This document shows positions 1-64,000 of a stretch of 64,000 bases of DNA, one piece after another. The position numbers and the translations under genes are program-made. The notes below the pieces were generated by a model. The model was not told the origin of the DNA. It saw only the letters and a list, made by a program, of their open reading frames with translations, and searched no databases. Every line of letters begins with the position of its first letter. Within the stretch, counting starts at the first letter, position 1. This DNA is from Macrostomum lignano (lineage: Eukaryota): contig NIVC01002522.1 in assembly GCA_002269645.1 (NCBI GenBank), forward strand, positions 101,109-165,108, in the 5' to 3' direction.

Positions 1-652
1 ATATGAAGTTGAATAGAGAGGCTGCATATATTCGAGTTCGTGAATGATATATGATGCAGGTCGCTAGTCTGTCACTGAGTCCTCGCGCTAGAATATTGGA
101 GCTGAGTTTGTCTAGTTCAAGATGACTCCCCCCAGCAGCCTCGGAGCCTCATCTATTCAGTTTATGGTAGTTCTTGAAATTTATTGCCATTCAGGCCTGC
201 ATTTGATTATGGAAGTTTTTTCTGTCTCTCCGCCTGAGTCACTGACTAGCCCCGGTCCGCTCCAGCAAAACAGATACATTACAGCTCTGCTGCCTGCTTG
301 CCTCCTCGGCCTCTTAAATCTTATTTCCCCGCGTAGACAAAAATTTGGTTCATTAATTTAGATATATAGATTCGTGCTTTCTTGTTGAAGAGGAGCGAAG
401 ACCGCCGACAATCCCGCATGCACGGGCGGGCGCTGGCTGCTTGGAGGATTGCAAATACGTTTTTACTCGAATCAAATTGTAGCTAATACCGGAGAGAGAA
501 ACTGTTTTAAACTTTTTTTATTTGACAGAATTGGTTCCGCGACAGTTTATGCTGGAAGCATCTTAAACTTAACAAAGAATCATCTTTATTCACTTGTGCC
601 CGCCCGCACCTGCATTTCTGCTCTACAGCAGGCATCCGCCCGACTCATCAGG

Positions 653-1908
653 ATGTCGTCGCCTACGCCGCAGGGGCAGCAGCAGCAGAAGCGCTCAGCC
701 AGCGCCGAGCTGCCCTCCGCCTTCAGACCGCCACCAACAGCCTCCGCCACCGCCGCCGCCAGCTCTGTACCGCCGAAGAAGCGGGCCAGAAACCATCAGG
801 ACGGGGAGCCGGAGCCCGGAGCCGCGTCTCCTCTGGACCTGTCTACACCTGCCAGTTTAAGCCGGAATGCTGCTGCTAACGCTGCGGAACCGGATGTCGA
901 TACCAGCGACGACCCGGAAGCTGTTCGTCACGGTGTGTCTTCGTCTGCCGCAGCTGCAGCGGCGGCCTACATGGCCCGCTGCGCTGAGACATTCCGGACG
1001 ATGAACTCCACAGCATCGGCTGAGGAGCCCGCAGTCACATCAGCTGCCGACTGCTGGACGGCCATGAACCAGTGGCAGGCCTCTTTGCAGGCTCAGTACC
1101 TGTACTATTCGTCTCTGGCCCTCTCCGGCCTGGTGCCACCGCTGCCGCCGCAGCCGCCACCGGCACCGCAGCAGCTCCAATCGACCGCCGCTGGCCCCAA
1201 GCTGCACCACGCCGCAGGCATCTTGTCGCCAGGCTTCAGCAGCCTCTTCTCGTCGCTGCAGATTCCTCCGCCACCGCCGCCACCACCAACGTCGTTTCCA
1301 GCGACGGTGCCACAGGCTTCGAGTCTGGCTGCATCGGCTTTGGCGCAGTCTCAGCGCTCAATTCAAGAGGATTCGCCGAGTCCGTCCAGGCGGCAGCAGC
1401 TGACGCCTCAGCCGAACCCGTCATCGTCATCAGCCTTGACACAGCAGCAGCAGCAGCGCCGCATAAAGGCGACCAGAGCAACACCTGCCGCGAGCATCCC
1501 AGCGCCCGTGATTGCCGCAGCAGCCGCCGCCGCTGCCGCCGCTGCCCCGCCGGGCAGTTCCAAGGCGTCGCCGCCGTCGTCAGTTTTCCCAACTACTGAG
1601 CGGCAGTCGAGCGGCGAGACCGACTTTCAGTGCTCCTGCGGCCGGGCTTTTGCCAGCCTCATCAGCCTGACGCTGCACCTGAAGGAGACTGGCCACGGAC
1701 CGGGAGTCGCCTGCGGCCGCGACCGCGACATCCCCAAGCTGGTGCGCGGCCAGGACATGTGGATCAACTCCGAGACGGAGCAGACCAGAGAGATTCTGCG
1801 CTGCATCCGCTGCAAGCAGAGCTTCCGCACCCTGCCGGAGCTCACAATGCACATGATGAAGACTCGGCACTATACGGAGATCATCTACACGGATTCGGCG
1901 CCGTCCCA

Positions 1909-1939
<31 letters not shown>

Positions 1940-3169
1940 CAACAGCAAGCAGGCACTGGGTCTTCTGCAGCGGCTCGATTTCCTTCGGTGGGTAAGGACG
2001 AGCGCCAAGCAGCAGCGGCTGCAGCTGCCGGTAAGGAGCGAGCAGGACAGCAGCAGAGCCGCGGTAGCCGCGCGGAGGTGAAAGAGGCAGACTCCGCCAC
2101 CGATCCCCAGCAGCAGCAGCGAGCGGGCGGCGCTACCAGCACCCTGCAAAAGATGCAGCACTTTGTGGAAGCCAGTCTGCCTAGGCCGGGTCTCCGGCGG
2201 CCGGGCATGTTTCAAGAGGTGCTACAGAGCTCCGTGTTCGACGGCAACGAGCGAAGCGGTGGCACCGGCGCCGGGGCCAGCGGCGGAGACTCTGACAACG
2301 ACGACGAGCGCCGGGAAGGTGACAGCGGCGGTCTCGGCGCGGCGGGCAGGGACAGCGTGAGCTATCTGAGCCCGGACAGGCCGACCGAGCAGAAGGAGAA
2401 CCCGCTGTCCTCGCTGCAGAAGCTGGTGGACACCGCCGAGAAGCCGTCGGCCGGGTCCGCTGCCGCATCTGCCACATCGGTCGCATCCGCCGCCGCTGCT
2501 CCTGCGATGTCTCCGTCGTTGACGCCACCAGCTTCGGAGATGACATCATCAACAGCCAGACCGGAAAGTCCGGCAGTCTCAGCCGCCGCATCGGCCGTCA
2601 GCAGCAGGCATACGGTGATCATGCTGAGCCCAACGTACATCTACCAGAGCGGCCTGTACCCATCGGGATTCCCCGTTTGCCACCCGTCGGCGCTGGACCT
2701 GTCCAAGCTGCAGCAGCGCTCTGATGAAACTTCGCCGCTGAAAAAGTCTACCGCGGCATCTACTGCTGCCGCTGCCGTCTCCTTGGCGCCTGTCGCGTCG
2801 TCGGGTTCGACAACGGCCGCGTCGCTGCCAGCAACCAGCGGTGCGGAGCCGGCGGCTGCCGACAAGCCGACGAGCGCTTGGCCGGACTCGCTGATGCAGA
2901 AAAAGGCCAAGTGCCACTACTGCAGCAAGCCGTTCGCCAACAAAGGTCAGGTGCGCCTGCACGTCAGCAAGGGCAAGTGCCCCAGCCTGCTGGCCCGCCT
3001 GCCCACCGCCGCGCTGCCGCCGTTCCCCTTCTTCCCGGCGCTGGACTACATCAAAGCGGCAGGTCGCTTCCATGCCGCCGCCGCTGCCGCCGCCGCGGCC
3101 GCCTCCGTGGCATCAGCGACAGCACCTTCGGGCGGCTCAACAGCTGCAGGCAAGGAGTTGCAGGCCTGA
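653..3169 (+). CDS. tsh: Teashirt/tiptop-family C2H2 zinc-finger transcription factor, single coding exon, about 838 aa
   Basis: ATG at 653 follows a polypyrimidine-AG at 627-628. Teashirt signature IPKLVRGQDMW...TREILRCIRCKQSFRTLPELTMHMMKTRHY; finger FQCSCGRAF...HLKETGH; C-terminal finger CHYCSKPF...HVSKGKC; CtBP-binding PLDLS motif; NPLSSLQKL motif; poly-Q/A/P tracts. Confidence 0.92.
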
Positions 3170-3324
3170 ACTGTGGTTGGACACTCAGCATACCGAGCTC
3201 GTTGAGAACTGTGCGGCTTTTGTATTGAATTTTAATCAGTTCCGAACAACTCAAAACAAATCTGAGAGGGTCGTTCAAACCACAATCAGGATTGCTCAAA
3301 CTTTGTGCTTCGATTCATTGGGAG

Positions 3325-3500
3325 GGGGGGGGGCTATCTCGTCCTCCGACTCTCGCGTCATACCCCCTAGTATCCGGGTTCGAGTCCGTGAGCGGGCAAT
3401 TTAATTTGGGCTTCCAGGCACATAAATTGACTTAGAAGGTGTCTGCGGAGTGTGTGTGTACATGCCTGGTGATGAAAAGTCAAGGCCGCTGTACACCTGC
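3325..3500 (+). mobile_element. Degenerate SINE-like fragment related to the SINE at 50508
   Basis: B-box GGTTCGAGTCC near 3377, then TTAATTTGGG and GTGTACATGCCT...AGGCCGCTGTACAC, in the same order as in the 50508 element. Confidence 0.5.
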
Positions 3501-3717
3501 TCTGAGCTCAGGGGGACAGTCAGGGCCGCTGTATACACCTGCTCTGAGCTCAGGGGACAGTCAGGGCCGCTGTATACACCTGCTCTGAGCTCCGGGGACA
3601 GTCAGGGCCGCTGTATACACCTGCTCTGAGCTCAGGGGACAGTCAGGGCCGCTGTATACACCTGCTCTGAGCTCAGGGGACAGTCAGGGCCGCTGTACAC
3701 ACCTGCTCTGAGCTCAG
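3481..3717. repeat. 41-bp minisatellite, about 6 copies
   Basis: Unit CAGGGCCGCTGTATACACCTGCTCTGAGCTCAGGGGACAGT recurs at 3521, 3562, 3603, 3644, 3685 and contains the palindrome CTGAGCTCAG. Confidence 0.95.
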
Positions 3718-4513
3718 GTGGACGTGACTGTTAACTACTTTTCTGCGGGTCAACTTTCTAGATTGGTTAGTGGTGGCGTGAACGGCCTAGTTACCGCTTT
3801 AATACCATAGCAACGTCAATTCGAAAAGAGCTCTTGCTGATCTTGTACTGCAGCGATTCCAGTTGAAAAAAAAGTTAAAATGGCGCCCCAGCTTGTCTCC
3901 TGATGGGATTCAGTTCAAGTATTTTGCATAGCGCGCTCTCTTATCGTAGGAAAACAGATTACACATTAAGAAGTATTGTTTTGTAATTATTTTCACTCAA
4001 CCCGTACCGCCAATGCTTTTTGTGCACCGCATCGCCTGCTTACCGCTACTACTCATGCCCGTCTGCTGCGTTCTAACAAATTTTAAAAAAATCAGATCAA
4101 ATTGCCGATCGTTGCTCTGGTATACTATATTGCATATTATAGTTTCGAATATTATTTATTGTACAACGTTAAAAAACTTTGCTAAACCTCAGCGTATAAT
4201 GCCTTGTTAACACTGTAAACTAACTTCAACGTTCTGGTCACCATAATTGTCCAGATTGCACAAGGCAATCAGTTTTAGGCGAATCTGTCCATGGCTTTTT
4301 TCTAGCGTCTACCATGGTTAAACTATGCACAATAAATTGAATAAGCTTTTAATCGGATTTCAGTCAGTTGCTTTATAATTATCATATTTGTTTTCAATTT
4401 AAATTTGAAGCAACAATAAAGATGTCAAGTTCTAGTACGTATTTGTATTCGTATGTCCTTGCTTATTTTGGAACTATAGAAACTAATAATTATGATATGA
4501 CATTGATAAAAAT

Positions 4514-5422
4514 ATGATGCTGTTATTGGTGAGCATCTGATACAACACATGATCCTGCTATTGGTGAGCACCTGACACAGCACATGATCCTGCTATTGGT
4601 GAGCACCTGACACAGCACATGATCCTGCTATTGGTGAGCACCTGACACAGCACATGATCCTGCTATTGGTGAGCACCTGAACACAACACATGATCCTGCT
4701 ATTGGTGAGCATCTGACACAACACATGATCCTGCTATTGGTGAGCATCTGACACAGCACATGATCCTGCTATTGGTGAGCACCTGACACAGCACATGATC
4801 CTGCTATTGGTGAGCACCTGACACAGCACATGATCCTGCTATTGGTGAGCACCTGAACACAACACATGATCCTGCTATTGGTGAGCACCTGACACAGCAC
4901 ATGATCCTGCTATTGGTGAGCACCTGACACAGCACATGATCCTGCTATTGGTGAGAACCTGACACAACACATGATCCTGCTATTGGTGAGCACCTGACAC
5001 AGCACATGATCCTGCTATTGGTGAGCACCTGAACACAACACATGATCCTGCTATTGGTGAGCATCTGACACAGCACATGATCCTGCTATTGGTGAGCATC
5101 TGACACAGCACATGATCCTGCTATTGGTGAGCACCTGACACAGCACATGATCCTGCTATTGGTGAGCACCTGACACAGCACATGATCCTGCTATTGGTGA
5201 GCACCTGAACACAACACATGATCCTGCTATTGGTGAGCACCTGACACAGCACATGATCCTGCTATTGGTGAGCACCTGACACAGCACATGATCCTGCTAT
5301 TGGTGAGAACCTGACACAACACATGATCCTGCTATTGGTGAGCACCTGACACAGCACATGATCCTGCTATTGGTGAGAACCTGACACAACACATGATCCT
5401 GCTATTGGTGAGCACCTGACAC
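4514..5422. repeat. 35-bp minisatellite, about 26 copies
   Basis: Unit ATGATCCTGCTATTGGTGAGCACCTGACACAGCAC; period 35 (4549 to 4584). Confidence 0.97.
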
Positions 5423-6550
5423 CTACATGTACATGTCAGCTGTACTATTGGTATCCTCTCTGACACCTAACACAGGCATTAGCTACAAATCAATCAAGGC
5501 TATAAACTTTGATAGCAGGTAATTAGGGTCTAAAGCTTGAGACCTGTCAGCCTGGCTTGCTCAGACTCGCACAGACAACTCTAGCCGTGAGATACTCAGA
5601 GTCGAACCCACTTGAAACAAGCAAATGTTTTGCTAATGCTGAATGCTTTGGAGCTGTTTGCTTGATTAATCAGCCGCTGCCATGACTCCAACCAGCTGCA
5701 CGCCGAGAATTTGTCTTGAGTTATTTCACAGAAAGCTCCCTTCAGTCTCCAGCCAGGCGCACTTGCGGCTCTGATGGATGGCTGCGTAATGGCTTCGGCG
5801 TGCGCCGGAGACCACCTAAGGATCAATTATTGCTGGGGATTTCACTGAGCCCCCCTGATGGAGCGCCTGGGAGATGCTGGGCAGGGTGGCGGGGCGGGGG
5901 GAGAGGAGAGATTTATGGGACAATTATTCGGTTTGAAAATCCATCTGATAAATTATCGCCCCCACCCCGCGAGAGCCTGCGGGCCTTTCCGACAGTTTCC
6001 TGGAATACTGGAGCGGCCTGGAAGGCCAAAGAGGCCGCCAGCTGTGTGCGTTGGCTTTTGGCTGCTCAAATTTATGTTTGAGAGCGGAGCCCCGGAGAGT
6101 CGGTTCTCAGGGACCAGCAGCATTGCGCATTGATTTATCAGCATCTGGGAGGCTGCAGGAGGAGCGCGCTGCGCTGGCAGGCCGCTGTGAACTGCGCTAT
6201 AAATCTTCAAATTGTGCTTGCTACACTGCGATGGCTGGCTGGGGGGGAGTTGACAAGGCGCGCTCTGGAGGGAGGTGGGGCGCCGGCCTGATACGGCCGG
6301 CAGCATCGGGGCAAGCAGCCCGTTGAGACCGGCCGCCGGGAGCAACAACTGAGGAAAACTGCTGGGAAACCATCCCGAGTGACTATTGGTTTTCAAACTT
6401 CTAATTTAAACTGTCGAACTTATATTTCGTCAAGGGGCACTGCCAACCTGCAGTTAGTAATGCTATATTGATTTTGTATTAAAGCGTGTATTAGATCATT
6501 ATTCACGGTAATAAAGAAAGGTTGCTCGCTTAATACATAATTTGGAACAT

Positions 6551-6970
6551 ATTGGGACCGTAATTGGCACCATAGACTTACAATAGACACCATAAACTTA
6601 CAATAGGGATCATAGATTTACAATTGGGACCATAGACTTACTATTGGGACCATAGACTTACTATTGGGGCCATAGACTTACAATTGGGGCCATAGACTTA
6701 CTATTGGGGCCATAGACTTACTATTGGGGCCATAGACTTACAATTGGGGCCATAGACTTACTATTGGGGCCATAGACTTACTATTGGGGCCATAGTAGAC
6801 TTACTATTGGGACCATAGACTTACTATTGGGGCCATAGACTTACTATTGGGGCCATAGACTTACTATTGGGGCCATAGACTTACTATTGGGGCCATAGTA
6901 GACTTAATATTGGGGCCATAGACTTAATATTGGGGCCATAGACTTACTATTGGGGCCATAGACTTACAAT
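6551..6970. repeat. 20-bp minisatellite, about 21 copies
   Basis: Unit CATAGACTTACTATTGGGGC. Confidence 0.97.
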
Positions 6971-8105
6971 ACGTCAAGTTCGTCATCAGAAACTCATGGT
7001 CACCCGTCTAGGAGAGGTCAAGACCCCTGTGACCCCTCTTGGATGCACCACTGGTTGGAAACTATTGTAACAGGACTGACAGGCAGAACAGAGGGAGGGC
7101 AACAGGCGGCATTGTTGTGAACATTGAGCGGCAGACCATCATCGTCCACTGTATTCCCCCAAGGCCTACTTCCTTTTTGATCTGGCCCGCTGGGGCACTT
7201 GCCAGTTGGAGAAGAATTTATATATTGTTCGCCGCTTCCCTTCATCTCTTTGAGCTTCGCTCATCCTTCCATCTCCCGGCCCGGCGCGCGGCTTCATCAA
7301 TCAGCGGAATCGGCCCCATCGTTTAACTTGTCAACCTCGCCAGCCTCTCTGGGCCTTGGACGCCTGGTGGCTCTTTTATCGCCGCGGGCTCTCATAGAGC
7401 TTTGCCTATCCGATAGAAGAGGAGAGATGGCTGCCGGGGCCAACGCGCGTGGATCAGTTAATCCTGGGAGCGCTGCCCTCCCCTGAAGCCGATTGATTTA
7501 GGGCCCACCTCCCCATGCGCCGTTTGCGTCTCCCTCTGTCTGTTGTTAGCCGGCGGTACTGATAGGGGGGGAGAGATATGGGAAGCGGTGCTGCCGGCCA
7601 AGGCTGCCGGGGGTGGGTCTTTATTTTCAAGTGATCTATGGCTTCCTCCGATTCGGTCGGCTATAAGGGGGGGGGCGGCGGACGGACACCGCAAACAGAA
7701 TGCGTGTGTGTCGCCACATGTCTGATTTATGGTCACCCGGCACCCCAATCTCCGATCCACGCCAGCTGACCGGGGTCCCGACCGACTCCCATCGGAGCAT
7801 CAGGAGCTACTCGACCGACTAAAAGCAGTTTTAGATGCAAAGTTTTTTAAAACCTATTCGAGCTACAAGGTATTAGCCCGTGTAGCTCCTGGGTAAAGCT
7901 GTAATATCGTAAATCCGGAATTCGATAACAATTTTCTGTCATTTATTGTAGCCTTATGCATTGCTTTGAGAACTTCCGATACTGCTATTCGATTTCTTGC
8001 GCTAATTTACCCCTTTTTGTGCAGATATGAGCGTGGCATCAACAATACAAACCCACTACTTGCCAAGATCCTACTTCCAGTAGCGACTGAAGCTACTGTA
8101 ATGAA

Positions 8106-8842
8106 ACTGACTGACTGACTGACTGACTGACTGACTGACTGACTGACTGACTGACTGACTGACTGACTGACTGACTGACTGACTGACTGACTGACTGACT
8201 GACTGACTGACTGACTGACTGACTGACTGACTGACTGACTGACTGACTGACTGACTGACTGACTGACTGACTGACTGACTGACTGACTGACTGACTGACT
8301 GACTGACTGACTGACTGACTGACTGACTGACTGACTGACTGACTGACTGACTGACTGACTGACTGACTGACTGACTGACTGACTGACTGACTGACTGACT
8401 GACTGACTGACTGACTGACTGACTGACTGACTGACTGACTGACTGACTGACTGACTGACTGACTGACTGACTGACTGACTGACTGACTGACTGACTGACT
8501 GACTGACTGACTGACTGACTGACTGACTGACTGACTGACTGACTGACTGACTGACTGACTGACTGACTGACTGACTGACTGACTGACTGACTGACTGACT
8601 GACTGACTGACTGACTGACTGACTGACTGACTGACTGACTGACTGACTGACTGACTGACTGACTGACTGACTGACTGACTGACTGACTGACTGACTGACT
8701 GACTGACTGACTGACTGACTGACTGACTGACTGACTGACTGACTGACTGACTGACTGACTGACTGACTGACTGACTGACTGACTGACTGACTGACTGACT
8801 GACTGACTGACTGACTGACTGACTGACTGACTGACTGACTGA
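8106..8842. repeat. Perfect (GACT)n microsatellite, about 737 bp
   Basis: Uninterrupted tetramer run; explains the SQSV ORFs. Confidence 0.99.
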
Positions 8843-9567
8843 GTCCAAGGCCAGTGGCGGCCAGTTCAAAGGAGCGCATAAATGCTTAGCTCTCAGTTCT
8901 TGCGCATCAGAAATTCAGAAGCTGTGAGTTGCTTTTGCAACAAAAAGTTTAATCGAATTAATGCGAAGGTCGCCAAGGAGACGCGGCCACTGCCAATAGG
9001 CGGTCTTGGAGCGACCCGCGTGGGAAATTCCCAAGCTGAGGCCAGCTGATTTGCAGAATATTATTATTGCTCAAAATCTGATTGTGACAAAAAGCAATCA
9101 AGTGAGGAGCTCTGCTTCTCAAAGAACAATCGCTTATTGCGGACGTCTTGGTTGGCATGGCAACGCAGCGGGCCATGATTGAAGCTTTGATTGACAGGCC
9201 AGCTGGCAGCGGCTCAACTGCTGGGCAAACAAGCAGCCGGGCTTGGGCTTAATCACGCTCAAAAACACGGCGTGCATGGATCGATGGAGAGTGGAATTCG
9301 GAGCCGAATCGGAGGAATCAATTACACACCCAGGAGAAAATTTCCACCTGCTTTCTGAATTATTCCTGACTAAAGCATCCAGAGACGGATTGGGGAGCCA
9401 CTGGCGCCAACCCGTTTGGGATTAGAGTATAAGGCCTGAGACCTTTTCGAGTCGTCCAATCAGCCTCCATTGCTACTGGCTTGCCAGACAGAAGAAGCAG
9501 TACAAAAATACGTCAGCACAGAAGGTTTCGAGAGCCTGAGAATACTGAGAAGCAGCAGCTAATCGAC

Positions 9568-11154
9568 ATGCCGGAACTGACGGGCGCGAACTCTGCCGGC
9601 GGACGGGCCGTCCAGCCAGCGAATGTCATCAGCCAAAGCCGCAGGCAGGCCTGGTACAACTTCGTTGAAACCACCACCGCGCACGGATTCAGCAAGTTCA
9701 ATAGCGGCTCCACCCGACGCAAGACCTTCTGGCTGATTGTGCTCATCCTGGCCAACGTCGGTTTCATCGTCCATCTCAGCTTCCTGGTGATGCGCTTTTC
9801 CGATGTGCCCGTCACCTCGTCGAGAAACGAAGCCCCTGAAGATTTCAAGTTTCCCGACGTGACCTTCTGCCCTAGCAGTCCCGTCAGCGATGTCAAGATG
9901 AGAAACATCTACGTGCCTGACCTCGGCAACCGCAGCCTCAGCGAGGTGGCCAGCCTCCTGGAGCCGGTGTGGCAGCAAATCACCTTGAACGCTACCGACT
10001 ACATGGACTACCCGCTGCTGACTCTGCATGCTCGCCTGATCAGGGAGTCGGCGATCTACCTGCCTCCCGAGATGGTCATGATGTGCCAGTTCTTTGGCTA
10101 CCCGTGCGACCTGCGCAACTTCACCGGCTACGTGGATCCGCGCCGTCTCGGCTGCGCCACCTTCAGCGCCCCTGACAGCCTGCAGCGCGAGTCGCCGGGC
10201 AGCCTGGTCCGCGGCCTCGGTGTAGTCGGCATCTCCCGGACAGACGACTCCACTCTGTCGGCGCGCTACCAATCGCGCAAGATGGCCCTGTTCCAGGGCA
10301 TGACGGTCACAGTGCACGAGCGTGGCACCATGCCAAGCTTTGTGGAGAATACATTTAACAGCCACAATTCCGAGTACTTCGTCATGCGCATGTCTACCGG
10401 AGTTTACCAGGCGATGCAGACGCCGAGCAATCCCTGCCAGAAGGAGCGAGGCAGCATCACGGTGGTGACACCGGGGACGCAGGCCACTGCCACTTATCTG
10501 GAAACAGAGAACGACTGCGAGGAAGCCTGCCTGCAGGACAGCATCCAGGCTGACTGCAACTGTACGAGCGAGCTGCTTCTGATCACCGCCGCCCAGGCAG
10601 CCCGCAACCTGCCCGGCTGCCATAGGGAGGCTGAGCGCTTCATCAATGCCACGCCGAGCGAAGCAGAACTGGCCGGCATGCGGCAGAGGTGGCGCTGCCA
10701 CCGGCGCTGGCTGCTGGCCAGCCGCACCAGCCGGCTGCCCTGCCAGTGCACGGCCTACTGCGACCGGGCTCTCATCGAGGGCAGCGTCAGCAGCTACGAC
10801 TTCGCCGACGAAACCACCGGACGGGACTTTGCGCTGCTCACCTTCAACCAGAACCTAGCCCCGGCCTACCAGGCGGCTAGGTCGGCGGCGAACTTCAGCT
10901 CGCTGGTGAACATCAACGACGTGGTGTTTTACTACGACCCGCTGGTAGAGAACCCGCCGCTAGCCCAGACTGTTACGCAGTTCGAGATCCTGCCCGAGGT
11001 GTCCAAGTCAATGAAGGTCACGGAGTCCAAGACCTACAGTGTTGACGCGTTGTGCTCCGACTTTGGCTCCATAATGGGTCTCTGGCTAGGCATGTCAGTG
11101 CTGACTGTGTGCGAGTTCCTGGAGATGGCCCTGCGTCTGGTCGCCGCTATCTAA
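9568..11154 (+). CDS. DEG/ENaC-family sodium channel subunit, intronless, about 528 aa
   Basis: ATG at 9568. Pre-TM1 TTAHG motif, TM1, FPDVTFC motif, Cys-rich thumb (CEEACLQ...CNC...CQCTAYC), TM2 LCSDFGSIMGLWLGMSVLTVCEFLE with GxS filter. TATA-like TATAAG near 9428. Confidence 0.93.
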   Translation: MPELTGANSAGGRAVQPANVISQSRRQAWYNFVETTTAHGFSKFNSGSTRRKTFWLIVLILANVGFIVHLSFLVMRFSDVPVTSSRNEAPEDFKFPDVTFCPSSPVSDVKMRNIYVPDLGNRSLSEVASLLEPVWQQITLNATDYMDYPLLTLHARLIRESAIYLPPEMVMMCQFFGYPCDLRNFTGYVDPRRLGCATFSAPDSLQRESPGSLVRGLGVVGISRTDDSTLSARYQSRKMALFQGMTVTVHERGTMPSFVENTFNSHNSEYFVMRMSTGVYQAMQTPSNPCQKERGSITVVTPGTQATATYLETENDCEEACLQDSIQADCNCTSELLLITAAQAARNLPGCHREAERFINATPSEAELAGMRQRWRCHRRWLLASRTSRLPCQCTAYCDRALIEGSVSSYDFADETTGRDFALLTFNQNLAPAYQAARSAANFSSLVNINDVVFYYDPLVENPPLAQTVTQFEILPEVSKSMKVTESKTYSVDALCSDFGSIMGLWLGMSVLTVCEFLEMALRLVAAI

Positions 11155-12438
11155 GAAGCTTCGAAGTGTTCACATAAACAGCCGAGTTTGTCTGCTGGAA
11201 CTTTCTTTGGAAGCTACGCTCGTTTTCTATAATACTTGTTGGAATTTACTCGTAAGGCCGGCTATTCGCAAATTTACTTCTTCTTATTGGTTGTACCTAA
11301 AAAGTAATTTTATTTGAGATGTTGACTCTTTTTTGCTGTCGAGATTCAACCTTTAGATTTCACAATCTAACGTAGATGAACTATTAGTGAACCAGTCATA
11401 AAAGTATAATACCTATCCATATAAGCGCATATAATAATTATGATGCTGTGCCATTACCGATGCACTACTCTACTTAATGTCGCACTGCTTCTTCTAAAGC
11501 CACATGTGCTTTTGCTTGGACACGTCTACCTCGTAAATTTACCTGAAAGTACGCGGTCGCTTGTCCCATTAGTAGTACAACTATAATCCGCTAAACTTTG
11601 CGCCTGCAGCTACTCCGCTGATAATTTAACTATATAGTTTTTAGAGCCGGAGTCTCAGCCTCCCCGCCCACTTCACTTCATCAGTCTAACTCGCATATGC
11701 TCGTCTTATTACATCGGAGGCTTTGACCTAAATAATTGATGAGCTCAGTTAAACTTTTCAGCTGCTCTCCGCAGGCAGTCGCTACCGCTTGTCAATCTTG
11801 CCTGGCTTTTCCTTATTGGTGCTTGATTTCCTATAGCTGGGAAGCGCATCGAGCTTGGCTAAAACTGATGATAGCTAACCAAAGTACATCGTAGCTTAAT
11901 GGCTTCTTCACGACTTGTCGATCGCGAGACCCAAGGGTTACAAGAATAGCAGCAGAGCTGCCAATTGCTTCGCGGAGTATTGATCGATTAACTGTGCAAG
12001 CGAGCTGGAGCCGCTGAGTTAGCGGCTCACCATAAAAAAAGGGTTTGAAGTTTGAACGGGAAATTGCGATTGACGCGAGGCAGAATATTGAGGGTAAGTC
12101 GACTTGCAAGCCAATTAACAAAACTGACTTTAGACCTGTTGGGAAAAGTGGTAATGGGGCCAATTAACTTTCTCCAGTTTAAGATTAAGGCGTACAAGGA
12201 CTTGCTACAGTTTCTTGCAGCCTGGAATCAAGTCGACAAAGAGCCCCAGATTATTTAACGAGACTCTTCAGTTTATTTTATACCAGACATGGGGAGAATG
12301 AAGTGAGCAGTGCCGTAAAGTGTATAAGCCACAGATACAAGAATAACAAAATACGAGCTATGTCACTTACAAAATGCAAAATCGCGTTTCTGTCCTTATA
12401 GGAGCTATTGACCTTGTGTCTGACTTCGATCCTCTCTC

Positions 12439-12645
12439 CTTACTGCTGCTCTCTCATTGGCTGACCTACGAGGTACATTGGGCCTGCCCCCCCCCCAGGC
12501 TGAGTTTCGTCCGTCTGACTTTGCCCTCTACCCTTACTGCTCTCTCATTGGCTGACCAACATTGGGCCTGCCCCCCTAGGCTGAGTTTCGTCCGTCTGAT
12601 TTTGCCCTCTATCCTTACTGCTCTCTCATTGGCTGACCTAAATTG
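12439..12645. repeat. Local tandem duplication of 81-91 bp, about 2.3 copies
   Basis: CTCTCATTGGCTGACC recurs at about 12451, 12542 and 12623 with shared CTGAGTTTCGTCCGTCTGA. Confidence 0.85.
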
Positions 12646-13803
12646 GGTCTGGTTTTGTCTGTCTTGCATATACGAGTATACTCGTACTTCAGTATTTGTG
12701 TACATCGAGTTGTTCTCGATGCTTATTGTTCATTCCTAAACCCATATGCTCCCGAGGCCGCAAACCCGGAAGGAAAGGAATTTTTTTAGCTGTCACATTA
12801 AATTTAAGTGACACTGCACAGCGAAACTACAAGTAGACGCTACACTTTTTAGACAACTTTGAAAGACATATCTAGTTATTCTACCACGAAGTAGTATCTG
12901 TGAGTACACAGATCTGTCTGTATAACAATTAAGGGTAATTCTAAAGCTGAGAAATTTCCTACATGCGGTATTGGAAAGCAGACAAAAGTTGCATTTTTGT
13001 GTGCGACCTAACATTGTGATGCGGGAATGTGATCCTAAATTTACAACTTAAAGTAAAACATTTTGAAAGGGCAAGGGCCAATTAATCACATTGGAGGATT
13101 GTGGGTAGACATAACCATGGACACTCCAGCCATTCGACCACAGCTAGGTTAAAAGCAAAAAACTCAGACAAGAAGGCATGATTAAAATGTATTTTACTAC
13201 ACTCGGGCAGTGAAATCTGAGTGAAACTTTACGAGTGCAAATTTAACGACCTTCACAACCGGGGTCGTTGTGATGCACATTTATTGTTGCATAATTCTAG
13301 TATGAATATACATACCTGTGCTAATAATAAATAATAGTACGTATAAAATATGCACAGTACACATTAGTCAATATAACTGTCTGTATTCGGTACTAGAAGC
13401 TAAGCGTCAGTGTCAGTAGTAATTATTGAAATTTGCTAAAGCTTTTTCAAAAAGACAAATGGTTAAATTGTATTTTCGATGCAAAGGCCTACAATGGATT
13501 CAGAGTGGGTGGTTAGCACCAGCTAAAATTGAAAAAAATCGACAAACAGGTCAATGCATTCTAACAAGAAAATGTAATTTCTAAATGTTGGTAAGCAGTG
13601 AGCTGGAAGCTTGCAAAAATACAGTAAATTAGCTTGAAAACATGTAAAAACGGTATAAATTTTTGCAGAGAAGGCACTTCAACAAAATTTTCTAAACTTT
13701 CTAACAAGTATTTATCTGATACGTTGTCAGCTTCTTAGCCATATGAGTGACAACAATTATCAAATAATTTTCTTTTATCACAGAAAAACAGGACGTGTGT
13801 GTC

Positions 13804-14073
13804 TGAGATAGCTGAATCTCACCTATGAGATAGCTGAATCTCACCTATGAGATAGCTGAATCTCAAATATGGGACAGCTTAATCTCACCTATGAGATAGC
13901 TGAATCTCACCTATGAGATAGCTGAATCTCACCTATGAGATAGCTGAATCTCAAATATGGGATAGCTGAATCTCACTTATGAGATAGCTGAATCTCACCT
14001 ATGAGATAGCTGAATCTCAAATATGGGATAGCTGAATCTCACTTATGAGATAGCTGAATCTCACCTATGAGAT
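13804..14073. repeat. 22-bp minisatellite with internal hairpin, about 12 copies
   Basis: Unit GAGATAGCTGAATCTCACCTAT; TGAGAT and ATCTCA are inverted within each unit. Confidence 0.95.
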
Positions 14074-14529
14074 ACATTAAAATCTAGATTTTTATACTCA
14101 GTTTGAAGTAAAAAATAAAACAACAACAGGGATATGTGAGCCAGATAAAAAGATGCATATGTACATAATTAATTGAATATTGATTACTAACTTAAAAATT
14201 ACTCTGATTTCCTAAAACCGTATCAGTGTAAAATTAGCAAAACTAATTTGCTAGATACTCCTTTAATGAAAATAGATCCGAAACACCAAAAAATTCTTTA
14301 CACTGCTGTTCGAACGGCAAAAAAAACTTTGCGGGGAAACAAAAAGAGAAGGCACAAATAGAGCAATTGATACTACTTGTTTAGTAGCAACATGCAAAAG
14401 TTCACAGCTATAAGGACACAAATACAGACAGCAGATGGCACAGCACAGGACTAACAAAAGCAAAAGTCAAAATAAAAGAAGTTAGAAATGATAAGAAACA
14501 GCACAGGCCCGCTGCAATGGTAGCACTGA

Positions 14530-15311
14530 CTATAAAGCTTGCAGCCTCCGCAGCAATTCATCTATGAAGCGGCGCACCTGCGACTGGGGCGCCTTGGCCA
14601 ACTGCAGTTTTTCCTGGAAACGAGGAAGACATTAAAAAAATGCAAAGTAACAATTCGCAGTTTTAAAACAAGCGCAAATTTTTCTACTTTGCAAACGCGT
14701 TTAATCTACTAACAGTAGCTGATAAGTATATTTTATCTAAGCAAGCGACCTACACGAAGACACGCGTCCCGTTCCTGGTCTGTGTCAAGGTCGAGCAGCT
14801 CGTCCAAATCGATGTCGCAGTCGTGATCATCTTCATCGTTCTGCGGGGAAACATCAACCACTGTAGTTCATTACTTATTACTTTAATTAGTTAACACTAT
14901 GGGTTGAGACCTTGTCGAGATTAGAGTAAAAACAATACATCAGAAGATCTAGAACTTTGCAAGTCCCAAGGCACAATAATTCACATCAGCAACAATGCCC
15001 ACAGCTAGAAGTTAAATTAAATTATTATGGCAGTACCAATCACATAGTATTGCTAGAAAATATCTCTGCTAAATTAACAACCGTATGCCAAAACACAGTA
15101 TGAGGATTATGAGCTTATTAAGACAAATAGTTATAAAATTAACTCTACTTACCTGACAATTGAATAAAACCCGCAACTCATCATATACAAAGTCTTCAAC
15201 TGCTAATCGTTGCTTTATAAGTGACATTGTCTGCTTGTCATATTTGGCAGTCAGAAATTTTGACTTTTTGTCTTGATAGGCATTCGATTTCTTGAAATTC
15301 ACCGATGACAT
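14530..15311 (-). CDS. PPP1R14: CPI-17/PPP1R14-family PKC-activated protein phosphatase 1 inhibitor, 3 exons, 109 aa
   Basis: Exons 15311-15153, 14840-14754, 14613-14530, all GT-AG phase 0. Protein ...KFLTAKYDKQTMSLIKQRLAVEDFVYDELRVLFNCQ|NDEDDHDCDIDLDELLDLDTDQERDACLR|EKLQLAKAPQSQVRRFIDELLRRLQAL matches the family motifs T-x-KY, RL-x-E, IDxDELLD and FIxxLL. Confidence 0.9.
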
Positions 15312-16813
15312 TCTTCAGCTTGATGCTAAAGTGCATGCATTAAATGAAATAAATTGACAATAAATATATGCTCAAAGTGGCTTTAATTATGCCTTTAATT
15401 TTCACATTTAAAGAAGGAAAACATAGTCATATGGACAAAAAATCTAACAAGTCAAAATATAAATTTATGAGTGGCATTTTCAAATTGAAAAATTAGAGTT
15501 CCACTGTAGCTACAGATATAGCTATAGAATTATGGATATGGAGGTATTTAAACAGAATATACAGACATATATATGGTTATAAGAACACATATTTTCTATA
15601 TCTAGGCTACTCAATAACTTGGAAGACTTGAGACTTGAAATACCAAGGAACCATTGATTTGATGGCTATGGGTAGAGCAATAGAATTTTCTTAGAAATGA
15701 ATGACTGCTACCAATTTCAAAGCTTTTGTGAAACAAGCTTTTTAAGTCTCTAGGGTTGGTAACTCAAGCAATAGAGATTTTTTATGCCATATGCATGTTG
15801 AAGTTGGGATAGTGGGGGCTTAAGTTCAGATTAATTTTCTACTTCAAATGGTACAGGAGCTCTTAAGTCCTTGGGATTGATCTGCATAGTCAAGCAGCAG
15901 AGTTTTTGATGCCACTGACAAAGAGAGGAGAGAAGGAGAGAGGTGAAAGATAAGAAGGAGAGAAAAGAGGGGAAAGCAGAGAGAAAAGGAGAAAGGAAAA
16001 AGAAAAAGAATAAAGAGAAAAGAGAAAAGCAAAGGAGAGGAAAAAAATAAGTTCCACCATATAGCTATGGATATAGATATAAGGAGTTTTGGACACATTG
16101 ATTTTGGCCTCCAAGTTACAGATATGGATATGCTTATAAGAACAGGAATTTCCCTGATTTTTCCCATATTCTATAGAACCTAATTTTTAGGTTCTATAGA
16201 ACTATTGGTGCATATAAAGATCTTTATTGTTTCCAATTACATGTTACAGTAAGGGGAATCAGAGTTTAACAAATGTTGACAAGCTATTGATACTTGGACA
16301 CTCTGAAAGATAGTCTCTTAGTATAAGAAACTAAAAGATCTCTAATAATCTTGCATAGCACAATAGTAAATGCAACAACTTATCTGCAAGTAAATAGAAA
16401 TAGTTTTGGGCCAAGTTGCAGAGTGCCCTACAGGATTTTTTGCAATTATAGATATAGATATAGACATAGATAAGGCTACAGGAACTTTTTTATATAGATT
16501 TGGATACAGATATAGGAAATTTTTAGATGTGGCAGAAATCTAAAAAGAAAAAAAGAGATGAGAAAAAAAGAAAAAATGCAATTTAGTTATTATTTAATAG
16601 GCATTGAGTGACCAGAAGTCTGAATGCCCTATCTATTTCTCCACAAGTGTTGCTAGTTAATTGCAATTTGAAACTATAGCAAGAAAATTGTAGGAGGTAA
16701 AATAAAATAACTAGCTATGGATATATAGATAATATATTAAGATGATAAATAGCTAAAAAATAAGACAACCTAGGGCCTAGACTAAGTAGGTATGATTGTA
16801 TAAGGCATATTAT

Positions 16814-17213
16814 TAGAGGTTGGATAGGATCCTGGTCCCAAAATCCTGGGATCCCGAGGAAAATTGTATTCCTGCAGGACGAGGATCCTGACCTTAAAAA
16901 ACATAAGAATTGGGAACAGGTCTTTTGATCAAAAGTTTATAGAATTAGTGATTACTTAAATATATTTTGTTTTAACTTGTATTCATTAATTATTACTTTG
17001 TTTGTTGCAAGACTTTGCATCAATTTTGTTGTGTTTTGATCTTGATCTTTTGATCTTGACATTTTTTGCTAAATTTTGTTTAACTTTATATGGACCTACA
17101 AACTACAATACACTAAAAGACCTGATCCCAATTCCCAATCTTGATCCTGATCCCAAGAAAAAAATATTCCCAATCCCAATCCTGCCGAAGATGTTAATCC
17201 CATCCGACCTCTA
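16814..17213. mobile_element. Non-autonomous hAT-type element (MITE)
   Basis: TIR TAGAGGTTGGATAGGAT / ATCCCATCCGACCTCTA (2 mismatches); 8-bp TSD CATATTAT at 16806-16813 and 17214-17221; GATCC subterminal repeats. Confidence 0.88.
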
Positions 17214-17381
17214 CATATTATCTATATTAACTTTTATATTAGAAATATTCTTTAACTCCCAATTATAACTAAGGCAAATAGTAAAATTTTAAAGCTTTTA
17301 AAATATTCTAGACAAGATATAAATATTCCTCCAAAAATCTATTTCTTGCTTTCTGTCTTATTAACTTGATTTTATTAAAAA

Positions 17382-18093
17382 GGAAGTGTTTATCCTCACA
17401 GTCCTATGCCAATAATTCCAATTTTATTGACATGGATCCATGTCGATAATTTCCAGCTTATCCCCACAACAGCTTATTGAAATAGCCACTATTCAAGTCT
17501 ATAGGATATGTCAATAATTTGTATTTTATCCACATGGATCCATGTTGATAATTTCCAGCTTATCCCTAGGGCAGCTTATTGAAATAGAGAATCTTAAAAT
17601 GAATCTGTTCAAAAACCGTCTATTTCTTTCACTGTTTTACAAATCTTCCATATAAACTACTGAATACTAAATAGTATCTAGTACTTTGTTAAAACTTTTT
17701 CATCCTTAAAAGGGTTAATTTAATATTTGCTTAGCTGCTGGCTTCACTTAGAATGACCGAACAACCCTAATATTGAGGCAAATAAGACTAGCAAAATTCA
17801 AAGTGTAATATATTTGAATTTGAATAATAATAATAATAATAATAATATCAATTTAACATCAGTACACAAAACTAAACACAAACAACTGCACAATCTTAGC
17901 CATGGGGATAAGCTGAAAATTATTGACACGGATCCATATGAATAAAATTGGAATTATTGACATAGCCTATAGACTTAAATGTTAGCAGCTATTTCAATAA
18001 GCTGCCATGGGGATAAGCTGGAAATTATTTGACACAGATCCATGTAGATAAAATTGGAATTATCGGCATGGGACCATGAGGATAAGCACTTCC
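17382..18093. mobile_element. Non-autonomous long-TIR element (Merlin-like), copy 1
   Basis: About 210-bp TIRs with GGAAGTG...CACTTCC termini, each made of an internal ~110-bp tandem; 8-bp TSD TATTAAAA at 17374-17381 and 18094-18101. Confidence 0.75.
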
Positions 18094-18411
18094 TATTAAA
18101 AATGCATTGTCACTATTTTAAACCTGAAAAGTTTAAAGCATTAAAAAGAACAACAGTTACAAAAATTACAAATACAATGATGGTCTGCTAAATTAAATTA
18201 GTGATTGTATTAAATTTGCTAACACTTGGGTATATTATGCATTTGTTACTAGCACAGGATTTGTTCAAGTTTAGGTTGATAAATTATTTGCAGTTTTGAT
18301 AGAATCCTAAATTCGTCTTAAATTATGTAATTAGGAGGCTTAATAAGAGGCTTAAAGCATTTCTAAAAAGTAACCTTCACGACACTACCAAAATAATAGT
18401 CTAGATATATC

Positions 18412-18603
18412 CAGGGGCGTAGCCAGGAATTTCCTACAGGGGGGATACACCAAGGTGAATTTTCTACGGGGGGGATACACTAAGGTAAAAGTGCTATGAA
18501 AGAGTCACATGGTAGCATATAGCAACAAGGGCAACAAAAAGTTTTGGTCAGGCTCTTCGGGGGGATACATCCCCCCCCCTATCCCCCCTCCCCTACGCCC
18601 CTG
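18412..18603. mobile_element. hAT-type MITE, 192 bp
   Basis: TIR CAGGGGCGTAG / CTACGCCCCTG; 8-bp TSD GATATATC at 18404-18411 and 18604-18611. Confidence 0.92.
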
Positions 18604-19086
18604 GATATATCAATTTTACTCGAGTTTATGCATTACCCAGTACCCTGGCAGTATTCAAAATTCAAAGTTGATAAGCTTTGATCATGTCGTTGATAAAGAG
18701 ATAGGCCTAGTTGTTTGTTGCACTGCGTACGTACGTCAGGAGTCCATGATCATGTCATAATAAATTAATAAAATATATATTTTTATGCAGTAAATTTAAA
18801 GGGTGCGTTCGAGTAGCTTAAATGGCTTAAAATAACTTATTATATGAGCATTAATTAGCTTACAGCAATATAGCTTTAAAAAGCTGAAAAAAAACTGAAT
18901 TTAAATCTCGCAGAGCAAACTTAAGGATCTGTTAAAAAAATGTTTACATAAAGGCAATAATAATTGACTTAGTACTTTTTTAATCCTAGAAAGAGCTTTT
19001 TAGTAAAATTATTATATTTTTTTTTCTTAGCAAAGAATATTTTGTTTTACTTTCTTAAACACAAAGTTCACCGTTTTTTAAACCGG

Positions 19087-19350
19087 GGCCTTTTCATATT
19101 GCTTGTTCTGGTTCCAGAACCAGAACCAATTTGTGAAGTATAACTTTTTGTCTCCATAACTAGATGGAGATACGTGCTATAAAGTTTTTATTATTGAATG
19201 ACAATCGCCAAGATCGAAGAAAGTGAAAAATTGTGCAAAGTGGGGCTGTTAAGGCAATCAAACATTCAACAGAATTAAATAGTTATACTGCTGTTTTTCT
19301 TGGAAGATCCGAACCGATTCTGATTCTGGAATCGGTAATATGAAAGCCTC
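19087..19350. mobile_element. PIF/Harbinger-like MITE, copy with degenerate right end
   Basis: Reverse-orientation copy of 19987-20247; starts GGGCCTTTTCATATT and ends AATATGAAAGCCTC. Confidence 0.8.
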
Positions 19351-19728
19351 CCTGTTAAAAGGTTTTTTAAACTTGAAGTTCTTTTATTAATTATTTAAAG
19401 GCCGACTACTTATTGTTATTTATAATGTTTAACTTTAAGCCTCCATTGCATTGGATATGGCCTAGATTATGAATATCAAAGCTCCTTTCGTCCGTACATA
19501 CATCGTGGTTGTCTACATCTGTAGTCTGTTCTGTAGTATGTAGCTAGGCCTATAGCTTTAGCCAGTTAGCCTTTAGGTAGCAGGTAGGTACAGTCATAGG
19601 AGTAGGGCCTATTACTATTAGTAGGGGCCTACAATAGCTGTTGCATTTAGCTTTAAGGTCTTATTTATTAAATATTATTGTTATTCCATGGTATAGTGTA
19701 GACCTAGTACATGATATTATGGCATGTG

Positions 19729-20639
19729 TAGGGATTCCAAAATCCCGACATTTTACAATCCTGGGATTGAATAGTCCCGAAATCCCGATGCTGTTGAAAT
19801 CCCGGGATTCAAAATCCCGGAATCCCGGTGCTTTTGCAATCCCGGGATTAAAAATCCCGGGATTCGATTCCCAAAAAAATCCCGGGATTCAAATCCCGGA
19901 TTTTTGGCCCCAATCCCTAAATTGCTAGACGGACTGTGCGGCGTGCCGCGTGCAGTAGTCATGGTCTCGCGACTCTCAGAGTCTCAGGGCCTTTTCATAT
20001 TACCAATTCCAGAACCAGAATCGGTTCAGAATTCGAAGAAAAACAGCAGTATAACTATTAAACTCTGTTAATATTTGACTGCCTTAACAGCCTCACTTAG
20101 CACAATTTTTCACTTTCTTCTTGGCGACTGTCATTCAATAATAAAAACTTTATAGCACGTATCTCCCTCTAGTTATTGAGACAAAAAGTTTATACTTCAC
20201 AAATTGGTTCTTGTTCTGGAACCAGAGCAAGCAATATGAAAAGGCCCTCAGTCTCGTCTCGTGGTAGAAAACGAAAAAAAAGTTAAAATTATCTATAATT
20301 TACAGTTCACATTAACAATTTTTAGCTCAATTAGGACAGGAGCTTTGCAAATGTTTAACGTTTCATTGAGAAACAGCAAAAACAAATAAATGTTTTATTA
20401 TTCAAATAAACGTTTAGACTTTAAATTATCTAATTTAGGCATTGAAAGGTCGTTCTAATCCTGGACCAATCCCGGGATTAAGGCCTTGAAATCCCGGGAT
20501 CCCGATCCTGGTCTTTTGCAATCCCGGGATTAAAAATCCCGGGATTCGATTCCCAAAAAAATCCCGGGATTCAAATCCCAGATTTTTGGCCCCAATCCCG
20601 GGATCCCGGGATCCCGGGATCCCGGGATTGGAATCCCTA
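19729..20639. mobile_element. Non-autonomous hAT element with CCCGGGAT subterminal repeats
   Basis: Perfect 12-bp TIR TAGGGATTCCAA / TTGGAATCCCTA (Ac-like TAGGGAT start); 8-bp TSD GGCATGTG at 19721-19728 and 20640-20647. Confidence 0.92.
19987..20247. mobile_element. PIF/Harbinger-like MITE nested in the hAT element
   Basis: TIR GGGCCTTTTCATATT / AATATGAAAAGGCCC; 3-bp TSD TCA on both sides. Confidence 0.85.
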
Positions 20640-22885
20640 GGCATGTGAGGGTTTCACGACAGATATTCAGACAGACATTCAAAACGATCGTCTGTAACTT
20701 TAAACAAAATTGACCCGCTTCAACCATCTTTTTGGTAAATATTTACACAAGTGTTGGACGTCGAATAAGCTTTAATTTATTAACTGAAGTAAAAATCCTT
20801 CTGACATACATTGATTTTAAAATTGCTTAGCAACACTCTGATTAGACATTGCTTTACCATTGACTGAAATTGTTTTGATCGTAGCAGCCTAAAAGCAGAT
20901 ACTGGATTAAAAAATGCTTTGATTTACTCTTTACGCATGTCTCAGCTTTAAAATGACATGTCAGGTGTCGCAAAAGACAGCTTTGATGCTGAGATATTCG
21001 ACACTAAATCTCAACATTTGAAACCGTCCTTGAACTATTTCAGAGTTAAGTGAGCTAATGGTATCAAATGGAAGGCTAGTGCTCGTACTCGTAAGCAAAG
21101 CAGGTTCACAATTGAAATGGTTGTATTCATGGCCATGGGATCTAAACTGATCTGTTTCAATGTCACTTGCTTCGGTCTCAGAAGGAGCAGCAGTTGATGG
21201 ACTGAGGTGAGAAGAAGATGCGTCACGACTTGAGCTATTTTTAGAAAACATCTTTATCCAATTAAATATTTTTATGCGGTTCCTTAGGTTGTTCCGTATT
21301 CCAAGTCTAGAAGTCAAGACAGAAATAAAGTTGAGAACTGCTACAATAGTCTGTAGGGATTGGAAAGCTTAGCAGTACATTAGAAATCGCCTGTTCAATC
21401 TAAAAAGTATGAAGTACATAGCTATTGGGTTGCAACAAGAGTCAAAAAAATTCTTCCTTTTTATTCCCACCGCTTACCTCATTCCAATTTGGATAGCAGA
21501 AGCCAAGCAAAAAAAAGTAAAAACATAACAAATAAACTATTTGCTTCATATTAATTGCCATTGACTGTTAATAAAAGCGACATCAATTTCTCTCAATAAC
21601 AGTTGGAACATGTTTCTTGTATGCTCGTATATATATTTGAACTGCAAAGCGGTAAAAAAGTCATGATTGGTCTCCATATGTACGAATGTACTCTCATTGA
21701 CTCACTGACTTAGGTAGAATCTATGCAAGATAAAGGCAGGAATCTTTAAAAATCAAAAACTGAAGACAGTTTAAGAGAAGTCCAGGTTTAAACTGGACAT
21801 GACTAGAATTTGATGAGATTCTAATGAAAAACAAGGACATGGCAGCTGCACAAATATCGATAAAAATCAGTGAAATTTCTGAATATGAGTTCGCGCAAAG
21901 CAATGTTTAGTGTCGAATATCTCAGCATCAAAGCTGTCTTTTGCGACGCCTGATGTGTCATTTTAAAGCTGAGACATGCGTAAAGAGTAAATCAAAGCAT
22001 TTTTTAATCCAGTATCTGCTTTTAGGCTGCTACGATCAAAACAATTTCAGTCAATGGTAAAGCAATGTCTAATCAGAGTGTTGCTAAGCAATTTTAAAAT
22101 CAATGTATATCAGAAGGTTTTTTACTTTAGTTAATAAATTAAAGCTTATTCGACGCCCAACACTTGCGTAAATATTTGCCAAAAAGATGATTGAAGCGGG
22201 TCAATTTTGTTTAAAGTTACAGACAATCGTTTTGAATGTTTGTCTGAATATCTGTGGTGAAACCCTCACATTATTATGGCAAACATAGTGGCAAATAGCC
22301 TTGCCCTTGGGGAATGACTATCTTAAAAACTTAAAAACATATTTTTAAGTGACTTTGTGTCTTGAATTAACTTAATAATAATAACAAGCCTTAGCCATTA
22401 GGCTTAAGGCCTATAAATATGAAATAAGAGATTTAGCAATAGCATTAAGTACATTTAGATTTAGCTAAAATACAAGCTTGCCTTTCTTTTTTCCCTATTT
22501 CTAAAAAGAAGTGCTTATCCCCATTCCCATAGTCCCGTGCTAACAATTCCAATTTTATCCATATTCCATATGGATCTGTGTCAATAATTTCCAGCTTATC
22601 CCATGGCTAAGCCGCTAAGATTATGCAGATTGTTTGTGTTTAGTTTTGTGTACTGACATTAAATTGATATTGTCATTATTATTTTTAATATTATCATTAG
22701 GCCTATTAATATATATTAAATTTCAAATTTTGCAAGTCTCATTCACCCTAATCTTTGGGTTGTTTGTTCATTCTAAACAAATCCAGCAGCTAAGCAAATA
22801 TAAAAAATTAGGCCCCTAACCCTTTTTAATGTCAAAAGGTTTTTAACAAAGACTGACAAAGTATGCAATATCATTCAGTATTCAA

Positions 22886-23560
22886 CAATGATGAGCATGG
22901 GCACTAGCGCTGCTAAATTTGAATTCTGCTAAAGCATTGCTAACATTTTGTTAGTGCCACTAATTTTGCTAAATTGAAATTCCAATTAGTGCGCTTGGCG
23001 CTTTCAAAGCACCACTAATATTTTTTGAAAATTGCTAATTGTGCTAAAGTCATTTTTTGTTATAAAACTAAATGGTTAGGCCTAATGACTGTTTAATACT
23101 TAAAATGAGACCCTATTTAAGTAATAAGTTAAAGATTACATAAATCTACCTATATTAAATCTAATGTTTCTAATTTTCTTAGAAATGCTAAACAAAATTT
23201 GAATTTCTTTTTTTTGCTTTCATTATCAACAATTGATCTTGTTTTTGTTATTGACTTTTAAAAGTTTTCTTACTACTTTTAATTTCTTAGCAAAGAGTTG
23301 TTGATTAATTTAATTTAATTTAAAAATTTAATCAAAGAATTCAACGTTTAACTCAGTTGATATTCTAAGCAATGATGCGAAGCAACAGGCTATATCAACA
23401 GGGTGATAGTGGGGTTAATAAATCCTATACCACCATTTCAAGCTAATAATCTCGCTATCCTTCTTGAGTATAAGAAGGTATTGCTAATTATTTTCTTCTA
23501 TTAGTTAGTGACAGTGCTAATTAGTGGCGTTCAAAATAATTTTAATGGTGCCCATCACTG
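22886..23560. mobile_element. Older non-autonomous hAT element
   Basis: Right TIR GTGCCCATCACTG; degenerate left end CAATGATGAGCATGGGCAC; TSD GTATTCAA / GTATTCAG (7 of 8 match). Confidence 0.65.
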
Positions 23561-23666
23561 GTATTCAGTACATGTAGTTTATTTGGAAGATTTGTAAAAC
23601 AGTGAAAACAAAAGGATGGTTTTTGAACCAATTCATTTTAATGTTATTTATTCCAATAAGCTGCCA

Positions 23667-23939
23667 CATACATGCGCAACTGCTGGCCGACCTGGCCGAT
23701 CTGGCCACTGTAAATTGTTGTGGACCAGGGGTAAGTTGCAAAAATGCCCAGCCTAAAAAATACAGAGGTAGTACTAATTAAATGACGAGGCATTTAGCCC
23801 TTATAAGACAGTCATAGTTACTCCTGCTGTTTACCCAAAATTGTGTTAGGTTTCTTTTACAGGTAACTTGGTAAGTCGCATTTTTGGTCAAAAAGTAAGT
23901 CGCATGGCCAGTGTAAATCAGGGGGGTTGCGCATGTATG
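23667..23939. mobile_element. hAT-type MITE, 273 bp
   Basis: 14-bp TIR CATACATGCGCAAC / GTTGCGCATGTATG; 8-bp TSD AGCTGCCA at 23659-23666 and 23940-23947. Confidence 0.92.
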
Positions 23940-25069
23940 AGCTGCCATGGGGATAAGCTAAAAATTATCAACATGGATCTGTATGGATAAAATTGAAATT
24001 ATTGGCATGGGACTGTGGGGATAAGCATTTCTTTTCTAGAAATCCTTGAATCCCCTTGATTCAATATTAGGCTTAAGCTAAATAGCCAAGTAGCATTTCA
24101 AGCATGCTTAGGCTTAGGCACGAACAACCATAGACCTAGATACCATAATAACTAAGATATTATAGTATCTATAAGCACAATTTCAGGAATCACTTGAGCA
24201 TTTTATTGGCAACACATATGCCCTATTGGAATATATGGACAAAATGTGTCTAACCATTTGTCGCAATTTTGGAATTTTCTAGTAGTCGCATTGTGGCTAG
24301 AGTCATAGCAGGTGGTATTGTAGCATGGTACAGTTTTTGGGTAAATGGCAAGCATAATTATAACTATCTTATTAAGGCTAAATGCCTCATTATCTAATTA
24401 GTATTACACTTGCATTTAGTATGAAAGTTAATATGTTTTGTGTTATATTGTATTTTAGAACTACAATTTTAGACCCTATGTTATATGTTTATAGGTTTTT
24501 TACACTTATTCAAATAGGGCAGGACATGTAAGTCACTATTAATATTGAACAAAATAGTAGTCACACAACTGCTCTTAACCAATAGTGACATACATATGTT
24601 TGTTGCAAATAGAAACAGCTGGCTGATTTCCAAGGTTTCACATGTATGATTTTAAGCAAGTAGTTCTAATAAGCACAGTCATAAAAAGTTTAAAGTTCTT
24701 AGGCCAAATTTAAATTAAAAAATCCAAAAAATCCATATTGTTTAAAATCTAAAAAAGAAAAGCTTTTTTATAACTTAAAATAAAAATGACTCTAAAGTTA
24801 GGTCAACTATGACAATGTATTCTTATGATCTTATATATTGTAACTTTATACTTATCATTACCTTAGGATCAAAGTTTATTTAGGCATTACATTAGGCCCT
24901 ATATGATTAACCATTTTATAGAGTATCTATATGGTTTTTAGATTAGTTTTATTAAGGAAATTTTTAGCATATCTACAGATTTATATATTATATTCAAATT
25001 AGTACCATGGTACAAGGGGTGTCCCAGAAGTAGTGTTACTTTTACTTGTTTCCACAAGTATTAATGCGT

Positions 25070-27262
25070 TGTGGCGGCCAGACCAGCCCGCTGTAGGCGC
25101 GGGCAGTGCACCTGCACTCAATCGGCCTGACTCACCCTGCCCGGGGGGTGGGTGCACCCAGACGGCCGGCGCGCTAAGCCGCAGGGTCTGGCACGGACTA
25201 TGCGCACCTCCCCATGCCTCTCTGTCGCGCAGTATTTATATGCGATTGTGAAAAATAAAAGTTTACTTTCTCTCGCGCCATTTCATTTTGCGAGTCGCTA
25301 AATTGGTGAGCCCGACAACCCCAGCCGTAGCTGAGGAATGACTACGGAGTCAGCCGTTGCACTCAAACTGCCCACGTTTTGGGCATCTCAACCTCGTATT
25401 TGGTTTGTTCAGGCCGAAGCTCAATTCGCTCTGCGGAAGATCTCCGATGACGACACGAAGTACAGCCACGTCATCGCGGCGCTCGATCAGCAGACCGCCG
25501 AGCGGCTCATCGACGCGCTGGAGAATCCGCCGAGGGAAGAAAAGTACAAGAGGCTGAAGGAGCGACTGCTCGGCACCTTCGAGCTGTCCCGACAACAGCG
25601 GGCCAGCCGCCTGCTCAACATGTCCGGCCTCGGCGACAGGCGTCCCACGGAGTTGATGGACGAGATGCTCGCCCTGCTTGGCGACCACCGGCCCTGCCTG
25701 CTCTTCGAAGAGTTGTTCCGCCAGCAGCTGCCCGCTGAGGTCAGAATGGCAATGGCGACCGCCGACTTCAGCGACCCGCGGGAAGCAGCGCAGCTCGCCG
25801 ACAAGCTGTGGGCCAGCCGGCCGCAGCTCGCCGCGGCCTCCGTCCAGCAGCCGGCAGCGGAGCCCACCCAGCCGGTGGTTTCGGCGACCCGTCGGGGCGG
25901 CAGTCGGCCGTCTAAGCAGCAACAACATCACCCTGACGACGGCCTGTGCTACTTCCATCGCCGTTTCGGAGCCAAGGCACGCCGCTGCGAATCTCCATGC
26001 AGCTTCCAGGGAAACGGGCAGGCCGGCCGTCAGTGAACAGCTCGGCGGCCGGCAACAGCAGCAGCCTGCTCCTCATCCCCGATGTGCAGACGGGCCGGCG
26101 CTTCCTGGTCGACACCGGCGCCGAGGTCAGCATTTTCCCCGTCGATGGCTCGGATGCTCGCCTGCACACGCCCGGCCCGCCGCTCTTTGCAGCCAACGGC
26201 AGCCTCATTCGCACCTTCGGCACCCGCCAGCTCACGCTCGACCTCGGAATCCGGCGCTGCTCGTGGCCGTTCATCCTGGCCGAGGTCTCCCGCCCGCTGA
26301 TCGGCGCCGACTTCCTGCGACACCACGGCTTGCTGGTGGATCTGCCGCACCGGCGACTCCTGGACGCCCGCTCATTCGCCAGCGTGCACCTGCTGGACGG
26401 CACGGGGCCCGGACTGCAGCTCGCCGCAGCCGCCGCTGCGGACCCGTACAGCCAGCTGCTGGCCGAGTTCCCCGCCCTCACCGAGCCCAGTTTCCAGCGA
26501 GCGGAGCCGCGCCACGGGGTCGAGCACCACATCCCGACTCAGGGCCCGCCGGTCCACGCCCGCCCTCGCCGCCTGCCGCCGGACAAGCTGGCGGTGGCCA
26601 AGGAGGAGTTCCGGCTCCTGGAGCAGCTCGGCATCGCGCGCCGGTCCAACAGCCCGTGGTCCTCGCCGCTGCACATGGTGCCCAAGGCCTCGGGCGGGTG
26701 GCGGCCCTGCGGCGACTTCAGGCGGCTCAACGACGCCACGGTGCCCGACCGCTACCCAGTGCCGCACATCCAGGACTTCTCGGCCCGCCTGGCCGGCTGC
26801 TCGGTTTTCTCCAAGATCGACCTCGTCCGCGGCTACCACCAGGTGCCCGTGGCCGCAGCCGACGTGCCCAGGACTGCCGTCACCACCCCATTTGGCCTCT
26901 TCGAGTTCCTGCGTATGCCATTCGGCCTCAAGAACGCTGCCCAGGCCTTTCAGCGACTGGTAGACTCCGTCTGCCAGGACCTGGACTTCGTCTTTGCCTA
27001 CATCGACGACTTCCTGGTTGCCAGCCGCAGCCCGCAGCAGCACCTGGAGCACCTGCGGACGCTGTTCCAGCGCCTAGCCGACAACGGCCTCATCATCAAC
27101 CCGGCCAAGTGCGAGTTCGGCCGCAGCGAAATCGACTTCCTCGGCCACCGCATCAGCGCCCAGGGAGCCGTGCCGCTGCCCGCCAAGGTCGACGCCATCA
27201 CCCGGTTCGCGCCACCGGCCACCGTCAAGGGCTTGCAGGAGTTCGCCGGCATGGTCAATTTT
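25070..27262 (+). mobile_element. Gypsy/Ty3 LTR retrotransposon, 3'-truncated (5' LTR, PBS, gag, PR, RT)
   Basis: LTR about 25070-25302 (TG start, AATAAA near 25254); PBS TGGTGAGCCCGAC at 25304-25316, 12 of 13 matching the tRNA-Trp-type TGGTGACCCCGAC; homology stops after GMVNF; no RNase H, integrase or 3' LTR. Confidence 0.93.
25338..26036 (+). CDS. gag: Gypsy gag, 232 aa
   Basis: VALKLPTFW...[10 protein letters not shown]-terminus typical of this Gypsy clade; C-terminal [18 protein letters not shown] knuckle. Confidence 0.88.
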
Positions 27263-27301
27263 ATGGTCAATGGTCAATTAGATGAAATCAATATTTTTTA
27301 G
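26015..27301 (+). CDS. pol: Gypsy pol (aspartic protease + reverse transcriptase), truncated, in the -1 frame relative to gag
   Basis: [10 protein letters not shown] protease motif; RT motifs [35 protein letters not shown]; retroelement homology ends near 27262. Confidence 0.92.
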
Positions 27302-27572
27302 ATTAAAGAAGGTTGAGATTTTAGCTATTCTTTTATCTTAATTTCTAGAATTTCAAGATAATAAGATTGAAATCAAGATATTGGGTTTATAGAAATGAAC
27401 ATCCATCGAAGTGCAAAAGAATGTTTCATTCATCTGTAAAATCCTGTATTAGTGTACAAATTTTCTTTGTACTAGTTACTTGTGTCATAATTCAATTTTA
27501 CTGCATTAACTTGTTAATAACATTGCAGAGCTACACCTGTTCTGTAGAGCCATACAATAAAAGGCCTCGTCT

Positions 27573-28043
27573 ATGACAGAGAAATCGGAACAGTTAGAAG
27601 CAGCTCAAAGCAGACGCAGACAAGAGGCAATTGATGCCATCTCCAAAGAGTCAGAGCGTCGAAAATGTTGCGCAGAAGTTTCTGGAGTGTCCGGTTGGAT
27701 TCGACCGCGCCTGACTGTCAATCAGACTTTTCTGAGGCGCACCCTGGGCTCTGCAATTGTTTCAAACTGCCGAAGTTCTCAAACAGGACCAGGTAGGCTT
27801 GAAAAACGGCCAGGTCACCCAGAGACACGTGAAAGATCTACAAAACGCGTGAGAACGTCGGATTACCCGGATCAAAGGTGCAAAATCTCCTCGGATAAGC
27901 TTTACAGAAAGCGAGAGGATACGTTGAATGAGGAAGCAGTACTTTCAAAACATACAAGATTGTCATCTGCTGGGCTCCAATCAGACTCAGATACAGTCAA
28001 GGATACTAGACCCACTGGTCATCGGAAGTCACCTAACATGTAA
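27573..28043 (+). CDS. Homologue of the orphan POLR1D isoform-2 protein (not the RNA polymerase AC19 subunit), 156 aa
   Basis: AIDAISKESERRKCCAEVSGVSGWIRPRLTVNQTFLRRTL aligns by eye with recalled human POLR1D isoform 2 AIEELLKEAKRGKTRAETMGPMGW...TNKRFLINTI; basic, disordered tail; acceptor TTGCAG at 27528; AATAAA near 28136. Confidence 0.72.
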   Translation: MTEKSEQLEAAQSRRRQEAIDAISKESERRKCCAEVSGVSGWIRPRLTVNQTFLRRTLGSAIVSNCRSSQTGPGRLEKRPGHPETRERSTKRVRTSDYPDQRCKISSDKLYRKREDTLNEEAVLSKHTRLSSAGLQSDSDTVKDTRPTGHRKSPNM

Positions 28044-28339
28044 CATGCAAATACAAAACTAAGATATCGTGATAGTCTACAAATGTCTGTGTTCGGGTTT
28101 TTCATTTCCATTGTAAATTTCTAATGTGCCCTGTGAATAAATACTTGGGAAATTGTGCTTGATTTGTGTAACAAATATACTGCTGTTACTACTTTCAGTG
28201 TCTTAACTACGTTTAGCAATACAAAAACGAAGATTCAAGTTTTGAATAATCTGATTTTTTGTCAGTAACAGTGCTGTTTTGGATCCTTCGTCTCAAATAG
28301 AATGTCAAATAGAAAACCAGAATTGCCAGCTGCCAGGAT

Positions 28340-28932
28340 TTTAGCGCGAATTTTCGCGTAGGAATTAAGTACGCCGCCCATCTCCGGCCAGAGCATCGGC
28401 CAGGTGCCAACGGAGCCGCCATCAGGCCTGATAGCGCGGCGCAACCAAGCTGGCGACTTACAGGGGACGACGTAGTCAGGAGGCCTCTAAGGGCCGCCGG
28501 CAGCTCTTTAATGCGCGTTGCAAAAAGCTCCGCGCCAGTGCTCGTCGGACCCACCAGGACTCGCGGCCTGCCAAGCCGGAGCCTCGAGGGCCAGTGATTT
28601 CTCACAACTCGGCTTCCCGCAATGCACGCACAATGGGCACGCACCCAAGAAGACAAGTCGGCCGCATCTTCAAAACAATTGCAGATTCGGGTTGCCACCT
28701 TTAATGCCCGCACTCTCAGTCAGACATGGAGACTGCAGGAGCTGACAAGGCTGGCGGCCGACCTCAACATCTCAATCCTGGCAGGTCAAGAACATCTGCG
28801 GCAGAACCCTGACGAGACTGTGGATCTGGGCCTAAACTGGCAATTCAAGGCTGCCCCAGCCACTCCCCAGGAAACTGGAGGTATCGGCTTCCTGCTGTCG
28901 CCCGCCGCATCCAGAGCGCTGCTGGACATCAG
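28340..28932 (+). mobile_element. 5' fragment of an APE-type non-LTR retrotransposon (start of endonuclease)
   Basis: ORF 28622-28954 has IRVATFNARTL...QEH...GGIGFLLS, the N-terminal motifs of LINE AP endonucleases; GC-rich island ending abruptly in AT-rich DNA. Confidence 0.78.
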
Positions 28933-29623
28933 GTATTTATCTACGTGCCAATAAACTCTAAAGAATGTTACGTATATATATTAGATTTACAGAACATTCG
29001 CGACAGTTGAGTTAAGACGCATTTTATGGCTTAAACTTTTGTCAAGAAAGTATGCTAATACGGGTGGTTGAAGTAGATGGAATGTTTAATATTGATGTGT
29101 TATAGAAAAATGAAGATGATGGGAGAAGTTATGAAAAAATATTTTTGTTGATTTAGTTACACAATAAATGGACTTAATAAGCAGAGGTCAAATGTAGTCA
29201 TAGGCAATATACATAATTTAAAGCGAATGGTAGATAAAAAATAATGTACAGATAATTCGTGTGTTGGTAACGTTGTCAGTGCGTAATTATTGGGAACCAC
29301 TGCAGTCCGGAGTCTGTGACTGCTTTGTTAGTGATTGTTGGAGCTTATCAGAAATTTTATAAAAAAACAACCGACTGTAGTGCGACGCTAAATCTTTGTT
29401 AAGAATAAAAATACCAAAAACATTTGCGCCCATGGAACAGCTTTGGAGCAGGTCACAGCCGGCCGCGAGGGCCGGGAACACCAGAAATGAGACCTCTTAA
29501 AGCTTCCGATTCACTGAACAATAAAAAGAAACAATAAGTATTGGTATTTCACAGTCGCTTGCGCTGCAACCTTTATCTCGCTCCTAATCTGTGTTTTAGT
29601 CTTTTAAGATTATATCCCCATCT

Positions 29624-32600
29624 TCAAGCCTGCACTAGATTTTCGGGTTGATCCACGTGACTCTCACCGTCTTGAATGAAGAAAGTCACTGCGGACGTTG
29701 AAGAAGTTGACGCCCAGTTAGTGCTGTTGCTACATGCAACTGTTAGGCGGTCGCTGTCTCGGCGGCGACTTCTATGCGTCTTAGCCGTCTTTGGTGTGGG
29801 ACCCCAGAATCGGGTGCCGAGGCTCAACGAACCGCCCGGATTTCCATGCTCCTTGATGCGCCTATGAAGCAACCCTGAGCCTGTTGCAGCTGTGGTGCTG
29901 GCATTTCTTGTCACAGATGGTGAAGAGGCCATGTGGCCTCTCCGCCGGTGAAATGACAGCTCCGATAAGCGAACGCCGTTGCTGTCCCCGTTGGGTCTGT
30001 CTGTTTTCTTTGCTGAAGTTCGCGACCAGCAGCATTGGCAGCATCCAGCACGATAGTCCTCGGCTCTTTCGCCATTATTTTCTTCTTCAGCGCCAGTGGA
30101 CGTGGAGTTCTCTATTGCGACAGTGGAGACGGGTTCAAAACCTGGTGGGCGCCATCGCTGGCGGCGGCGCTGGCGCTGGCTGCTGCGCTTCTTCATCAAC
30201 TGACCGAGGCTGCGCGCGTTGGCGCCATGAAACTCGCCAACGGCTGCTGCTGCCGTACCAGCCGCCGCCATCGCCGCTGCCACCGATTCCTCGCGTGGCG
30301 GCACCAGCGACTGAGTGCGCTTGTCGAACATCAGGCTGGCGCCGATGTCGTGTTCAACCAGATCAGCTCCGAGCTCTTCGTGCTCAATGGACACGCGCAG
30401 GCCCATGATGAGGTCGATAGCCTTTAAAAGTAGGAATGATGTCACAGCCGTCCAGCCAACTATGGCGAGTACGGCGACAGTCTGGATGCCTAGCAATTTA
30501 AAGCCGCCACCCTAAATTTTTAAGAGATGAACATTTTTCAACGCTGTACTTCTCTTAATTGTACAATAGTTTAACTCACATAAAAGAGTCCGTCGTGTCT
30601 AGTGGTGATTCGAAGCACAGACCAATCTGGATCCTGGTGCGCCATCAGGCCAGGTGTGAGCAAGCTCCACACCGCCGCAGAGAAGTGTACCGCAATCACT
30701 CCTGAAAGGTTTGTTTGCTTAGTACGAGTTATTTTGTCCGGCATCAGATGTACGATCGCAATGCATAGCATTCATTAGCAATACCTAACCTACCAACTGG
30801 ATCGTCGATCTGCAGCTTGAGGACCACATTCTCGGTTAGGCATGCCAGAAGGGCGCCCACCACACCAATGAGGAAGCCCTGCCAGGGCTCTGCCAGCGCA
30901 CACATCGCTGCATTTTTGATGAAATTCGGGTAAAACAGATAATGGATAACCTTGCCATTTTTATACACTGGTTGTCAAACTATACAGTAGCAAAAGCATG
31001 TGAATCGCACCTGTGATGGCCACCAGACTAGCCAAGATGCTATTCACGATTAGGCTGATGTGAAACTTCCGTCGGCGAGTCAGGTAACTGAATATCATGC
31101 CAACCATGCCGCCGCCCATTGAAGCAATGATTGTGGAGACTGCAGATCTACATACGGTTGAGATACGGTGATGGTTTAATGTTTCTCACTGAACTTGTTG
31201 ACCTGTGATTACGGGGGTGTTTTTATAGCCCCAGACTTTACAATTCCAAAAGTGGTCATTTGACTTCAGAGCTTGATTTTTGATGGGACAATTGAAAAGT
31301 GTCGTATCACTGTGCCATACAATAGCGTGCAAAATAGGGAATATGAAGTTGCTTTGTCTTGCATGCCTTAAAAATATCTGGATACAGATGTAGGTGTCAT
31401 AGGGAAGTAAATTTTCAGAAGTATGAAATTAAGGGACATGTAGTTTTTAAGTCGGATGTCATTGCAAGATATGAAATTAGAGTAGAAAACGCTCCCGTGC
31501 TAAACGTATTTTCAGATTCCCAAATTTCGACAAATAAAGGCTATACAAGCATACTTGTACGAGTATCAGAAGTCGCTTAGGTTAACCAGTTTCTGTCTTG
31601 TATTTGGTATTCAGAAGGAAATTACAGTAAAAAAATATAAAGCCGCAAACCTTGCCGCAAGTTTCCACTTTTCGCCACTGATGCCGAAGGTTGAGCCGCA
31701 GTTGAAGCCCAACCAGCCCCACCTGCACGGATGAAAAATTGAACCAATGCATATATTAAGTATTCTGTTTCGCGTATTAGAGTTTTGACTCTAAGCTAAA
31801 TCATTTATGCACTATTATAAGTTGACTTTTAAAAGTCATTCGCGGCCTTGAAACTGTGCTGTTGGCATGTGCTTTACCCGGGTTCATAGAAACTTTAAAT
31901 CGATTCATTTATGGTGCATTATTGTCACAGGTTTAATATCCACTCCTACTGACAAGGGCACGCTTCGACCAAAGACTAAGGCTGCCCATATATTTCTAAG
32001 TACAAGCAATTGTATATCCGATCACTATAGAACAGCATGTTAAAAACGAGCAACTCAGCCAGCTCCCTCATTACAGGTACATGGCAGAAAGGCAAAAGCA
32101 AGCAGCAAGTGAACACAAACGCCAGCTAGAGGCTGAACTAGCCAAAATGCAAATGAAAAGGGCCGACAGGCGCTGCCAGAGCCTAGACTCACCAGAGCAT
32201 GAACATTCCCAACAGAGCGTTGGTCGGGCTGCCCATCTGTGGAAAACTATCGGAGAATCTGTGCCGCCTCGGCTTCAGCATTAGAGTCGCTACCATGCCG
32301 GTTGTGCCGCCCACCAAGTGCACCGGTCCGGCGCCGGCTATGTCCATGCAGCTCATCTCGTACAGGAAGCCTTCCTCGGCCCACATCCAGTGCGCCGGGA
32401 AGCAAAAGATGAAGGTGTTAAAAAAGCTGAATAGCATGTAGGACTCGAGTTTTGTCCGCTCAGCCATCGCTCCGGACACAATCGTTGTCGAGGTTGTCGC
32501 AAACGACGCCTGAAAGAAGAATTTGGAGTACAGCCAGCCCGTGTCGTTCCTGTGCGCCATCACCATGAAGTTGCCCCAGCCGCAGAACTGGTTGGCCATG

Positions 32601-33011
32601 TCGTCGTTGCCGAAAGAGAATGAATAGCCGGCTAGCCAATAGGAGAAGCCACCGAACACCACGTCCGCAACGTTCTTCACCATAATGTTGACCTCGTTTT
32701 TGGCCGTGCACGAGCCGGACTCAAGCAGACCAAATCCTAGTGGAGTTCATAGGGTACAGGTTGTAGTTCGATGCACGTTGAACATGCATGGTCAAGTCGT
32801 GCATGATGGTAATTTGTACAAATTGGTTGGCCGCATTACTGTACTCGTAACTCTGCGTTCTACGCTTCCCAACAGCCAACACTAAACGTTTGAGAGATCA
32901 ATACGTCTCACCGCTTTGCATCGTGAAAATGCTGAATGTTGACGATAATATCCATATAGCGTCACTTTGCAGCTCCCGAACAAGTGGCGTCTGAGTTGCT
33001 GTCGAGGACAT
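29624..33011 (-). CDS. amt: Amt/Mep-family ammonium transporter (isoform using exon 1B), 7 exons, about 658 aa
   Basis: Exons 33011-32912, 32736-32193, 31722-31651, 31147-31011, 30907-30794, 30701-30580, 30511-29624, all phases compatible. Motifs FTMQSGFGLLESG, FATTSTTIVSGAMAER, DIAGAGPVHLVGG, WWGWLGFNCGS, IDDPVGVIAVH, EELGADLVEH; long low-complexity C-tail. Confidence 0.95.
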
Positions 33012-34619
33012 GTTTTCACGGAGCCTTTGCTTCGTCTTTCTTGGCTGCTCTAGAAAATTTCTCGCTAGACTGGGCACCAAACCCCTACACCTGTATATTT
33101 CCGTTTCCTTCTTTCTTGTTTTGTTTCCAGGCTGATTGGCTCGGAGTGATCAACAAACGTCTCATCTTACACTATCACCTGTTGCCAGGTGCAGTCTTGG
33201 GTATAGTCTTTTGACTTTTGCATCATCCCCTTTCATCCCACTTTGGTGCAGTCGAAATCTTTCTCTTCATACTTCACAATGACAAAATTATTCATTTCCC
33301 CAGAGGTATCTCGCTCTTAGCTCTCTCTTATCCCTTTGCTGATGCAGTTGTTATTTGTGGTGCTTTTGAAGACTTTCATTTTGAGCAAAGGTTTAAAACC
33401 AAAAGTAAACCACAGATTACTACTAAGTCAAAATGAAAAAGGAAAGATTTGGGACATTAGATCGTAGCTATTGGATATTTGATGAGAATTTCACAGCTTA
33501 ATGAATCCTAGTTATCAGGTCTGCAGAAGTTATTTCTTTAAATATCGATCGTTATGGGTATAGGGTATTTGTTTTGAAACGTGATTGAAACTACAGATTC
33601 ATCTATATTACTCGTAGTTAGATGTCACTCCAGCATTCCAGGTTAGGGCCACAGACACGGCCGTTGCTGGTAGTGCTTGAGAGGAGCAGAAGCTATAGGA
33701 CCATGGTCTGAACCCCTGGGTTTTCGCGCTGCAACCAGGAATATAAAATCTGTGATTGAATCGCTCTACATTTGTCCGCCGTCACTATAGACACTCGTGC
33801 GCTTGATGCGGAATTCTTGGAAAGACCATGGCCACCCGCATCGAGCTCTAGGCATAGATATTTGACTGTTAAAGCAAGAAGACATCGAAAAAGGCAGAAT
33901 TAGAGGTAGCTATACTGTAGATGACTGTGCAGCAAGTCCTAATGGGGGTTGGGTTGGGAATTATTAATGACGCAAGTTAGAGCAGTATACTGAAGCGTCT
34001 TATCAGTATTGGATACTGATGTGTCCTATGCACTGATTATAACATTTTTGTATGCGTGTAGTATGAAATAATGGCAAGAGGAAATTTGACAGACAGAGTG
34101 TAAAATCTCCATCGTGAATAATCACACTCGGGAAGTTTGTCTTATGAAAATAGCTAGCTGCGTGATTGTGATATGATGTCATGATATCCGGGGCTTTTTG
34201 TGTTTTTATATAGCAGAACATATTCATATCTTTATACTCTCGCAAATTAAGTAATTTAGTATGCGTTAAGATTATCGTAGATAACAAAACGAAACAAAAA
34301 ATACACCTCTAAAAAGTCTTAACCCCTCTCTATCAATAGGGTTTTTTGGTAAGTGGACGAAAGTAAGAATACCACAAAATGAAAAGATCCTATATATTAT
34401 CCATATTTCAGAAGTTGGTATTTAGTATATTCTGACTAGCAATCTGCGCCCCCCCAATGAGGGGGCAACAAAGAAAGGAATAATAAATTTTAATTAAAAA
34501 TTCTGAATTTCCATTAGGCTTTTAAATATCAAAAATTTCCCTTGGTAATATGGTTCATTTTCAACTTCCAGCTTTATTTTTGCTTGTGTTAGTGCCTATA
34601 AAAATAATTAGACACGAAC

Positions 34620-34701
34620 CGCTCTGCATTGTGAAGATGATGAAGGCCGAGGTCAGCACCCAGATTGCGTCAGCTTCGCCGCTAATTCCAGCCTTGTACA
34701 T
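34620..34701 (-). CDS. amt: Alternative first coding exon (1A) of the ammonium transporter
   Basis: Encodes MYKAGISGEADAIWVLTSAFIIFTMQS-G, paralogous to exon 1B (...SDAIWILSSTFSIFTMQS-G); same phase-1 donor position (G|GTTCGT). Confidence 0.8.
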
Positions 34702-34921
34702 TGGCGAATAATAGTGCAGATTGTGGGGTCGCTGTCATCGTTTCCGGCTTCTGTTAAGACACCGGCGGCTGCGCCTTGGAGTGACATATCGAGCTGGGAA
34801 GAGTGGTTGTTGTTGTTGTTGTTGTCGTTGTTGTACACTGCTGTCACGACGATGCTAGACCAGTTCTGACCGGCTGGGCTCTTGTCTGAATGCGCGCAAA
34901 ATGAAGATATGCGGTCGGCTC

Positions 34922-34927
34922 TTTATA
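34922..34927 (-). promoter_or_regulatory. TATA box for Amt exon 1A
   Basis: GTCTATAAAGAGCCG on the minus strand, about 35 nt upstream of a CATTCAG initiator-like sequence. Confidence 0.55.
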
Positions 34928-35505
34928 GACCCGTCTGTCTTCCCCTCAAGCCTCCCGCATCATCATTTCTTCCCAATTTGACTGCCCGGTAAAGCGGATT
35001 CGTGCAAAAAATTGAGCTGGAGAGGCAGACAGTAGTAGAGGGAACTGCAGAAGCCGCCAAATCAGCTTTGAATGCTTATTTTAAGATGGCCGCGGTGCAA
35101 GACGCTGCAAGACAGCCAGTGGATTAGCGAGTTCGCATTTGGAAAGTATGAGTAGTCCAATTTGAACTGTCCGAGTCTGAGTTGAACCGTGCATACTACC
35201 TATGAAATAGTTTTTACTGTTTTTTTAGTATTTTTTAGTCTTTTGAGTTTTATTGTATACACTGCATCTGCAGCTTCTTTTCAAATTAGCTAACTAGCAC
35301 ACTTAGACCCTTTGACCTATTTTCTGTTAGAGTTAAATGCTTCAGGCTGGGGCAGGTACACTTCCACATTTCTGAAAAATGCACACTTAGGACCTTGCAA
35401 ATTTGAACCCCTTGACCTGATTTCTTTGAATCTGTAATATGGGCTTACTCTCATCTATTTCCTTTTTATAATTAACTTTCAAAACTACACACTAGAAAGT
35501 AATCA

Positions 35506-36028
<523 letters not shown>

Positions 36029-37425
36029 AGCACTGCAGATGACGCAAGGTAGGTTTTCCAACTCTTGCTCAGGCACACTGGGTCTGAAATTGCGGTTTTC
36101 GCTCAATGTTGCTGCTTTAAATATAAAAGGAGTTCGCGCGTATCCTTCACAAACCGCTGACACCGCTATCGATTGAATTGTGCGTTCAACTTTTGAGACA
36201 AGTTGCATGCATATTTGCAATGTCCGTTAAGAACTGTAGTTATTGCATTTGTTCTGAATTTTTGTCTCTAAAACTAACGCTCAAAAAAAAATTTCCGTGC
36301 CTTGTTTAGACATTATTTGCATGTCTACCGAAGAGGACTTCCGGCCAAGAATATTTGGATCACTGCTCAGATTTGATTGTTTCTTTAGACTTGACATTCG
36401 TCTCAGATTTTGTTTTAAATTCATTTGACATGTAGACAGTTTTAGCTTGTCTTCTTCCATGCGTTTGTTTCCTGATTGAACCGCGCAATCAACTTTCACT
36501 GCTCCAAAATTAGGAAAATGCCCTAAAAATCTCTGAATTATAGCATCAGCAGCGAACAATGTCCCGAAAACAGTGACAACACAAGAAAAAAGCTAGCAGG
36601 CGGTTGAAAAATGTCTAAGTGGATGATGTAGCTGGGACGGCGCAACAAGACGAACAAGGCCGGCGCAGCGATACAGAGACGCGTTGGTGACTCGCCGAAA
36701 GTCAAAGCGGTGAGGTTAGGCTCGATACCATTGATAGCCTAGCGTCACCTCTCCGCGAAATTGAGAGAGTTTGAAGCGCAAACAATTGCATTCTCAAATG
36801 GTAGCAAATTTTTCAATGTTGCTGAATATGTTTGAGCTCAGAAGTCTTTTTTAACAGCCTCTGCTAAATAGCTAGAAAGCAAGTGAATTTGGAAGGCGGG
36901 ATTCGATATTGTTTTTAGCAAAAGTAGAAGTCCCGAGCACTTTCGCCAGAGCACTAACGAGCTGTAATCAGCCCACCTGGCACATATCTGTCAAACAATA
37001 TTATATTTGAAATTGGTGGTGGGTTTAATTATTTTAATACAAAGAGGGACATATTTTAAGACACTCGTAAGTAAACAGTTACGTTTTACATAAGTAAAAG
37101 TACGTTAAGTCAAATTAAAAAAATTTAGTAGCATTTGATCTTTAAAGAAACTTTGGAGAACGGATTCAAAATCAATCTGACCGCATCGTCCGTAAAAGAT
37201 GTCTATTGGTTGTAGGTAAATGTTTTACCTTGCTAGTATTTTTGCAAGTCATAAAAATGGTTGTTATAATCGTGGAATATGAGTTGATAGAAATTGAGTT
37301 ATGACAAAGTATACAACATCTCCTCAACAGTTTACTTGCAAAAGTAGTTTAGTTGGATTTTTTCATATAGTTTTTATATTAAAAACAGACAGCTCAGCAT
37401 GTAACAGGGGAAGGGGGAGGGGGAT

Positions 37426-40400
37426 TTATTCAAAAATTTCCACTGATCGGCCGGTGGTCTGGTCGCCGGCAGTTCCGCCGCCTCTAGGGTAGTTTGTCAT
37501 CCAGGATGTCAGTCGCTCCTTCACGTTCATGTGGCCTCCGAGAATGTCGGCGGGAGTGGACTGCAGCTTCACGGACGTGTTGCAGAACACCTGTGCAGAA
37601 GGATGGTTTTGGAGTTGAAACAGTTATTAGCATGAAGATGCAGCATGAAGCACCGCGAGCAAGCAGCGGTCACTATGAAGTTCGGCGAAGTCATTGGCTC
37701 TGAACTCAATGAGAATAACAATAAGATACACCCAGGTACAACGCTTTAGGCTTTATCGACCCATAAACCAGCGCTGACTGCTGAGCACATACAAGCGCTC
37801 CAATACTGTACGCAGGCACGAACTCACGCAGGGTGTACAGCAGCCCTGACTTTCCAATCGTCAGGCATGTACACTCTCTGTGCCTCGGGGGTTGGGCCTC
37901 ATGACTGTGAATCGCACTTACGATCGCACCACAATTACGTGCACACAAGCCCCAAATTAATCTTGAGAGGGGGGTGAAAATAATCCAAATCTATCCAGAG
38001 GGAATCGTAAATCAAATAAGTAATTAAAAATTCAGATGTTTTAACACTAGGAATGCTAAGTTTGGGCTTAAAAACTTATCACTTTCCATCTCGCTATTAA
38101 ATTCTGTAGCAAAAATCGCACGATTGTCACGACCTTCTACTTTGTTGTCGATGGTTATTCTATTAAGTTCACGGTTTAAGTTTTAACGGCTACACTGCTA
38201 TGCCTTCCAACTTACCGTAGCCTGCAGATTGACCAGTTCGGTGCTGTGGAAGGCTGCCCCGTCCTGCTGTAGCGGCACAATGCGAGACGCTTCAATCGAT
38301 GCTAGCTGGCGTGTTTTTGCCTCGCGCAGCTTTGAGTAGTCCGAGGTTCGCGCTACAAAATCGCTGAAGTCATTAATCGCCTTCTCCTTCTGGCGGTGGT
38401 CCTCGCGAAGCTCCGAGTACAGCGCCTGCTCTTCCGAGACTTCCTGATCCCGCTTGGCGTCCATGAGCTCCGACTGGGTCTTGGCAACCAGAAGTGTCTC
38501 CTGCTCCGTGCACTTGTTGATCCAGTCCAGTGCCTCCCGGTCTGGCGTGACAGGCCGCACCTGCTCCAGCTCCAGCTCCCGCTGCACCTCGTCCCACACC
38601 TCGCCAAGCTTGTAGTCCAGGTAGCGCTCGATCAGCGTCAGAGTCACGTGATCTTCAGCATTGATGCCCGGCAGGTCGACAAAGCCGATCCGGTAGAACA
38701 GAGCATAGATCTTGGCGCGCACGTTCTCGGCGACTTCAACGATCGATCGGCTCGGCCAGTTGGCCGGCTGCGGCGTCACCGCCTGCTTGCGCTGGGCGTC
38801 GCCCATCAGTGGAGACAGCAGGTCACCGATGGAGCCGTCTGGCCGGCGCGGACAACCAATGCTGGCTTCGGTGTCGCGCCACAACGCGCAGAACAGATGC
38901 GGAGCCGTCACCTCGCGGCCGCCTTTCCAGGTCTTCAAGTGCGGCAGAGTTTTCTCGTTCTCGCTGAGATCGAGAAGCACGCCAAGAATGAGGCTGTGCA
39001 AATCCGACGGGCAACGTTCCAGCAAGTCCAGTAGCAGATACACACCCTCTCGTTCAAGGAAGCAGTCCTCCGTGGTGTAAGAGCCGACCACGCAGCACCA
39101 TACAGCGTCGATGGCACCAATAACGAGCTGGTAGTGACCAAGACCAGAGCTCAGAAGCCCCGGGTCCGTGCGCAGGAACTGCACTAGCGTAGCTACACCA
39201 GACGGGCCGAACAGGTCTTTATTGTGCAGACTGTTCTCGCAGAGACCGCTGAGGATGCCCAGCATCTCGCGCTTCATCTCCAAGTCGATGGTGTCGTCGT
39301 CATTCACTGCGGCTGTTGCAGCTTGTCCGGTTCGGTTCCCGGCCGACACAGAAGAGGCCAGAATCTCGCTTAGGGCACCGATAGCATCTTGGTCAACAAA
39401 GTCGGCCAGGATGTCCGGGTTGTTGGTGGTCACCATCGCCGAGATCGCTCGCAAGGTGCGCCGCATCTGGGCCCGCTTGCTGCCGCGGCCACCTGCGCCG
39501 TGGAAGGCGTTGCCATAGCCGAGATAGTCGTCGCTGGCCTCCGTGCACCAGAAGAGCAATTCCAGGAGCCGGTTGCAGCCGTTGCAGCTGACGAAGTCAG
39601 CTTGCATCTTCGGTCCCACGGTAGCAAGGGCGGACAAAGCCAGCAGCTGCAACTCCTCAACGTAGGCCGGCGGCAGCTCTCTCGGTTTGCTTTTTGGCTC
39701 ATTCGGCTTCACATAGGAGAGCAGAGCCAGCATGAAGTGGCCTTCAGACAGAACAGGCAGGGCACAGGGATCGCTGGATAGGCTGACGAGCGTGCTTATG
39801 AGCAGCTTCTTGAGTTCAAAATCCTCGTGGTTCTTCGACAGTTTCAGATTCCTGACCAGTGGACTGTGACTCTTGACCTCCTCGAAGGTTGCGAACAGAG
39901 TCAACTGCTTGAGAAAGCCGACCTCGATGAACGGCGCCCGACAGTCGGTAGCGGCCAGGAGTTGCACCAACACCAGAACGTCGTTCCTTAACTGACGGTC
40001 GAACACGGAAAATGTCCTTGGCAGCAGATAGACAAAAGCCTCGCGCAGTTGAGCGACGCACTCCTGACAGGCAAGCTGCTTGGCAACTTGCTCAGAATCG
40101 CCATGCTGCATCAGGTTCCAGAGGATCTCAACCGAGCGGAACAGCAGTTCACCGGACGGATCCGGGTCTGTCATACGGCTGCACAGAGTGTAGGCGGCGT
40201 TGACGCTGAGCATCTGGATGCAGCAGCGGCTAGAGTTACCCGACAGCTTCTGTAGCAAACTGATGACCGCCAGGCGAACTGTCAGGTCTTTGTCCAAAAG
40301 CTTAAGGGTTCGAACCAGCGTCTCAGAAATGTCGCTCTCCTCACAGATGGCCTGGTTGTATCTGGGCAGTGAGAAAGAATAGGAACGGATATATAAACTA

Positions 40401-41049
40401 TTACTTACGCTCGTACAATCATACTAGTAGCCATACCGCTCAATAAAGCTACTCACTTTCTCCCAGCTGGTTTGTGATCCCTGACGTATTGTGGCGGCGG
40501 CTCGCCGTCGTAGATCTGCGCCAGCGTCCGACAGATCTGCAGTCGGACTCGGCTGACGTCGACGCGCATGAGAAAAGCGAGCTGAGATGCCGTCTCTACG
40601 CTGATCTGACGGTAAGCGAGCTCGTCTGATGCCTTCTCCATGAGGAAGGGCAGCGCGCAGACGCACAGACAGTCAACCAGGGGCTCCACGTAGCAGACCA
40701 GACCCTCCTCGATGCGATCTGCGCAGATGTTAAGAATTCGTCGCACCTGCACAAGGTCCTTCATAAGGAAGCCCTGCTTGTAGTGGCGCAGAAGACGTTC
40801 AATTGCCATCACGTGCCGGTCATACAGACCTGCGTAGTGAGGATCCGTGAGCACCTTGAGCACGCGTTCCAGGTCAACTGTTTGCAGCTTCTCACCGACA
40901 ACATTGCCAATGTCCTCGTCACTGATGATGTGCGTAACTATGGGGATTTTCTGATTCTCCAGCTTCTGTGAGATTTCAGTCAGAGAAAGGCCACCAGAAG
41001 GCAGAGACGATGACCCTCCACCAGCGAAGGCTTGGGTCTTTGTTGCCAT
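37426..41049 (-). CDS. CFAP69: Cilia- and flagella-associated protein 69, 3 exons, about 967 aa
   Basis: Exons 41049-40457 (phase 2), 40361-38216 (phase 0), 37590-37426. Motifs DPDPSGELLFRS, DRQLRNDVLV, EDFELKKLL, GNAFHGAGGRG, ENVRAKIY, RYLDYKLGEVW, LRPVT-type VRPVTPD and last-exon STPADILGG match recalled CFAP69. Confidence 0.95.
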
Positions 41050-43440
41050 ATCAGGAACAGTCAAAGCATTAAAAAATATTAGTTTGTCTGTATTTTTAGG
41101 AACTGCATTTTAGTGAGCAAAAATAACATGTTTAGATATTTATTGGTAATATACATGTTGCATAAGACCTAAAGCTCTTAAAAAGTTAATTATATATACA
41201 TACTTTTTAATACATAGTTATTTTTATTACATGGTCACTGTATGCCAGGGAACTATTGTATAAAATGAAGCTTCTCTGTTTAACAAAGTCTTTTTAATTA
41301 TGCATATTTATTTTGATAAATGGATGCTTTGTATAGATGGACTTCTAACTATAAATAAAGTATTTTAATCTGAATGAGAATCTTTATCTGAATAAAAATA
41401 AGCTCAAAATTTTATAAACACTAATTGTTTATTTATGTTAAGAACAAATATAAAAATGTTCATTAAGTAAACATTGTTGTGGAATGAATCATAAATAAAA
41501 TAAATATATTTCTTTATCTCGTAACGAGCTATAAATAAAAATAATACTGCAGTGCATATTTCTGCTTTGAACATCTCCGGCTTCTTATTTATTGCTAAAT
41601 ATTTCAATGCGTTGCTTGACTCGTTCTAGTATGAATCATTGTGTTAGCAACACAATAAATTTATATTCATTTGGTGCTATTTCAGTTTTTTATCTTTATG
41701 AACACTAAACAAACAGCATTTCAACACTGTGTTTAGATAAATATAAAGTAGTTTCTTTCAATCCATAGAATACGGAAAAAATATCCAAGTAACAATTACT
41801 ACTACTGCACAAGCTGTTTAAACTAACTGTTCGATATATTTAATCCAACAGAATAAAATCGGGTTTTAAGCTATAATTAGAAATAACTAGACATAAAACA
41901 ACGTATTGGAGTGAGACTAAAAGATTACAATATCAACAAACAAGCTTAGAAAGAGCATCTTGAAGCTAAAGTAGTTTTACTGTTTTATAAAAAGACAGTA
42001 TTTTACAAGTTAAATTTTTGTTTAGCGACAGATAGTATTAAAAACCGATTTAACAGAAAAGTGTAAAAATGCAAATTTTTCATTTTTCGTAGCTAAAAAA
42101 GTTGATATGTTTTGTATTTTTTTCCACTTTCAATCGTTCCTACTTTTGCCTAATAGTTTTGTTATAATGTTACTAACTTTTTAAAATTGATCATGCTTAG
42201 GGCCAAGTGCGAACTCTCAGCTACAGTAGAAAGGGAGTGAATCCTACATATACTAAAAATGATTTGTCTCTCATTCAGGTAGGTATGTGTATGATCTGCA
42301 GCCTCACTGATTCTGTCCTGGAATGAAAAAGGCACATATGAAAGCCAAATTTACTGGGGGTATTGTACTTTATTCGATGCGTTTGTTCTTTTGCAATTTG
42401 TCTTAATGACGACGAAAACCTTCGTAGAGTACATTTATTCGTTTTATAGATTTAAATAAAATCTAAATGCATCAAATAAGTAGCTTTATTGTACTATTGA
42501 GTTAACTTCATAAAACCTGAATGATTCGTAGCGTTTGTCTCACAACCATTAAACGATACATCATGATGCACGTTAAATCAAGCGCTTCGGTTTAATTTCG
42601 AAAGCTCCTCAGCTTAAAAAGTATGGTTTAAGCCTAAGACAATGAGTGGTTTATTGTAGATCTGTTACAATGAACTGCGGCACTAGGATGAGATTTCGCC
42701 TAATGCAGTAGTTTCTAATCGAATTGATATATCCAACGAGAGCCTTACCAATTTATTTATGCCGAATGAACTTTGAATTAAAAATTCTGAAATTAGTCAG
42801 ATTATATTCAATTTTCGAGCTGCTACACATTTGTTAAGCATTTCTGGGCGGTTTGCCTGTTGTAGATGGGGCCTGCTATTGCATCACTACCGCACGTTAA
42901 ACTACAATATGTAATCATCACTGAGTTTTCTGACCTCCCATTCCTGTCGCATATTGAGCCCCAATATGCAGCATGATCTTAATAGGGACTTATAGATATA
43001 ACATGTAGTGTCAATAGTAGCTGCCGTAGAGTATAGTATAGCATGAGAAATATGTCACAGCTTGCAGAACAGCGTGAATACTGGCGGGCGTCAAACTTCA
43101 GGGTTTGGTTACCGGGGGGGGGGGGCAGATCTGAAGCTGCATGTATTTGTAGAGAAACCAGTAGCGATTTGTTTTAACTAGTGAACTAGTGTCAAAATTT
43201 CTAATGTCTCGAAATATCACCCTCATCGAGACCTGACATGTACAGGTTTTACCATAGACAAATTCGGTGGAAAAATCCTTTTTCTTGAGAGTATATTAAA
43301 TGCACTAGCAATATGACAAATTTTTTCGATTTAGGTTTGTCAAGGAGCCGCAAGGAGGCCCTCCTTACCGGCCTCCAGCTCAATTCTAAGAAAATCAAGT
43401 GCAGCGTCCTACTTCTTACAGGCGGAAAGGTTCGTTCTCG

Positions 43441-43497
43441 ACACTAAGTCACTAAGAAAGACACTAATGAGACAGACAGACAGACAGACAAACAGTC

Positions 43498-43554
<57 letters not shown>

Positions 43555-45721
43555 CTAAGACAGTAAGACAGACAGACACTAAGACAGTAAGACAGGCAGA
43601 CACTAAGACAGTAAGACAGACAGACACTAAGACAGTAAGACAGACAGACACTAAGACAGTAAGACAGACAGACACTAAGACAGTAAGACAGGCAGACACT
43701 AAGACAGTAAGACAGACAGACACTAAGACAGTAAGACAGGCAGACACTAAGACAGTAAGACAGACAGACACTAAGACAGTAAGACAGACAGACACTAAGA
43801 CAGTAAGACAGACAGACACTAAGACAGTAAGACAGACAGACACTAAGACAGTAAGACAGACAGACACTAAGACAGTAAGACAGACAGACACTAAGACAGT
43901 AAGACAGACAGACACTAAGACAGTAAGACAGACAGACACTAAGACAGTAAGACAGGCAGACACCAAGACAGTAAGACAGACAGACACTAAGACAGTAAGA
44001 CAGGCAGACACCAAGACAGTAAGACAGACAGACACTAAGACAGTAAGACAGACAGACACCAAGACAGTAAGACAGGCAGACACTAAGACAGTAAGACAGA
44101 CAGACACTAAGACAGTAAGACAGACAGACACTAAGACAGTAAGACAGGCAGACACCAAGACAGTAAGACAGACAGACACTAAGACAGTAAGACAGACAGA
44201 CACTAAGACAGTAAGACAGACAGACACTAAGACAGTAAGACAGACAGACACTAAGACAGTAAGACAGGCAGACACTAAGACAGTAAGACAGACAGACACC
44301 AAGACAGTAAGACAGACAGACACTAAGACAGTAAGACAGACAGACACCAAGACAGTAAGACAGGCAGACACTAAGACAGTAAGACAGACAGACACTAAGA
44401 CAGTAAGACAGACAGACACTAAGACAGTAAGACAGGCAGACACCAAGACAGTAAGACAGACAGACACTAAGACAGTAAGACAGACAGACACTAAGACAGT
44501 AAGACAGACAGACACTAAGACAGTAAGACAGACAGACACTAAGACAGTAAGACAGGCAGACACTAAGACAGTAAGACAGACAGACACTAAGACAGTAAGA
44601 CAGACAGACACTAAGACAGTAAGACAGACAGACACTAAGACAGTAAGACAGACAGACACTAAGACAGTAAGACAGGCAGACACTAAGACAGTAAGACAGA
44701 CAGACACTAAGACAGTAAGACAGACAGACACTAAGACAGTAAGACAGACAGACACTAAGACAGTAAGACAGACAGACACTAAGACAGTAAGACAGACAGA
44801 CACTAAGACAGTAAGACAGGCAGACACTAAGACAGTAAGACAGACAGACACTAAGACAGTAAGACAGACAGACACTAAGACAGTAAGACAGGCAGACACC
44901 AAGACAGTAAGACAGACAGACACTAAGACAGTAAGACAGACAGACACTAAGACAGTAAGACAGGCAGACACTAAGACAGTAAGACAGACAGACACTAAGA
45001 CAGTAAGACAGACAGACACTAAGACAGTAAGACAGACAGACACTAAGACAGTAAGACAGGCAGACACTAAGACAGTAAGACAGACAGACACTAAGACAGT
45101 AAGACAGGCAGACACTAAGACAGTAAGACAGACAGACACTAAGACAGTAAGACAGACAGACACTAAGACAGTAAGACAGACAGACACTAAGACAGTAAGA
45201 CAGACAGACACTAAGACAGTAAGACAGACAGACACTAAGACAGTAAGACAGACAGACACCAAGACAGTAAGACAGGCAGACACTAAGACAGTAAGACAGA
45301 CAGACACTAAGACAGTAAGACAGACAGACACTAAGACAGTAAGACAGGCAGACACCAAGACAGTAAGACAGACAGACACTAAGACAGTAAGACAGACAGA
45401 CACTAAGACAGTAAGACAGACAGACACTAAGACAGTAAGACAGACAGACACTAAGACAGTAAGACAGACAGACACTAAGACAGTAAGACAGACAGACACT
45501 AAGACAGTAAGACAGACAGACACTAAGACAGTAAGACAGGCAGACACTAAGACAGTAAGACAGGCAGACACTAAGACAGTAAGACAGACAGACACTAAGA
45601 CAGTAAGACAGACAGACACAAAGACAGTAAGACAGGCAGACACTAAGACAGTAAGACAGACAGACACTAAGACAGTAAGACAGACAGACACTAAGACAGT
45701 AAGACAGGCAGACACTAAGAC
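43441..45721. repeat. 24-bp higher-order repeat derived from GACA, about 90 copies, preceded by pure (GACA)n
   Basis: Unit GACA-GTAA-GACA-GACA-GACA-CTAA with recurrent GGCA and CCAA variants. Confidence 0.98.
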
Positions 45722-46427
45722 GGACACGCAGACACTGGGCCTTGAATAATTGAAAAAAACTCTTCAAATTACACTGCAAGTAGTCCTTGGACATCCGCAT
45801 GCATTAAGATTTAATTGTCTGGCAATCAGTTGGGACGAAAAATATTAGAATTTTCTAGGAGAAGCGGAGGAAAGCAACCGATTAACCAATCCAAATGTGA
45901 CGAAGCAGCCTCGGGGAAGAATAAGTTTTTCGAGCAGGACAAAAATAGCCGCTTGAGCTTGGGTGCCGCAACGATTTGCTGAGGTGGAGCGGTTTATCTC
46001 CAGAGAAAAATGCTTTTCTGCTAGACACGGTGGGACAGAAGCCAGCTCAAAGGCGCGCAGTAAACTGGTGCCTACTTGGCAAGCAATTTCCCCAATTTGT
46101 CGGAATTCTTTCAATACGTCGCTCAGAAAATTGTTTTTCTGACGACCAAACTCGCTGCAGCTGTTGAAAGGCAGAAAAACAAAAAAGCTTTTTCAGTTTT
46201 ATGTTAAAGAAAAATGAATAGCCGATTCCAGACTTGAACAGCTGCTGCAGTCTCTAAGTGCCCAAAATTCTGCCGAACCGAAAGAAAAATAGATGAAAAA
46301 CACTTACGAGTATTGCATGCAAGACTGGGCGAGTTCTAACGTTGCTTTACTTCTCGGGCATACTAGACCGACCACATTGATGTCAATCAATCAAGTGGTT
46401 CGTTTAGGGTAGCAGTGACTCATCTTG

Positions 46428-47150
46428 ATTGGCGCCCCAATCTCCTTGGTTGGCGCCCCAATCTCCTTGGTTGGCGCCCCAATCTCCTTGGTTGGCGCCC
46501 CAATCTCCTTGGTTGGCGCCCCAATCTCCTTGGTTGGCGCCCCAATCTCCTTGGTTGGCGCCCCAATCTCCTTGGTTGGCGCCCCAATCTCCTTGGTTGG
46601 CGCCCCAATCTCCTTGGTTGGCGCCCCAATCTCCTTGGTTGGCGCCACAATCTCCTTGGTTGGCGCCCCAATCTCCTTGGTTGGCGCCCCAATCTCCTTG
46701 GTTGGCGCCACAATCTCCTTGGTTGGCGCCCCAATCTCCTTGGTTGGCGCCACAATCTCCTTGGTTGGCGCCACAATCTCCTTGGTTGGCGCCCCAATCT
46801 CCTTGGTTGGCGCCCCAATCTCCTTGGTTGGCGCCACAATCTCCTTGGTTGGCGCCCCAATCTCCTTGGTTGGCGCCCCAATCTCCTTGGTTGGCGCCCC
46901 AATCTCCTTGGTTGGCGCCCCAATCTCCTTGGTTGGCGCCACAATCTCCTTGGTTGGCGCCCCAATCTCCTTGGTTGGCGCCCCAATCTCCTTGGTTGGC
47001 GCCACAATCTCCTTGGTTTGCGCCCCAATCTCCTTGGTTGGCGCCCCAATCTCCTTGGTTGGCGCCCCAATCTCCTTGGTTGGCGCCCCAATCTCCTTGG
47101 TTGGCGCCCCAATCTCCTTGGTTGGCGCCCCAATCTCCTTGGTGGGCACC
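46428..47150. repeat. 21-bp minisatellite, about 34 copies
   Basis: Unit TTGGTTGGCGCCCCAATCTCC; stop-free in all six frames. Confidence 0.98.
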
Positions 47151-47266
47151 CCTGTCTCTTGTTGGGCACAAAGCTGGGCACATCTCACTAGAAACCTTGT
47201 ATAACCTCAGCCAAACTTGACCACCAGAAAGCACCGATGTGATTAAATTCTTCAAAAACTCTTAAG

Positions 47267-47888
47267 CAAACTCCGGCCTGAGGGTCACATGCGGCCCGCA
47301 AAGATTATCTATCCGGCCCTCGGGTCCTTTGAAATTTCACAATAGCAATCCGGCCCGCTCAGGGTTTGTGTCTTCTCTTCTCACTTTTCCTCTCCCTTCA
47401 TCTCTCCTCTCCTCTCTCCTCTCTTATCTCATCTCCTCTCTTATCTCCTCTCCTCTCTTATCTTCTCTCTCATCGCATTTTTCACCTCTCCTCCCACCCT
47501 TCATCTCTCCTCTCATCTCTTCTTTCCTCTCTCCTCTCCTCTCTCCTCTCATCTCTTCTTTCCTCTCTCCTCTCCTCTCTCCTCTCCTCTCTCCTGTCCT
47601 CTCTCCTCTCCTCTCTCTCCTCTCTCATCTCATCCCTCTCTTCTCTTCTCTTATCTCTCTCCTCTCTTTTCTCTCCTCTCCTCTCCATCCTATCCTTTCC
47701 TCTGGCCTCTCATCTCTTTCCTCTCCTCTCCTCTTTTATCTCTTTTTATTTTCGCTCTCATCTCTTCTCATCTCTTATATCCTCTCTCCTCTTCTCTCCT
47801 ATTCCCTCTTCCTATCCGGCCCACAGCAATGATCTAGCTCGTAGATTCTCTATCTGGTCTCTGAGGTGAAAAATTTTGCCGACCCCTG
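47267..47888. mobile_element. hAT/Charlie-like non-autonomous element with internal TC-rich tract
   Basis: Right TIR TTTGCCGACCCCTG; internal GCAAACTCCGGCC...CCGGCCCGCTCA shared with 61199-61350; (TC)-rich stretch 47375-47815; left TIR lost. Confidence 0.72.
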
Positions 47889-48333
47889 CCTTAAAATTAA
47901 ATCAACAGTCTTACAAGCTTGAGTGTGAGTCAAAATATATAATATATAAAATATAAAATATGAGTCAAAATAGTACTCTGCAGTGTAGATTGCAAACAAC
48001 AAACAACAACAGCAAACATCAAAACAGAGATAGAAGTTTGGTCTACTCAATCGGACAGTTTTTCGAGTCGGCCAGCCTCGGTGGCACAATTGAGCAGCAG
48101 GAAACGTTTCTCTGATTTTGTTGATTCTCAATCGCCGTATTTTCTGCATCTGCAGCAAGAGAATTGCCGCCTGTAAGCCAATTTTGTCCATAATTGAGCT
48201 TCATCGAGAGCAAATTAACAAAATGATTGCAGCTGGAAAATTTAGCACTCTTCTTCATCCTCGTGCTTCCCACCCCCCTACTAATTAAGCAATTTAGCGC
48301 CAGCTGGTGCCAAGCTTGTCTGGCTGTCGAGTC

Positions 48334-48339
48334 TATAAA
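48334..48339 (+). promoter_or_regulatory. TATA box of the secreted-peptide gene
   Basis: GTCTATAAAAGCCG about 80 nt upstream of the ATG at 48416, with CAGTCAG about 25 nt downstream. Confidence 0.6.
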
Positions 48340-48415
48340 AGCCGGCTTCGAGCGGCACAGTCAGAACCGCAACCAGAGCTGACTGCAGAAACCGTTTGGA
48401 AAACAGAAGAAGAGC

Positions 48416-48811
48416 ATGGCAGCCAAGCAAAAACTGAGCATTGCGCAGCTTCTGCTGCTATTCCTGACTGTCGCTGCTGCTGTCCATGCCGCTTCGGCCC
48501 ATCCTTGCCGCGGCAGAAGCCCCGTCGAAGACCCCGACGAGACAGACTTGAAGCATCCTGCCAACAAAGGTAAGCTGAATCCACTTTCTCACACTATCAG
48601 TTCATTAATGCAGCCAGTAAGCAGCTTATTAATGAACTCCAACCCGGTTGAATATCCCGCAGACTCCGACGTCGAGGCCGGAGACGAACTGGTGAAGAAG
48701 CGCTCCTACATTCCACTGTTCAACTATCTGAAGTTTGCCCTCAAGCACGAGCGATCTGGCCGCTCGCCGGACCCGCCCCGGCGCTGGCACTGGCTCTGGC
48801 AGAGGCGTTAA
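48416..48811 (+). CDS. Small secreted prohormone/neuropeptide-precursor-like protein, probably 2 exons (48416-48569, 48663-48811), about 100 aa
   Basis: Hydrophobic signal peptide (LLLLFLTVAAAVHA), acidic spacer, KKR and RR cleavage sites, GR amidation-like site, TATA box, candidate 93-nt GT-AG intron. Confidence 0.7.
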   Translation: MAAKQKLSIAQLLLLFLTVAAAVHAASAHPCRGRSPVEDPDETDLKHPANKGKLNPLSHTISSLMQPVSSLLMNSNPVEYPADSDVEAGDELVKKRSYIPLFNYLKFALKHERSGRSPDPPRRWHWLWQRR

Positions 48812-49705
48812 TTCAGCAACATCTGCCAGCAAATTCAGCAAATTCAGCGTTAATTTAGCATGAAGCAACAACAACATCTACTGATGAAAAAAAATAAACG
48901 CAAACCTTTAATATTACTGGCTGCGCGCTCAATTTCAACTGAGGATTTTGCTGCCTCTGTAGTCGCGCAAGGACAACAACCTATTAGAATAAATATACTA
49001 CGAGCTAATATGCTAAATCTTCATGTCATAAGCTTGAAAACATTGCATTGCTTTTCTCTTATTCATTTGACTGCTAAGGTTACTTAATATAGCTTTTTGC
49101 AAGCCATTTGATATTATGAGCAAGCAATTTAATAATCAGTGAGAAAACCTAGTGCTAAAAGATAGATTTTTCAGTACTTTATGGTCCAAACCATGGGCTT
49201 TGGAGCATCCAATTTAATAATCCGAGCACTCATTTAGTCATTTCCAGTGTCACTAATATCGCATTTGAACACTGTATTAGGGGAGACAGCAATAATGCAC
49301 AAACAGTTTGAAAAGGAAAACAGAGCAACTGAATCTACAGCTAATATGGCAGAAAATTAGCAAACGCAGGTCTCAAGCAGGCCAGTGAAATGTCATTTAA
49401 AATAGCTAAGTATCAGTAATGGGTTTTAGAATTGCTTCACCTGTGATGCAGCGGGAACGAAGCGAAGCATAGTGGCTAAATCTCATCCACAGTTTTGCCT
49501 ATACAGTTTTGCAGCTTCACCTTCATCCATCATGAAATGTGGACAGTGCTGTCACCCCTTTCAATTGCACTCACAATCAGCTTGTACTTTTCGTTGCACA
49601 TTCTTCTATCATGTTGAATGCGCGCATCTATTTGCAGCAAATGCGAAACCGTTCCTTCTCGTTCACTCGTGCGTGAAGGACATCGTGCACTGCATTTCTC
49701 AAGTA

Positions 49706-49872
49706 TGGATGCTTCAGTGCTTGAGTCGGATGCTTCATTGCCTGAGTCGGATGCTTCAGTGCTTGAGTCGGATGCTTCAGTGCTTGAGTCGGATGCTTCA
49801 TTGCCTGAGTCGGATGCTTCATTGCCTGAGTCGGATGCTTCAGTGCTTGAGTCGGATGCACCAGTGTCTGAG
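49706..49872. repeat. 21-bp minisatellite, about 8 copies
   Basis: Unit GAGTCGGATGCTTCAGTGCTT. Confidence 0.92.
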
Positions 49873-50153
49873 TTGGATCAGTGGCTCAGTATTTCGGCAT
49901 AATCCTCACGTGGCTATGTAAAATAATTTCTGTGGCGTAAGAAAAGAAAATTGTCGTTCTTTTGGTAATTTTAATGAGCATTTGTAGCTCAATCCACTGA
50001 TTGCTGCGGCCGGGGCCCCCTATATAGCTCAATATAGCTAATATTACATTCCTTGATTTCGTACATAGAAAAAAATTTAGGTAGCGTTATTTTGGGATTT
50101 CTTACCGGTAGGAGTACTGAATTTCATGGCTTTAGGAGACCTTCGGTCCAACT

Positions 50154-50382
50154 CAAGCATCCGACTCAGGCACTGATGCATCCGAATCAGACACTAGTGC
50201 ATCCGACTCAGGCACTGATGCATCCGAATCAGACACTAGTGCATCCGAATCAGGCACTGATGCATCCGAATCAGACACTAGTGTATCCGAATCAGGCACT
50301 GATGCATCCGAATCAGACACTAGTGTATCCGAATCAGACACTGATGCATCCAACTCAAGCACTGAAGCATCCGACTCAGACA
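50154..50382. repeat. 21-bp minisatellite of the same family in inverted orientation, about 11 copies
   Basis: Unit CATCCGA(A/C)TCAG(A/G)CACT(A/G)(G/A)TG, the reverse complement of the 49706 unit with variants. Confidence 0.9.
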
Positions 50383-50507
50383 TAAAGGCACTGAGGCACA
50401 GATTTTGCCCCATTCCTTTCGGTACGAATATGGTACTAAAAAAGTGGAAAATAATATAAAAATTAAATAGATACGCCACAGATAACTAGAGGATAAATAC
50501 GAGCGTA

Positions 50508-50863
50508 GGGGGGCCGTAGCCCAACGGTAGCGCAGCTGCTCTGGTGTGCCAGCGACCCAGGCTCGATTCCAAGTGCAGTCACATTAATTTGGGGCTGAAT
50601 TGGAATCTCGGCTTGGCTCTGCTCGTGCAATTAACGGCCTTGAGAGCCAACCCCCAAGGCACAGTGAAGTGTACATGCCTAACGATAATATAAAGTTAGG
50701 GCCGCTGTACACTCCTGTGTGAGTGTGTGCCTGCGTACGTATCCGCGCGCTTGTATGCCTGCTCAGGGAGTCGGCGGAATGGGCAGTAATGCCTCTCGCC
50801 GGTTGTGTGCCTATGTCGCTTAAAGTGCGCCAGGGTGCACACAACCCCCCTGCCTCTAATAAT
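50508..50863 (+). mobile_element. tRNA-derived SINE, apparently full length (about 355 bp)
   Basis: A-box TAGCCCAACGG and B-box-like GGCTCGATTCC; short TAATAAT tail; 11-bp TSD ATACGAGCGTA at 50497-50507 and 50864-50874. Confidence 0.85.
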
Positions 50864-50919
50864 ATACGAGCGTACACCCACAATTTTTTTCTACTTACAG
50901 TCTTAAGTGCAGACGCATC

Positions 50920-53330
50920 TCACATTGTTGAACCTGACAGCTTAGCAATTTTGCGCTTCTGTCGCCCAGAATTCGACTGCTTTGTGTTGGTCATCTCCTT
51001 GACGAATTTCTTCGCAAAGAAGTGGAAAAGCCGACGAACGATGTGGCTCCGCAGATCGTGGCCGGATGTGCACATGCTGATGCCAAACACCAGGTGCATG
51101 TGCTCCTCGTTGAAAGTGCAGCGATCAATGATCTTGCTGAACAGGGAGCGCTGGCAAGACGATCGCAAAAACTGCTTCTTAAGATTACAGTCGGCCCAAA
51201 TCTCCTGAAAGACTTTCCAACAATGAGCTGCCAGATTAAAAACAAAGTCCGATGGCTTCACCAGGCCGCCCCTGTCAATGCTGTCCTGGAACGTAGATGA
51301 ACACAAGCTGGAATCGTCAGTCGCCGATTGAACGTTTTCAAAGTCAGTGAGAAATTCAGAGCAAGATTTGCACCTCGTAGATCAAATAGTTGATCGAGCG
51401 GCATAACCACTTACGAAAAAAGATGATGTTTTTTCATTAACTGATGGCTCATGATCAAGCTTCAGTGCAGCTGCAATGGCATCGGCGGTCGAATTCAGCT
51501 CGGACAGCGCTTTCTATATCTGTCAGGCTGATGTTTGAGTACTTAAAGAGGGAGACGGCCCGAATTTTTTTATCGCTTTCTAAAATCTGCCGCATCGATA
51601 CATAATAGTTTGCACCAGAGAGTTGACGCAACCACCCGAATCTAGACTCCAGGGCGTCGGATTGGAGATGACCAAGAAGTACGAAGTTGAACCCGGCGTG
51701 ATCGAGCAGATATGAAGCACAATCGGAACGAGACAAACACGCTTGGCGTAAAGCTAGAAATGTTTCTTTTGACAGTCCCAAGCGACCATTGGCTTCCCAG
51801 CGTTGAAGGAAATCCGCGAATTTTCTCAGATGTTTCAGCTTCCAATCTTGCGTTGATGTAATAGGATCCATGGCGCAATCACGCTGGGAAGTTGGAATCA
51901 ATGCTTCCCTTTTGTAGATGATTTCACGTTAAAAATTTTCCACAACTCTAAAATCATAGAAATGAAAAGCGCAGTTTCATGCACGTTCGATATTCTTTGG
52001 ATTAAGAACAGAAGGCGATAACTTATGAGCTTTTTTGAGTGGAGCGGACGCTTCTAACTGATATAGTTGCGTGATGTGATGAAAACTGGCTCGGCAACCA
52101 TTCGGTAAATCTGGTTCAAAACTTGGGCAATGAAGCTTTGCGCGTTTGAAAATTGTTGTATACATTTTTTAAGTCGTGCACGGGATCAAAAATTAGAAAT
52201 ATTGGCTGTTCCGTAATGGAGTCGTAAATTTTTGTCGTCAGATTTCCACCCCAAAGGCTGTTCACAAAAAATTTTCTGTTAACAGACGCATTATCTACGG
52301 AAATTCCTATGCATTCCAAACCAACTTTTCGAACAGTTTTCATGACGTCATTGTAACAAAGATACTGCTTCTCAGCTGTCAGAGTAGCGACTGGGAAAAT
52401 AGCAACCAGGTCTTTGAATTTATTGACTAATGATTTAACCATGAAACAGAGCAGAGTTGATGCCACTGACCCTTCGGCTGTCAGCCCATGCACTTCACCA
52501 TTGCTATATTCGACGCGCTTTGCAATATCATCAATGATAAGTAGACATTTCCTTTCGAAGGCATTTAGCTTTGAGACACGAAGACTAAGATACGCAGTGT
52601 TGTCTAACCCAGTGTTGCTTTGAACCTGTCATGCGACCTTCTGAAGTGTCTTAATTGATGGTAGGCACAAAACATTCTCTTGAAGTAAAACTTTGTAGGC
52701 AGCGGAACTGGATGCGTGAATTAGATATGCAAATATTATTAGCTCGGGTGAATAGTTTCTGCTGTATTTCTTCTTCGCAGCTAGCCTTGGTAGGATTGAA
52801 AAACATTTCTCAATAGGAGGGGTCCGAGGACAAAATGAGAGGAAAACGCGTTTGTTTCTTAGGCCACCTCTGGTACAGCCAGCTGCCTTTTTCAACACAG
52901 CCTTCCCGTCCAGTTTATTATCTAGAAGTCCTTGGTTAGAGTCAGATACCTGCCTCAAACTGACGTAGCAATTTTCTTCAGTGTCAAAGTTCCCGTCTTT
53001 ACTGATTGTGTATCATCCCTTCTCTCTCTTATCTCTCCTCTACTTTTTCTCTCTCCATCTCCTTACCTTTTCCCTCTCCCCCTTTCGCCCCATTTCTGCG
53101 CGCTATCCAGATATTCATAATAATATTGTAATATTAGTAGTATTATTCATAATATCGCAATCGGCAAGGCCGTCTGTCCTTATGCTTTTCATTATTTCAT
53201 TAAATTAATAAAACTATCGCAGTCTATCTCTGCAGTGGAAAACAGTGAAAGTTTTTTCGCTGATGCAGCACTCGATCGATTAGCCGTGTTTGAAGAACCG
53301 TAGGCGACAGCAGCAGCTGGAGAGGCGTGA
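50920..53330 (-). pseudogene. Decayed THAP-domain P-element (THAP9-like) transposase
   Basis: Fragments in several frames: THAP-like VAYGSSN...HCFP (about 53330-53230), YSPELIIFA...LCLPSIKTL, CLLIIDD..KRVEY, SVDNASVN, DPVHDLKNVYNN, LQSDALESRFGWLRQLSG, DRGGLVKPS; multiple frameshifts and stops. Confidence 0.85.
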
Positions 53331-53645
53331 AAAGCTTGAAAAGCGCCCAGCCCACTCTGGCAATTAAATAGTAAAGACTAAATTGAAAATTGCCGCACCT
53401 GCAGCTCGGCAGAATCAAATTCTAGCCAATTTCAACTCTATTCGAAATTATTCACTAAGAACTGCAATTATTACTTTGTAATTGGTAATTACTTGCAGTG
53501 GCTACTGCAATTGTATTTTAATTTTTTATTCAATTTTTATTCAACGATAGTAAGTCGCAATTTCTGGAAACAATATTCCATATTTTACGTCGAAAATTTC
53601 AAGCCAAGTCTGCAGCAGCGGACTTGTTGCAGGCCTCATGAAGGC

Positions 53646-56600
53646 TCAGGTTGGCTTGCCGAATTTCAGGTACCTCTGGGCGTCCGTAGGTTCGCTGATC
53701 ATCGCCCCTACAGCTCCGGTGTGACCCGTGATGAGGTAGTGGACATTCAGTGATTGCTGCGGGTGAGCAACGGCTCCGTGGGGTGTGCGGCATCCACCAA
53801 GTCCTCTCCTGGCCCCATCTCCCGACACCCACCTCAGCCCTCTCCTGGCCCCACCTCCCCGACACCCACCTCAGCCCTCTCTGGCCCCACCTCCCCGACA
53901 TCCACCTCAGCCCTCCTCTGGCCCCACCTCCCCGACATCACCTCAGCCCTCTCCTGGCCTCACTTTCCCGTCACCCTCCCAGTCCTCTCCTGGCCCCACC
54001 TCGCCGACACCCACCCCAGTCATTTTCTGGCCTCACCTCCCCGACACCTTTCCCAGTCCTCTCCTGGCCCCACCTCCTCGACACCCACCCAGTCCTCTCC
54101 TGGCCAGCATGCAGACCCCAACTCCCAGACACCCATCTCAATCCTGGCCAGCACACAGAACCCACCATCTGAAAGAAGTGCTGCTGCCTAAGCATCTCCT
54201 GCCGCATGAACGGATCCCGAAAGAAGTTGCCGCCCAAGAAGATGCTGCGAGTGTCGGTCATCTTGGCGGATGTTGACAGCAGGTTGATCAGGTTGGTGAC
54301 GAAAGCTGCAACCATGGAAGCGGCGAGATCCTCCTTGCTGCACTTGTTTCCTGCGATTCGGGGCGTTTAAGCAAAGTTGATGAAGCCACCAGAAAAGTTT
54401 AACTACATAATTGTAAAACTATTTGGAAGAGTAGCTGAATACCCTGGGTGAGTGTTGGCCTGCGTACCTATTCGCGTACCTGTTGGTGCTCAGGAATCAG
54501 AAGAATTGGCATGACCATCTTGGCATGACCATCTAAACAACTAGCGTGTAAATTGGGGGCAGTGTTTGATTACTTCCAGTCATCTGATTGCATTTCTTAG
54601 AAGTCCCTGCTATAACTAGTTCCGAAAAGCAAGATCCTAAACCTAGACTCGCGAACAAAGACTCGCGAATTAAGACTCCCAAACAAAAACTCTCGAATAA
54701 GGACTCGCGAACAAAGACTCCCGAAAAAGACTCTTGAACAAAGACTCTCGAGCAAAGACACTCAAGCAAAAAACTCTTGTATATGGACTCACAAACAAAG
54801 ACTCACAAATAAATACTCTAAAACAAAGACTCGTAAATAGACTCCACAACAAAGACTCAAGAACAAAGCCTCTCGAGCAGACTCTCGAATAAGGACTATT
54901 AAGCAAATACCTCAAACAGACTCTCGAACAAAGACTCTCGAACAAAGAGACTCTAAAACAAAGACTCATGCGCTCGCTCACTCTCCAGCTCCAGGTCCAC
55001 AGCTTTGCCAAACGGGAAGATCGGCAGGCTGGCGGGCATCCGGCCGTAGGGCCCGTCCACCCCGGTCTGCACCAGGTCTCTGCCCTCGTTGTCGATGTTG
55101 CCACGGCGACCGCGCTCGGCCAGCCGCATTATCTCGTCGTAGCTGCTGGTGCCCAGCAGCATCTTGCCGAAGCCGAGGAACGACTTGCCGGCCATCCAGA
55201 GACTCGTGACCAGGTAGGATTCGCCGTTCTCTTTCAGCTGGGATTTCAGTTGTGGGAAGGGAATTTCACCGCAAAATTACAACGATATTTGACATAAGCG
55301 CGAACAGGCAGACGCGCGCAGAAAATTTTGACGGCAGTCACCTCACAGATAATTCGACGACTTGCGGTACAGAAATCCTTGATACCAAAAAGGCACGAGC
55401 CTCCTCTGTTGCCCTCGACTGGCTCCCTTCTTAAACTATTCAGATGAGTGACATCGGATAAGAGTAGTGGGCTTTTATACGATAAACAGGCATATGCACT
55501 AACAGCCACACACAATCCCTCTTCGTGGTTGCAGTTATTCATCTTAAATTTAGGACCACAAATGATTTACGAGTTTGTGTACATCACCTGACTGACTAGC
55601 GCCCCTCTTTATCTAGCCTCATATGTCCGTAGCGTCCCAAAATAAGGAACCTAAACTAAGTGGCATTCAGCTTGAAAAAAGTAAGTGCTAATTTAGCATC
55701 CGGGGCTCCAAATTAAGGATGCCAAAATGAAAGTTGATAAGGCAAGACCAGATTCATCAGAATGCATGGCAACTGTTCCCGAGCCCTGCCAGCCCGCTCA
55801 CAAAGATGACGCCACCGGCGGAACCAATGAAACAGAATAGGCAGGGCAGGGAGGGGGTCGCGCTGGCAACATCCTCGCTGCTCAGCTGAAACTGCTGGTT
55901 CATGTTGGCCTGCAGCGGGTTCTCAGCCCTGCCAGTGATTTGGCCGAGGTCGGCCTCCGTCTCCGGATAGCAGAGCTCCTCAATGGGCAGGTTCTTGATC
56001 AGCCAGTGGGCGCCGCGAGTCTGCGACAGGAACTCGTCGATGAATTCCAACCTGAGAGCAGGCAGACAGGGGAGCACAAACAGTTTCATCTCACCGTCCT
56101 GTTCTCGCTTCAAAAGTTGGTCTTCAAGATTTTTTTATCGTTGTGAAAGCCAGTTCTGCTATTTTGTTTTTGAAAGTAATAATTGTCCGCGTACTACTTC
56201 TATGCTACTCATCTGCTAGTCAGTAGTATTGTGTGAAAGCAGTATTACTATCTAATTGTTCCTGTAAGATTTAAATTAAGAATTCAGTTGAAGCCAGGAT
56301 AATTTTATCCTGGATTAATAATTAAAGACGGTGAACCGTGCAAGAACCGACTGATAAGACTGATATCCCATTACCTGATTGGCTACTAAAGCTACGCTTG
56401 TATTTATTAGTTGAGAATCCCAGTTTTACCTATTGTTTGCAACTAATTTTTCGATACCGTCATTTGACGGGCAGCAATTCGACTGCCAGTAATAGCAACC
56501 AGAATAGCAAATCCTTCAATGAAGTTCTGCTAGCCAACGACCCGAGGTACAACCAACCGTGATTTAATGGCTGTGGGAGGAGAGACACAACCAACCGAGA

Positions 56601-57406
56601 GGGTGGGGTGGGTGTTTTAATGGCTGTGAGAGGAGAGACATAACCAACCGAGAGAGTGGGGTGGGTGTTTTAATGGCTGTGGAAGGAGAGACATAACCAA
56701 CCGAGAGGGTGGGGTGGGTGTTTTAATGGCTGTGAGAGGAGAGACATAACCAACCGAGAGGGTGGGTGGGTGTTTTAATGGCTGTGAGAGGAGAGGCAAA
56801 ACCAACCGAGAGAGTGGGGTGGGTGTTTTAATGGCTGTGGGAGGAGAGACATAACCAACCGAGAAGGTAGGGTGGGTGTTTTAATGGCTGTGGGAGGAGA
56901 GACATAACCAACCGAGAAGGTAGGGTGGGTGTTTCAATGTCAACCGCTGATTAGCAGCCCCAATAATTCTTACTCCAGTCCCAATTTCTCCTGAATTAGC
57001 TCTCGATATCTGTCGCATCCGACGCCAGTCACGTGCAGTTTGCCACCCTCTCCCCGCTGCAGGATGGCCTTGCTAGCCAGATAGTCTAGTCCGGCCTCAA
57101 AGTGCGTGTTGTTGAAGAGTGCAAGGTGTAGTTTGAAAGTGTCGTCAGAGTTTCCGGCAGTGACGAAGAGGACCTTGGTGAGGGAACAGCCTGCATGCAA
57201 CAAGGTGGGTCGGACGGTTAATGCATATAATATAATGGATTCCTAAACCCAGCCAGTATACCGTAAAAGTAAAATAGTGGCTAATAATTGAATTAATCGA
57301 GCCTGAGCCGCTTGCCTCTGTCGATGCCAGCCATGACGGTGACATTTTCCATCGCAGATTTCTGCAACGTCACAATCTTCTCTTCAATGAGAAAGTTGTC
57401 CGCCAT
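53646..57406 (-). CDS. PANK: Divergent type II pantothenate kinase-like protein, 6 exons, about 369 aa
   Basis: Exons 57406-57316, 57190-56974, 56051-55802, 55237-54982, 54350-54166, 53756-53646 join in frame (intron 1 is GC-AG). Motifs GIDRGCSLTK, VTGVG, DEF, LAERG...D..GRDL, FGK, SKEDLA, GGNF, GAVGAM. Confidence 0.85.
53808..54110. repeat. C-rich minisatellite of about 37 bp in PanK intron 5
   Basis: Unit ACCTCAGCCCTCTCCTGGCCCCACCTCCCCGACACCC, about 8 degenerating copies. Confidence 0.9.
54655..54968. repeat. Degenerate AAAGACTC-based tandem repeat in PanK intron 4
   Basis: AAGACTC(T/G)CGAAC units of variable length. Confidence 0.8.
56563..56935. repeat. 53-bp G-rich minisatellite in PanK intron 2, about 7 copies
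   Basis: TGGCTGT recurs at 56621, 56674, 56727; each unit contains GGGTGGGGTGGG or a variant. Confidence 0.95.
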
Positions 57407-57936
57407 GGCTTGTCTCTGTGGGCTCTGTTGACTACTTTGTTGAATAAATTTTGAGTTAGAATGAGAGGCGAGTGGCACCACAGGCTCTGTACCTTATAGG
57501 GTTCAGCTTGGCAACCTTATCAGCTACCTTTACTGACTGATCAGCCATGAAACTGGCTAGATAAGGCTGTGATTTCTACTGCCATTTTCATAGCCTACAG
57601 AGAAAAAGTGAAGAAAGGTGAACTGGTCGAGAGCCAGATAAAAGGCTGCCATGTGGACTAACAATTTAGTCTGTTTCATGCAAATTGGGGCCAAGCGGAA
57701 TGGCTAAATTATGCACTATAGTTAAGGGCACAGTGAGTTATCTGTGTAGCTGAGATTTGGAACTTGCGATACACTAATTTTGCAAGAGGGTAACCCTAGA
57801 ATCTTTGGATCAAATCGGGAGGAAAATCCCCATAATCGAAACAGTTATTTTTAAGAAGATACAGTGCAGACAACCATGGATTTGAGAGGTTAGTAGTAAA
57901 ATGAAAACCACAGGATCTGGGAGAGAGGGACAGTAA

Positions 57937-58563
57937 ATAACAGAATCAGGGAGACAGTGACAGTAAGTTACAGAATCAGGGAGACAGTGACAGTAAGTTA
58001 CAGAATCAGGGAGACAGTGACAGTAAGTTACAGAATCAGGGAGACAGTGACAGTAAGTTACAGAATCAGGGAGACAGTGACAGTAAGTTACAGAATCAGG
58101 GAGACAGTGACAGTAAGTTACAGAATCAGGGAGACAGTGACAGTAAGTTACAGAATCAGGGAGACAGTGACAGTAAGTTACAGAATCAGGGAGACAGTGA
58201 CAGTAAGTTACAGAATCAGGGAGACAGTGACAGTAAGTTACAGAATCAGGGAGACAGTGACAGTAAGTTACAGAATCAGGGAGACAGTGACAGTAAGTTA
58301 CAGAATCAGGGAGACAGTGACAGTAAGTTACAGAATCAGGGAGACAGTGACAGTAAGTTACAGAATCAGGGAGACAGTGACAGTAAGTTACGGAATCAGG
58401 GAGACAGTGACAGTAAGTTACAGAATCAGGGAGACGGTGACAGAAAGTTACAGAATCAGGGAGGGTGGCAGTAAGTTACGGAATCAGGGAGACAGTGACA
58501 GTAAGTTACAGAATCAGGGAGACAGTGACAGTAAGTTACAGAATCAGGGAGAGGATGACAGTA
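57937..58563. repeat. 30-bp minisatellite, about 21 copies, between the divergent PanK and GluR genes
   Basis: Unit CAGAATCAGGGAGACAGTGACAGTAAGTTA. Confidence 0.97.
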
Positions 58564-58994
58564 AACTACATGATTTAAGAGAGGCTGGACAGCATTTCAA
58601 AACATTTGCTTGAGCACATAAAAATCCGAATCAGCTCGTTGAATGTCAGGTTTACAACCCGAGTTGAGTGTCCGGAAGCGGCGGCTTGCTTTTGCAACTG
58701 CACTGAGACTCTGAGAAACACTGTATACCCAATTTTTAATGACTTCTCCTTTAAGGGATAAAAATTGCGTGCCAAATGGGCGCAAAATCTCTCCCCTTAC
58801 TCGTTCTATTGGATGACTCAAGCGCCCTGGCAACACTCTCGGGGATCAGGGAGGCAAAAAGAGGCCCGGAGGCGACAGGAAACTGGCTTTAAACCAAGAA
58901 AATGCTCAAAATGTTGTCCCAACCTCAGTTGGTGAGCTCATATTCTCCATTGAGGTTCCCAGTTCCCCAGATTTCAACAGAAGTTTTTCACCCG

Positions 58995-61900
58995 ATGCAA
59001 CAGCTGACCCTTGCCTTGATAGTTTCTGTCGCCACCGCAGCAGCAGGAGCAGCAGTGGCGACGCCAGCAGGTTCCAGATTTCCGATATACTTCTTCTACG
59101 ACAGCTCGGCTCCGCCAGGCACCGGGATTGTCTTCAGGCGCGTCGCTGCCGACGTCGCATCGAGCGTCGGAGTCGTCGAAGTCGTCCCGTTGGAGCCTAA
59201 CATCAGTCAAAGCGGCTACAGCCTGCTCTCCAGGCTCTGCTCAGCCACCAGAGCCGGTGCCGCGGCCCTGTTTGCCTCAGTATGTCCGGAGGCTGACCGC
59301 CTCATCGCCAGCTGGGCCAGAGCGCACGACATGCTCTACATCGCCTGGCGGCAGGCTTTTCCCGACTTGCCGGGCACCAGGCTCAGCCCGCTACCCGAAT
59401 TGGCGCCGGCGTTTGAGAGCCTCCTGGCCTACCTCAACTGGACGGATTTCTCCTACGTCTACGCTGACGACGCCGGCTTCCGTCGGGGTGTTCGCCTCGC
59501 TGAGGCGCTCCGGCGTCGGAAGCGACAGGACGAGGCCGACAGCGCCGGATTTGGCAGCGCCGGGGAGAGTATCGATTTTCGACGGGTGGCGCCGGCCGCC
59601 GGGCCGTCGCAGCTGGAGAGAACTCGGTCGGCGCTGCGCAGTCTGGACGCCAGGCTTACTCGGCAGCATCCGCGGCGTCGACTGTTGGCTGTAGATGTTG
59701 GTGGAATGCACAGCGTGCAGCTGCTGCTGGAAGAGCTGGCCCTGCTAGGCATGAATAGGCCCGAGTATCACTATGCCGTTGCTGCGCTGGGCATGTCGGA
59801 GCTGCAGCTGGGCAGCTTCATCTACAGCGGCTGCAACATCACCGGATTCGATCTGGCGGTACGGCTTTTTAGCTTGCTTACGGTTGGAATTGTGTCTTGG
59901 GAGTCAATTTACTCAGTTGCGTGTCTTTACTCGGTCGTTTTGTGCCTGTACTCGGTTGTGTTCTTACTCTGTTGTGTCTTTACTCGGTTGTATCTTTACT
60001 CGGTTGTCTTTACTCAGTTGTTTTGTGCCTGTACTCAACTGTGTTCTTACTCTGTTGTGTCTTTACTTGGTCGTGTCTTTACTCGGTTGCGTCTTTACTC
60101 GTATCGTTACTCGGTTGTGTCCTTACTCGGTCTTCCATTTTAGTTTGCTTCTCAGTTTTGTGGTTCCTCAGTTTTCTTGGTTTGTCTTCTCATTGTCTCA
60201 GTTCTGTAGCAGCCGGTAATCCGAGGGGCAAATCCAGGCAGTTCAGCTACAAACTCTCTCAGATCCCCAGCGGCTATTCCCGGCGTTTCGGTTCCATCCC
60301 GCCGGCCGCTTACGTTCTCGGCCACGGCCGGCCGGATCTCAACCCGCCGTCGCACGATGTTCTGGCGATGCAATCAGCTCTGACCGCCCTGGCGGAGGCC
60401 GCTAATTCGGTCGGCTTGGCAACAAGCGACGATCATGTCGTCAGCAGAACAACTGTCCTGACCTGGCCAGACCTGTCCTGCCCCGGAGGCGACGTCGGTT
60501 TAGTAGTTGGTCGGCGAAAAATCCGGGGCGACGGCAGCCAGCGACGTCACAGTCTTGAACGTCGAGAGCTTCGCCACCGCCTGCACCAAGCCGTTGCCTC
60601 GAGGCTTTCAAGCAGCGGCTCCGATACCATCCGCGTGATGGACCTGATGGGCGCGCCGCACCGCTCCCAACCAATTGGAGTGTGGACCCCTGCCGGCGGC
60701 CTCAACATCACCAACGACCGGCACCGAAGGCGGTCCGGCGCTAGCGGCGCAAACGACACAGCAGATGCGAGCCTCAGGCTCGGCAATGGCACCGTGATCC
60801 GGGTGGTCAGCATCCTCAACGAGCCGTTTGTCATGTTGCGCGAGGGCAGCGAGAACGCCTCGGATTTCAGGCAGCGCTATCACGGATTCTGCATTGACTT
60901 GGCCGAGATGGTCTTCGCCAAGCTGGGTGTCGACTGGCAGCTGCACCTGGTTGAGGACGGAAAGTACGGCGCCCAGGAGCCCAGCCCCGATGGCAGCGGG
61001 GAGCTCGAGTGGAACGGAATGATGGGTGAGGCGGTGAGATCGCTATGATTGGGAGATCTGGAATCATCACAATGACAGTACGAACTCTGGAACTGCATTC
61101 AAAGTGGGAGTACCTGAAGTCTGAGGAATAGCTAAATACTTACCTCAGATTTAAGACACCTGAAGACTGAAGTTGTACAGCGGGGATACGTCGTAGGACA
61201 GGAGTCGGCAAACTCCGGCCTGCGGAGCCTCTCTATCCGGCTCCCGGGTCCTTTGAAACTTTACAACAGCAACCCGGCCCGCTCAAGGTTTGCGTCTCTT
61301 CTTAACTTTCTCTCTTCTCTCCTCTCTCTTTTCTCTCATCTGGCCTGCAGCCATGAGCTGGATTCACTATGTCGGAGGATAACTGAAGATGGAGGAGAGG
61401 AATATTTTTGAAACTTAAGGTCGGAGTAAGCATACGAGAGATCTCTACTCTCGTATATATCTAGGACTGCTGGGTTCGGAGTAAAGGGATATCTGAGGTG
61501 AGAGTAGAGAATTCAGGAAGTCAGGGTGCAAAGTTGACGAGGCCAGTTACTTGTCAAAAAGCTATTCTACGCATTATGAAATTTTTATTTCTTTTCTGCT
61601 CAATCTGAAGCTTCAGGTGTTTGAAATTCAATCGGGAACAGTAATAACTGCAGTTAAATCAGCGGCCCCAGATTCAGACAGCTGGGCTGATGAGGCCAAT
61701 CAGAAAAATGTCAACAGTTTTTCTTTCAATCAAAGCCAAGAAATACGATTGGGAGTTACAATCGGTCGGTGCAAAAAGCGGGGATGATCAAACGGAGATG
61801 CTGGGGGTGGAGGAAACTGTTGGATCAGTTCAGAATAGGGGAGTAAATTCGCCAGGCAGTGGAAACCCTCCCTGATTTCTCATGGGGCCTGGGAAGGCAA

Positions 61901-63630
61901 GGTCAGGTTGGGGGTGAATGAGTTGGCTTAAGCAAATTTTGTGACGAGGAGTCCACGCACGTACGTCGTACAGAAGAAGCCTGGCAAGTCATATGGGACT
62001 GGCCGGGGACCACTGAAACGGAGCATTCCGGACTGGAAGAATCGGGCATGGAAGTACCCCTTCTATCCAATGTTACACTCAAGAGCTGAGCTCTACACAA
62101 TCTTTTTTCCCTCTACTGAAAATCCCTCTGTATTTGACGCCTTTCAAATATTTCGAATGCTCGCAATTTCCAGTTTTGCTTCCAGTCTATCTGGCTCTAT
62201 TTCCCGGGAGTCCACGGACTGGGGAAATGCCGCGCCCTCCCCCCCCCCGCGAGCAATATTCGAATTGCTACTTGAGAGCGCACAATTTCATAAGTGGACA
62301 GAAAAGTGCAGACGACGTTTGACTGGAAATTTTTTCTTTTTTCTCCTTTAAAAGGCCGCCTCCAACAACGACATGTGACAGCCAATATGACAGCGTCAGA
62401 TGGCGATGGAGTGCGTTGAGTTGAAGAGAAGAATTTCTGGGGAAGAAAAACAGGGAGAGAGACCATCGAGAAAGCCTCGAATCATTCGGTTTTTGCAATA
62501 TACGAACTACTATCAGGGGTATTACTGCAGCCAGAATCCTTCTAGGTATCCAATCCACAAAAGAACGAGGTGACAGATGGCATGTCAGTCAGTAATGTAT
62601 CGAAGACTCACACGTACGATTTTGGATGCTCGGGTACTGCTTGGGGTTTGAAGTGAATTGCTACCTACATTTCGATATCTGCTACCGCGTCGGAGTAGAG
62701 CTACCTTAGGTCGAGGATGAGATACCTCAGGTCGGGGTTGAGATACCTCAGGTCGGGTTGAAATACCTCAGGTTGGGGTGGAGATACCACAGGTCGGAGT
62801 GGAGATACCTTAGGTTGGAGAGGAGATACCTCAGGTCGGGAGGAGATACCTTAGGTCGGGAAGAGATACCTTAGGTCGGAGAGGAGATACCTCAGTTCTG
62901 GGTGGAGATACCTCAGTTCTGGGTGGAGATACCTCAGGTCGGGGTTGAGATACCTCAGGTCGGGTTGAAATACCTCAGGTCGGAGTGTAGATACCTTAGG
63001 TTGAAGAGGAAATACCTCAGGTCAGAGTGGAGATACCTCAGGTCGTAGTAGAGATACCTCAGGTCGGAGAGGAGATACCTTAGGTCGGGAGGAGATACCT
63101 CAGTTCTGGGTGGAGATACCTCAGTTCTGGGTGGAGATACCTCAGGTCGGTGTGAAGATACCTTAGGTCGGAGAGGAGATACCTCAGGTCGGGGTGGAGA
63201 TACCTGAGGCACCTATAACTCAAAAACTAAAAAATACATATTTACGACCCACTTATAAACAGCATAAATTGATTAATTTGTCTAATCCAAATTGAATCAA
63301 CACTCCCATCACCAGGTGAGGTGATTCGCGGCAAAGCGGACGTCGCGATCGCCTCCCTGACAATCACCTCTGAGCGCAGCGAATACGTGCTGTTCTCTGA
63401 GCCCTTCATGAACTTCGGCCTGTCTGTGATCATTAAAAAGCCACAGAAGACCAAGCCCGGCATGTTCAGCTTTATGCAGCCATTGGAGCATCAGCTGTGG
63501 GTGGCCATCCTAATGGCAACGATGATCCTGGCCGCAGTCATGGCACTGCTGGCCCGTGTCAGCCGCTTGAGTGGAATCTGCAGGACCAGCCGCCACCAGA
63601 TCAACAGCGGCAGCGCGCCTCTGGTCCGGG
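58995..63630 (+). CDS. Ionotropic glutamate receptor, AMPA/kainate-like, 5' part (signal peptide, ATD, S1, TM1); continues beyond the window; apparent frame breaks
   Basis: Exon blocks 58995-59858, about 60210-61025 and 63316-63630. Motifs NITGF, EPFVM, GFCIDL, VEDGKYG, WNGMMG|EVIRGKADVAIASLTITSER, FSEPFMNFGLSVIIKKP, KPGMFSFMQPL, TM1. Confidence 0.9.
59895..60125. repeat. Degenerate TTTACTCGGTTGTG repeat in GluR intron 1
   Basis: Repeated TTTACTCGGT/TTTACTCAGT units. Confidence 0.8.
61199..61350 (+). mobile_element. hAT/Charlie-like MITE fragment (left end)
   Basis: CAGGAGTCGGCAAACTCCGGCC left TIR; colinear with 47267-47380. Confidence 0.75.
62690..63210. repeat. 21-bp minisatellite in GluR intron 2, about 25 copies
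   Basis: Unit GAGATACCTCAGGTCGGAGTG with variants; period 21 (62721 to 62742). Confidence 0.95.
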
Positions 63631-64000
63631 GTGAGTGTCAGTTTCTATTCCTGTTGGACGCTTTCTTAAGGCCGATGGATCTGAATGTCGAGAAAATAAA
63701 ACTAAACTAGAGACTATTTAATTGAATACTAAGAGATAGGAGCAGTAAGTGGGCGCAGGGCCCAAACCAGTGTTATATATGACACTAACTTAGAGGGGGG
63801 TCGACTCCCTTATAATAAAAGGAGGGGTCGACGTGCGCGACTAAAGAGAGAGGCGAGAATGGAGAGCCAATCAGAAGGCAACAAGGGAGAGAGATAAGAA
63901 TAACAAGATTGAGCTAGACAGAGAGAGAAAACAGAGTAAACAGAGACAAGTGGAAGGTGAACTAAAGAAATCACTAGGAAAGTCGCGACTTTCCTAAATG

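Follow-up and report, generated by a model that had tools for sequence, protein, structure and literature searches.

A variable first exon joined to constant exons is the arrangement found in UGT1A and the clustered protocadherins. Tandem exon duplication events have been reviewed (PMC9013439, PMC9741552, and PMC8373072). The ammonium transporter (Amt) gene of the flatworm Macrostomum lignano analyzed here lies in a 64-kb stretch of genomic DNA (contig NIVC01002522.1), hereafter the window. It resembles these tandem-duplicated and alternative first exon systems in its adjacent homologous exons of the same phase, its common downstream exon, and conservation at the protein level, and its predicted isoforms would be identical save for one homologous segment. 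It differs from them in having only two copies, with a short tail and two-thirds of a helix as the variable part, and in that its exon use and promoters are predictions from sequence. The structurally characterized transporters AmtB, Amt-1, and Mep2 (6EU6, 2B2F, 5AEX, and 1U7G) match the M. lignano protein over the full-length core with E-values between 6e-45 and 5e-20, and have in common with it eleven long helices (in M. lignano, those of a model), the conserved Asp, and both pore His residues. In contrast to them, the M. lignano protein carries a C-terminal tail of approximately 240 residues and has AVHFSAAVW in place of the usual VHG..G around the second His, and the exon structure of its gene has no counterpart in the prokaryotic and fungal genes. 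Animal Amt proteins of the "putative ammonium transporter 3" type from Branchiostoma, Capitella, Lottia, Lymnaea, and Tachypleus show 52–62% protein identity to it, and their genes have the same phase-1 intron in the middle of the first transmembrane helix (TM1), whereas the sampled animal genes contain one TM1 exon each and the M. lignano gene contains two. We favor, with a probability of roughly 55%, the explanation that this would be a single Amt gene with two alternative 5′ coding exons, 1A and 1B, derived from an old tandem duplication of exon 1. The architecture seems to be a textbook outcome of tandem exon duplication, and within the Amt family it seems to be unreported. The main rivals to this explanation hold either that one of the two exons has fallen out of use, or that both are internal, mutually exclusive exons preceded by a common 5′ exon.

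By following the reading frame exon by exon, we traced a gene of seven exons on the minus strand between 29624 and 34701, with 1A and 1B as the two versions of the first exon.

34620-34701, minus strand: coding part of exon 1A, MYKAGISGEADAIWVLTSAFIIFTMQS-G, with ATG at 34701 and the phase-1 donor GTTCGT
33012-34619, minus strand: interval between 1A and the 1B ATG, 1.6 kb, 38% G+C
32912-33011, minus strand: coding part of exon 1B, MSSTATQTPLVRELQSDAIWILSSTFSIFTMQS-G, with ATG at 33011 and the phase-1 donor GTGAGA
32193-32736, minus strand: exon 2, common to both forms, GFGLLESGSC...MFMLW
31651-31722, minus strand: exon 3, from translation and tblastn of the protein against the window
31011-31147, minus strand: exon 4, from translation and tblastn of the protein against the window
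30794-30907, minus strand: exon 5, from translation and tblastn of the protein against the window
30580-30701, minus strand: exon 6, from translation and tblastn of the protein against the window
29624-30511, minus strand: exon 7, encoding the final transmembrane helix and the tail of approximately 240 residues, with the TGA stop at 29626-29624

The predicted products comprise 652 residues with 1A and 658 residues with 1B. Both isoforms match PF00909 over profile positions 2–395 of 399, with 358.4 and 359.8 bits against a curated cut-off of 23.2 bits. The AlphaFold2 model, for which a 23-sequence alignment served as input, places eleven long helices between residues 8 and 393 (pLDDT 89.4, pTM 0.90). 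Of the conserved pore residues, namely the Asp of the DxAG motif and the twin His, D159 and H167 do not vary among the 23 aligned sequences, and the second pore His sits in IDDPVGVIAVH, where the consensus is IDDPVGxxxVH. Exon 2 is 100% identical to the M. lignano UniProt entry A0A1I8HU72, the best database match to the protein and one that assigns the window to this flatworm or to a nearly identical organism; the model of this entry begins at the internal MVKNV. A second M. lignano UniProt entry for the same gene is also truncated, with an intron misread. Both entries are without any first exon, and hence without most of TM1. The gene model with the two first exons thus corrects the public M. 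lignano Amt gene models.

Three-frame translation of the minus strand recovered both homologous first exons at exactly the coordinates given by the initial annotation. Exon 1A terminates in ...DAIWVLTSAFIIFTMQS-G, with the donor G/GTTCGT after 34620, and 1B in ...DAIWILSSTFSIFTMQS-G, with the donor G/GTGAGA after 32912. Both exons end in ...AGC G/GT and each restores GGA (Gly) with exon 2, in keeping with the common phase-1 junction that had been proposed for them. Exon 2 begins at 32736 after the acceptor ...CCACTAG, and the junction reads MQS-G-FGLLESG. Each variable exon brings its own start codon, ATG 34701 in 1A and ATG 33011 in 1B. The 1B donor corresponds to the consensus (GTGAG) and is the better one of the pair. 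The 1A donor, 1.9 kb away from exon 2, is weak, and the donors of exon 3 (GTTTGC) and exon 4 (GTGCGA) are similarly far from the consensus. The interval 33012-34619 contains no repeat in common with the rest of the window and no meaningful long open reading frame; it would be an intron for 1A transcripts and the place of any 1B promoter.

The 18-residue cores of 1A and 1B are identical at 14 of 18 residues and 38 of 55 nucleotides. Their ungapped BLOSUM62 score of 76 compares with 29 for the second-best site across the six reading frames of the window, and with a maximum of 39 when the window was shuffled 100 times; the coding cores are homologous, which bears out the exon duplication previously claimed for this locus. 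The exon pair also gave tblastn E-values of 1.9e-4 and 1.0e-4. When the whole protein was searched against the 64-kb window by tblastn, each exon was found once, together with the second TM1 exon, and no other Amt-like piece was detected. We rejected 1A as part of a separate truncated Amt paralogue, since the window contains no other Amt fragment. At the DNA level, 1A and 1B can be aligned over only about 66 bases with 69% identity (31% diverged); their flanks are unalignable, and comparison of 32700-35400 against the window revealed no duplicated DNA beyond the coding core. Because only the coding core still aligns, the duplication must be old: judging from this alignment, 1A and 1B are paralogues from an old tandem exon duplication and neither a recent copy nor an allele.

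Synonymous differences between the two cores amount to 10.5 at 11 sites and non-synonymous differences to 6.5 at 43 sites (binomial p = 9e-5, from only 18 codons). Both copies appear to have been kept as protein, because the synonymous sites are saturated while few non-synonymous sites differ. Such protein-level constraint would be hard to explain unless 1A and 1B were both translated, and we take it, from a test that covers only 18 codons, that both exons have been translated for most of their history. Compared with the animal consensus DATWILTSAFIIFTMQSG, derived from approximately 170 homologues, 1A is identical at 16 of 18 positions and 1B at 14, the departures being two residues in 1A and four in 1B, with one common to both. 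The GC3 of 1A is 0.74 versus 0.71 for the gene core, and its codon-usage log-likelihood ratio is +15.2 bits. For 1B, the GC3 of 0.52 ranks at the 5th percentile among 33-codon blocks of the gene itself, and the codon-usage score of −0.8 bits is the same as that of one of its wrong frames. Of the two, 1A has the appearance of the ancestral or major form, and 1B resembles a minor or restricted one.

The initial annotation stated that each of the two exons encodes TM1. In the AlphaFold2 model (pLDDT 89), the first helix spans residues 8–36 and the exon junction falls at 27/28. According to the model, exon 1 would supply the extracellular N-terminal tail and approximately the outer two-thirds of TM1, and exon 2 would complete the helix, so the statement holds for the outer two-thirds of TM1 and not for the rest. 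The tails of the two isoforms are unrelated in sequence, with 10 residues (1A) versus 16 residues (1B) preceding the conserved Asp, and within the outer two-thirds of TM1 the isoforms differ at four residues (V/I, T/S, A/T, and I/S).

With two alternative 5′ exons, transcripts starting upstream of 1A would be spliced from the donor at 34620 to exon 2 at 32736, and 1B would be removed with the intron because it is predicted to have no usable acceptor. Transcripts starting within the interval between 1A and 1B would begin with 1B and would be spliced from its strong GTGAG donor at 32912 to the same position, 32736. Alternative use is the natural reading, because inclusion of both exons would add an extra half-helix before the eleven-helix transporter. 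When two exons each contribute a portion of a membrane helix, neither their joint use nor their joint skipping is to be expected (PMC5740500). Mutual exclusivity of 1A and 1B, as well as any difference in expression or function between them, is what we infer from this arrangement.

The candidate elements around the two first exons on which this splicing scheme would depend are as follows.

34921-34927, minus strand: TATAAAG, candidate TATA box approximately 220 nt upstream of the 1A ATG (consensus match only)
34653-34787, minus strand: upstream ORF 1 of 44 codons with G at −3, in a frame other than that of 1A, ending inside the 1A coding part
34682-34738, minus strand: upstream ORF 2, 18 codons, A at −3, out of frame, ending past the 1A ATG
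33135-33139, minus strand: CCAAT in GAGCCAATCAG (~33140-33130), possible promoter element that precedes the 1B ATG by 125 nt (consensus match only)
33091-33092, minus strand: AG (ATACAG) initially proposed as the 1B acceptor, in purine-rich sequence with pyrimidines at 4 of the 20 upstream bases

The region before 1B is predicted to contain no convincing acceptor, as in a first exon, the best candidates having 10–12 pyrimidines among the 20 upstream bases. With its purine-rich surroundings, the AG at 33091 that had been put forward as the acceptor turned out to be very weak. It had also been argued that 1A and 1B cannot be chained, on the ground that a join of 1A to this acceptor runs into an immediate TAG. 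The stop on that join is not immediate and comes after eight codons (...MQSGVGVWCPV-stop); chaining is thus precluded for the AG at 33091, but not for the AGs at 33140, 33065, and 33050, which would join 1A to 1B in frame. The exclusivity of the two exons could be explained without any stop codon by the apparent lack of a good acceptor for 1B. A search for repeats brought up neither convincing complementary intronic elements, which would enforce exclusive splicing, nor strong inverted repeats of the docking/selector type.

Approximately 30% of M. lignano genes are trans-spliced to a 35-nt leader at the acceptor motif [T/C]TNCAG (PMC8629364). In these genes the leader acceptor precedes the first exon, and 1B could conceivably be such an exon; the difference is that the AG at 33091 fits the motif only partly and has no pyrimidine tract. 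The AGs before 1B, namely ATACAG (33091), AATCAG (33132), and GAGCAG (33045), each fail the motif at position 1 or 2. According to Conrad et al. (1993), in the form quoted in PMC8629364, cis-splicing takes place when an acceptor is preceded by a donor in cis. Trans-splicing of 1B out of a 1A transcript was rejected, as the upstream 1A donor would lead to cis-splicing. A second promoter would be needed in any case, because an acceptor downstream of the 1A donor would be cis-spliced.

The first ATG past the TATA box is ATG 34787 of upstream ORF 1, the frame of which scores best in codon usage among the three possible frames before 34701, although weakly (+1.6 bits). The 1A ATG has C at −3 and stands behind two out-of-frame ATGs (34787 and 34738). 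Because these precede it in better context and their ORFs end after it, 1A would be poorly translated from a TATA-driven mRNA. ATG 34787 would come into frame with 1A if a single base had been misread or mutated between 34734 and 34702. The 1B ATG has A at −3, and its nearest upstream ATG is at 33165, leaving approximately 150 nt clear. Separate promoters for 1A and 1B are postulated, with candidate elements that are bare consensus matches only.

We compared the locus with seven Amt loci containing ten Amt genes. The phase-1 intron after ...FTMQS has an identical position in Branchiostoma (amphioxus), Capitella, Lottia, Lymnaea, and two tandem Tachypleus genes, and is absent in Nematostella and in both genes of an ENA eukaryote. 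Exon 1 is therefore an ancient discrete unit, given that these five genera have kept the intron after MQS. The two exon boundaries that follow it in Branchiostoma likewise match those of M. lignano. No second TM1 exon was found in eight Amt genes from six other animals (five named species and the ENA eukaryote), within intron 1 where it is present and up to 10 kb upstream. The second Lottia gene shows a single TM1 exon, and a third Tachypleus gene is cut by the end of its locus, with no TM1 exon inside the locus. It appears that the ancient exon 1 was duplicated in a lineage-specific event. A database of 5.8 billion sequences, searched with a shortened query and a two-sequence N-terminal profile, yielded no protein joining 1A or 1B to exon 2, and the only 100% match begins inside exon 2. 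Among 241 homologues, there was no pair identical past the junction yet different before it. The literature searched contained no alternative first or mutually exclusive exons in animal Amt genes and no Macrostomum Amt. This agrees, as do the single TM1 exons of the eight genes in six animals, with the earlier remark that the architecture is undescribed for animal Amt genes.

The two first exons might not both be in use today. If only 1A were used, 1B would be a duplicate within intron 1 that is unspliced or barely spliced and slowly decaying. The missing codon-usage signal of 1B, its GC3 at the low extreme of the gene, and its greater distance from the animal consensus would all suit such a relic. 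We regard this as unlikely: with saturated synonymous sites, far more than four of 18 consensus residues should be gone from an untranslated copy, and 1B retains an open frame, the better donor, and an ATG whose context is good. The converse, in which only 1B is used and 1A is what remains of a partial gene duplication or a part of an upstream non-coding transcript, is hardly probable. Such an origin could account for the two out-of-frame ATGs upstream of 1A, its weak ATG context, its weak donor, and its distance from exon 2. However, 1A is the better conserved of the two exons and follows the codon usage of the gene, no other Amt fragment lies near it, and a relic of such age would not remain intact. 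Both exons being still in use as alternatives, as we favor, is also distinct from their inclusion in a single mRNA, in frame via the AG at 33050, 33065, or 33140, with an extra N-terminal half-helix. The three joins are open in frame, and TTTTCTAG at 33050 makes a better acceptor than 33091. We nevertheless consider such chaining very improbable, for the linker is Lys/Arg-rich and has no coding signal (−6.0 bits), the hydrophobic stretch of 1A without exon 2 is only about 14 residues long in the AlphaFold2 model, and one more passage through the membrane would reverse the orientation of everything that follows (as argued in PMC5740500).

Alternative use of the two exons could also arise in another way, in which a common non-coding 5′ exon is spliced either to an acceptor before 1A (for example, CAG 34733) or to one before 1B, making the pair internal mutually exclusive exons. 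Tandem-duplicated exons are commonly spliced in this manner (PMC9013439 and PMC9741552). In addition, the 1A frame is open from 34734, and a start further upstream would remove the problem of the upstream ATGs. The candidate acceptors before both exons nonetheless lie in purine-rich sequence, no complementary intronic elements were found, and the TATA box is placed right for 1A as a first exon, which makes an internal position quite unlikely in our view. Finally, the pair might be an assembly artefact, in which exon 1 of another Amt copy was misplaced upstream, the genome being repeat-rich and a hidden polyploid. The difficulty of assembling M. lignano is known (PMC10468722), and the window is full of tandem repeats. 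Yet there are no Ns, the flanks are free of repeats and of duplicated DNA, and exons that are 31% diverged are not alleles; we find an artefact extremely improbable.

The predicted isoforms differ in their extracellular tails and in the outer portion of TM1. In AmtB structures, TM1 is located at the subunit interface of the trimer. If TM1 of the M. lignano protein likewise lies at the trimer interface, the isoforms could differ in the choice of trimer partner, in stability, or in membrane targeting between tissues. We consider it unlikely that the transporters made from 1A and 1B are functionally distinct, over and above the use of two promoters for one protein; if they were, this would be the first exon-level paralogy diversifying an Amt/Mep/Rh protein. 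The wider significance is limited, as the general principle is well known and the predicted difference between the proteins is small. If the two alternative 5′ exons are confirmed, the Amt family would join the genes that diversify through tandem exon duplication, and M. lignano would possess two separately regulated forms of one ammonium transporter, which would be of use in studies of nitrogen excretion in flatworms.

Two upstream open reading frames (uORFs) are placed between the candidate TATA box of the ammonium transporter (Amt) gene and the ATG of exon 1A, one of its two homologous 5' coding exons:

34653-34787, minus strand: upstream ORF 1, 44 codons, out of frame with 1A
34682-34738, minus strand: upstream ORF 2, out of frame with 1A

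The 44-codon uORF has the highest codon-usage score among the three frames of this upstream stretch. A one-base indel within 34734-34702 would fuse it to 1A, creating an N-terminal tail of about 40 residues, typical for animal Amts, with the exact length set by the position of the indel. This arrangement may stem from a mistake in the assembly or from a genuine frameshift, or the uORF may be regulatory. Further upstream, on the same strand, the neighbouring gene ends 3.3 kb from the TATA box, which exceeds the threshold of 1 kb used for operons in M. lignano:

38198-41064, minus strand: homologue of cilia- and flagella-associated protein 69 (CFAP69; E = 6e-252)

The two public models for this Amt gene in M. 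lignano, UniProt A0A1I8HU72 and A0A1I8H913, take a Met within exon 2 as their start and terminate at the end of exon 5; one of them includes 20 intronic codons as protein. Two further M. lignano Amt paralogues are cut off at the same Met, and their first exons have therefore probably been missed as well.

Two regions of the encoded protein deserve description:

29624-30340, minus strand: C-terminal tail of about 240 residues
30650-30701, minus strand: region of the second pore histidine

The tail is abundant in Arg, Ser, Ala and Thr and contains a CCQCC motif; none of the solved Amt structures has a counterpart of it. At the second pore histidine, the M. lignano protein has AVHFSAAVW where most homologues have VHxxxGxWG, a deviation held in common with the Branchiostoma Amt (VHFSCAVW).

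Elsewhere in the window, we identified the following open reading frames:

9481-11154, plus strand: unbroken ORF of 557 codons, amiloride-sensitive sodium channel family (DEG/ENaC, PF00858; E = 5e-46)
58902-61048, plus strand: two ORFs in overlapping frames, ionotropic glutamate receptor (iGluR) ligand-binding regions (ANF_receptor and Lig_chan-Glu_bd matches)
25338-27301, both strands: GC-rich block (59% G+C) with long open frames of up to 535 codons

The two ORFs at 58902-61048 are probably exons of a single iGluR-like gene. No Pfam match was found for the open frames of the GC-rich block. Tandem repeats are dense across the window and give rise to long spurious ORFs on both strands. A 525-bp (AGAC)n run closely precedes the Amt gene, and the other repeats include a 2.3-kb satellite with a 24/48-nt unit, a perfect (ACTG)184 repeat and numerous minisatellites of 20–40 nt. 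Repeat-rich spans are, among others:

4514-5422
8106-8842
35506-36030
43440-45721
46424-47152

Local clusters of Amt genes are frequent in other animals: they are arranged head-to-head in Lottia (locus L004, positions 5285-5341 and 10001-10057) and in tandem in Tachypleus (L006) and in a eukaryotic locus from ENA (L002). Whole-gene duplication is therefore common in the Amt family; among the Amt loci compared, duplication of a single exon was found only in the M. lignano window.
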